DNA of 64,000 nucleotides from Deltaproteobacteria bacterium YD0425bin50 (GTDB lineage Bacteria; Desulfobacterota; Desulfobacteria; Desulfobacterales; YD0425bin50). Where the stretch lies: the NCBI GenBank assembly GCA_002753105.1, contig PDZT01000002.1:1415-65414 (forward strand). The letters run 5' to 3'. This document shows positions 1-64,000 of the stretch, one piece after another. The position numbers and the translations under genes were made by a program. The number at the start of each line of letters is the position of its first letter. Positions within the stretch are counted from its first letter, which is position 1. The notes under the pieces are model-generated. The model was given only the letters and a program-made list of their open reading frames with translations. It was not told the DNA's origin and did no database searches.

Positions 1-358
1 TTGTGAAGATTATCCTTTGCATAGTTATTTGTTTATGGGGAATCAACTCCAACATACTGCAAAGATTAACGAAAAGGATTTGTTTTCACTAAATATACCT
101 GAGGGATGTGTGATGAATAAATTGATTCAGCCGTACAATATACAGTACGATAACAATTCAAAATCATTATATAAAATTGCTTGTTGTTTGCTTAAGGAAG
201 AAATTTCTTAAAAAAAACGAGTAATCGTTATTAATTACTTGACTTAAATATTTATATTATAGTAGTCAACATTTAATTATCATTTCAATTCAAAAAAAAA
301 TCGTTAAATAAGTACAATATTTTTAAAAATGTGTCGTCATTCGTGTTAAAATAAATTT

Positions 359-374
359 TGGCAAATATCGTGCT
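359..374 (+). promoter_or_regulatory. possible sigma-54 type (-24/-12) promoter upstream of pilM
   Basis: TGGCAAATATCGTGCT has GG-N10-GC spacing like the TGGCAC-N5-TTGCW consensus and lies 47 nt upstream of the pilM ATG. This is a single motif match in AT-rich DNA, so support is weak. Confidence 0.2.
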
Positions 375-420
375 GATATTTGCTATATTAACTTATTTAA
401 TTGGATTCTGAATAATTATT

Positions 421-1482
421 ATGTTTAGTCGAAAAAAAGACACCCTTGTCGGATTGGATATTGGATCATCTGCAATAAAAGTGGCAGAGGTTGTTGAGAC
501 GAAAAAAGGGAGAATGCTGAAGAAGATAGCAATAGCGCCCGTGCCGTATCGTCTTATTGAGGAGGGTTCTATCAAAGATGCTCCAGCCGTAGCCTCGATA
601 ATCAAGCAGTTATGGAAATCAGAAAATATTAAAGAAAAAAAAGTTGCGATATCTATCGGTGGTTACTCTGTAATTAATAAAAAAGTTTTGTTGGACAGGG
701 TTTCTGAGGATAAGTTGCAGGTAACGATAAATCAAGAAGCAGAGCAATATATTCCTTTTGATATTAAGGACGTGAATCTCGATTTTCAGATACTAGATGA
801 TTCGTCGGATGGCAAGGAAAAGATGAATGTATTGCTTGTTGCAGCAAAAAAAGAAATGATTAATGAATATGTAAATCTTCTTGACTTGGCGGGATTGAGT
901 GTTCTTATTATTGATGTGGACGCATTTGCACTGCAAAATATATATGAATTTATTGGGGAAGTGAGTAATGACCTAGTTGCATTATTAGATATCGGTGCTT
1001 ATAAAACAACGCTAAATATTATGAAGGGTACATCGTCATTGTTTATTCGTGATGTTTCCTTGGGATGTGGGCAAATAACTACCCGAATTCAATCTTTTTA
1101 TAATAAGTTGGATATAAAAGAAGCAGAGGATGTTTGGCGTGGTGCGAGCAAAGTAAGTTTGGATAAAAATAAAATAAGGCAGTCTGACGTTGATGAAATA
1201 GTGTCGAGGATTGTATCTGAGTGGTGTGCTGAAATTACGCGCGCTTTGGATTTTTTTTATTCATCTAATGACGAACGCATTAAAACATTTATTCTTAGTG
1301 GTGGCGGTGCAAATATTAAGGAGTTTCGAACGCTTCTTTCTCAGCAAGCCTCTGCCGCAGTTAAGATGTTTAATCCCTTCAAGGGTTTTGAGACCGGATA
1401 TGATCAAAAATACTTGGATAATTTGGCGCCTCAGGTAGCAATTTGTATGGGGCTATCTTTAAGAAGGGTAAATGATAAATGA
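421..1482 (+). CDS. pilM: type IV pilus assembly protein PilM (actin-like ATPase fold)
   Basis: 353 aa. N-terminus MFSRKKDTLVGLDIGSSAIKVAEV and the later LLDIGAYKT phosphate-binding motif are typical of PilM. First gene of a pilMNOPQ run, with an ATGA overlap to the next ORF. Confidence 0.9.
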   Translation: MFSRKKDTLVGLDIGSSAIKVAEVVETKKGRMLKKIAIAPVPYRLIEEGSIKDAPAVASIIKQLWKSENIKEKKVAISIGGYSVINKKVLLDRVSEDKLQVTINQEAEQYIPFDIKDVNLDFQILDDSSDGKEKMNVLLVAAKKEMINEYVNLLDLAGLSVLIIDVDAFALQNIYEFIGEVSNDLVALLDIGAYKTTLNIMKGTSSLFIRDVSLGCGQITTRIQSFYNKLDIKEAEDVWRGASKVSLDKNKIRQSDVDEIVSRIVSEWCAEITRALDFFYSSNDERIKTFILSGGGANIKEFRTLLSQQASAAVKMFNPFKGFETGYDQKYLDNLAPQVAICMGLSLRRVNDK

Positions 1483-2063
1483 TAAAAATTAATTTACTTC
1501 CTTATAAAAAGGCTCGGGTTCAAGATAACATACGTGAACAGATGCTTATGCTTGTGATTACAGCAGTGATTACGCTTGCTATATGTATTTTTGTTCATGT
1601 GAAGTTGACAAATCAGATTGATGAATTAAACCAAAATATAAAGGTGGCTACTGCGGAAAAAGAAAAATATGAGGCGCAGGCTAAGCAACTCGACGAGATC
1701 AAGCAAAAGTTAGAAATTCTTGCCAAGAAAATTCAAGTGATGGATGATCTAGAGTTGGGTAAGAGAGAGGCTGTTCTGCTTTTAGATATGATGACTCAAA
1801 CGGTTATTCCTAAACGGATGTATTTTACGGGTTTTGATTTTGTTGGAGGGGTTGTAAATATCGATGGCTCTGCGCTTGACAATAAAACCGTTGCAGATTT
1901 TATGACTAAACTTGAGCGCACTGGATTGTTTAGTAGTGTAGAATTAAAATCTATAACTCAGTGTAAAGTAAAAGAATCAGCAGAAGTGAAATGTTTTTCC
2001 ATTAAATGTGTTAAAGCACCGTTAAAAAAACCTGATAATAAAGCCAATAAAGGGGAAGGCTAA
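1479..2063 (+). CDS. pilN: type IV pilus assembly protein PilN
   Basis: 194 aa. Starts MIKINLLPYKK (INLLP motif), followed by one TM helix and a coiled coil. Start overlaps the pilM stop (ATGA at 1479-1482). Confidence 0.85.
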   Translation: MIKINLLPYKKARVQDNIREQMLMLVITAVITLAICIFVHVKLTNQIDELNQNIKVATAEKEKYEAQAKQLDEIKQKLEILAKKIQVMDDLELGKREAVLLLDMMTQTVIPKRMYFTGFDFVGGVVNIDGSALDNKTVADFMTKLERTGLFSSVELKSITQCKVKESAEVKCFSIKCVKAPLKKPDNKANKGEG

Positions 2064-2071
2064 AATAATCT

Positions 2072-2683
2072 ATGGATAAACTGTCATTAGATTCATTAGA
2101 ACCTTTAGTAAAAAAATACGAGACGCTTACCAAAGTGCAGCGGATAGTAGTGTTTATTGCAGTGGTTATTGTATTGGCCGGATTGTTTTATTATTTTTCA
2201 TTTTCTACTAAATTGAAAAATATTAATGCTCTTACAGAACAATATAAAAATATTATGAGCGAAATTGAAAATATGAAAGTTAAGGCGAGTCAGCTTGAAA
2301 AAAAACAAAAAGAACTGAAGGAAAGAGAAGCTGATTTTCAAGTTGCTTTAAAGGCATTACCTGAAAAAAATGAAATACCATTATTACTAACCAGTATATC
2401 TCAGTCTGGACAAGAAGCAGGATTAGAATTTTTGCTTTTTCAGCCTATGGCTGAAGCGGCCAAAGAGTTTTATGCAGAAATTCCAGTGTCTATAAGTGTA
2501 TCTGGCGGATTTCACGATGTTGCGATATTTTTTGATAAAGTATCCCAATTAAGTCGAATTGTTACGATGCGAGATATTAAAATGACTGTAACCCAAGGAA
2601 GAGAAAATACTAAAGACGGTTATAGTTTAACTACAGGTTGTAGTGCAGTTACTTATAAATTTATTGAAGCTCCTAAAAAATAA
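2072..2683 (+). CDS. pilO: type IV pilus assembly protein PilO
   Basis: 203 aa. N-terminal TM helix and coiled coil. The C-terminal region EIPLLLTSISQSGQEAGLEFLLFQP...EFYAEIPVSISVSGGFHDVAIFFDKVSQLSRIV matches the PilO core pattern. Gene order supports the call. Confidence 0.85.
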   Translation: MDKLSLDSLEPLVKKYETLTKVQRIVVFIAVVIVLAGLFYYFSFSTKLKNINALTEQYKNIMSEIENMKVKASQLEKKQKELKEREADFQVALKALPEKNEIPLLLTSISQSGQEAGLEFLLFQPMAEAAKEFYAEIPVSISVSGGFHDVAIFFDKVSQLSRIVTMRDIKMTVTQGRENTKDGYSLTTGCSAVTYKFIEAPKK

Positions 2684-2714
2684 AAAATTTAAAATTTAAA
2701 AAGGCAGATCAACA

Positions 2715-3599
2715 ATGAGAATAAAAATCTGCAACACATCAATTATAATTCTGACTTCATTTATTCTGTTTGCCTGTGATACTGGAAATCAGGTAAGTCA
2801 ATCAGAACCTGTTTATAGTCAAAAAATTACTGTAACCCAACCAATTAACTCTCCGCCATTGCCTGTAAGTGAAACTACAGAAAAAGAAAAGCAGGTAGTT
2901 GAGATTTCAAACACGAATGAAAATAATTCGACAGTTGTTACTTCACAAGAAGAATCTCAAAAAAAGGCTGAGCCTATTTCCGAAAAAATATCTCAAACAG
3001 GTAATTTGGAAGAATCGGACAAAAAAGTCGATGTTACGCCCAACCAACCCGAACAAACCAATACGTTAGCCTCAGTCTTATTGACGGATACTTTAAATTC
3101 AAAGATATTTGAATCTTACAATCCTACTGGAAAAATTGATCCTTTTAAATATGCTTTTATTGATGAACGTCCACGGATTACTCAGCATAAGAAAGTCGAC
3201 CACGTAAGAGACCAAGAACGTTTAACAGCTCTTGAAAGATTGGATTTTAGTCAAATTACACTTGTGGGTATTGTAAAGGCTGAGGCTGGGAATAAAGGTT
3301 TAGTTCAGGATAAAAATAGTAAAGGATATGTTGTAAAAAATGGGAATTATATTGGATTGCGTTCGGGAAAGGTTGTGGATATTCTCGATAATTGCATCAT
3401 AATAAATGAGCCTCTACTTCCCGTAGATGAAGAAACCCAAAATTCAATTTTTGAAGAAAATGGACAAAAATTTATCAATGTTGAGGGAGAAAAGTATAAA
3501 GTTCAAATAGCCAATATTGATGGTAAAGATTATTATGTGGATGTTAAAGAATTAAAACTTCAGAAACCTGCTGGAGAAGAATACAATGAAATACAGTAA
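2715..3599 (+). CDS. pilP: type IV pilus lipoprotein PilP, unusually long
   Basis: 294 aa. Signal peptide ends in LFAC (lipobox-like). A long S/T/E/Q/N-rich linker precedes a PilP-like beta domain, LERLDFSQITLVGIVKAEAGNKGLVQDKNSKGYVVKNGNYIGLRSGKVVDI. Overlaps the pilQ start by 14 nt. Confidence 0.75.
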   Translation: MRIKICNTSIIILTSFILFACDTGNQVSQSEPVYSQKITVTQPINSPPLPVSETTEKEKQVVEISNTNENNSTVVTSQEESQKKAEPISEKISQTGNLEESDKKVDVTPNQPEQTNTLASVLLTDTLNSKIFESYNPTGKIDPFKYAFIDERPRITQHKKVDHVRDQERLTALERLDFSQITLVGIVKAEAGNKGLVQDKNSKGYVVKNGNYIGLRSGKVVDILDNCIIINEPLLPVDEETQNSIFEENGQKFINVEGEKYKVQIANIDGKDYYVDVKELKLQKPAGEEYNEIQ

Positions 3600-6288
3600 A
3601 AGATCTATTAAATTCGCTATCGCTTTCTATTTCGTCGGTATTCCATTTTTTATCGTGTCTATGATTTTGCTACAATGGAAAAATTTACACGCCAACGACA
3701 CTGAAAAAATGCAAGAAAGTTATCTGCCCACTAAAATTCCCTCTGAAATGGATGTATCACAAGGGGATATTGTGCAATCGTATGATTTTATGGTAGCCGG
3801 GGAGGAAGTATCAGTTCAGTATTTGGATTCGAAAAAAGTAGTAAATTTGTCCTCTGAAATGAATGTTTTTACTTCTGAGGAAAAGCTACATAATAAAACG
3901 ACAAAGCAAAGTAATCATGTAGATACAAACATGCTCGAATCAATTCAAGCTGAAAATCTATATAATTCAATTAGAATAAAAATTAATACCTTGGATAAAA
4001 TTAAAGATTTTAAATCGTTTACCTTAGATAATTTTGATAATCCACGAATTGTATTTGATTTATATTCCGTAAAAAGTGAATATAAAACCGAACAGGTTGT
4101 ACCTGTCAATTTAGAAGGGGTAGAACGCATACGTCATTATCAATATGGATCGCCAGATCGTCTGAGAATTGTGTTAGATACAACTCTTAATTACTTAAAT
4201 AAATATAGAGTATATCCTATTGAAAAAGGTTTAGTTATTGAAATAGATAAGCAATCTGAAATATACGGTGCCTCAACAGAAACGCAACAAGAAGTAATTC
4301 AAACCGCTAGTTCATCGAACCCAAGTGATTCAGTAGTTAACAAAAAAGAAGTAAATGCTGGACATTCTAAAATTGCTTATGTGAAACGATTAGACTTTAT
4401 TAGTGAAAAAGATGGGAAATCGACAGTAGTTATTGGAACTAGTCGGCCAGTCCAATTTGAAATAGAGAAGGTAAATAATTTATTATTGAAGATACACTTA
4501 AAAAAAACCTTGATTTCAAGAAAGCAGCAACGTCCAATGATTACAACGCGCTTTCAAAGTGCTGTGGATCGAATAACTACTCAAGTGAATATGCCTGTAA
4601 AAAATGAATCACTTGTTCTTTTGGAGTTAAGGGAATTCGTCGAGTATAAGACAGAGCAAGTTGATAAAGATATTTTAATTCACTTTGCTTCATCCTCAAT
4701 TGCACCTCGACCACTTGATCAAGCTAAACTTCCTGATTGGAAGCAAACCATGGATCAAGTCCAGATTAGTCAAAACATGTCATCAATTGTAGAAACCACT
4801 TTACAGCAACCTAAAGAAATAAAACAACAACAGTTCGATGCAAGTCAACAACCACCTTCCGTAGATACGGTTCAGGGCTTACTTGATGTTCAAGTCAATC
4901 AATCTGCTACACCAGATATATCATCATCAAAAATGTATACAGGTGAAAAAATCGCTTTGGATTTTTATAAAACTGATATAAAAAATGTTTTTCGTATTCT
5001 TAAGGAAGTGAGCAATAAAAATTTCGCAATTGATAAGGATGTGACTGGTGAAGTGACTTTATCATTAGATATACCTGTGCCGTGGGATCAAGTTTTAGAT
5101 CTTGTTCTAAAAATGAATCAATTGGGTAAAATAATGGAAGGAGATATTATACGAATTGCTACGATTGAAACATTAAAAAAAGAAGAAGAGCGGCTGCAGG
5201 CACAATTAAAGGCTGAGCGAGAAGCCAAGGAAATGTCTAAAGCAATAGAGCCCTTAAAAACTGAATTTATTCCAATAAATTACGCTAAGGCTGATGAGTT
5301 AGCAAAACATATTGAAAAGATTATTAAAGTAGATAGTCAAGCTACTCAACAACCAGGCGCCCCGCCCTCTCCTTCGATGCCTTCTGCGAACCCTTTGGAA
5401 TATCGAGGATCGATTACAGTGGATGCGAGAACCAATCAAATCGTATATACCGATATTGAAGAAAACATTAAACGTGCGAAAGCGATTATTCGAAAGTTAG
5501 ATAAGGTGACTCCCCAAGTAGTCATTGAAGCAAAAATTGTTGAAGCATCCAATGATTTTGATAGAAATTTAGGTATTGGTTGGGGATTATCTGGAGGTAT
5601 TCAATCAGATAGTCCAAATGCAGGGGTTGGTCCACAGCGGGCTTTTAATACATTAGGTGGAACATACGGATATAATATGATTGCAGTTAATCCAGCAGCA
5701 GCAACAGGTAGTAATGGATTGTTAAATTTTAATTTTACCCGAATAGCAGGCACGCCATTTTTATTAAATGCTTATCTTAATGCAATGGAAACAAGAGGGG
5801 AAGGTAAAGTTATATCATCACCAAAAATTTTAACCTTAGATAATTTGGAAGCAAAAATAGAACAAGGTGTAGAATGGCCATACGCTGTAACAAAAGTTGC
5901 AGATGGAGTTGCTGAAACTGTTATCAATTTTAAGAAAATTTCTTTAGAATTGAAAGTAACACCTCATATTACTGCAGACAATAGAATTTCAATGCGTATT
6001 GAAATTAAAAAAGATGATGTAGTTAGTATTTATGATGCGGATGTTCCAGTTATTGGCAATAAAGCGGCAACAACGGAGCTTTTGGTCGATGATGGAGACA
6101 CAGTAGTTATTGGCGGAATAGTTAAAACAAATTCAATAGTTAGTAAAAGTGGCGTTCCTATACTTATGGACATTCCAGTTTTAGGTTGGCTTTTCAAAAC
6201 AAAAAGTCAGTCAGATAAGTCAGAAGAGTTGTTAATATTTATAACACCAACTATTGTTCAATTTGAACAACGCACAGCATTAAATTAA
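3586..6288 (+). CDS. pilQ: type IV pilus secretin PilQ
   Basis: 900 aa. N-terminal TM/signal sequence and AMIN-like repeats. C-terminal secretin domain carries VISSPKILTLDN and GVPILMDIPVLGWLFK signatures. Last gene of pilMNOPQ. Confidence 0.9.
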   Translation: MKYSKRSIKFAIAFYFVGIPFFIVSMILLQWKNLHANDTEKMQESYLPTKIPSEMDVSQGDIVQSYDFMVAGEEVSVQYLDSKKVVNLSSEMNVFTSEEKLHNKTTKQSNHVDTNMLESIQAENLYNSIRIKINTLDKIKDFKSFTLDNFDNPRIVFDLYSVKSEYKTEQVVPVNLEGVERIRHYQYGSPDRLRIVLDTTLNYLNKYRVYPIEKGLVIEIDKQSEIYGASTETQQEVIQTASSSNPSDSVVNKKEVNAGHSKIAYVKRLDFISEKDGKSTVVIGTSRPVQFEIEKVNNLLLKIHLKKTLISRKQQRPMITTRFQSAVDRITTQVNMPVKNESLVLLELREFVEYKTEQVDKDILIHFASSSIAPRPLDQAKLPDWKQTMDQVQISQNMSSIVETTLQQPKEIKQQQFDASQQPPSVDTVQGLLDVQVNQSATPDISSSKMYTGEKIALDFYKTDIKNVFRILKEVSNKNFAIDKDVTGEVTLSLDIPVPWDQVLDLVLKMNQLGKIMEGDIIRIATIETLKKEEERLQAQLKAEREAKEMSKAIEPLKTEFIPINYAKADELAKHIEKIIKVDSQATQQPGAPPSPSMPSANPLEYRGSITVDARTNQIVYTDIEENIKRAKAIIRKLDKVTPQVVIEAKIVEASNDFDRNLGIGWGLSGGIQSDSPNAGVGPQRAFNTLGGTYGYNMIAVNPAAATGSNGLLNFNFTRIAGTPFLLNAYLNAMETRGEGKVISSPKILTLDNLEAKIEQGVEWPYAVTKVADGVAETVINFKKISLELKVTPHITADNRISMRIEIKKDDVVSIYDADVPVIGNKAATTELLVDDGDTVVIGGIVKTNSIVSKSGVPILMDIPVLGWLFKTKSQSDKSEELLIFITPTIVQFEQRTALN

Positions 6289-6389
6289 AATTGAACAACG
6301 AATCAATTCAAATATAAATTAGGATTAGTATTTAATTTTTTCAAATTCAACTGTGATGTGATTATTTAGATTTTTTGATGGGAGATTGT

Positions 6390-9300
6390 ATGAAAATTAT
6401 GCGATTTACTTATTTTCTTCTTAGTATTATGCTCGCTTTATCAATTTCTCAAATGGGATGCGGTTCAAAAGGCTCATTAGGCGGAGAAGGCGATACAGCA
6501 GCAATAACAATAGTGGCAAATCCTACAGTTGTCCCAGCGGATGGCAGGACTTCAGCTACACTCCAAATTTCAATTACAGATGCAACTGGAAATCCTGTTC
6601 GACGTTTCACTTCGATAACTTTATCTACAAATATTGGAACGTTTCCAAATGGACAACAAGAGTATAAAACTGAAACGAATGATGAGAGTGGTTCGATATT
6701 AGTTTCCTATATGGCGAGTACAGTGCCCGGAGCAGCAGAAATTATATGCAAATCAGGTGGAATAACGCAAAAATTAGTGATAAGCAATGAAGGTATTGGA
6801 TCAATAAATATAAATGCGTCCTCACTGGTTCTTCCAGCAGATGGTGTTTCCTCAACAACGTTGACTGCTACTATAACGAATTCTTTAGGCATGGCTGTTG
6901 CTGATGGTACCCCAGTTACTTTTTATACAAATAATGGTACGTTTGTTAATGGATCGAGAAGTTTTACCACTTACACTTCTTCCCAAGGTGCTGGAAGCGT
7001 GACAGTATCATTAGTTGCTGGCTTATCAAGTATTCCAGCTGAAATCACTTGTACTGCAGGTGGTATCACTCAGAAAATTATAATATTTTTCGGAGAAAGT
7101 GCGCAGATCGTTTTAGAGGCCGTTGGAGACGCATCAATTCAAGCAGATGGACAAAGTTCTTTAGTGCTTAGTGCAAACGTATTCGATGTGGGGGCAAGGC
7201 CTGTTCCAGTTGGTACCCCAGTAACTTTTTCAACTGATAATGGTTATTTTGTAAATGGCCAACAATCATATACTGTGCTCACTTCAGATGCGAGCGGCAG
7301 TGTAAAAATATCGTTAATGTCTTCGAAAACACCGGGAGCGGCAAATGTCATATGTACTGCACATGGTGTAAGTCAAAAATTAGTGATTGTTTTTAAAGGT
7401 GGCAGCGCAAACATTACCTTAACACCAGAGTCAAATAGATTATTGGCTGATGGTAAAAGTTCAGTAAAAATAACTGCTAACGTAACGGATTTGGTTGGAA
7501 ATGCTGTACCCCGAGGTACACCAGTTACCTTTTCAACAACAAAAGGCACATTTGCTAATGCAAATGTAATTCCTATCTGTGGATCAGCAGTTTCACCTTT
7601 ACCAAATATTCCTAATGGCCAGTGTTTGTATCTTTTTAACACAGTTACCCCTGACGATTCTGGGACTATTATTGTTTCTTTAATTTCATCCACATCTCCC
7701 GGTAGAGCTGATGTAACCTGCATGGTCAATAATGTAACACAACAAACTGAAGTTATGTTTATAGCTCAGGAAGGATTACGAATTGATTTAAGTTCAGATG
7801 CGACTTGTGCGGGATGTACCAATACAAGTATTCCTGCTGATGGAGTCAGTTCAATGGTAATCATTGCTACCATGAATGATCAGGATACTATTGCTCCAAA
7901 TATTCAGGTTGGAACCCCGGTTACGTTTAGCACAACAAATGGTACATTTCCAAGTGGTACTCAAAAATATACAACGTATGCTTCTGAAGAATCAGGTACG
8001 ATTAGTGTGCCTTTGATTGCATCTAAAATTGCCGGCCCTGCGGTTATTACAGTTTCTGCAGGAGGTACAACGAATTCAATAACGGTTATATTTACTCCTG
8101 TAAATCTAACAGGTCTTTATGGTATAACATTAGGCACAAATTTACAGACAATACCAGCAGATGGAAAAAGTTCTGCGATGCTTACAGCTACAATTGTTGA
8201 TAGTTATGGTACTCCCCCGCCAGCAGGAACTGTCGTAACATTTTCGACAAATCATGGTACTTTTGGAAATGGTCAATCGCAAATTTCATATACTTTACCA
8301 ACTGCAAGTGGCAGTATAGCAACATCTTTAATATCATCCAATACTCCTGCTACAGCAAATATTATCTGTACAGTTGGAGGTTCATCGCAACAAGTAACAG
8401 TTTTATTTACTGGAATAACACAACCTGATCAAATGGCTACAATTACATTATCATCTGAAAAATATACAATTCCGGCAGATGGGACAAGTTCAGTAGTTAT
8501 CTCAGCACAAATTCAAGATACTTATGGAAAACCAGCACCAATTGGAACTCAAGTTATAATGTCAACAGATAATGGACAATTTCCAAACGGAACAAAACAA
8601 ATAACTCTTGTTGTCCCAAATGAACTTGGAATCGTTGCGACACCTTTAATTTCATCGTCTCAACCTTCAATAGCTCATATAACATGTCAAGTTTCTGGCA
8701 CAACTCAGCGGATGATTGTAGAATTTGTTACAGGATCAGATGTACCTCCTGATGTTGTATTGCCAGCTACAATAGAAGTAAAAGCTAATCCTGAAACAAT
8801 ACCTATAGGTGGTTCTTCCACTGCTATAACTGCTACTCTTATTGGAAGTTCTGCTGGTAAACCTGTAACCAAAGGTACTATTGTAACCTTTCAAACTACA
8901 AATGGGACATTTTCAAATGGAACAACGACTTATACAACTCAGACATTCGATGATTCAGGAGTAGTTACAGTATCGTTAATGTCTGGTGCAGTACCCGGAA
9001 GAGCTGAAATAACATGTTCTTCAAATAATATAAGTCAGAGAACTACAGTAACCTTCGAAGGTGATAATATTAAAATTCCGGCGAGTTTAATGATCTCAAC
9101 TGATAAACCAACTGTCAGCTCAGATAATTCTAATCCTGCAACGATTACTGCAATTGTTTTAGATGCAAATAATGCTGTTCTTGAAGGGGTTGATGTTGCT
9201 TTTAACGCTACACGTGGGCAATTAAGCTTTAGAACAGTGAAAACAGATGCACAAGGTAGAGCGCAGGTAGCTTTTTCCTCTGGAACTGATAAAAGTACAA

Positions 9301-10931
9301 TAGAAGTTACAATTACTGCTACGGTTACCGGAATTGCCTCACGAAGTATTCCATTACGTATTGAAGGATCAAAAATAGCGTTAACATCAGATAAATACAC
9401 CTTAGAGACTGGCTCAGAAGCTTCAGTTTCATCAAAAACTGCTGTATTAACTATCACATTAAAAGATGCAGCAGATAAACCCATTGTAGGTGTAGAACCA
9501 AAAGATATTATAATTGAGGTAAAACCAATTGGAGCTTTAACCCTGAGTACAAAATCAGAAAAGACCAATTATAATGGAGAAATAAATTATGATGTAATAG
9601 CAAGTAGCACTTCTAATGACAAAGTAGTTGTTACTGTAAAAGCTTTAGGGGAAATTCAAACGATAGAATATAAAGTGGGCGCTCGAGGGACAGTATTTGG
9701 TATTGAATCGTTAACTCTAAATCCTGATAGTGCTACCTTAAGCAAATTAATACAACCTGCTCCTAAAGAGTATGCAATGAGTACAAATCAGAATATTAAA
9801 ATTACAGTTCGAGCTCCTTGTGAAAATGTATATGACTGTAAAGTAATATTCGCTTCTACTTTAGGTGGTTGGGATGGGACTGCAAACAATGTATCTTCTG
9901 AGAAATCAGTCATAAATGGTGAATGTAGTGCATGGATAAAATCAAGTTTAGCAGGAGTTGCTAATATTGAAATATATTATTCACATGATCGTTCTGTACA
10001 AGATACACTAATTTTGTCATTTTCTGCTCCAAGTAGTGAAGCTACACAAATATCTTTACAAAGTAACCTGACTGTTATTGCACGAAACGATGGTAAGGCA
10101 ACATTAACCGCTACGGTTAAGAATGTAACTGACCAAGTTGTTGGTCAGGCTCCTGTATCATTTTCCATTGTTAATCCAACAGGTGGAGGTGAAAAATTAT
10201 CTCCTGTTGTAGTTTTAACCAATTCAAATGGTGAAGCCCAAACTACTCTATCTGCCGGATCATTAAGTTCAGATTCAGAAGGACTTATTATTATGGCATC
10301 AATTATTGGAAGGCCAGATGTGAAACCTTCTACAATAAAAATAGTTATTGGAGGAACTGCGGGTTCAATAACAATGGGTAGAGGAACAGTTATATCCGAT
10401 CCATCTGATCATAAAAATACTACTTATATGTTACCTATTTCAGTATTGGTTGCTGATTCTAATGGAAACTCAATAAAAGGTGCTGTTGTTACTTTAAGTA
10501 TTTGGCCATTACAATATGCCACAGGAGTTTGGGTAGGTTTTAACGGAGAGGATTGTGTTCCCGGATATAGTTATGATGATGTTGGATTGCCTAAATATCA
10601 ATTTTTTGAAAACGAAGATATCAATAGAAATTTAATATGTGATAACTGTTTACCTCGCGGAAATGGAGAAGATGTAAATACTGACTCTGATCTAACTCCT
10701 CCTAATTCATCTTCAGGTTCATTGCCTTCAACTGTTGAAACGGATCAATATGGAGTAGCAAATTTTAATTTAGTTTACGTAAAGGCTTCTGCTGCTTGGA
10801 TAAAAGCTGAGATTACCGCAACTACAAGAGTTCTAGGAACTGAAACCGAATCAAAGTATATCTTTGTTCTTCCTTATCTTGTTGATGATGCCAAAAAATG
10901 TTTGTTACCAAATTCACCATTTAATAATTAA
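6390..10931 (+). CDS. giant surface protein with tandem bacterial Ig-like (Big_1/invasin-type) domains, possible lipoprotein
   Basis: ORF track gives 6375-10931. GGGAGA lies 4 nt before the ATG at 6390, which favours that start. Signal peptide ends SISQMGCGS. There are eight ~95-100 aa repeats of pattern PADG.SS..LTA.I.D..G.PV..GT.VTFST.NGTF.NG...YT......G...V.L.S...PG.A.I.C. About 5 more diverged Ig-like units follow, for example ATITAIVLDANNAVLEGVDVAFNATRGQLS. Confidence 0.75.
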   Translation: MKIMRFTYFLLSIMLALSISQMGCGSKGSLGGEGDTAAITIVANPTVVPADGRTSATLQISITDATGNPVRRFTSITLSTNIGTFPNGQQEYKTETNDESGSILVSYMASTVPGAAEIICKSGGITQKLVISNEGIGSININASSLVLPADGVSSTTLTATITNSLGMAVADGTPVTFYTNNGTFVNGSRSFTTYTSSQGAGSVTVSLVAGLSSIPAEITCTAGGITQKIIIFFGESAQIVLEAVGDASIQADGQSSLVLSANVFDVGARPVPVGTPVTFSTDNGYFVNGQQSYTVLTSDASGSVKISLMSSKTPGAANVICTAHGVSQKLVIVFKGGSANITLTPESNRLLADGKSSVKITANVTDLVGNAVPRGTPVTFSTTKGTFANANVIPICGSAVSPLPNIPNGQCLYLFNTVTPDDSGTIIVSLISSTSPGRADVTCMVNNVTQQTEVMFIAQEGLRIDLSSDATCAGCTNTSIPADGVSSMVIIATMNDQDTIAPNIQVGTPVTFSTTNGTFPSGTQKYTTYASEESGTISVPLIASKIAGPAVITVSAGGTTNSITVIFTPVNLTGLYGITLGTNLQTIPADGKSSAMLTATIVDSYGTPPPAGTVVTFSTNHGTFGNGQSQISYTLPTASGSIATSLISSNTPATANIICTVGGSSQQVTVLFTGITQPDQMATITLSSEKYTIPADGTSSVVISAQIQDTYGKPAPIGTQVIMSTDNGQFPNGTKQITLVVPNELGIVATPLISSSQPSIAHITCQVSGTTQRMIVEFVTGSDVPPDVVLPATIEVKANPETIPIGGSSTAITATLIGSSAGKPVTKGTIVTFQTTNGTFSNGTTTYTTQTFDDSGVVTVSLMSGAVPGRAEITCSSNNISQRTTVTFEGDNIKIPASLMISTDKPTVSSDNSNPATITAIVLDANNAVLEGVDVAFNATRGQLSFRTVKTDAQGRAQVAFSSGTDKSTIEVTITATVTGIASRSIPLRIEGSKIALTSDKYTLETGSEASVSSKTAVLTITLKDAADKPIVGVEPKDIIIEVKPIGALTLSTKSEKTNYNGEINYDVIASSTSNDKVVVTVKALGEIQTIEYKVGARGTVFGIESLTLNPDSATLSKLIQPAPKEYAMSTNQNIKITVRAPCENVYDCKVIFASTLGGWDGTANNVSSEKSVINGECSAWIKSSLAGVANIEIYYSHDRSVQDTLILSFSAPSSEATQISLQSNLTVIARNDGKATLTATVKNVTDQVVGQAPVSFSIVNPTGGGEKLSPVVVLTNSNGEAQTTLSAGSLSSDSEGLIIMASIIGRPDVKPSTIKIVIGGTAGSITMGRGTVISDPSDHKNTTYMLPISVLVADSNGNSIKGAVVTLSIWPLQYATGVWVGFNGEDCVPGYSYDDVGLPKYQFFENEDINRNLICDNCLPRGNGEDVNTDSDLTPPNSSSGSLPSTVETDQYGVANFNLVYVKASAAWIKAEITATTRVLGTETESKYIFVLPYLVDDAKKCLLPNSPFNN

Positions 10932-10960
10932 GTTTTTACAAAAAAATTTGAGTACAATTC

Positions 10961-11008
10961 AAAAAATCCTTGCTAAGTATATATTTTATTATAAGCAAGG
11001 ATTTTTTT
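10961..11008 (+). terminator. rho-independent terminator-like hairpin after the Big_1 gene
   Basis: AAAAAATCCTTGCT (10961-10974) pairs perfectly with AGCAAGGATTTTTT (10994-11007) and ends in a T-run. The loop is long (19 nt), so strength is uncertain. Confidence 0.55.
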
Positions 11009-11157
11009 ATATTATAGGAAATTATAAAAATTGATCTCATTGGTTTCCAAGGATGAGGAATGGATTATCAGTAAACCTATGATGTCAAATATTAAGGTAA
11101 AGTAATCATCTTCAAAATTGAGTCGATGCTCAATTCATAAATTCAAAGGGAAAAATC

Positions 11158-11991
11158 ATGAACAGCTCACTAATGTTATCCATGACTACGTGGGGTTATG
11201 GATTTGCAACGATCATGTATATGATTTCTTGGATTTTTAAAAAAACAAGAGCGGCGACATTTGGAAGATGGCTTTTAGTATTTGGGATAATCATCCATGT
11301 ATTGGGAATAGCCTTACGATGGATCGAATCCTATCAGATGGGCATTGGACATGCACCTCTCTCAAATATGTATGAGTCGTTGGTCTTTTTTTCTTTAACT
11401 GTAGCGTTGATATATATTTATGTCGAATATAAATATCATACTAGTATTTTTGGTATTTTTGCTACCCCAGTTATATTTCTAACCATAGCCTACGCTTCTC
11501 TTTCACCTAACATTAATGATCGTATCCAACCTTTGATTCCAGCATTAAAAAGCAATTGGTTAATTGCACATGTTCTCACTTGTTTTTTAGGGTATAGCGC
11601 GTTTGCATTAGCTTTCGGAATGAGTTGTATGTATCTGTTAAAGCAGCGTCAACAAAATAAGCCAAAATCTATTTGGGATTATCTCCCGGAGTTGAATTTA
11701 CTTGATGAGTTAACATATCAGATGATCATGTTTGGATTTTTGTTTCTGACCATAGGGATTATTACAGGAGCAGTCTGGGCAAATTCAGCATGGGGTTCAT
11801 ACTGGTCTTGGGACCCTAAGGAAACATGGTCATTAATTACTTGGTTTATTTATGCCATCTATTTGCATGCACGTTTGATGAGAGGATGGGAAGGGGAGCG
11901 TGTTGCATATATTTCCATTATTGGATTTATGGCAGTATTATTTACTTATTTTGGAGTAAATTATTTGCCCGGGTTGCATAGTTATGCATAA
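11158..11991 (+). CDS. ccsA: cytochrome c biogenesis protein CcsA/ResC (system II heme handling)
   Basis: 277 aa polytopic membrane protein. Carries the W-rich heme-handling motif WGSYWSWDPKETW and flanking conserved His residues. Confidence 0.85.
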   Translation: MNSSLMLSMTTWGYGFATIMYMISWIFKKTRAATFGRWLLVFGIIIHVLGIALRWIESYQMGIGHAPLSNMYESLVFFSLTVALIYIYVEYKYHTSIFGIFATPVIFLTIAYASLSPNINDRIQPLIPALKSNWLIAHVLTCFLGYSAFALAFGMSCMYLLKQRQQNKPKSIWDYLPELNLLDELTYQMIMFGFLFLTIGIITGAVWANSAWGSYWSWDPKETWSLITWFIYAIYLHARLMRGWEGERVAYISIIGFMAVLFTYFGVNYLPGLHSYA

Positions 11992-12013
11992 AAAAGTGTA
12001 TGGAATGAATAAG

Positions 12014-12163
12014 TTATTTTTCAATATTACAATCACAATCTTTTTCATTACATTCTGAACACTGATATACACTGACATTTTTTTTATTGTGAATATGAAA
12101 TGCAAGTAACCCAATCCCTACTAGCAAAACAACAAAGACAAGTGTTAAAAATAACAGTGACAT
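12014..12163 (-). CDS. small membrane protein with Cys-rich tail (not in ORF track, 49 aa)
   Basis: Hand translation: MSLLFLTLVFVVLLVGIGLLAFHIHNKKNVSVYQCSECNEKDCDCNIEK. One TM helix plus CxxC...CxC. It starts 12 nt after the CBS gene stop, with GGGAAAGAGG just upstream. Resembles FeoB-associated Cys-rich small proteins, but no search was done. Confidence 0.4.
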   Translation of the reverse strand: MSLLFLTLVFVVLLVGIGLLAFHIHNKKNVSVYQCSECNEKDCDCNIEK

Positions 12164-12175
12164 GACCTCTTTCCC

Positions 12176-12619
12176 TTATGATAAAGTAGATGATAACGAC
12201 TCAATTTTATTTAATAATGATATGGTCAATTTTAAAAAATCAGCTTCTGTAACAATCCCAACAAGTTCACCATTTTCAAGTACAGGTACACATCCATACT
12301 TATTTTTTAAAAGGATGTTAATGACTGAATATACTGTTTCATCTGGGGATATAGTCATGACATCAGTTTTCATAACATCTTTTATTAAGATATGATGATC
12401 AATTGCATCTTGTTCACTTTGATCAGCATCTGCTAACAATGAAATAGTATAAGCAAGTAAATCTCTGTGTGTTAGTAATCCGATAAATTGGTTATGCTCA
12501 TCAACAATTGGCACATGCCTAATATGTTTAATTTTCATCAGTGAACGAACAATTGCCAAGGATTGATTCTCCTCCAAAACAAATACCTTTCGTGTCATAA
12601 TATCTTTTACTTGTAACAT
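12176..12619 (-). CDS. CBS-pair domain protein
   Basis: 147 aa made of two CBS repeats (VKDIMTRKVFVLEENQSL...HIRHVPIVDE and IKDVMKTDVMTISPDETV...GCVPVLENGELVGIVT). Confidence 0.8.
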   Translation of the reverse strand: MLQVKDIMTRKVFVLEENQSLAIVRSLMKIKHIRHVPIVDEHNQFIGLLTHRDLLAYTISLLADADQSEQDAIDHHILIKDVMKTDVMTISPDETVYSVINILLKNKYGCVPVLENGELVGIVTEADFLKLTISLLNKIESLSSTLS

Positions 12620-12780
12620 AAAACAGCCTCTCTATATTGGTCGAATAGTCAATCAATGTATCCTGAAGGAAAATATTCATAGCATAAATTGACTGATTTT
12701 GCTATAGAAAAGGTTAAAATAATTTACGTGTTGCATGATTTGATTTGTAAAATTGAACAAAATAACAAAGGAAACTACCT

Positions 12781-13263
12781 ATGGATATAAAAATTGTACC
12801 GGTGGAAAATCCACAAGCATATAATTTTATTTTAGGCCAGTCGCATTTTATTAAAACTGTTGAGGATATTTATGAAGCGATGGTGAATGCTGTGCCATCA
12901 CCAAAATTTGCAGTAGCATTTTGCGAAGCTTCCCAGCATTGTCTGGTTCGTTACACTGGAACAGACAATGAACTCATTGATCTTGCAACAAAAAATGCTC
13001 TACAACTCGCAGCAGGCCATTCTTTTATTTTGTTTATGAAAGATATTTTTCCCATAAATGTACTTCAAACAATAAAACATGTACCTGAAGTATGTCACAT
13101 TTTCTGTGCAACTGCGAATCCATTAGAAGTTATTATTGCAGAAACACAGCAAGGCAGAGGGATTATAGGTGTTATTGATGGTTTTTTAACAAAGGGAATT
13201 GAAACAGAAGCTGATATCCAAGAACGTAAAGGATTGTTAAGAAAATTCGGATATAAACAATAA
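12781..13263 (+). CDS. adenosine-specific kinase family protein (Adenosine_kin/PF04008-like)
   Basis: 160 aa. ILGQSHFIKTVEDIYEAMV, FAVAFCEAS, FPINVLQTIKHVPEVCHIFCATANPLEVIIAETQQGRGIIGVIDG and ERKGLLRKFGYK match my recollection of this conserved ~160-aa family. Confidence 0.65.
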   Translation: MDIKIVPVENPQAYNFILGQSHFIKTVEDIYEAMVNAVPSPKFAVAFCEASQHCLVRYTGTDNELIDLATKNALQLAAGHSFILFMKDIFPINVLQTIKHVPEVCHIFCATANPLEVIIAETQQGRGIIGVIDGFLTKGIETEADIQERKGLLRKFGYKQ

Positions 13264-13293
13264 CAACATCGTATGAAATAGAGAGGTAAAACC

Positions 13294-15762
13294 GTGTCTC
13301 AAGAATCCATTGAAGTTCAACCGGGTGATGCTTTGTACCCTAATCCAGAAAATACAGGCATACCTCCAGAACAAACTGTAATTATAGCAAAAGATGTATT
13401 ACCTGAAATATTGCCGATTATTCCTCTTTATAACCGACCGATGTTTCCGAAAATGTTAGGGCCTATTATTATTGAAAATGAAACTCTAATTCAATCCATC
13501 ATTGAATTACATCAAAAGCATGGTGCAAATTTTCTTGGCCTTATACTGATCAAATCCTCTCCGGAATCTGTCAACACATTACCTACTTCTGCAACTGATT
13601 TATATAGCGTTGGTGTTGCAGTAAAAATTCTGCAAATATCGCCATATCAACCGAATACGCCACTTCAATTACTTGTACAGATTTTAGAACGATTTGAGCT
13701 CGTTGAGATGCTTGCTGAAAAACCAATGTTTCGTGCCAAAGTAAGTTACTGGCATGAAACGGTCTTTGAAACGAATGAGGAATTAAAGGCGTATTCTGTT
13801 GCCATTATCGATTGTATTAAAGAGTTAGTTAAATTAAATCCCTTATTTAAAGAGGGCTTATCACTGATTCTTGAACGTATTAATGTTCATGATCCGGGTT
13901 CGTTGGCGGACTTTTCTGTATCCATGACAACCGCCACAGGCGAAGAACTTCAACAAATATTAGAAACAAGAAGCATCCGGTTACGTATTGAAAAAGCATT
14001 GGTTTTACTAAAACGAGAAGTCGAGATTTCAAATCTAAAAGTCCAGATTTCCAAGCGTATTGAAGATCGCCTGTCTAAACAACAGCGAGAGTTTTTCTTA
14101 AAACAACAGCTCAAAGAAATAAAAAAAGAATTAGGCTTAAGTAAAGATGATACAGAAACAGAAGTTGAAAAATTTAAAAAGCGCATCAGTCAACTGGTTC
14201 TTGGTGATGAAGCAAAAGAGCGAATTGAGGAAGAGATCGAAAAATTGCGTTTGCTTGAAACATCTTCTCCTGAATTTAATGTAACCCGAGCCTATTTGGA
14301 TTGGTTAACGATTTTACCATGGGGAGTATATACCCAAGATAACTATGATATTTTACATGCAGAAAATATACTGGATGAGGATCATTATGGACTCAAGGAT
14401 GTCAAAGACCGTATTCTTGAACTCATTTCTGTTGGAATTATCAAAGGTGATTTGGCAGGTTCCATTATTCTGCTTGTCGGGCCTCCGGGTGTTGGCAAAA
14501 CCTCTATTGGACAATCCATTGCGCGGAGTTTAGGCCGAAAATTTTATCGCTTTTCTTTAGGCGGTATGCGTGATGAAGCTGAAATTAAAGGACATCGAAG
14601 AACCTATATTGGAGCACTTCCCGGAAAATTTATTCAAGCCATAAAAACTTGCAAAACTTCAAATCCTGTGATCATGCTTGATGAGATAGATAAAATAGGT
14701 GCAAGCTTTCAAGGTGACCCAGCATCAGCCTTACTTGAAGTGTTAGACCCCGAACAAAACAAATCTTTTTTAGATCATTATATAGATGTGCGTTTTGATT
14801 TGTCTAAAGTTCTCTTTATCTGCACAGCAAATCAAACCGATTCCATTCCAAGCCCATTATTAGACAGAATGGAAACAATCAAGATTGCAGGCTATATTCT
14901 TGAAGAAAAAATGGAAATTGCTAAACAGTATTTAATCCCAAAACAATTAAATGCTCATGGAATAACAGACAAACAGATCATTTTTTCAAATCCAGTCTTA
15001 AAGGAAATGATTGAAGGCTATGCTCGAGAGTCTGGTGTCCGGAGTTTAGAAAACAATATAAAAAAAATATTGCGAAAATCAGCCAAACAGATTGTTCAAG
15101 AGAAAAAAACAACGATAACGATACGAAAAAATGATTTGTCAGAATGGTTAGGCAGGCGGGTTTTTAGCGAGGAAATGATATTTAAAAAGCCAAGAGTCGG
15201 TGTTGTCATGGGGCTGGCATATACAAGTTTTGGAGGGACAACGTTATATGTTGAAGCGACCTTAGTGCCTTCACAATCACCGGGATTTAAACAAACCGGT
15301 CAGCTTGGTAAAGTGATGATAGAATCTTCTGAGATTGCATATACTTACATTCGTTCATTATTGCGAAATCATGAACAAGCAACAAACGGCTTCAATCGAA
15401 ATCTTATTCATTTACATGTTCCAGCAGGCGCAACACCTAAAGATGGCCCATCTGCAGGTGTAACGATGGCGTGTGCTATATATTCATTGATATCTGAACA
15501 GCCCATTATTCAAAATATCGCTATGACAGGAGAATTATCATTAACCGGTATGGTTATGCCAATTGGAGGTGTTAAAGAAAAACTAATTGCAGCCAAAAGA
15601 GCTAAGGTGAGTCGCGTCATTTTACCACTGGAGAATGAGGAAGAATATAAAAAACTGGATTCACATATTCAGGAAGGAATGGAAGTGTTTTTTGTCAGAA
15701 CATTTGAAGATATTCGAAATATTTGCTTTCCAAATCAAAATAAAAAAAACAAATCAAAATAG
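13294..15762 (+). CDS. lon: ATP-dependent Lon protease (paralog 1)
   Basis: 822 aa with a GTG start. Lon N-domain, Walker [17 protein letters not shown] Walker B, and protease site PKDGPSAGV with downstream [13 protein letters not shown]. Confidence 0.95.
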
Positions 15763-15801
15763 ATGCATTAAATTGTTTTTTTCAAATTTGGGATAAAACG
15801 C

Positions 15802-18800
15802 ATGGCCTTTAAAAGCATGTTTAGCACCGTATGGATTTATGGTATTCTATGTTGGGTTGCTTCACCCGTTTTTTGTTACACTACCACGATTAAATTTGAT
15901 CATTTGACTATTGATGAAGGATTATCACAAAATACGGTTAACGGAATATTACAAGACAACCATGGGTTTATGTGGTTTGCTACTCAGGATGGTTTAAATA
16001 AATATGATGGCTATTCATTTATTCGTTACAAAACAGACTCTCAAAATACGAACAGTTTGTCAGAAAATTATATCTATTCATTAGTTCAGGATCAGTTCGG
16101 TATCATGTGGATTGGTACCCGGGGAAAAGGCTTAAATCGATTTGATCCAGAACGGCAACAGTTTATTCATTATTTGCATAATGAGGATAACCCAAACAGT
16201 CCAAGCGATGATTTTATAAAAATTATTTATATAGATAACCATAACAGTATTTGGCTTGGCACTGAAAATAAGGGTCTGGATTGTTTTATTCCCGATAAAA
16301 ATGTGTTTAAACATTATGCTCATGATGAAACGAATAAAAACACCTTGAGCAATAATAGTGTTACAAGTATTTATCAGGATTCACATGGAATTCTATGGAT
16401 AGGTACAGATTTTGGTTTAAATCGTATGAATGATGATCAGAAAACATTTCACCAGTATTACCATGATCCAAATAGACCCAATTCTCTACCCGATAATTCA
16501 ATTAAGGCGATATATCAAGACCCCAAAGGGATATTTTGGGTAGGCACCAAGAAAGGTCTTGTCCAGTTTGATGCTGAAAAAGAAGTGATCAAGTCTTATC
16601 AACATGATTCCAATACCAAGACAAGTCTTTCAAGTAATTATGTGAATGTGATTTATCAAGACCAAAGGAACCGATTCTGGGTAGGCACAGATAATGGTTT
16701 AAATATCTTAAATAAAGCAAATACCTTTCAGGTTATTCAGCAAACGAATCTTACTGATCCTGAAGGCTTAACCAACAGCAATATCGGATGTATTTTTGAA
16801 GACCGTTCGGGTAATATATGGTTTGGGACATTTACAGGTGGTGTAAACAAATTTTCAGAAAAAAAATTCCAGCATGTAAAAAAAGATACACTTGATCCCA
16901 ACAGCTTACCCGAAAATAGCGTATGGGCGATATGTGAAGATCGTTTCGGAATTCTTTGGCTTGGTACAGAAAATGAAGGATTGTCAGCTTTTAATCGATC
17001 TCAAAACCAATTTGTGGTTTACAAGCATGACGCCAATAATCCCACAAGTATCAGCAGCAATAAAATTCAGACTATTCTTGAAGACAGCCGAGGTTATCTT
17101 TGGATAGGAACTGAAGATGGTTTGAATCGTTTTGATCAGGATAAAAAAGAGTTTATACGCTATTATTCAGATAAAAATAATTCGAATAGTTTAAGTGATT
17201 CGGATATCATGAAAATAGTTGAAGATCATCTTGGAATACTTTGGATTGCAACTTATAATGGTGGCCTCAACCAATTTGATGTTGTTCAGCAACAATTCCA
17301 GCATTATAAGCATGATTCTAAAAATACCAATAGCTTATCTCATAACCGAGTGCGATATATCTATGAAGATCATGCACATCATTTATGGGTTGGTACTGAA
17401 AATGGCTTGAATCGTTTTGATCGGAAAAGTGGAAATTTTAAACACTATTTTCATGATTCAGCCAATGAGCAAAGCTTATCCAATAATCGTGTGTATTCAA
17501 TTCTTGAAGACCGAAATCACAGTTTTTTATGGATGACTACCAAAAATGGGTTGAATCGTTTTGATTCACGAACAGAAACATTTACTTTTTTTTCTGAAAA
17601 GCATGGATTATCGAACAACACTGTATATAGTATCTTGCAAGATCAGTCTGGTCATTTTTGGTTAAGTACCAATAAAGGGTTATCCCGTTTTAATCCAAAA
17701 ACGAATCAGTTCAGGAATTTTACTAAGGAAGATGGTTTGCAATCCAATGAATTTAATATGGGTGCTTTTTTTCAAAACGTAAACCATGAAATGTTTTTTG
17801 GTGGAATTAATGGCTTAACCGTGTTTGATCCTGCAAAAGTTATGGATAATCCACATCCACCGCCAGTTGTAATTACTTCATTTAAAATTTTTGATAAAGA
17901 AGTTCTGTCCACAACTGATTTAATTCATCAAAAAGAAATACAGTTATCCTATAAAGACACCTTTTTTTCTTTTGAATTTTCGGCTCTGGATTACGTAGCT
18001 CCTCAAAAAAATGAATATGCCTATAGACTTGTCGGATTTGATACCGATTGGATTTATTGCGACAAACGGAGATATGCGAGTTATACAAATTTAGACGGCG
18101 GTAAATATATTTTTCAGGTTAAAGCCAGCAATAATGATGGATTATGGAATGAAAAAGGAACCGATATCACCATCATCCTCCCACCTCCACCATGGAAAAC
18201 ATGGTGGGCGTATAGTCTATATGTTATTTCCATAGTGAGCCTTTTTTATGTGTATCTTTTCATAAAAAAACAGCAGTATTTAAAAGAATTACGAATTCAA
18301 AAAATTGTGCATGATGCTGAAATACTAAAAGAAAAAACTCGTATTCAGGAAGAAGTTGAACGAATCAGCAGGCATGATTTAAAAACACCGCTGAATAGTA
18401 TTATTTCTTTACCTCAGATTGTGTTGCAGGAACATAACTTATCCGCAGAACAGGTTGAATTGCTTAAATCGATTGAAAAATCAGGTTATATTATGCTGAA
18501 TATGATCAATCTGTCTTTACATATGTTTAAAATGGAGAATAAAACCTATCGGCTGGAACCGATTAAGATTAATCTTTTAGATATCATTAACAAAATCATA
18601 TCAGACTTGAAAAGTTTAGCAGAATCAAAAGCGATTCATTTGAATACAATCGTTGAAAACAACTCAGCAGACCAGACAAAAAGTTTTGGAGTCATGGGAG
18701 AAGAGCTTTTATGTTATTCGATGTTTGCTAATCTGATCAAAAATGCAGTGGAAGCTTCTCCGAAAAATGAAGTTGTGAGTATTCGTTTTACTAAAGATGA

Positions 18801-19830
18801 AACGGATAAGGCCATTATTGATGTCCATAATCAAGGTGTTGTTCCTGTTGCAATTCGTGGTCAATTTTTTGATAAATATACAACTTCAGGAAAAAAAGGA
18901 GGGACTGGTCTTGGAACCTATTCAGCAAGACTTATGGCTGAAACGTTAGGTGGCGAAATTTTTATGAAAACCAGTGAAACAGACGGCACAACGATTACCG
19001 TCCGATTACCATCGGCTGAAATTCAAGATATCCCTTTGAACTTGGAGAATAATGACTCTACAGATACATATCATATGAACCCATTACCCTACCTCAAGGT
19101 TTTAATTGCAGATGATGATGAATATAATCGATTGATTTTCAAGACCTATTTAAAACATCCGAATTTAATGCTTGAATTAACAGATAATGGCAAATCAGTT
19201 GTTGAAAAATGTTCTTCAGAGCCTTTTGATATTATTTTTATGGATTTGGAAATGCCAATAATGAACGGTATCGATGCAACCTGCCACATTAGAGATTTTG
19301 AAAAAAAAAATATAGAAAAAAAATCGGTTATTATTGTGGCACTTTCAGCACATGACGATTTACAAACCCGTCAGCTTTGCACAGATACTGGTTTTAATGA
19401 TTATCTTCAAAAACCTGTAACCCGAACTCACTTACGACAATGCTTAGTCTCTTTTTTTATGACTGAAAAGCAAGCGTTGACGCAAAGCCGCAATGAAGTC
19501 TTGCAATCCGTAATATCAGAAGATAAACCCTATTGGGTTGAAGTTGATAGTGAATTTGAAGATCTGATACCGGGTTTCTTAGAGAAAAAAAGGGTTGAAA
19601 TGGGGAAGCTGTTGGGCAGTCTAAAAGCGAAAGACTTTGAAGAGGTTAGGAAATTAGGCCATAAGCTTAAAGGCAGTTTTAATATGTATGGATTTAAACG
19701 ATTGGCTAATATTTGTGCCATCATTGAAGAAAATGCAAAAAATGAAGATTACACATGTATCCAAAACAATATCGATTCCCTACATACAGAATTTAACCAA
19801 ATACAAATTACTTATGTCCATATGGAATAA
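15802..19830 (+). CDS. hybrid sensor histidine kinase with periplasmic two-component-regulator propeller repeats, Y_Y_Y domain, HisKA-HATPase, REC and Hpt
   Basis: 1342 aa. About 14 repeats of the IW(I/V)GT..GLNRFD type. TM helix WWAYSLYVISIVSLFYVYLFI. H-box SRHDLKTPLNS, G-box GGTGLGTYSA, REC with IIFMDLEMPIMNG, and a C-terminal Hpt (GHKLKGS). Confidence 0.9.
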   Translation: MAFKSMFSTVWIYGILCWVASPVFCYTTTIKFDHLTIDEGLSQNTVNGILQDNHGFMWFATQDGLNKYDGYSFIRYKTDSQNTNSLSENYIYSLVQDQFGIMWIGTRGKGLNRFDPERQQFIHYLHNEDNPNSPSDDFIKIIYIDNHNSIWLGTENKGLDCFIPDKNVFKHYAHDETNKNTLSNNSVTSIYQDSHGILWIGTDFGLNRMNDDQKTFHQYYHDPNRPNSLPDNSIKAIYQDPKGIFWVGTKKGLVQFDAEKEVIKSYQHDSNTKTSLSSNYVNVIYQDQRNRFWVGTDNGLNILNKANTFQVIQQTNLTDPEGLTNSNIGCIFEDRSGNIWFGTFTGGVNKFSEKKFQHVKKDTLDPNSLPENSVWAICEDRFGILWLGTENEGLSAFNRSQNQFVVYKHDANNPTSISSNKIQTILEDSRGYLWIGTEDGLNRFDQDKKEFIRYYSDKNNSNSLSDSDIMKIVEDHLGILWIATYNGGLNQFDVVQQQFQHYKHDSKNTNSLSHNRVRYIYEDHAHHLWVGTENGLNRFDRKSGNFKHYFHDSANEQSLSNNRVYSILEDRNHSFLWMTTKNGLNRFDSRTETFTFFSEKHGLSNNTVYSILQDQSGHFWLSTNKGLSRFNPKTNQFRNFTKEDGLQSNEFNMGAFFQNVNHEMFFGGINGLTVFDPAKVMDNPHPPPVVITSFKIFDKEVLSTTDLIHQKEIQLSYKDTFFSFEFSALDYVAPQKNEYAYRLVGFDTDWIYCDKRRYASYTNLDGGKYIFQVKASNNDGLWNEKGTDITIILPPPPWKTWWAYSLYVISIVSLFYVYLFIKKQQYLKELRIQKIVHDAEILKEKTRIQEEVERISRHDLKTPLNSIISLPQIVLQEHNLSAEQVELLKSIEKSGYIMLNMINLSLHMFKMENKTYRLEPIKINLLDIINKIISDLKSLAESKAIHLNTIVENNSADQTKSFGVMGEELLCYSMFANLIKNAVEASPKNEVVSIRFTKDETDKAIIDVHNQGVVPVAIRGQFFDKYTTSGKKGGTGLGTYSARLMAETLGGEIFMKTSETDGTTITVRLPSAEIQDIPLNLENNDSTDTYHMNPLPYLKVLIADDDEYNRLIFKTYLKHPNLMLELTDNGKSVVEKCSSEPFDIIFMDLEMPIMNGIDATCHIRDFEKKNIEKKSVIIVALSAHDDLQTRQLCTDTGFNDYLQKPVTRTHLRQCLVSFFMTEKQALTQSRNEVLQSVISEDKPYWVEVDSEFEDLIPGFLEKKRVEMGKLLGSLKAKDFEEVRKLGHKLKGSFNMYGFKRLANICAIIEENAKNEDYTCIQNNIDSLHTEFNQIQITYVHME

Positions 19831-19860
19831 CGATGTAAATGAGAAAGGAGATTTTTTCTG

Positions 19861-20241
19861 ATGGCAGATATTAAAAAAATAATGTTGGTCGATGATGATG
19901 AAGATATTACCATAGCATTAAAAACCAAACTTGAAAAAACAAAAAAATTTAAAGTGGTGTTTACAAATAAGGCTGAAGAAGCGTTTAAATTAGCCAAAAA
20001 AGAACTACCGGATTTAGTCATCTGTGATATTGATATGCCAGAAATGTCGGGTGGTGATGTTGCTTATGCATTGTCAGAATCAGATAAAACAAAGGATATC
20101 CCGATATTGTTTTTTTCGTCTTTGGTATCTAAAGAAGATTCAGGCAGTACGGGTAAAGTTATTGGTGGACGCCATATGATCTCAAAATCCGTATCCATAA
20201 GTCTATTAATTGATAAAATTGAAAAAATGCTTGAAAAGTGA
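19861..20241 (+). CDS. single-domain response regulator (REC only)
   Basis: 126 aa. Acidic pocket VDDDED and phospho-acceptor LVICDIDMPEMSG. No output domain. Confidence 0.85.
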   Translation: MADIKKIMLVDDDEDITIALKTKLEKTKKFKVVFTNKAEEAFKLAKKELPDLVICDIDMPEMSGGDVAYALSESDKTKDIPILFFSSLVSKEDSGSTGKVIGGRHMISKSVSISLLIDKIEKMLEK

Positions 20242-20274
20242 TGTATGATCTAATCGAATAGTGAGGAAGTTATC

Positions 20275-21669
20275 ATGAAACAAATAGAAAGATTGATAGA
20301 ACGTATTATTAAACGTGTAAATATTAATTTAAGGGCGTTTCAATTTGATGTAACACCATATATGCATGAACTTGTTTCACATATGGAAATGCTAAATTAT
20401 AACGCTTTTTACGGTATCACAGAGCATCATCCAACCCATTTTGTATTTTCCAAATCTTCTATAGCAGGAAGCTATTTTTTTGGTAAATGTGTTATTGAAC
20501 AATCTACAATCTATGATAGCGATATCCGAGGCGATGAATTAAAAAGGGCAGGAGATCATATTGAGATAGAAGGGGACGAATTTATCATGGAAGAAGATGA
20601 GATGGTTCGCATTCTAGATAGTTATTTAATTAAAACACTCGTACATAGTTTTTCTCATGATCCTAGAAGTCCAGAGGAATTTTTCATTCGGAATACCGTA
20701 TCCATGCATTATGCCAATATACATGGAGCACCAATGGTTGGATGTTTTCTTGGCCCTTTAGCTACAGTTGATTTAACTACCGCACGATCTTGTATATTCG
20801 GTGCCTATTCCTATGTGCAAACCGGTACAATTATGGATAAAATAGTTGAACGTGGTGTAGTCTGGGTCAAATCAAATTCATTTGAATTTCTGTATCGATA
20901 TCCGCGCCATGTGATCGATCATTATATCCATTATATTGAATCCAATACTTCACCAGTCGGTGTATTAATGGATTTTTGTGAACAACGTAAAGAAGAACTT
21001 CGTCAAGTTTTTTATGGAAAATTTGAAATGCCTATGGTAGCTATTCCAAATACATCAGCTATGAATCGATATGCATTGATTAAAGGGAATACATCTATCG
21101 GTGATAATGTATTGATTGCTCAACGGGCTTATCTTCAAGATGCTCACATGGGACAAGGTTCAAATGCGCAAGAAAATTCATATATTATTTGTTCACGGTT
21201 AGAGGGAAATGATGTTACTGCTCATGGTGCAAAAATTATTCATACGCATTTGGGAAATTATGTTTTTGTAGGCTTTAATTCTTTTTTACATGGAAAGCCT
21301 GATATGAAACTAATTATTGAGGATCATAACATTATCATGCCGCATACGATTATTGATTTAGAAGAGCCGTTACATATTCCTTCAAATCAACTCGTCTGGG
21401 GCTATATTCGCAATCGCCATGATTTAGCAGAAAACAGCATATCTTTAGATAAATTATGCACTGTTGATGGAAAAATTTCTCAAGGAAATATGGTGTTTGA
21501 CGGTAAAGGAGAAGACATGGTTACGGCTTTTAAAATCCGTATAAAACGTATTCTCGAACAAAATTACGGTCATGCAGAAGTTTCCCAAGACATTTCTTAT
21601 TATATGCTTCAACCTTATTTAAGCGGCAAACAACAGGGATTGTTCCCTTCAATTGAAATAAACCCTTAA
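20275..21669 (+). CDS. conserved-looking protein of unknown function with hexapeptide/left-handed beta-helix-like segment
   Basis: 464 aa. The stretch IGDNVLIAQRAYLQDAHMGQGSNAQENSYIICSRLEGNDVTAHGAKIIHTHLGNYVFVGFNSFLHG looks like imperfect hexapeptide repeats. No catalytic motif recognised. Confidence 0.35.
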   Translation: MKQIERLIERIIKRVNINLRAFQFDVTPYMHELVSHMEMLNYNAFYGITEHHPTHFVFSKSSIAGSYFFGKCVIEQSTIYDSDIRGDELKRAGDHIEIEGDEFIMEEDEMVRILDSYLIKTLVHSFSHDPRSPEEFFIRNTVSMHYANIHGAPMVGCFLGPLATVDLTTARSCIFGAYSYVQTGTIMDKIVERGVVWVKSNSFEFLYRYPRHVIDHYIHYIESNTSPVGVLMDFCEQRKEELRQVFYGKFEMPMVAIPNTSAMNRYALIKGNTSIGDNVLIAQRAYLQDAHMGQGSNAQENSYIICSRLEGNDVTAHGAKIIHTHLGNYVFVGFNSFLHGKPDMKLIIEDHNIIMPHTIIDLEEPLHIPSNQLVWGYIRNRHDLAENSISLDKLCTVDGKISQGNMVFDGKGEDMVTAFKIRIKRILEQNYGHAEVSQDISYYMLQPYLSGKQQGLFPSIEINP

Positions 21670-21687
21670 TCATAATTATGTTTAGAA

Positions 21688-22611
21688 TTGAAACTAACAG
21701 AGTTTATAGTCTATATGGCAGGAAAATTAAAACGGAATGAACTCTGCCCATGCGGCAGTGGATTAAAGTATAAAAAATGCTGTTTAAACCGTCAAAATGT
21801 CTTACTTGATATTAAGACCTTGTATTTTAAAAAATATAATATTTATTTAAAAGACAAGCAAGATATCGATGGAATTAAACAATGTGGACAAATTGTAATA
21901 GATACTCTGGAACGTGTATCGCGGTTGATTCGTCCCGGAATGACAACAGACAGCATCAATACGTTTGTACATGATTATACCCTTCAACAAGGTGCTATCC
22001 CAGCTCCGTTAAATTACAAAGGGTTCCCTAAAAGTGTATGTGTGTCTGTGAATGAAGTCATTTGTCATGGAATACCCGGACATCGAATACTTAAGGATGG
22101 TGATATTGTTAATGTGGATATCACCTCAATCTATAATGGCTATTATGCTGATGCGAATCAGACTTTTTTTGTAGGCATACCTTCCCTCAATGCTCAAAAA
22201 ATTGTGAATGTAAGTCTTGAGTGTTTACGTCGGGGAATTGATGCTGTTAGACCTCATAATACAATTGGTGATATTGGCTGGGCAATACAAAGTTATGCTG
22301 AAAGTCAAGGATGTTCAGTTGTTAGAGAACTTGTGGGTCATGGTGTTGGGTTTCATTTTCATGAGCAGCCGCAGGTCCCACACTTTGGAAAAAAGAAGGA
22401 TGGTATTGTCCTTATTCCCGGCATGGTTTTTACCATAGAACCAATGATCAATTTAGGAAAAAAAGAAGTTCTAATATTGGAAGACAATTGGACTACTGTA
22501 ACCCGAGATGGTTCTCTTTCAGCGCAATTTGAGCAAACCGTATTAGTCACAGAGGATGGCTATGAAAGTTTGACTCCGTATGATTTGAATAACTTTAGAT
22601 ATCCAAACTGA
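21688..22611 (+). CDS. map: type I methionine aminopeptidase with N-terminal SEC-C zinc motif
   Basis: CPCGSGLKYKKCC (SEC-C) is followed by a MetAP core with metal ligands in DIVNVDIT, YYADANQTF, VGHGVG, FTIEPM and FEQTVLVT. The TTG start at 21688 is per the track; the ATG at 21715 is an alternative. Confidence 0.9.
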   Translation: MKLTEFIVYMAGKLKRNELCPCGSGLKYKKCCLNRQNVLLDIKTLYFKKYNIYLKDKQDIDGIKQCGQIVIDTLERVSRLIRPGMTTDSINTFVHDYTLQQGAIPAPLNYKGFPKSVCVSVNEVICHGIPGHRILKDGDIVNVDITSIYNGYYADANQTFFVGIPSLNAQKIVNVSLECLRRGIDAVRPHNTIGDIGWAIQSYAESQGCSVVRELVGHGVGFHFHEQPQVPHFGKKKDGIVLIPGMVFTIEPMINLGKKEVLILEDNWTTVTRDGSLSAQFEQTVLVTEDGYESLTPYDLNNFRYPN

Positions 22612-22688
22612 AGCTGTTTTTGTCAGAACAAGCTTTAAGCTTTTCCCATTAGGTTTTCACCTTTTATAAAAAACTTTTCTGGAAAGCT

Positions 22689-22815
22689 ATAGATTTTCAG
22701 ATATTAAATTTCACAATTGAGCACAAAATGAGAAGTGGTAAATTCCCGTAGGGGCGAGGCATGCCTCGGCCCTACAATCGTTCATCTTTGCAATTATTTA
22801 TCTGAAAATCTGTAT
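22689..22815. repeat. REP/MITE-like palindromic element with GC-rich core hairpin
   Basis: Core GTAGGGGCGAGGCATGCCTCGGCCCTAC (22748-22775) is an imperfect palindrome. It is flanked by the outer inverted words AGATTTTCAGATA (22691-22703) and TATCTGAAAATCT (22798-22810). GC-rich island in AT-rich intergenic DNA. Confidence 0.6.
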
Positions 22816-22861
22816 ATTGAACAAAAATATTTTTTAAAAATCAAAGTAAGGAGATTTTACC

Positions 22862-23347
22862 ATGGGGCAAAAAATAAAAATATGGGGAATTGGATTCCTT
22901 TTTTTTATTGGATTTTGGGCACAGATGATTTGTGGATGCAGTCATCAAAATAAAAGCCAATCCGTTATATTAGATGACAACTCTTTTGAAAATAGTTCTA
23001 CCTCATCTGGGTATTATGATTTTCCGGATATATTAATTCCATCTGAATTAAAAGTAGTTAAAAAATCAACGATGATGGTTTTAACACCGGGTAAGGTGAG
23101 CGGAATACTTACATTAAAAGGCGGAGTTGAAGGGGATTCTCTAATGCAGTTTTTTAATATTCAAATGGTTAAAGACAACTGGCGAATAGTGAGTATCTTT
23201 AAATCTCCTGAAGCAACCAAAATGTTGTTTCAAAAAGAAAATCGCTGGGGTATTATTTCGATTTTTGAGACGAGATGGAATACATATGTAGAAATAGTAG
23301 TGGCACCCTCAATCAGCGATACAAAAACATCCTCATTAGCTGACTAA
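22862..23347 (+). CDS. putative lipoprotein, unknown function
   Basis: 161 aa. Hydrophobic signal sequence ends ...AQMICGCSHQN (lipobox-like). No recognisable domain. Confidence 0.5.
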   Translation: MGQKIKIWGIGFLFFIGFWAQMICGCSHQNKSQSVILDDNSFENSSTSSGYYDFPDILIPSELKVVKKSTMMVLTPGKVSGILTLKGGVEGDSLMQFFNIQMVKDNWRIVSIFKSPEATKMLFQKENRWGIISIFETRWNTYVEIVVAPSISDTKTSSLAD

Positions 23348-23376
23348 GTAAGTAATCAAAACGTATAGGAATTATT

Positions 23377-24588
23377 ATGAAATTCTGTCTTGAGGGGAAA
23401 CGAATTATTGTTGGAGTTTGCGGGGGGATTGCTGCATATAAATCTTTGGAATTGATCCGATTATTAAGAAAAGAACAGGTTGAGGTAAACGTGATCATGA
23501 CCAAGGCCGCATCCCAATTTGTAACTCCATTTTGTTTTGAAGTGATTTCTGGTCATCATGTCTATACTGATGTATTTTCAGAAGAAAAACCGGGAGAAAT
23601 AACCCATATTGAATGGGCAAAACGAGCAGACGCGGCAATTATTGCACCAGCTACAGCCAACATCATTGCAAAACTGGCCTGCGGCATTGCAGATGATGCG
23701 CTGAGTACGTGTATGTTAGCAATGACGCGTAACATATTAGTATGTCCATCCATGAATTCAGATATGTATCAAAACCGAATTGTACAGAGAAATATGGATA
23801 CATTAGAACAGTTCGGTTTTATGATCATCGATCCTCAAGTCGGCGAATTAGCATGCGGCGTAAGCGGCGTAGGTCGTCTTGCTGATCCAGAAACCATACT
23901 AGATCGCCTGTGTTATGCCTTATCGCCAAAAGACTTTGCAGGAAAACATATTCTTGTTACTGCCGGCCCAACTCAAGAAGCCATTGACCCCGTTCGATTT
24001 ATAAGCAATCACTCCTCTGGAAAAATGGGATATGCTATAGCTAAAGCTGCTGAACACCGAGGCGCTTGTGTAACCCTTATCTCTGGGCCAACCCATCTCA
24101 GTTCTCCAATCAATGTAACAGTAGAGAAGATTGGTAATGCACAGCAGATGGCAGATGCGGTATTTCAGCATCAGGATCATATGGATATTATTATTAAAGT
24201 CGCTGCGGTTGCAGATTATCGTCCAGAACATCAGTCGCTTCAAAAAATAAAAAAATCTGCTGATGAGCATGTGTTACTGCTAAAAAAAAATGTAGATATA
24301 TTATTGGAACTGGGAAAAAAGAAAAAGCAACATCAGATTTTAGTTGGTTTTGCTGCAGAAACCAATGATCTGCAGTTGTATGCAACAGAAAAACTTATAG
24401 CCAAAAATCTCGACATGATTGTTGCCAATCGAGTAGGTATTGCGAATTCAGGCTTTGGTGTAGATACCAATCAGGTCACTTTATATTATCAAAATGGAAA
24501 GCATGAAGAATTACCGTTACTTGAAAAAGATACACTAGCCCATGTGTTGTTAGACAGAATTGCTCGCATGAATAGAATTCATCGATAA
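23377..24588 (+). CDS. coaBC: bifunctional phosphopantothenoylcysteine decarboxylase / phosphopantothenate-cysteine ligase
   Basis: 403 aa. N-terminal flavoprotein GVCGGIAAYKS and PATANIIAKLACGIADD. C-terminal CoaB ILVTAGPTQEAIDPVRFISNHSSGKMGYAIA. Confidence 0.95.
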   Translation: MKFCLEGKRIIVGVCGGIAAYKSLELIRLLRKEQVEVNVIMTKAASQFVTPFCFEVISGHHVYTDVFSEEKPGEITHIEWAKRADAAIIAPATANIIAKLACGIADDALSTCMLAMTRNILVCPSMNSDMYQNRIVQRNMDTLEQFGFMIIDPQVGELACGVSGVGRLADPETILDRLCYALSPKDFAGKHILVTAGPTQEAIDPVRFISNHSSGKMGYAIAKAAEHRGACVTLISGPTHLSSPINVTVEKIGNAQQMADAVFQHQDHMDIIIKVAAVADYRPEHQSLQKIKKSADEHVLLLKKNVDILLELGKKKKQHQILVGFAAETNDLQLYATEKLIAKNLDMIVANRVGIANSGFGVDTNQVTLYYQNGKHEELPLLEKDTLAHVLLDRIARMNRIHR

Positions 24589-24670
24589 TCAATGAAACGC
24601 ATGACCATGATCATTATCGACATCTGTACCAACTTGAATTTGGCCAATCTTTGATGAGGATTGAAAAATT

Positions 24671-25372
24671 TTGACCTTAAATAATGGCTTAACTGTTTTT
24701 ATTCCAGTTTACAACGAAGCAGCGATTCTGAGAAAAAATATTCATGTTCTCCAGCAATATCTGGAAAGTATGAAAATTCCCTATGAGATTATTATAGGAA
24801 GTAACGGTTCCACTGACAAAACCCCAGAAATTGGAAAGACTGTTGCAATAACCTATGCTCATGTGAAATTTTTTCATCTGAAGTTACGTGGTCCAGGACT
24901 TGCCTTTAAAGAAGCTTTAAATAAAGCCAGCTATATGTTTTTTTTATGTATAGACGCTGATCTTTCTACTGATTTGGATTTTATTCTTCGTGCAATTTTT
25001 TATCTTCAAACGTATGATGCCGTTGTTGGATCAAAGCTTGTAGGCAAGCAGACTCGTCCACTTTTTCGAGTTTTAGTCAGCGAATTTTTTATCAAATGCA
25101 CTAATCTGCTTCTAAATATGCCTTACCGAGATTATTCTATAGGCGCAAAAGCCTATCGGGCAGAATCTATTCGTCCGTTCATCTCTGATATTGACCGCCA
25201 TACCTTTTATACACAGGCACTCCTTTGGCAGCTTCAAAAAAATGGTGGAAAAATTATCGAAATTCCAGTAAACTGCTGGGATTATCGTAAAAGTAAATTC
25301 AACTTGCTTCACGAAGGCATTTATCGCTATTACAAATTACTTCATCTATGGATAAAGAATATTCGGGATTGA
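24671..25372 (+). CDS. family 2 glycosyltransferase (polyprenol-phosphate sugar synthase-like)
   Basis: 233 aa with a TTG start. VFIPVYNEA, GSNGSTD and DADLS (DxD) motifs typical of GT2/Dpm1/ArnC-like enzymes. Confidence 0.75.
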   Translation: MTLNNGLTVFIPVYNEAAILRKNIHVLQQYLESMKIPYEIIIGSNGSTDKTPEIGKTVAITYAHVKFFHLKLRGPGLAFKEALNKASYMFFLCIDADLSTDLDFILRAIFYLQTYDAVVGSKLVGKQTRPLFRVLVSEFFIKCTNLLLNMPYRDYSIGAKAYRAESIRPFISDIDRHTFYTQALLWQLQKNGGKIIEIPVNCWDYRKSKFNLLHEGIYRYYKLLHLWIKNIRD

Positions 25373-25411
25373 AGACAGAAAATCAAGGCCGGTAATGCAA
25401 TAAGAAAAAAA

Positions 25412-28400
25412 ATGAAACATTTTTTTATAAAATATATATTATATTTGATTGTCCTGTTTTGCAGTAGTTTTAATTTTCAATTTTCAATTAATATTCTTCA
25501 ATTTCAAACCGCTATAGCTGGAGAAATAACTCTAGTTGTTGAAACTACCACAAGTCTGACCGATTCTGTTTCAGAGATCAATATAGGCAATTCCTTACAC
25601 CAGGTACGTTCTGAATTAAAAATCAGCAATAAAGGCACAGATATTGCCCAAAATGTTTTAATAGAAGCAAAATTGTTAGAAGAAAAAAAAAGTGTTCTGG
25701 TGGCTTCACAGATAAAACCATCAGAATCAAAAAGTGCTAGTGTTGAATTCAGCTTACCTGCAGACAAAAAAGGAACTTTCCCAATCTTAGTTACGGTACT
25801 ATATGAGGATATGAATGGATATTCATATTCATGTACGGTTTTGACACTAGCTCATACAGCAACATCTCCTAAGTCATCTCTGTCTTTGCAGGCTCTAAAA
25901 GATAAGTATTCCGAGCGGATTTATTGCCAAATAGTAAACATCTCCGATCCTGATATTGATATCACGCTGACTTGCCATATTCCTAATGAGCTAACGACAT
26001 CCCAGAAGATCAACTATTTGAAGCTTAAAAATGGAAAAGCGTTTGCCGAATTCGATATCAACCATCGTGAAGGATTGTTAGGCAGTAAATACACTATTTT
26101 CATCACTGCAGAATATGAACATGCGGGTATCCACTATCTCAACTATACAGAAATTCTGATTCCCATAGAAAAAAAGTTTCCCATTAGATTATCACTTTCA
26201 CTTAGAAATAAAGTTCTCTTTATCATTGCTTTATTAATACTAAACTTACTTATCGTGTATATAACTATACAGATGACCCGCAAGATTCTATTAAAAGAAA
26301 AAAGCCAACAGCATTTTATATTAGATATGCTGACCATTTTAATTATTGAAGGCTTTATTTTTTCTCAAATGAGCCCCCAATATCTTTTTACCCAAACTAC
26401 CACGACAGGTGGGGATACAGCATCTCATTATTACACGCTAGAATATCTTCGTCATACCTTGCTGCCCAAAGGTGAAATTGGTGGATGGACACATGGGAAT
26501 TATGCAGGATTTCCCATTCTTCAATTTTATTTTCCACTGCCTTTTCTTCTGATGTGTGCGCTGAATATTTTTATTCCGCTTCAAATTGCATTTAAGTGGG
26601 TTACCTTATTGGGAACATTTCTTTTACCTCCAGCGATGTATATGATGTTGAAATATATACGCTGTCCATTTCCAGGACCGGCTATTGGCAGCGTATTCAG
26701 CTTACCCTTTCTTTTTAATTCAACAAATTCCATGTGGGGTGGAAATCTTCCAAGTACACTTGCGGGTGAATTCTCGTACAGCCTGAGTTTATCCATATCA
26801 CTTATCTTTCTTGGAAGTCTCTATCATGGCTGCATGAAAAATCGATATTTAATTCGTAATGCCATTTTAGTCTTTCTCATAGGTTTTAGTCACGGCTACA
26901 CTTTACTCTTTGTAGAAGCTGTATCTCTATTTTTTCTTATCACATCAGATGAATTTTTAAAAAGACTGACATATATGTTTAAAATGTATGCGTTAGGATT
27001 TTTTTTTCTGGCATTTTGGCTGATTCCGCTTATTGCCTTCATCAAAGACACGACTGCATATCATTTTGCGTGGAGCTTTAGTTCGTTAAATGAACTAATT
27101 CCAAATATTCTCCTGCCAGTTTTAATTATAGCTATGATTAGTACGATATTCATTCAAAGACGAATACGGACTGTACATATATCACTTCGCACCTCACTAC
27201 GCTTCTTATGGTTCTGTATGTTTATTTCAATCATAATGTTTATATTTGCCACCAAATTAGGAGTTGTGGATATCCGTTTTGTTCCTTATGGGCAATTAAT
27301 GATTTGCATTATTGCTGCATTAGGACTCGGATGGCTTGGAAACTGCTTGGATAAGCGACGAAACATATCGTGGATTGGGCTTATTTTAATCAGTGTTGGA
27401 ACTATAATATGGACATCCAAATATGTCGAACCTGTTCCAAGTTGGAGCAAATGGAACTATGAAGGCTTTGAAGCCAAAAAAGACTGGCCGCTTTACTGCA
27501 AGATAAATGATTCAATTCGAGGTACTTTTCAAGACCCGCGTGTCATTTTTGAACATTCTCCTATTCATAACCGTTTTGGAACTTCGAGAGCCTTTGAATC
27601 TTTACCTTTATTTGCAGGTCGTTCAACTCTTGAAGGGCTATATATGCAAGCATCCTTGAGCGCCCCCTTTATCTTTTATATTCAGTCTGAAATCTCTAAA
27701 GAAAAATCCTGTCCTTTCAGACAATATACATGTACGGATATGGATTTCGGCAGAGCCAAACATCATCTTGAAATGTTCAATGTTCGAGAGCTCATTTTAA
27801 TCAGCGAAGAAGCCAAAACAGCGATTCGTAACTATCCCGAATTTTATCGTCTGCAACAAAAAATTGAAAAATACGAAATATGGGAACTCATCAGCCATGA
27901 AGGGCATTATGTCGTTCCCCTTAAATACGAACCTATTCTTTATGTTACAAATGACTGGAAAACAGATGCATACAGATGGTTTACAACGGATGAGATTTCT
28001 GATGTTCATGTAGTTTTTGTTGAAAATTTAAAAACTGTCTCACCTTTCAAAATAAAAACCGAATCACTTGAAAATATTAAAAGAATTCCTATTGATACAA
28101 ACGCCTGTTGGATTAAGGAGACTATTCAGGATGAAGAAATTCTGATTGAAACAAACTGGATCAACAAACCGCTACTAGTGAAAGTTTCTTATCACCAAAA
28201 CTGGAAAATAGAAGGTGCAGACCAAATTTATAGCGTTTCCCCTGCATTTATGCTTATTTTTCCTAACCATAAAAAAGTACGACTTTATTATGCTCACGGA
28301 ATGCCAAAGAAAATTGGGATGGCGTTGACAGGATTAGGCATCGTTATATTATTAATGAATGTACCTTTGCCGTGGAAACATAAATCAACAGCTTGGCAGC

Positions 28401-28432
28401 TTGTTGCAAGACATATACCTATGGTACTATAA
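25412..28432 (+). CDS. large polytopic membrane protein, GT-C-like / PTPS-related membrane family, with N-terminal beta-sandwich (CARDB-like) domains
   Basis: 1006 aa. Signal peptide, then two segments like ISNKGTDIAQNVLIEAKL (CARDB-type). Next come >10 TM helices starting GGDTASHYYTLEYLRHTLLPKGEIGGWTHGNYAGFPILQFYFPLPFLL, and a ~330-aa C-terminal soluble domain. Family assignment is from memory only. Confidence 0.4.
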   Translation: MKHFFIKYILYLIVLFCSSFNFQFSINILQFQTAIAGEITLVVETTTSLTDSVSEINIGNSLHQVRSELKISNKGTDIAQNVLIEAKLLEEKKSVLVASQIKPSESKSASVEFSLPADKKGTFPILVTVLYEDMNGYSYSCTVLTLAHTATSPKSSLSLQALKDKYSERIYCQIVNISDPDIDITLTCHIPNELTTSQKINYLKLKNGKAFAEFDINHREGLLGSKYTIFITAEYEHAGIHYLNYTEILIPIEKKFPIRLSLSLRNKVLFIIALLILNLLIVYITIQMTRKILLKEKSQQHFILDMLTILIIEGFIFSQMSPQYLFTQTTTTGGDTASHYYTLEYLRHTLLPKGEIGGWTHGNYAGFPILQFYFPLPFLLMCALNIFIPLQIAFKWVTLLGTFLLPPAMYMMLKYIRCPFPGPAIGSVFSLPFLFNSTNSMWGGNLPSTLAGEFSYSLSLSISLIFLGSLYHGCMKNRYLIRNAILVFLIGFSHGYTLLFVEAVSLFFLITSDEFLKRLTYMFKMYALGFFFLAFWLIPLIAFIKDTTAYHFAWSFSSLNELIPNILLPVLIIAMISTIFIQRRIRTVHISLRTSLRFLWFCMFISIIMFIFATKLGVVDIRFVPYGQLMICIIAALGLGWLGNCLDKRRNISWIGLILISVGTIIWTSKYVEPVPSWSKWNYEGFEAKKDWPLYCKINDSIRGTFQDPRVIFEHSPIHNRFGTSRAFESLPLFAGRSTLEGLYMQASLSAPFIFYIQSEISKEKSCPFRQYTCTDMDFGRAKHHLEMFNVRELILISEEAKTAIRNYPEFYRLQQKIEKYEIWELISHEGHYVVPLKYEPILYVTNDWKTDAYRWFTTDEISDVHVVFVENLKTVSPFKIKTESLENIKRIPIDTNACWIKETIQDEEILIETNWINKPLLVKVSYHQNWKIEGADQIYSVSPAFMLIFPNHKKVRLYYAHGMPKKIGMALTGLGIVILLMNVPLPWKHKSTAWQLVARHIPMVL

Positions 28433-28567
28433 ATTATAAATTATTTCGTGCAGGAACAAAAAGATGAAATTTCACGATTTATCAGAAAAGCTTATCTGAA
28501 ATATTACTTACGTCACAGCTATGCCATAGAATGGCATTTCACAGCGAAATCGGATGAATTATATTAA

Positions 28568-28713
28568 GGAATGGCAATTTTATAACTTACTTTTTTGTCT
28601 TGAACTGTGATTTATTTGATTCATGTGATCGCTATGATTATCATAGTTAATCACACAAATCAGACGAATCACAGTTCAAGACAATACGGAAATTTATTTA
28701 ATGTCCATCCCTA
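28568..28713. repeat. 146-bp hairpin element, copy A (GTCTTGAAC family)
   Basis: The reverse complement matches 32533-32678 at 144/146 positions by hand alignment. Internally it is an imperfect palindrome with ~45-nt arms ending in TTGTCTTGAACTGTGATT / AATCACAGTTCAAGACAA. Confidence 0.85.
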
Positions 28714-28789
28714 AGCAATTCAAATTGTTTTTGAATTTTGCTTTTCGATAAGTTAAAGGCTGCTGCCATAAATCTAATCCAACTATTAA

Positions 28790-36043: not shown

Positions 36044-36193
36044 TTATATTATGGTTAGATTTTGGTTTTGTTTGAGTAACAACAATATGACCACCTCACG
36101 ATAATTTAAAAAAGCAACCACTTCTTTTTCTAAAGAATCTGATAATTCTCTTTTAAATTCAATTCGATTTGACTCATGTGTGGTCATATTCAT
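36044..36193 (-). pseudogene. frameshifted N-terminal remnant of an AlbA_2/Schlafen-type (divergent AAA, RecG-like) regulator gene
   Basis: Hand translation: MNMTTHESNRIEFKRELSDSLEKEVVAFLNYREVVILLLL... The ESxxIEFK....D.L.KEVVAFxN pattern is the usual start of this family. The expected (R)EGGHI would be restored by one extra G in GAGGTGGTCAT. Only ~50 codons remain, and the ATG directly abuts the megasynthase TGA. Confidence 0.4.
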
Positions 36194-39100
36194 TCATATA
36201 ATCCCATCTTCACGATCTTCTCCATCTCTTGCAGCTTGACCTTCCGAAATCTGAATGGCAATATCCGCAATTCTTGGCTTATCGAACAGCTCAGCTAATG
36301 CCAGCTCAAGTTTAAACGCTTTTCGGATCTGCATAACCAACTGAGTCAGCAGCAGCGAGTTGCCTCCAAGCTCAAAAAAGCTGTCATGTGCACCAATCCC
36401 GTTCATACCTAAAAGATTTTCCCATAACTGAGCAAGCTTGATCTGTATCTCACCGCTTGGAGCAACAAAATTGCCAAGCAACGCTGGGCGATTGTGTCTT
36501 TTTATCAGTACGGCGGGTTCATTTTTATCCATATTCACCCACTGCCGAATACGAAGATCAAGATGACCGCACGATATAACAATTCTAGGCAAAGTACCGC
36601 CATAAAAAGGCAGCATACGTTGGAAAGCCTCAACACCTTCATTTGCCGTAAGTCCAAGTTCGATTACAGAAGCTCCAAGCTGGGCAATTGGTGGTGTAGA
36701 TTCATCAAAACGCCAGCCTTCCCAGTTGACACTTAACCAGTGAGTTGGATGGCGCTGATTATGAGCATATACAAAAGCATCAAGGCATGTATTGGCTGCA
36801 GCATATGCTGTAAAACCAACGCCACCTAAAATTGATGAAAGTGAAGAACAGAGCATACAAAAATCAAGCGGACGATCTCCTAGTACCTTTTCCAGAACCG
36901 ATGCACCTATAAGTTTAGGTATGAATTGAGACATACAGAAGGCTTGAGTGGTTTCACTTACCGAGGAAAAAGACTGTTCCCCAACCAAGCCAGCAGCATG
37001 GATAACCCCTTTTAACAAGCCGGAAAATAAATCTATATCTTTTATCAACGCTGTCATCTGCTGAATATCCGCCACATCTGCACAGGCATATTTCAGATTT
37101 ACCCCTTTAGATTTAAGCTGATTGAACCGGTCAATCCGTTCCTGACCTGATTCTTCAAACGGACGGCGTCCAGTAAGAATAATAGTCGCATCTGGCGACA
37201 TCTCAGATAGTGTTTTGGCGAAAGTCATGCCAATATTTCCAAGACCTCCGGTAATCAGATAGGCTCCTGAGCGCGAAAACTTGACAGCGTTTTCCTTGGG
37301 TTTTTCTAAATTATACGGCTCAAAATGTTCGATTAATCGGCGTCTGCCACGCAAAGCAACAAGTTTTGAGGCGTCTTTAAAAAGAGCGAGTTCTTTGAGT
37401 ATGCTTTCAATCCATTGATGATATTTCCAGTGAACACTTTTTTCCTGCCAAGCTAATTCAGGCACATCAACATCTATAATCCGACAAGTTATATTAGAAT
37501 ATTCCTGAGGTATAACTTTCATCGCTCCAATGACTGCCGCCTTAGCTGGCTGCAATACCTCATTGCCAAGCACGCTCAATACTCCGCTGGCAACAACTGT
37601 TAATGTCAAGTTATCTGTGAATGCTCTTTTGCTCAAGGCTTGGGCCAGTTCTACTATTGAGAAAAATCCTGCGTTCAGCCAGTTTTCAATTTCATCATTT
37701 TCTATCGTTTTGTTACCTTGATTATTTCCGAGCAGTCCAAGATAGACGATGTGGTTCGGAAATGTGTTCTTTGAGGCAAGCTCATCAAACAGCTTAGGCC
37801 AGTCAGTATGAGTTGGGCTGACTATTTCAGCACCAGCTTTCACTAGGGCATCAGCAATTCCAACGTTATCACCAATCACAAGCCAGCGTCCTGTAACTTG
37901 CATTGATGTTCCAATTAAAGGCTGATCACGCCATACAGGCAGATAGAACCAGTCCGCTGGGTCGGAAAGTTTAGTTGCAGCCTGTAAATCGCTATCCTGC
38001 TTTTCATCCTTTTTTACATCCATAACAGCCTGATTTCCCACCGGATCAATCCAGTATCGCTGATGTTCAAAAGGATACGTTGGCAGAGGAATTCTTTGCC
38101 TTTTTGGAATTTGGACATCGTTAAGTGTTGAGTAACGCGCTGACCAATTAATATCAATTCCTGAAACCCACAAACGAGCAATCGCAGTTAGCATCGCTGC
38201 ACAATCTGATTTCGGAACATAACGAGGATCAGACAAAGTTGACAGAACCATGTGACCTGAAGGTCTGCCCGGTTGCTGCATCGCAAGACTGGTAAGCGTC
38301 TGGCCAGCTCCAGCCTCAAGCCAAATCGCCTGACTATGCGTTTTGAGCAGTTGACTAAATCCTTCTGCAAGTCGTACAGTTTGACGTGAGAGCTTGACAT
38401 AATGTTCCGGGTCCATTGCCTCTTCAGCCTGAATCCATTGACCTGTTACGCATGAAACATACGGAATTGTTGGCGGGTTAAACCTCACTTTTTTGAGTTC
38501 AGCTCGGAATGGTTCCAGAAAAGGTTCCATCAAGCGCGTATGAAACGCATAAGAAAGCGGCAAACGAGTATAACCAATTTCTTTTTGGCTAAGTAAACGC
38601 TCTAATTCAGTTACAGCCGCATCTGTACCGCCTACAACACATTGATTTGGCGTACTTGTCATGGCAATATCGAGCTGTGAAATTAAGGTTGATGTTAAGC
38701 CCAGCATTGAAAAAATATCATTTGAACTCATGGGCACAGCCAGCATCAGACCCGGTTTCAAAACAGGAAGCAGTTTAGCGCCTGATACGGCAACATGAAG
38801 GGCATCTTCTAAACTTAACACGCCTGAAATACACGCAGCCGTATATTCTCCCAAACTGTAACCCAGCATCGCCTGAGGTCGAACACCTAAACTTTGCCAC
38901 ATCCTCGCCAGTGCATATTCTACAATAAACAGAGGCACAGGATCAGCAGTTCTATCAGGAATTAGACTTTGTTTATCCAAAGCCGATGGATACCAGTCTG
39001 AAGGCAAATCAGGAAAATGATTACGCCTTAAAATGTCGATACAACGATCAACTTCGCTTCGAAATACAAGTTCAGTATCATACAGACTTCGAGCCATATC

Positions 39101-42100
39101 TGAATGGGCACTGTCTTGACCTGCAAACAGAAATATGACTTCTGGCGGACGTAATGGAACTGTACCTGTGATAATCTGTTTATGATATTTACCTGAAATC
39201 TGAGTAACATCTTTACTCAAAAAGCGAATGGCTTCTTCATTATTCTGGACAAGTACCGCACAGCGTTCATTAAATTGGCGGCGTCCTGTCTGGAGCGTAA
39301 AGGCAACATTAGCCAACTCGGGTAATTGGTTTTGCATAAATTCAGATAGACGTTGAGTCATACTGTTCAACGCTTTTCTGGTACGTGCTGAAACGGTTAG
39401 TAACTCGAATTGAGACGCTTTTAATGTGTTATTACGCTCCCGGTGATCGTTATACTGGCGAAAACCGGTATCCAGAAAATCGGATGGGGCTTGTGTACTC
39501 TGAATATCTGGTGTTTTAAATTCTTCTACAATAACATGCACATTCGTGCCGCCCTGACCAAATGAACTAATACCAGCCCTGCGTGTTTTGTCGTTCAGTT
39601 TAGGCCATGGCTGTAAACAAGTATTAATCGAGAATGGGCTTTTTTCTAATTCTAATTTGGGGTTAGGTTGACTAAATGTCGGCATCATGGGAATCATTTC
39701 ATGATTAAGACTTAACACCGTTTTAATCAAACTCGCAACACCAGCAGCAGTATCCAGATGACCAACGTTCGCTTTAACCGATCCAATAGTACAATAGCCA
39801 TGTTTTTCTGCTTTACTGTTTTGCTTAAAGGCTTGGGTAAGCGCAGCAACTTCTACAGCATCCCCCAAATCTGTACCTGTGCCGTGCGTTTCAATAAAAC
39901 TGATATCGTCTGCTGAAATTTTTGCCATAGTTTGTGCGTCTAAAATGACATTCGCCTGACCCTCAATACTTGGAGCCGTAAACCCAACCTTTAACGATCC
40001 ATCATTATTTACAGCATAACCGCTAATAACTGCATGAACCGTATCACCATCCTGAATTGCATCGCTCAGACGTTTTAATACCACAACAGCCACACCGCTG
40101 CCATCAACTGTGCCATTTGCTTTGATATCAAATGGCCGGCAGCGTCCATCTTTGGAAAGTATTCCCCCTTTATGATACAAATAACCTGTATCTTGCGGCA
40201 AATTAATCGTACAGCCACCTGCTAGAATTATATCCGTCTGACGGTTAAGCAAACTTTGACATCCCAACGCCACTGCTACAAGCGATGATGAACACGCTGT
40301 ATTGATACTAATGGCAGGGCCGCGCAAGTCAAGTTTATAGGCAACTCGGGTTGGGGCAAAATCTTTATCATTATGAAGCGTTACATAAAAACCACCCATC
40401 GTTTCAATCAGTTCAGGATGCCCAAGAATATTATGAATCAGGTAAGTATTCAATCCTACCCCTCCGAACATTCCAATCCGGCCATGATATCGTTTGGGAT
40501 CGTAACCAGCATGTTCTAACGCTTCAACACTGCATTCCATAAGCATTCGATGTTGCGGGTCAAGAATCTGGGCTTCACGCGGCGTCATTTCAAAGAAATC
40601 AGCATCAAATTGGTCAGCATCTGCTAGGATAAAACCCGATTTAATATACTCAGGATTATCAATCAGTTCCTGAGATACACCAACCGACCGTAACTGTTCC
40701 GTGCTCCAAAATGTGATGGATTCAACACCATTACGCAAATTTTGCCAGAATTGATCTAAGTTCGCAGCATTTGGAACCCGTAAAGCCATCCCAACAATAG
40801 CGATGGGTTCATGATTTAGGCTATCCTGAGTTGTTCTAAGTTTTTGTAAAGGAGTTTTAGAAAGCGTATCTTGAGAGTCAGATAATTGTGCGGCCTGAGT
40901 TGCAACGGTATGATAACGGAAAATATCAACCGGAGAAAGTGAACGGCCAAAAGCGGATTTAAGACGCTCAATCAAAGGCAAAATCAACAGCGAATGTCCG
41001 CCAATTTCGAAAAAATTGTCATTCATGCCAACCTGTTTAATTCCAAGCAGATCACGCCATATAGCTGCGATACGCTCTTCTGCTTCTGTACGGGGATTTA
41101 CAATCGCTGTTCGGCTAATTTCAGAACGTAAATACTCAGGCATTGGCAGTGCAGCGCGATCCACTTTACCATTTACGGTAAGCGGCAGAGAATCTACAAT
41201 GATGATGTTACTTGGCACCATGTGGGCTGGAAGCTGTAAACTCAACGCCTGTCTTAACTTCAATTCTTCCAGCTTTTCCAGCTTATCACTCACAACCCAT
41301 GCGATTAAACGAATATCCTGATCGGAACGGCGGTGAGCAATAACCACAGCCTCACGTACACCCGATTGACGAATCAGCGCATTTTCAACTTCACCAAGTT
41401 CAACCCGATAACCCCGTATTTTTACTTGATTATCAATTCGGCCAAGATAAAGAATAATACCATCAGGTCGATACTTGACTACATCGCCAGTACGATATAG
41501 CCGTTCACCGGGTAATGCGTTGACTGAAATAAACCGCTCGGCTGTCAACTGTTCCCGTCCAAGATAACCACGAGCTACACCATCACCGCCAATATACAGT
41601 TCGCCTGTAACGCCTACTGGAACAGGTTCATAATTAGTGTCCAAAATATAAAGACGTGTATTATCAATAGGTTTTCCTATGGGCAGCGAACCCGGATTGG
41701 GATCACGTTCTTCAACCTCGTAAATACAACAGCCAACCACAGTTTCAGTTGGGCCGTATTCATTTATTAATCGCGTTTCTGGAGCATGTTTACGCCACGG
41801 CGCAACCTGACGGCCTAAAAGCGCTTCACCGCCAAACACCAAGCAGCGCGTTGATCCAGCGAGTTTTTGCTCTGGGATCATGGCGTTGATCAATTCAAGA
41901 TGCGCTGGCGTGAATTTCAGTAAGCTCCAGTTTTGTCCTGACATTAGGGCAGCATGAATATTTTCAAGTTCCTGTCCATGTCCTAAATTCTGATTATCAG
42001 ATGCAAACAACCAAAGACAACGACCTGCTATTAAAGGTGTAAAAAGGCTTGTAATTGTGGCATCAAAACCAATGGATGAGTGCAGTACTGACCCATCACC

Positions 42101-45100
42101 TTCAGCAACCCGATAATATTTCACAGCCCATACTAAATAGTTTACCAGACCTTGATGAACAATCATTGTGCCTTTTGGCAGACCAGTTGAACCCGATGTA
42201 TATATGACATACGCTAAATGTTGAGGAGTTACAGGTACAACAGGATTATCTTCAGGGTGTTCGGCAAAAATGTGTTGAACATAATTATCACTGCTGCAAT
42301 CTATACTGATCACTTTTATTCCGTCTATTTCAGGGAGAGATGTTTGCAGTGGCGTATGCGTCAACAGAATTTTTACATGAGCATCTGATAGCATAAACGC
42401 TAAACGTTTAGGGGGATACGTAGGATCGAGCGGAAGATAAGCGGCACCGGCTTTAAGTATTCCTAAAAGGCTGGCTACAAGTTCGATAGAATGGTGCATA
42501 TATATGCCAATAACATCTTCTGGACGCGTACCATGTGCAAGCAGTCCATGAGCAATACGATTGGCAATATGATTTAATTCTCGATAGCTAATCTGTCTTG
42601 AACCTGAACGCAGGGCTATGGCTTCGGGATACTTCGCAGCCTGCTCTTCAAACAAATGGTGCATACATTTATCTTTGGGATAGTCAACTGTCGTGGCATT
42701 CCAGTCAAACAGTATCTGCTGTTTTTCTTTTTCTGTGAGCAGCGGCAACCTCGCTACTGTTGATTTTGGATCTTTTACGATTCCTTGCAATAAGGTTATG
42801 TAATTGTTCACATAACGCTCAATTGTGCTTGCTTCAAACAAATCAAGATTAAAATCACATTCTAAAATCAGTTTTGTTTCAACTTGTGTTAAGTTCACGG
42901 TCAGATCAAATGCAGTGAAATATATGGGCTGTGAAAGCCAGTCAATTGTCAGGTTATTCATCGCTGGCGCCGAACCCGGCCGATCAAGATTAAACAAAAC
43001 AGATACGATTGGTGAACGCTGGCCATCTCGGCGAAGATTGAGTTTTTCAATTAATTCAGCAAATGGATAATCCTGATGTTGATAGCCATAAAGTAAAACG
43101 CTGCGCATGGATTTGATATATTCAGTAAATGGCTGGTCCCAGTTTATTTTACTTCGGATAGGAATCAGATGCGTGCAATAGCCCACAAGACTATCATTGT
43201 TAGCACTAGAAGCAGCCGTGCTACGACCAGCGACAGGCATTCCAATAATAAGGTCTGTCTGACCTGTAAGTCGATGCAGCCATAGGGCATATGATGCAAA
43301 AAGAACCATGAAATCAGTACATCCCTGTGTACGACCTATAGCCGCTAGCGCATCAGAAATCTGAGAATCAATTTTAATAGCGTAACGTCCGCCCCGATAA
43401 GTTTTAATTGCAGGTTCAATATAGTCTGTTGGCAGCATCGTAACAGGTAATTCACCTTGTAATTGATTCAGCCAATACTCTTCTTGTTTTGGAAAAGTAG
43501 TGTGATTGCGCCATTCCACATATTCTTGCCATGACTGGGGAGTATTTACATTTTGGCCATTATAAAAAGCTGCCAGTTCACGCATAATAATATTCATGGA
43601 AAGTCCATCGATTACAATATGGTGCCCTTTAAAGACTAAGCACCAGTCCTCCTCTGCTATTTTTAACAGATTGACTTCAAATAATGGGCCGCGTTTCAGA
43701 TCAAATCGCTGACGTGCATAGTCTGCAAGCCATTCACTTATGTTCGACTTGCTGTCTGCTTGTAATTGGGTCAAATCAACACTATTCAGTTTCCCGTTAC
43801 CGGGCAGGTCATTAAGGGAGAGCACCTTTTGATAATCGCCATCAATCACTGAACGCAAAGACGCATGGCGTTCGATTACTTTTAGCAGGGCTGCTTCAAG
43901 CGCGGATATGTCAACCTTTCCTTTAAGTGAGAGCAAAGGGCTTACATGATAGGCTTTTGAGCCTTCAGGTGCGATCTGATCCAGAACCGCAAGTTGACGT
44001 TGAGCTTTAGTTAATGGAATGAAGTGTGTGAAAGATGAACAAGAACTCGCTGAAGCCGCTGAAACGGATTTGGTTTTGCTTGATTCAGGTAAAAAACCGC
44101 CTTGACGCATCTCAATGACACTTTCTTTGACGGCTTTAATTATATGAGCAATATCTGCGTCTGTATGCGCTGAGCAGAGAAAATAATTGCGCCATTCCCA
44201 TATAAATACGCCCTTTTCCATCATATGATAGAAAAGCAGTTCAAAGTTTGCAGAAAAGGCGAATCGGAAGAGCGAACCGAAATAGACAACTTTGATGGGT
44301 ATTTCTTCAGCTTCAAAAAATCGGTTGAGATTTTCTGCCATCTCCTTGGTTTTACGGTTCAATTCCAGTTGCAACGCTGGCCCTTGTGCTTTTAAGTAAC
44401 GTAAACTGGCTAAGGTGGCAACCATAGCCGTTGGATGCTGACAGAAAGTTCCGCCAAATATGGTTCGGTTGACTTTCGGATAGGAAGCATCATTGTATTG
44501 CCATGCGCCGCCATCAATGGCATCCATATATTTGGCCATGCCTGCAACAACGCCTATTGGCATACCTCCGCCGAGAACTTTTCCATACGTGGCAATATCG
44601 GCTTTAATTCCAAATATGGCTTGAGCACCGCCCGGATGCACTCTAAATCCAGTGATCATTTCATCAACAATAAAGACGATGCCGTTATCACTAGTAATTT
44701 TTCGTAATTCATGTAAAAATTCACGGGGCTGCAAATCAGGACGACGGCTTTGAACCGATTCGACAATAACCGCGGCAATTTCTTTAGCATGGTTGCGGAT
44801 ATAGTCCAAAGCTGAGGGAGTATCATATTCGAGTATCCATAGGTCATCAACTGCATGTTGATTGATTCCGGGTGCAACAGGAACTGTATTAAGGATATTG
44901 TCCTGCCATACGGCACGTCCCATCACATTATCCGCATGTCCGTGATAGGCATTTTCAAACATAACGATTTTATTACGCAGTGTTACCGCCCGAGCTATAC
45001 GCAACGCAGCCATTACGGCTTCAGTACCACTATTGGTATATGTAACCCGCTCCATGCCAGTAAATTCGCATATCAACTCAGAGGCTTCTAAAACTTCAAA

Positions 45101-46093
45101 CGGTCTAGGCCCAAGTATTCGACAGGCTTTAGAATTGTTTAGGGCTTCAAGGATAAAATCTGGTTCATGACCAAATAGAATAACGCCCTGACCCATGGTA
45201 ATATCAACATACTCATTATCGTCGATATCCCAGACTCTAGCCCCTTTTCCATATTTTCCAACAATGGGGTACAACATTTCTTTGGTTGTAAATCTAAATC
45301 CTACGGCGGCTCGACTGTCAGCAAGTACACCGCGATATTTTGCTGTAAGCTCTTTTGATTTACGGGTTCGTTTTGTGTAGCGGCTTATCAGTGCCTCAAG
45401 ATGCGCTCGCTGTCGTTCAGTTAAACCTCGTGCTCTAATTTCAAGCGGAGATAACAGCTTGTGCATCACAGCAGAAGACGTCGCTTTTTCTGGTGGCTTT
45501 TCTATTGGTTTTTGCGGAGATTTTTCTGCACTTTTTTCTATAATTTTTTCTGGAACTTTTGCTGATACTTTCTCCAAGTCCGTAGATTTAAGATCAGAAA
45601 GATTTAACTCACCTAAAAATTGGAGCTGCCGTGCAACTAAATTAGAAATGGTCTGAGAAGCTGCCTGCATCTGCTGATTAAAAATGACATTGAGCATACT
45701 GGAATCAAACGTGCCAGTAGGTATAGAGACAGGTGCGGTTATAGGTGTAGATGCAGATATAGGCGCAGGTGTAACTGTAGGTATAGGTGTAGATATTGGC
45801 ATTGAAGGTTTGGCTGCAACATTATCAGGTAGTGCAGGCGATGCAGAATCTGCACTGTTATCTGCAATATAATCCACCAATGCTCGCATATTCGTAAGCT
45901 GCTCAAAAAACATGGGAATTTCTATCTTTAGTTTATATTTGTTTTCAATGGCCTGCTGTACTTGCATTAACACCAATGAATTTGCGCCCATTTCTAAAAA
46001 TGGTATTTCAAGATAGTCGTCCCCCGGCAATTCGGGTAATGCTTTTTCCAAAAAAACTTTAAGAAACTTGATAATCTCTTGCTTTTTTCCCAT
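36194..46093 (-). CDS. hybrid NRPS-PKS megasynthase: ACP - class III aminotransferase - C - A - PCP - KS - AT - KR - ACP
   Basis: 3299 aa with these motifs. Carrier Ser39 (EMGANSL). PLP Lys in ATYGKVLGGGMPIG (GSA-aminomutase-like). HHIVIDG (C domain). YTSGSTGLPKG, GELYIGGDGVARGY, YRTGD, GRIDNQVKIRGYRVELGEVE and NGKVDR (A domain). FFEIGGHSL (PCP). NTACSSS / ETHGTGT / ANVGHL (KS). GYSLGEY / YAFH (AT). TGGLGNIG / YAAAN (KR). FFELGGNSL (ACP). No TE or R domain. Confidence 0.9.
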   Translation of the reverse strand: MGKKQEIIKFLKVFLEKALPELPGDDYLEIPFLEMGANSLVLMQVQQAIENKYKLKIEIPMFFEQLTNMRALVDYIADNSADSASPALPDNVAAKPSMPISTPIPTVTPAPISASTPITAPVSIPTGTFDSSMLNVIFNQQMQAASQTISNLVARQLQFLGELNLSDLKSTDLEKVSAKVPEKIIEKSAEKSPQKPIEKPPEKATSSAVMHKLLSPLEIRARGLTERQRAHLEALISRYTKRTRKSKELTAKYRGVLADSRAAVGFRFTTKEMLYPIVGKYGKGARVWDIDDNEYVDITMGQGVILFGHEPDFILEALNNSKACRILGPRPFEVLEASELICEFTGMERVTYTNSGTEAVMAALRIARAVTLRNKIVMFENAYHGHADNVMGRAVWQDNILNTVPVAPGINQHAVDDLWILEYDTPSALDYIRNHAKEIAAVIVESVQSRRPDLQPREFLHELRKITSDNGIVFIVDEMITGFRVHPGGAQAIFGIKADIATYGKVLGGGMPIGVVAGMAKYMDAIDGGAWQYNDASYPKVNRTIFGGTFCQHPTAMVATLASLRYLKAQGPALQLELNRKTKEMAENLNRFFEAEEIPIKVVYFGSLFRFAFSANFELLFYHMMEKGVFIWEWRNYFLCSAHTDADIAHIIKAVKESVIEMRQGGFLPESSKTKSVSAASASSCSSFTHFIPLTKAQRQLAVLDQIAPEGSKAYHVSPLLSLKGKVDISALEAALLKVIERHASLRSVIDGDYQKVLSLNDLPGNGKLNSVDLTQLQADSKSNISEWLADYARQRFDLKRGPLFEVNLLKIAEEDWCLVFKGHHIVIDGLSMNIIMRELAAFYNGQNVNTPQSWQEYVEWRNHTTFPKQEEYWLNQLQGELPVTMLPTDYIEPAIKTYRGGRYAIKIDSQISDALAAIGRTQGCTDFMVLFASYALWLHRLTGQTDLIIGMPVAGRSTAASSANNDSLVGYCTHLIPIRSKINWDQPFTEYIKSMRSVLLYGYQHQDYPFAELIEKLNLRRDGQRSPIVSVLFNLDRPGSAPAMNNLTIDWLSQPIYFTAFDLTVNLTQVETKLILECDFNLDLFEASTIERYVNNYITLLQGIVKDPKSTVARLPLLTEKEKQQILFDWNATTVDYPKDKCMHHLFEEQAAKYPEAIALRSGSRQISYRELNHIANRIAHGLLAHGTRPEDVIGIYMHHSIELVASLLGILKAGAAYLPLDPTYPPKRLAFMLSDAHVKILLTHTPLQTSLPEIDGIKVISIDCSSDNYVQHIFAEHPEDNPVVPVTPQHLAYVIYTSGSTGLPKGTMIVHQGLVNYLVWAVKYYRVAEGDGSVLHSSIGFDATITSLFTPLIAGRCLWLFASDNQNLGHGQELENIHAALMSGQNWSLLKFTPAHLELINAMIPEQKLAGSTRCLVFGGEALLGRQVAPWRKHAPETRLINEYGPTETVVGCCIYEVEERDPNPGSLPIGKPIDNTRLYILDTNYEPVPVGVTGELYIGGDGVARGYLGREQLTAERFISVNALPGERLYRTGDVVKYRPDGIILYLGRIDNQVKIRGYRVELGEVENALIRQSGVREAVVIAHRRSDQDIRLIAWVVSDKLEKLEELKLRQALSLQLPAHMVPSNIIIVDSLPLTVNGKVDRAALPMPEYLRSEISRTAIVNPRTEAEERIAAIWRDLLGIKQVGMNDNFFEIGGHSLLILPLIERLKSAFGRSLSPVDIFRYHTVATQAAQLSDSQDTLSKTPLQKLRTTQDSLNHEPIAIVGMALRVPNAANLDQFWQNLRNGVESITFWSTEQLRSVGVSQELIDNPEYIKSGFILADADQFDADFFEMTPREAQILDPQHRMLMECSVEALEHAGYDPKRYHGRIGMFGGVGLNTYLIHNILGHPELIETMGGFYVTLHNDKDFAPTRVAYKLDLRGPAISINTACSSSLVAVALGCQSLLNRQTDIILAGGCTINLPQDTGYLYHKGGILSKDGRCRPFDIKANGTVDGSGVAVVVLKRLSDAIQDGDTVHAVISGYAVNNDGSLKVGFTAPSIEGQANVILDAQTMAKISADDISFIETHGTGTDLGDAVEVAALTQAFKQNSKAEKHGYCTIGSVKANVGHLDTAAGVASLIKTVLSLNHEMIPMMPTFSQPNPKLELEKSPFSINTCLQPWPKLNDKTRRAGISSFGQGGTNVHVIVEEFKTPDIQSTQAPSDFLDTGFRQYNDHRERNNTLKASQFELLTVSARTRKALNSMTQRLSEFMQNQLPELANVAFTLQTGRRQFNERCAVLVQNNEEAIRFLSKDVTQISGKYHKQIITGTVPLRPPEVIFLFAGQDSAHSDMARSLYDTELVFRSEVDRCIDILRRNHFPDLPSDWYPSALDKQSLIPDRTADPVPLFIVEYALARMWQSLGVRPQAMLGYSLGEYTAACISGVLSLEDALHVAVSGAKLLPVLKPGLMLAVPMSSNDIFSMLGLTSTLISQLDIAMTSTPNQCVVGGTDAAVTELERLLSQKEIGYTRLPLSYAFHTRLMEPFLEPFRAELKKVRFNPPTIPYVSCVTGQWIQAEEAMDPEHYVKLSRQTVRLAEGFSQLLKTHSQAIWLEAGAGQTLTSLAMQQPGRPSGHMVLSTLSDPRYVPKSDCAAMLTAIARLWVSGIDINWSARYSTLNDVQIPKRQRIPLPTYPFEHQRYWIDPVGNQAVMDVKKDEKQDSDLQAATKLSDPADWFYLPVWRDQPLIGTSMQVTGRWLVIGDNVGIADALVKAGAEIVSPTHTDWPKLFDELASKNTFPNHIVYLGLLGNNQGNKTIENDEIENWLNAGFFSIVELAQALSKRAFTDNLTLTVVASGVLSVLGNEVLQPAKAAVIGAMKVIPQEYSNITCRIIDVDVPELAWQEKSVHWKYHQWIESILKELALFKDASKLVALRGRRRLIEHFEPYNLEKPKENAVKFSRSGAYLITGGLGNIGMTFAKTLSEMSPDATIILTGRRPFEESGQERIDRFNQLKSKGVNLKYACADVADIQQMTALIKDIDLFSGLLKGVIHAAGLVGEQSFSSVSETTQAFCMSQFIPKLIGASVLEKVLGDRPLDFCMLCSSLSSILGGVGFTAYAAANTCLDAFVYAHNQRHPTHWLSVNWEGWRFDESTPPIAQLGASVIELGLTANEGVEAFQRMLPFYGGTLPRIVISCGHLDLRIRQWVNMDKNEPAVLIKRHNRPALLGNFVAPSGEIQIKLAQLWENLLGMNGIGAHDSFFELGGNSLLLTQLVMQIRKAFKLELALAELFDKPRIADIAIQISEGQAARDGEDREDGII

Positions 46094-46223
46094 TAGAATA
46101 CCTGTAAATAGGTTAATTTTTTATTAAAAATAGTACTATAATTGAACTGTATTACTTCAACAAAATTATGTGAAGTTCATTAATAACTTCTTTCATTTCA
46201 CGAGAACTTCTGAGTCTCTTTTT

Positions 46224-46640
46224 TTACTGTTCTTCAATAATATACTCTACTAGTCTCTGATTTTCTTTTGTGTGTTCCAAATAATCAAATAGTGTATTTT
46301 CAATTGCTGATTCAAGCATTGATGTTATTTTTTTATCTGAGTTGAAACTCATATTTTTTCCATAATGCCCTGTTTTTAAGTCTATGAATATAGGCAAATA
46401 TTCACTTTTATCAATAATCCCAATCAAGTAACGCCCTACCGAATTATGTACATGAATACGAAGTTTTACTATTTCTACTGTAATATTATCGAATAGTTCT
46501 GTCGTTAATTTGGCTTCACCTTTTCTAAAACCAATACGCATAAACTCTTTAATATTAGAAACAATATCTTGCTCATTAAAATGGTTTTTAAATTTTTTTA
46601 GCACCTTACGAAAATATTGAGTAATTAAAATTTTTTTCAT
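46224..46640 (-). CDS. RelE/ParE-superfamily-like toxin with C-terminal extension (putative)
   Basis: 138 aa. The pattern ...VKLRIHVHNSVGRYLIGIIDKSEYLPIFIDLK resembles the K.R....GKSGGYR.I......ii.L..i..K core of RelE/HigB-type toxins. ATGA overlap with the upstream 83-aa ORF. Confidence 0.45.
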   Translation of the reverse strand: MKKILITQYFRKVLKKFKNHFNEQDIVSNIKEFMRIGFRKGEAKLTTELFDNITVEIVKLRIHVHNSVGRYLIGIIDKSEYLPIFIDLKTGHYGKNMSFNSDKKITSMLESAIENTLFDYLEHTKENQRLVEYIIEEQ

Positions 46641-46888
46641 TGTGCAGTGGCATTAATAATTTTTCGATTTTTATATTTTTCAGCTACACTTCCAAGAATA
46701 TTTTGTATGTTTGGTGATTTTATAGTATTAACCACAATATTTTCAAAATGTCGTTCTTCAGATTCATCTTCTAAAAAATCACGAAGTTTACTAATGTTCT
46801 CAATTATAAGATGTGCCAATCTGTCTTGCTCTTGTTGGCTAAATTTATATGAAACCATATTAAAGGCTTCTTGAAGTAATTTTGTCAT
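46637..46888 (-). CDS. putative antitoxin
   Basis: 83 aa. The N-terminus LLQEAFNMVSYKFSQQEQDRLAHLIIENI resembles the common antitoxin start (L...A......LP..EQD.LA..LL). Strong AAGGAG lies 5 nt upstream of the ATG. 4-nt overlap with the downstream ORF. Confidence 0.45.
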   Translation of the reverse strand: MTKLLQEAFNMVSYKFSQQEQDRLAHLIIENISKLRDFLEDESEERHFENIVVNTIKSPNIQNILGSVAEKYKNRKIINATAQ

Positions 46889-48116
46889 AATTCTCCTTTT
46901 TCATTCGCTTTTCCTCACTTTTGCGAAGAAACTCTAATTTAACACGTATCATCAACCCACTATGCTGCCCAGCATCTATTTCAAAGGGTGCCATATACAG
47001 ATAACCGTTATGAAGAACTCCGCCAATAAATCCTCGGCAAGCCGGATTCACTATGGCTGTATCAAGAATTGTCCAGCTATTCGGATCAGTAAATGCAAAG
47101 TTTGAGTCATAGATTGTCATTTGTCCATGATATTTTTCAATTCCTCTGCAATGAGGCATAAAATAGACATAACGGCCGTCATTTAACGCACCAAAAAAAC
47201 CTCGACTGCCCGGGTCAATTATCGCACTGTCAAAAAATTCCCATGAAGCAGAATCAGCTATATCCAATTCAGTATTATATCGCGCAACCTGACCATATCG
47301 GTCATTACCATCAAAATACGGTGCAAGGTAGATATATTTTCCAAGACTGGTTCCACTGATAAATCCGCGTGCACGGCTATTGAAGTTCGTCAGATCAATG
47401 CTTTGCCATGCTTGATGGTCGTGAAATTCTTTTTCTCTATTGTAAAGCGTCAGCCTTCCATTATATTCTTTGCCTAAACGCAGGTAAGGAACAAAATAGA
47501 CATAGTTACCGTGAACTATTGCACCATGAAAACCACGGCAGTCAGAATACAGTTGTTGGGTATCAAAAACCTGCCAAGCAGTCTTATCAGAAAAAGACAA
47601 GCCAGTATTATAGCGTGTCACCTGACTATTCGTCGTATTCCAATCTACCTGATAGGGCGATAGGTAAATATAAGAACCATCAAAACACCCGCTCACAAAA
47701 CCACGACAGTTGGGATGAAGCGTAGTGGTATCAAAAAAACTCCAGCTTTTGGAATCATCAAACGTTAACCTTGTATCATATCTGGTCACTGTACCATGAT
47801 GCTTACCCAGTTGTTGATAAAACGGAATAAAATAAATATATTGCCCATCAAATAGCAGATCAACAAATCCACGGCTATCAGGATTAATTTTGGTAATTTC
47901 GAATATATTCCAGCTATCTGGTTGATCAAAAGGTAGAGTTGGATCAAATCGCAGAACCTGAGCCACAGTAGTACCGTTATTACAGGGTGACAAATATATA
48001 TAACGGCCATCAAACACTACGCCTGAAAATCCTTTACACAAAGGATGCAAGCTCGTTAAGTCGAATAATTCTATGGCTAATTCATGTTGATTAAAATTTT
48101 TTTGCCATGCATTCAT
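46860..48116 (-). CDS. seven-repeat (~52 aa) protein, predicted beta-propeller, unknown function
   Basis: 418 aa. Seven units of pattern [CSA][KR]GF.G....G.Y[IV]Y..P...........G.V.RY.T...F.D...W..FD (CKGFSG, SRGFVD, CRGFVS, CRGFHG, ARGFIS, SRGFFG, CRGFIG). I could not assign a named family. Confidence 0.6.
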   Translation of the reverse strand: MNAWQKNFNQHELAIELFDLTSLHPLCKGFSGVVFDGRYIYLSPCNNGTTVAQVLRFDPTLPFDQPDSWNIFEITKINPDSRGFVDLLFDGQYIYFIPFYQQLGKHHGTVTRYDTRLTFDDSKSWSFFDTTTLHPNCRGFVSGCFDGSYIYLSPYQVDWNTTNSQVTRYNTGLSFSDKTAWQVFDTQQLYSDCRGFHGAIVHGNYVYFVPYLRLGKEYNGRLTLYNREKEFHDHQAWQSIDLTNFNSRARGFISGTSLGKYIYLAPYFDGNDRYGQVARYNTELDIADSASWEFFDSAIIDPGSRGFFGALNDGRYVYFMPHCRGIEKYHGQMTIYDSNFAFTDPNSWTILDTAIVNPACRGFIGGVLHNGYLYMAPFEIDAGQHSGLMIRVKLEFLRKSEEKRMKKENYDKITSRSL

Positions 48117-48134
48117 AGTTTTTCAACATCTTTC

Positions 48135-49214
48135 TTAAGTAATTTTCACCGTCAAGTAATTTGGAAACGGCAATACCTTGCTTAAATCGTTTTCAAAAAT
48201 CATCAGTCCGTCAGCTCGCGTTTCTAATTCTTGAAAGTGATTAAATTTATACGTCATATACATCATTCTGTTACGGTCATTGGAAATCATTTCTGCCAGC
48301 AAACGCACGCCATTATTCCGAGCTTCATTACGAATATGGTTGATCAGTACCGTACCTACGCCTCTCGTCATGACACGGCATGACATGAGCAGCAATTTGA
48401 TCATCCATGCTTTAGGATCACACTCAATCAGCACAAGACCTATTTTACCATAAGTTCCATATTTGTCTTCCAAACCTGCTATTAAAAGACGGTGGCGGTC
48501 AGAATGCCTAAAAAAGTCAAGCTCGTCATGAGAATAGGTATAGCCGGTTGTATTGAGTTGATTTGTTCTGACCGTCAGCTCTTCAGCCCGCTTTAAATCT
48601 TCGGAACGCGGCGTGCCTATTGTCAGCACCATCTCAAGCGTAGCTAGAAAATCCTCTTTGGGGCCTTCAAAATTATCTTCAATTTTTTTCCGGTTAATAT
48701 CAGCTAAATACATCTGACGACGTTTAGCTGAATCTTCGGTAATAAATCTTGGATTCAATTCAGGAAGAGTTATCATTTGATCAATTTGCGTTTCATCAAG
48801 ACACAATACCGAAGGATGAGCAAAAGCGACCTCTTCACGTTCAAAACTTTGGTCATCAATAAATGCCAGTGCATTAATTCCGATATTGATATCTTGGGCA
48901 ATACGTGCGATGGAATCGGATTTAGGCCCCCAGTGAATCTGGGGATATAGAAAATAGTCGGCTATGCCAAGTTCTTCAAGTCGTTTCATCACCAAAGTAT
49001 GTTCATTTTTTGATGCAATCGATTGCAATATACCGCGTTTATCAAGCGTCTGCATAATCTCAAGCACACCTTCCCTTAGTTCAACCTGCGGGTCTTCTAA
49101 CAGAGTACCGTTCCAAAGCGTATTATCCAAGTCCCACACTACGCACTTTACATTTCGTTTAGAACGCTCTTTAGTAATCTCTTGTTCTTGTTGTTCTTTT
49201 GTTGTTGCAGTCAT
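48135..49214 (-). CDS. FkbH-like HAD phosphatase/glyceryl-ACP loading enzyme
   Basis: 359 aa. KCVVWDLDNTLWNGTLLED (HAD DxDxT), IASKNE, FIDDQSFEREEV and LLLMSCRVMTRGVG (the FkbH/OzmB-type active Cys region). Confidence 0.8.
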   Translation of the reverse strand: MTATTKEQQEQEITKERSKRNVKCVVWDLDNTLWNGTLLEDPQVELREGVLEIMQTLDKRGILQSIASKNEHTLVMKRLEELGIADYFLYPQIHWGPKSDSIARIAQDINIGINALAFIDDQSFEREEVAFAHPSVLCLDETQIDQMITLPELNPRFITEDSAKRRQMYLADINRKKIEDNFEGPKEDFLATLEMVLTIGTPRSEDLKRAEELTVRTNQLNTTGYTYSHDELDFFRHSDRHRLLIAGLEDKYGTYGKIGLVLIECDPKAWMIKLLLMSCRVMTRGVGTVLINHIRNEARNNGVRLLAEMISNDRNRMMYMTYKFNHFQELETRADGLMIFENDLSKVLPFPNYLTVKIT

Positions 49215-49274
49215 TTTGTATTACATCCTCATCTTTAATCTGTATAATCTGTGTAATCTGCGGATACTAAGATA

Positions 49275-50444
49275 CTAAGTTGATAGAGCTGTTTTAATTG
49301 CCTGATAGTTTTGAAACGCATATCTTGAGATGATAATCTGCTGCATCTGGTTACTACCTTCAATAATCTCCATAATCTTTGCATCTCTAAAATGCCGTTC
49401 AACTGCATAACGGTTAGAACAGCCATTGGCGCCGTGTATCTGAACAGCATCGCTGGCCACTTTTAAAGCCGTTCGTGATGCAAAATATTTTGCCATAGAA
49501 GTCTCCATGATCACGGATGGGTCTTTGTTTTCTCTTAAAAATGCAGCTTTGTAACAGAGCATTCGTGAAGCCTGAGTCTGGGTAACCATATCTGCGACCA
49601 TTTCCTGAATCAGTTGATGTTCTTTAAGACTCACGCCAAATTGTTTTCTTTCGTTACTGTATGCGAGCGATGAATCAACACAGCCCATTGCCATTCCAAG
49701 ACTTCCCCATGCTATGCAATACCGCCCCTGATCCAAAGCTGTTCCAGCAACATGCGAAAAACCAAAACCAACTCGGCCAACTAAATTTTCAGCAGGCACG
49801 CGACAGTTGTTCAGGTTAAGACCTGCCAGCATTGCCGAACGAAATCCAAGCAGACCTTTGATGGGTTCGGTTGCAAAGCCTTCCCGTTCCCGCTCGACAA
49901 TAAATGCGGCTGCCTTGCCATCTACCTGAGCAATAACCAAAAAAAATTGAGCGAGTTGTCCAAATGATAACCACCGTTTCTTACCATTCAGGATATAAGA
50001 ATCACCATCAATAACAGCCGTTGTCTGAACATTTTTGGCATCACTGCCGATTTTTTCTTCAGTAAGAGCAAAACCGCCAATTAATTCACCGCTTGCTAAA
50101 CCGGGTAAAAAACGCTGACGCTGCTCTTCTGTTCCCCACTTAGTCATGGTCTGAATTACCATACTCTGAACAGTCAACAGAGAGACTAAAGCGGCGCTGA
50201 CATGGCCGACTTCTGCACATAAAAGTCCCCACGTAAGAGCATCCATCTGGGCTCGCTCTTTTCCAGAATATTGGACAGGCACAAGACCGCCAAGATATCC
50301 CGCATCCGCCATAGCCTTGATAAGTTCTAAAGGCGTCTCTTCTCGGCTGTCATATTCGGCCGCATAGGGAGCGATATACTTTTCTACAAACTCACGAAAC
50401 CCGGTGCGGGCTTTACTCTGTTCCGTGCTTAATTCAAAATTCAT
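49275..50444 (-). CDS. acyl-CoA/acyl-ACP dehydrogenase (FkbI/ZmaE-like by context)
   Basis: 389 aa ACAD fold. GGFALTEEKIGSDA, KRWLSFG, and a C-terminal FRDAKIMEIIEGSNQMQQIIISR with the catalytic Glu context. Confidence 0.8.
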   Translation of the reverse strand: MNFELSTEQSKARTGFREFVEKYIAPYAAEYDSREETPLELIKAMADAGYLGGLVPVQYSGKERAQMDALTWGLLCAEVGHVSAALVSLLTVQSMVIQTMTKWGTEEQRQRFLPGLASGELIGGFALTEEKIGSDAKNVQTTAVIDGDSYILNGKKRWLSFGQLAQFFLVIAQVDGKAAAFIVEREREGFATEPIKGLLGFRSAMLAGLNLNNCRVPAENLVGRVGFGFSHVAGTALDQGRYCIAWGSLGMAMGCVDSSLAYSNERKQFGVSLKEHQLIQEMVADMVTQTQASRMLCYKAAFLRENKDPSVIMETSMAKYFASRTALKVASDAVQIHGANGCSNRYAVERHFRDAKIMEIIEGSNQMQQIIISRYAFQNYQAIKTALST

Positions 50445-50473
50445 TGTATCTCCTCAATATCTTTAAAAAATGT

Positions 50474-50734
50474 TTAGGCTATGTTCAGCTTACGCTGAAT
50501 AAAAGCAAATAACGCATCGAGCGATTTGAAATTTTCAATATCAAGATCCGTATTTTCAACTTTAAACCCAAAGTCTTTTTCTATAAACAAGACCAGTTGC
50601 ATGGCAAACAAAGAATTTACCCGTCCCGAAGCAAACAAATCAAGATCAGGGGTAATTTCATTAATATTGACATATTTTCCGACAAACTGGGTTAATTTAG
50701 ACATAATTTCTTCAGTATTCATTGTATTCACCAT
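50474..50734 (-). CDS. discrete acyl carrier protein (FkbJ/ZmaD-like by context)
   Basis: 86 aa. DLFASGRVNSLFAMQLVLFIE contains the phosphopantetheine Ser context. Confidence 0.75.
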   Translation of the reverse strand: MVNTMNTEEIMSKLTQFVGKYVNINEITPDLDLFASGRVNSLFAMQLVLFIEKDFGFKVENTDLDIENFKSLDALFAFIQRKLNIA

Positions 50735-50773
50735 AGAGTCTTTTTATTTTAAAAAGTTTAAAAAATAATTTTA

Positions 50774-51628
50774 TCAATAAGAATAAAAACCCTTACCGCT
50801 TTTACGTCCATGTAATCCAGCGTCAACCATTTTCTTGAGCAGCGTACATGGGCGGTATTTACTGTCATTAAAGCTTTCATACAAAACTTCAATTGAATAG
50901 AGGATGGTATCAAGTCCGATCAGGTCAGCAGTTTCAAGCGGTCCCATTTTATGACCAAAGCATTTTTTAAATATGTCATCAACCTGTTTGGCTGTAGCAA
51001 CCTGTTCTTGAAGTAAAAATACGGCTTCATTAATGGTAAGCATCAATACACGGTTAGAGACAAACCCCGGAGAATCATTTACAATCACCCAATCTTTGCC
51101 CATCGCTGTCAGCAATTCACTCGTAATTGAAATTGTTTCTTCAGAAGTATGCCAGCCTTTGATCACCTCAACAGTCGGTTTCATAGGAACAGGATTCATA
51201 AAATGAATTCCAATGATCTTATCTGGACGCTTGGTTAACGCAGCTACACGCGTAATCGAATAACACGATGTATCCACAGCAAATACAGCATTTTCAGGGC
51301 AAATTTTATCAATTAAAGGATAAACAGACTCTTTAACTGCCCATTTTTCAACTACATTTTCAACGACGTAATAGGCATCTTTGAGTTGTTCATAGTCTGT
51401 TGTGAATAAAACCCGGCCTACAATCGTATCTGGATTATCAAGTTGGCTCTTATCTCTCTTCATAAAACCTTGGAAACGGACATTGTTGTAAATTTCTTGA
51501 CGTGCTCTTTCAAGAACTTTCTCAGCAATATCAACCAGCACAACCTTAAACCCACGCTGTGCCAGATTCTGTGCTACACCACTTCCCATTACGCCGGCTC
51601 CAACTACGCCTACTGTCTTTTCACTCAT
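50774..51628 (-). CDS. 3-hydroxyacyl-CoA/ACP dehydrogenase (FkbK/ZmaG-like by context)
   Basis: 284 aa. Rossmann VGVVGAGVMGSGVAQNLAQ, and a HADH core with IGIHFMNPVPMKPTVEVI and NRVLMLTINEAV. Confidence 0.85.
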   Translation of the reverse strand: MSEKTVGVVGAGVMGSGVAQNLAQRGFKVVLVDIAEKVLERARQEIYNNVRFQGFMKRDKSQLDNPDTIVGRVLFTTDYEQLKDAYYVVENVVEKWAVKESVYPLIDKICPENAVFAVDTSCYSITRVAALTKRPDKIIGIHFMNPVPMKPTVEVIKGWHTSEETISITSELLTAMGKDWVIVNDSPGFVSNRVLMLTINEAVFLLQEQVATAKQVDDIFKKCFGHKMGPLETADLIGLDTILYSIEVLYESFNDSKYRPCTLLKKMVDAGLHGRKSGKGFYSY

Positions 51629-51678
51629 ACTTTACTCCTGTTTTTTTATTTTTTTATTCAATAAATAAATATAATCAA

Positions 51679-54600
51679 TTAATTCAATTCAAGACCTGCA
51701 AGTTTCAGTTTTTCAACTGTGTTTTTTAAAAACTGCCCATCATCTAAGCGTTCGTACCTATTACGCAACGATGGCAAAACAATCTTATCTTGCAGCTTAA
51801 ACGCTCGAGGATGCTGTAAAACAAAACTGCCTAAACTTTGTCCCGGGCCTGTTTCAAGAAAAATTCTACCTTCCTGATCAAGTAATTTTTCAAGACAATC
51901 GGCAAACCTAACTGTCTGATACGTATGTTTAGCCCAACATACAGGGTCAGTTGCCTCTTTTTCACTTATCCAGTTGCCAGTTACATTGGACAAATATGGA
52001 ATTTGAGGTGCATTGAGTTTGAAGCTTTTCACAAGTTCAATGATTGATTCCTGTAATGGAGTCATCATTTTCGAATGAAACGCATGTGTTCCGGGCAATC
52101 TTCTTGATACAATTTCCTGCGCAAGCAGATTTTTTTCAAGTTCAGCAATCGCCTCTGCAGGCCCTCCTACAATACACTGATTTACAGTGCTGACAATCGC
52201 TAAAGATAACTTTTCTCCAAGCATGGGTTTAATCTTAGCTTCACTCATGGGCACTGCCAGCATAACCCCTTTGGGCAATTGTTCAATCAGTTTGGCTCGT
52301 CTCGTTACCAGCGTCAACGAATCTTCAAGACTCATCACCTGCGCTAAACATGCGGCGATATATTCGCCAATACTATAACCGACAAGCGCCTCTGGTTTAA
52401 GACCACGACTTAACCACATGCAGCCTAACGCATATTCAATAATAAAAACAATAGGTTGACTGTGAATTGTGCGATTTAAACGCTCTTCATCAGGATTCGG
52501 TGGATTAGGCGCATTCCCAGCAGTTGATCCTCGTCCAAGCATCGCCTTGAAATCCAAACGTGGCGCGGGCTTAGTTTCAGTTTTTGGTACCTCTTTGTCT
52601 GTTGTACTCACTGGATACAGTACAGTACGTAGGTCTAACCCTAATTCGGGTTTTAAAAATTCGCAGCATTTGTCAATCGCTGATTTAAAAACAGGCTCAT
52701 GTTGATACAGCCCCAAGCCCATATTCAGATAGTGATCACCGACTCCCGGAAACATCATAATCAGACTCAGTTTCGAATCAGTTTTAGCAGTGCTGGCAGT
52801 TTTAACTTCAGACTTGTCTAGTTGAACAGGCTTAACCGGTTCTGGTTCAGATGGTTTAACAGAAAGAGGTTTCTGTTCATGTTGTTGAACTGGTTCTGGT
52901 TCTGGTTTAGGTAAAACAGTTGGTGCTACAGATTGCTGGGAAGCTATCTGTTGAGTTGACAAAGCGCGTTTGAGAAATGCGAGTTGCTGGTCAACAACAT
53001 TATTAATCAGGCTGGTCGCACTTTCCATCTGGTTATTTAAAAGCCGGGCGATATCCACAGGAGCAGTTCCATAAACAGACGTTGCAGGCGTAGATATTAC
53101 ATCTTGAACAGATGTTTGTTCATGTGTTATTTCGGGCTTTATCTTAGGTAACTCAGGTTTAGCATCAATAGTCACTGTCTCTGCTTGCTTTTTGGTTTCA
53201 AGCGATTCAAGCCAAAACCGTTTACGCTGAAAAGGATAGTTTGGAATCCGCAGCTTTTTACGTGCATAACCTGCATCAAAACCAGTCCAGTCAACGTCAA
53301 CCCCTTTGACATAGAGCGCTGCCAAGAGTGAAACTGTCCATTCCCAAGGATTTTCTAAATCCACTTTTAAGATTGGGAGCCAGTCACTTGTGTTTTGAAA
53401 GTCTATTTTTGATGGTACATCAACAGCATACTTTACACCTGCTTTTTGCAAAGAGTCTTCAGTCCCTAGAGCAAGCCTAATCTTATACTCATTAGCATCA
53501 ATGTCACGACTACTTTTGACAACTTTAATCAAAGGCGCATTTGTTTGAACTTCTTTTCCGGCTAACATCTGAAACGCCTGTTCCAGATCATACATACCAG
53601 CACAGCAGTTCGCAGTAAGTTCGCCAACTCCAGAGCCGAATACAATAGCGGGTTTAATACCAAAACTGCGCCATAATTCAATCAGCGCATATTGACAAGA
53701 AAATTTTGCTGCTTTTGTGTAGGGTTGGACAAACAAGTCGCTATGAAGATAGGTTTTTGCCAGAGTTTGACATTGTTCTAGTACTGAAGCGAGTTTAGGT
53801 TGAGTGTTCGCCATAAACCGAAGCATATCAACCGATACATCGTCCGTTAAACCATATGCAATACGCCCAATACCACTTTTAGGTATAAAATCCTGCCATA
53901 TTCCCTTTACAGATTCGGATTCAGCAGATTTATTTATAAAAAATTCAAGACGTTTCTGAAGATCAGATACTGATGAGGCTGAAATTGCCAGTCTATGTTT
54001 AAAATGGTTACGGCCAGTATTGGCGCTGAAACACAGGTTGGACAAGTTAATCTGTTTGGCTGCATTTTCAAAAATATAGGTTTGAAAAGAGCGGGCTAAG
54101 TCTATCAGTGCAGTTTCATTACGACCTGATAAAGTTAAAACATGTAAATTACGATCTAAGCCAGTTTCAGGTATATCATCAGTTACAGCCAAGTGCTCTT
54201 CCAAAATAAAATGAACATTTGTGCCTGAGAGGCTAAACGAATTGATACCTGCTCTTCGTGGTCTATCCATTTGAGGCCAATCGGTAAGCTGGGTTGACAC
54301 GTTGATGGGAAAATTTTCCCAAGCGATTTTTTTACTGGCGCTCTTAAAATTGGGCTGCGGAATCAATTTTTGATTTTTTAACATTAAAACTACTTTTATT
54401 AATGCAGCTATACCCGAACATGCATTCAGATGCCCAATATTGGCTTTCACCGATCCTAGCAACAGCGGTTTTTTTCTTGGAGTATGACCATATACAGACT
54501 GAATTGCGCCAACCTCAATGGGGTCTCCAAGAGGGGTTGCCGTACCATGCGCTTCAATGTAATCAATATCTGCAGGAGTTAAATTGGCTTTAGCTAATGC

Positions 54601-64000: not shown

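Follow-up and report, generated by a model that had tools for sequence, protein, structure and literature searches.

Domain order of the synthetase

The 64,000-nucleotide stretch of DNA from Deltaproteobacteria bacterium YD0425bin50 analysed here (the window) contains a giant gene, the first part of which raised the question of whether the logic of the MycA and ItuA synthetases, in which an aminated chain is joined to Asn, also operates in another PKS setting. The gene (36194..46093, minus strand, as are all features with coordinates below) encodes a synthetase of 3299 aa, and its Pfam scan gave the order PP-binding, Aminotran_3, Condensation, AMP-binding, PP-binding, KS, AT, KR and PP-binding, so that the domain string reads ACP(Ser39)-aminotransferase(Lys505)-C-A-PCP-KS-AT-KR-ACP. 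The segment 40889..46093 was found to correspond exactly to aa 1-1735, i.e., from ACP to PCP. An exact search of public assemblies for the 3299-aa protein gave no entry. Chance is ruled out for these domains by their E-values. A sequence-only reading had placed a carrier domain (Ser39) at the start of the megasynthase, followed by an aminotransferase (AMT) and C-A-PCP, and this carrier, AMT and Asn-loading start of the giant gene was confirmed. The same order, carrier-AMT-C-A(Asn), is described for MycA (PMC4219810, PMC3870968), which agrees with the likeness to MycA/ItuA proposed earlier. We consider, with a probability of roughly 0.8, that aa 1-1735 form a MycA-type unit in which amine addition is followed by coupling of the chain to asparagine; the unit is a sound and fairly ordinary case of known assembly-line chemistry.

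The carrier was detected even when the N-terminal 266 aa were scanned alone (aa 23-76, 45866..46027; PP-binding, 34.2 bits against a cut-off of 20.8). The codon of the phosphopantetheine Ser39 lies at 45977..45979, and the surrounding motif PFLEMGANSL showed no variation when the closest relatives were aligned (10 sequences). Between carrier and AMT there is a linker of ~135 aa (45449..45856), which on reading the translation is rich first in Pro/Ser/Thr/Ala and then in Lys/Glu/Pro; the Pfam scan gave no credible domain in it, TerB_C staying below threshold (17.9 bits, cut-off 26.3).

The aminotransferase domain

PDB phmmer and Pfam searches delimited the AMT domain to aa 224-670 (44084..45424), with the Aminotran_3 match itself at aa 277-633 (E 7e-50). 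The top PDB match was the AMT domain of MycA from mycosubtilin synthase (6KFM/6KFU, E 4e-145), with 52% identity to the crystallised domain over 450 aa, and glutamate-semialdehyde aminomutases followed far behind (E about 1e-50). As in MycA/ItuA, the domain is homologous to glutamate-1-semialdehyde aminotransferase and is flanked, within the same protein, by a carrier on one side and a C domain on the other. The earlier proposal of a class III aminotransferase with its PLP lysine in YGKVLGGG was borne out on proper alignment: Lys505 (codon 44579..44581, TYGKVLGGG) was aligned both with the lysine of TYGKIIGGG in the MycA crystal sequence and with LGKIIGGG of the HemL encoded by the same genome, and it was invariant across the clade in the 10-sequence alignment. 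Judged by its sequence, this AMT belongs to the MycA type.

In a quick tree, the query was placed in a clade supported at 99% (SH-aLRT), and MycA stood on a long branch outside it. Of MycA, ItuA and McyE, against which the sequence-only reading had suggested placing the domain, the tree included MycA only (its sequence rebuilt from the PDB alignment); within this scope, homology to MycA held and grouping with MycA did not. All members of the query's clade (9/9) had the N-terminal carrier and the Asn code. Since MycA lies outside this clade, the system shares the logic of an iturin synthetase but is not one. MycA uses Gln as the amine donor to transaminate a beta-keto thioester bound to its carrier (PMC3870968). 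As in MycA/ItuA, the present domain is predicted to act on a carrier-bound beta-keto thioester ahead of coupling to Asn, and its donor may likewise be Gln.

Condensation, adenylation and the Asn code

The Condensation domain (aa 690-1128, 42710..44026; Pfam E 2e-91) carries the motif HHIVIDG, of which H824, H825, D829 and G830 were invariant in the alignment of closest relatives. Neither a starter C nor an E domain was present, and none of the annotated cluster genes in the window encodes a ClbP-like peptidase; an N-acyl-D-Asn prodrug motif, as in the colibactin/amicoumacin type, was considered and rejected on these grounds. The adenylation domain follows at aa 1148-1643 (41165..42652), its AMP-binding match covering aa 1148-1511 and the C-terminal part aa 1568-1643, and then the peptidyl carrier domain at aa 1673-1735 (40889..41077; PP-binding, 49.6 bits), with Ser1701 in FFEIGGHSLL.

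The residues of the specificity code are D1344, A1345, T1348, K1393, V1419, G1421, E1445, V1453, G1454 and K1643. Pairwise BLASTP to GrsA returned D, A, T, K, V, G, E and V as positions one to eight and K at 517, with position 331 being C or G owing to a one-residue gap. When GrsA and 50 A domains (51 sequences) were aligned by MAFFT L-INS-i, the query code was DATKVGEVGK and the control, the GrsA code in the same alignment, was DAWTIAAICK; the GrsA reference matched 1AMU chain A at 526/527 residues. This GrsA/1AMU-anchored alignment reproduced all ten residues that had been read by hand, and the suggestion that they form a published Asn code also proved right, DATKVGEVGK being listed for Asn (PMC3547906). 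The A domain is predicted to be specific for Asn.

That it loads something other than L-Asn, such as Asp, Gln or hydroxylated Asn, in which case the iturin likeness would stop at amination, appears quite improbable. Ten-residue codes are predictive by nature, and one A domain predicted to be of the Asn type is reported to take Gln as well as Asn (PMC4219810); against this stand the identity of 10/10 residues to the listed Asn code and the retention of the same or a near-identical code throughout the AMT clade. 

A split module and the upstream PKS genes

In MycA, a single protein holds the fatty-acyl ligase together with ACP, KS, AT, a second ACP, AMT, C, A and PCP, whereas here the module is split: KS and AT are encoded by a separate gene 5.6 kb upstream, and the synthetase itself starts with the carrier. 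That gene (51679..55578) encodes a PKS of 1299 aa, in which Pfam, the sequence and the AT motifs revealed an active KS (DTACSSS, EAHGTAT, KANIGHL), the decayed remnant of one AT, a long linker and another AT with GYSIGEY, Arg at Ser+25 and HAFH. No KR, DH or PP-binding domain was found when it was scanned with Pfam, and therefore the beta-keto chain is most likely transaminated and then joined to Asn. It resembles in this the MycA-type module, where the PKS module preceding the AMT is likewise without KR and DH, so that the beta-keto group survives. Domain scans of the KS-AT proteins of Delftia and Thalassomonas showed the same KS-AT make-up and no carrier match. We infer that the N-terminal carrier of the synthetase is the missing ACP of this split module and that the 1299-aa PKS is its partner; docking elements joining the two were not identified.

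Further upstream, Pfam revealed two reducing PKS genes, each KS-AT-DH-KR-ACP (55598..64000), the first of which runs past the window to about position 66918, as seen on extending the contig by an extra 4.5 kb. The chain would thus come from several reducing PKS modules, which is another difference from MycA. In the proposed pathway, these modules would build an unsaturated acyl chain, onto which the 1299-aa KS-AT protein would add one C2 unit at the Ser39 carrier to give a beta-keto thioester; the PLP-dependent AMT domain (Lys505) would convert the beta-keto group to a beta-amine, and the C domain would couple the beta-aminoacyl thioester to Asn loaded on the PCP by the A domain. The aminated chain is probably a polyunsaturated polyketide on a fatty-acyl starter, and hence something other than a plain beta-amino fatty acid.

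After the Asn unit, the synthetase continues with a fused PKS module, KS(1762-2137)-AT*(2320-2586)-KR(2943-3128)-ACP(3219-3279) by Pfam (36257..40810), which would lengthen the Asn carboxyl by one ketide and reduce it. In the MycA/iturin systems, by contrast, six further NRPS modules lead to a heptapeptide ring. With this module behind the Asn unit and the reducing PKSs upstream, the "different PKS context" noted in the first reading was correct. In most relatives the KS-AT-KR-ACP module is a separate gene; the junction was compared with that of the related locus L002. Its AT* had no carboxylate-binding Arg at Ser+25 in any orthologue where the active-site motif was found.

The FkbH cassette and the extender unit

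Between the 1299-aa PKS gene and the synthetase lies a four-gene FkbH-type extender-unit cassette (48135..51628), recognised by Pfam and NCBIfam and syntenic in about 20 loci. It comprises a 3-hydroxyacyl-CoA dehydrogenase-like gene (50774..51628), a discrete ACP of 86 aa (50474..50734), an acyl-CoA dehydrogenase-like gene (49275..50444) and FkbH (48135..49214; TIGR01686, 281.7 bits against a cut-off of 146.65). FkbH, the discrete ACP and both dehydrogenase-like genes of a (hydroxy/methoxy)malonyl-ACP cassette are thus all there. The methoxy form would also call for an O-methyltransferase; no methyltransferase was in view, and hydroxymalonyl is therefore expected.

Because the cassette accompanies the cluster, the acyl chain may carry a 2-hydroxyl. 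That the C2 unit under the AMT is FkbH-derived hydroxymalonyl rather than malonyl, giving a 3-amino-2-hydroxy acid, is a tentative proposal to which we give somewhat less than even odds. Should the FkbH unit indeed be used by the aminated module, 3-amino-2-hydroxy acids, which bestatin and the microginins carry as their protease-inhibitor head group, would have a second biosynthetic route. The presence or absence of the cassette across loci failed as a guide to the FkbH-using module, as both searched genomes without an adjoining cassette have FkbH at another site, which in one of them is apparently ~20 kb away on the same contig.

Two ATs carry the unusual ZmaA motif GYSxGEY, and the top PDB match of both was the AT of ZmaA (4QBU). 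The idea that both use hydroxymalonyl-ACP, which had rested on this top match, was dropped when pairwise comparison found two canonical ATs to be equally ZmaA-like; since the canonical ATs of the window are just as similar to ZmaA, the choice of extender cannot be read from this likeness. What is left in favour of a ZmaA likeness of the unusual ATs is the GYSxGEY motif and a one-residue insertion only. The query does share with the zwittermicin system (ZmaA with FkbH/FkbI/FkbJ/FkbK cassettes) both a four-gene FkbH cassette and GYSxGEY ATs, but ZmaA has no AMT domain.

The cassette directly upstream, together with the lack of an A or AT ahead of the carrier in the same protein, would also suit an assembly line that begins at the synthetase, where FkbH would load a glycerate-derived C3 unit on the N-terminal carrier, its oxidation would give 2-hydroxy-3-oxopropionyl and transamination would turn this into an isoserine-type starter, the PKS genes acting elsewhere in the pathway. 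We regard this as highly improbable: the cassette has its own discrete ACP within a full four-gene hydroxymalonyl-ACP set, the KS-AT protein, whose KS is intact and which lacks a carrier of its own in the window, would be left with no carrier to act on, and colinear flow fits both the order of the genes and the TubC_N docking domain that the downstream NRPS has in related loci. 

Comparison with cyanobacterial and Burkholderia synthetases

Many cyanobacterial homologues, with 45-50% identity, were among the matches. Like PuwE and the cyanobacterial KS-AT-ACP-AMT(-Ox)-C-A proteins, the query system combines a chain probably started by a fatty acyl-AMP ligase (FAAL), PKS extension and an in-line AMT, followed by NRPS. 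PuwE, part of the puwainaphycin synthetase of Cylindrospermum, makes its 3-amino-2-hydroxy acid with a monooxygenase domain (PMC4219810). No oxygenase domain of the puwainaphycin/microginin type (PF00296 or other) was found next to the AMT in the Pfam scan of our synthetase, and a 2-hydroxyl, if there is one, would hence need to be brought in by an FkbH-derived extender unit. The two also differ in their first amino acid, which is Val in PuwE and, by prediction, Asn here.

Hybrid synthetases of about 4465 aa from Burkholderia have KS-AT-...-ACP-AMT-C-A-PCP as well, with an AMT about 55% identical to that of the query; however, their AMT is internal, an N-terminal carrier is lacking, and the next A code is DVWHVSLVDK (Ser-type). 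They are probably those of the occidiofungin/burkholdine cluster.

The cluster family

About 20 species were found to carry the gene set, and they are spread over several phyla (Pseudomonadota, Thermodesulfobacteriota, Bacteroidota, Verrucomicrobiota and others), and its carriers include Delftia sp. PS-11, Thalassomonas sp. RHCl1, Desulfamplus magnetovallimortis and Beggiatoa/Thiotrichales MAGs. It consists of a fatty-acyl ligase-like loader PKS, reducing PKSs, KS-AT, the FkbH cassette, a propeller protein, ACP-AMT-C-A(Asn)-PCP and KS-AT-KR-ACP, and the order from KS-AT through cassette, propeller and ACP-AMT-C-A(Asn)-PCP to KS-AT-KR-ACP was repeated in about 20 loci; the split-module design is thus conserved across many genomes.

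In the related loci L003 and L004, the next gene product is an NRPS that bears a TubC_N docking domain. Finishing and release in the relatives would fall to an NRPS with the order C-A(Thr or Ser)-PCP-sulfotransferase-C-A(Gly-like)-PCP-TE, i.e., only two further NRPS modules and amino acids, fewer than in the iturin family. The sulfotransferase-bearing NRPS was seen in about ten related loci and the TE in four.

Searches of the literature by code, domain combination, taxa and PDB entries found no paper on the cluster family, its product or the 6KFM structure. MycA-type beta-amination coupled to Asn is therewith extended from Bacillus to a multi-phylum cluster family for which no described product was found. 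It would be a bold reading, and one we think rather unlikely to hold in full, that the family makes undescribed, exported and probably sulfated lipopeptides, whose polyunsaturated 3-amino-2-hydroxy head group arises by hydroxymalonyl-ACP extension and in-line transamination instead of the cyanobacterial oxygenase route, one AT on the C-terminus of the KS protein serving two modules with decayed ATs. Several carriers can be cultivated (Delftia sp. PS-11, Thalassomonas sp. RHCl1, Algibacillus agarilyticus and Desulfamplus magnetovallimortis), which brings both the product and the split-module design within direct reach of laboratory tests.

Neighbouring genes and the state of the locus

The cluster in the window ends in an ACP without a TE, and a convergent lon follows. 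Just upstream of the synthetase, a small AT-rich toxin-antitoxin-like gene pair is inserted between it and the gene of the propeller-like protein, whereas in L002 only about 50 bases separate the synthetase and propeller genes. In view of the missing TE, the convergent lon and the inserted pair, this copy of the pathway may have been rearranged or may lack parts. Elsewhere in the assembly, a candidate loader-like PKS was located on contig C1 and a candidate last piece of the terminal NRPS, A(Gly)-PCP-TE, on contig C369.

It could be argued from these features, from an in-frame TAA in the C369 fragment and from the absence of any sulfotransferase match in the assembly that the locus of this genome is a rearranged or decaying copy by which the finished product is no longer made. 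We hold this to be unlikely, as every large ORF in the window is intact with its catalytic motifs kept, the assembly is only 75% complete and lies in 589 contigs, and an NRPS-TE gene could sit beyond the contig end, which lies at a radical-SAM gene, in the way that Delftia has its own upstream, not downstream, of the PKS genes. A MycA-type unit remains our preferred reading of the locus.

The propeller-like gene itself (46860..48116) encodes a repeat protein of 418 aa, which gave a weak Kelch match below cut-off and matched no NCBIfam family. It adjoins the ACP-AMT gene in the relatives and is present in about 22 related loci.

Domain organization of the synthetase

The unit under study comprises codons 1-1735 of a minus-strand ORF (36194..46093) encoding a synthetase of 3299 aa. 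The Pfam scan placed an Aminotran_3 domain (AMT) at aa 277-633, a Condensation domain at aa 690-1128 and an AMP-binding domain at aa 1148-1643; a PCP (PP-binding, 49.6 bits) lay between the latter and a KS at aa 1762-2137, followed by an AT (aa 2320-2586; 38336..39136), a KR (aa 2943-3128) and a last ACP (PP-binding, aa 3219-3279), and no thioesterase was found by Pfam in the whole 3299-aa protein. When the N-terminal 266 residues were scanned alone, a carrier was recovered at aa 23-76 (PP-binding, 34.2 bits, cut-off 20.8), with Ser39 lying within PFLEMGANSL. An earlier sequence-only reading, in which the protein opens with this carrier and continues with an aminotransferase and C-A-PCP, is borne out by the Pfam order and the carrier match, and its span of 40889-46093 coincides exactly with ACP through PCP.

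The closest proteins were ACP-AMT-C-A-PCP proteins of 1816-1932 aa from metagenomes and MAGs, sharing 46-72% identity over the ACP-AMT region (59% for the top match). Aligning the ten closest showed PFLEMGANSL, Lys505 of the AMT, the HHxxxDG residues and the specificity code of the A domain to be invariant or nearly so.

The aminotransferase domain

Among all PDB sequences, the best match of the AMT was that of mycosubtilin synthase subunit A (6KFM, 6KFR, 6KFU), which aligned end-to-end with an E value of 4e-145; glutamate-1-semialdehyde aminomutases came next at about 1e-50, and the previous description of a GSA-aminomutase-like class III aminotransferase was correct. Identity to MycA was 52% over 450 residues. 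The lysine that had been picked out in YGKVLGGG was indeed present, the Lys of TYGKVLGGG being aligned to TYGKIIGGG in MycA and also to LGKIIGGG in the genome's own HemL; from established knowledge of the aminomutase family, we take this residue (Lys505) to be the PLP-binding lysine. Judged by these alignments, the domain is of the MycA type.

A phylogenetic placement against MycA, ItuA and McyE had also been suggested, and it was carried out for MycA, the one of these three included, in a quick tree built from 48 AMT domains with the genome's HemL as root. The query fell into a nine-member clade (SH-aLRT support 99%), each member having an N-terminal carrier and then an Asn A domain, and MycA stood outside this clade on a long branch; the query AMT thus differs from MycA in lineage.

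The adenylation domain and its Asn code

The GrsA reference sequence used for the code positions matched 1AMU chain A at 526 of 527 residues with identical numbering. BLASTP of the A domain against GrsA gave D235, A236, T239, K278, V299, G301, E322, V330 and K517, with position 331 ambiguous (G or C) owing to a one-residue gap. This position was settled by a MAFFT L-INS-i alignment of GrsA and 50 A domains, which yielded DATKVGEVGK, the same code as had been extracted by hand, and in which GrsA returned its published DAWTIAAICK. The code had been given as a published one for Asn, and it is listed as such for two zeamine A domains (PMC3547906), so that Asn loading is predicted; a substrate other than Asn is considered quite unlikely. 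Nine of the closest ACP-AMT-C-A-PCP proteins had the Asn code itself or differed from it at one residue.

Upstream genes and a putative split module

Upstream of the synthetase, on the same strand, Pfam identified two genes for reducing PKSs, both KS-AT-DH-KR-ACP, of which the first extends past the window end. A 1299-aa PKS (51679..55578), a four-gene FkbH cassette (Pfam; TIGR01686, 281.7 bits) and a gene for a 418-aa repeat (propeller) protein are also found there. The genomes of four relatives were searched for FkbH, and it was present in all four. Two small AT-rich ORFs of 138 and 83 aa (46224..46888), with no Pfam match, separate the propeller gene from the synthetase gene. The pair looks like an insertion specific to the YD0425bin50 genome, because in the related locus L002 no more than about 50 bases lie between the propeller and synthetase genes, and tblastn start positions suggested similarly tight spacing in most other loci.

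By Pfam and sequence, the 1299-aa protein has a KS with intact motifs and then a decayed AT remnant, which a long linker separates from a second AT, and Pfam found no KR, DH or carrier in it. Since this KS-AT protein has no carrier and the first carrier of the synthetase has no loading domain, the two are predicted to form one split module, in which, as a KR is missing, the beta-keto group would be open to the AMT. FkbH might instead load the synthetase's carrier directly for an isoserine-type start; this is highly improbable, because the cassette has its own ACP and the KS-AT protein would otherwise be carrier-less.

With the split module as the preferred reading, and by analogy with MycA (PMC3870968, PMC4219810), the AMT would convert the carrier-bound beta-keto thioester to the beta-amine, the C domain would join the beta-amino chain to Asn-PCP, the following KS-AT-KR-ACP would extend and reduce the chain, and an NRPS-TE would add two residues and release the product, possibly via a lactam on the beta-amine as in iturins. 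Hydroxymalonyl extension combined with transamination is a possible route to 3-amino-2-hydroxy acids.

The iturin/mycosubtilin-like logic proposed earlier holds in that the AMT-C-A(Asn) unit has the working logic of MycA/ItuA, the AMT having MycA as its best match and the A domain the Asn code; it is not a member of the iturin family. The different PKS context noted before was evident, and what sets the unit apart from that family is its split module, a polyketide chain, the PKS module after Asn, a short peptide part and an AMT outside the lineage of MycA. In contrast to PuwE, the synthetase has no oxygenase domain. It adds one more example to an established type of hybrid assembly line.

The fused PKS module

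In the window, the ACP-AMT-C-A-PCP gene continues in frame into the KS-AT-KR-ACP gene, and the junction from PCP to KS in this fusion is at 40810..40889. In L002 the counterparts are two distinct genes with an overlap of a few bases, and the Lys/Arg-rich C-terminal tail of the separate L002 protein corresponds to a short linker in the fusion. A similar fusion was seen in a Desulfobacterales MAG (L025).

The GYSxGEY motif of ZmaA was common to the C-terminal AT of the KS-AT protein and the fused-module AT, and overall similarity to ZmaA does not distinguish among the ATs, the canonical ones of the window being equally similar. In the former, position Ser+25 is Arg and HAFH is present. The latter has LPFHT or YAFHT in place of HAFH and lacks the carboxylate-binding Arg at Ser+25, where Gly, Ser, Cys or Ala was found in every orthologue with the active-site motif (L002, L016, L022, L053, L067, L088, L091 and others); in L004, L093 and L027 the whole domain was undetectable. 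The fused-module AT has the look of a relic that has been conserved, or of a domain turned to another use, and the additional AT of the 1299-aa PKS may act in its place in trans.

Related loci and the rest of the pathway

A scan of one genome per species gave 80 loci, about 20 of which had a common gene order: KS-AT, dehydrogenase, ACP, acyl-CoA dehydrogenase, FkbH, propeller protein, ACP-AMT-C-A(Asn)-PCP and KS-AT-KR-ACP. In about ten, an NRPS of C-A(Thr or Ser code)-PCP-sulfotransferase-C-A(Gly-like code)-PCP-TE also lay inside the fetched stretch. The carriers included Delftia sp. PS-11, Thalassomonas sp. RHCl1, Algibacillus agarilyticus and Desulfamplus magnetovallimortis, as well as MAGs of Beggiatoa, Thiotrichales, Magnetococcales, Arenicellales, Rhodocyclaceae, Comamonadaceae, Balneolaceae, Chitinophagales, Verrucomicrobiales and Latescibacterota. 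Literature searches turned up no publication about these clusters, which form an orphan, widely spread family.

The relatives' NRPS starts with a TubC_N docking domain, and its sulfotransferase domain (PF13469) follows the Thr- or Ser-code A domain, between PCP and the next C, which is an unusual placement. This NRPS was located at L003 16018-24858, from L004 21864 onward, at about 64.9-73.4 kb of the Thalassomonas contig C13, and in Delftia sp. PS-11.

The extended Thalassomonas locus encodes a protein with a clearly adenylation-like N-terminal region, then a carrier and KS-AT-DH-(KR)-ACP; the Delftia counterpart has the same carrier and modules after an unannotated N-terminal stretch of 700 aa, whose adenylation-like nature is inferred. 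This region is probably a fatty acyl-AMP ligase (FAAL), and the protein would be the loader. Its gene follows the NRPS in Thalassomonas and precedes the PKS genes in Delftia, where the NRPS-TE gene heads the cluster. Type II thioesterase, FAD oxidase and efflux genes lie near the Thalassomonas locus.

The source MAG (4.97 Mb, 589 contigs, 75% complete) is fragmented, and the contig ends 4.5 kb past the window, upstream of the first PKS gene, after a radical-SAM/SPASM gene (5785-6795 of the extended contig, L001) with no counterpart in the related loci searched. A 3.7-kb contig (C369, 3704 bases) carries only C-A(DILQLGVVWK, Gly-type)-PCP-TE. It shares about 50% identity with the terminal part of the NRPS in relatives, contains a single TAA in frame, and is likely the missing terminus of the pathway or a broken copy thereof. 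That the window's cluster is itself a decayed local copy is considered unlikely. Another contig (C1) encodes a loader-like FAAL-ACP-KS-AT-DH-KR-ACP protein with 46% identity to the Delftia loader, and no sulfotransferase domain was found anywhere in the assembly. From these pieces and the Delftia parallel, gene order and fragmentation are the best explanation for the lack of a TE behind the final ACP.

Host and probable horizontal transfer

The G+C content of the cluster half (36001..64000) was 38-43%, and that of the cluster itself 40-43%, against 33-36% in 1..36000, which carries pilus and housekeeping genes, and an AMT homologue was present in only one of 30 genomes of the same order, with 52-53% identity. 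Combined with the scattered distribution among taxa, these observations point to acquisition of the cluster by horizontal transfer. The neighbouring Lon protease shared no more than 68% identity with any other protein found, and its named matches were from Desulfobacterales and Thermodesulfobacteriota.
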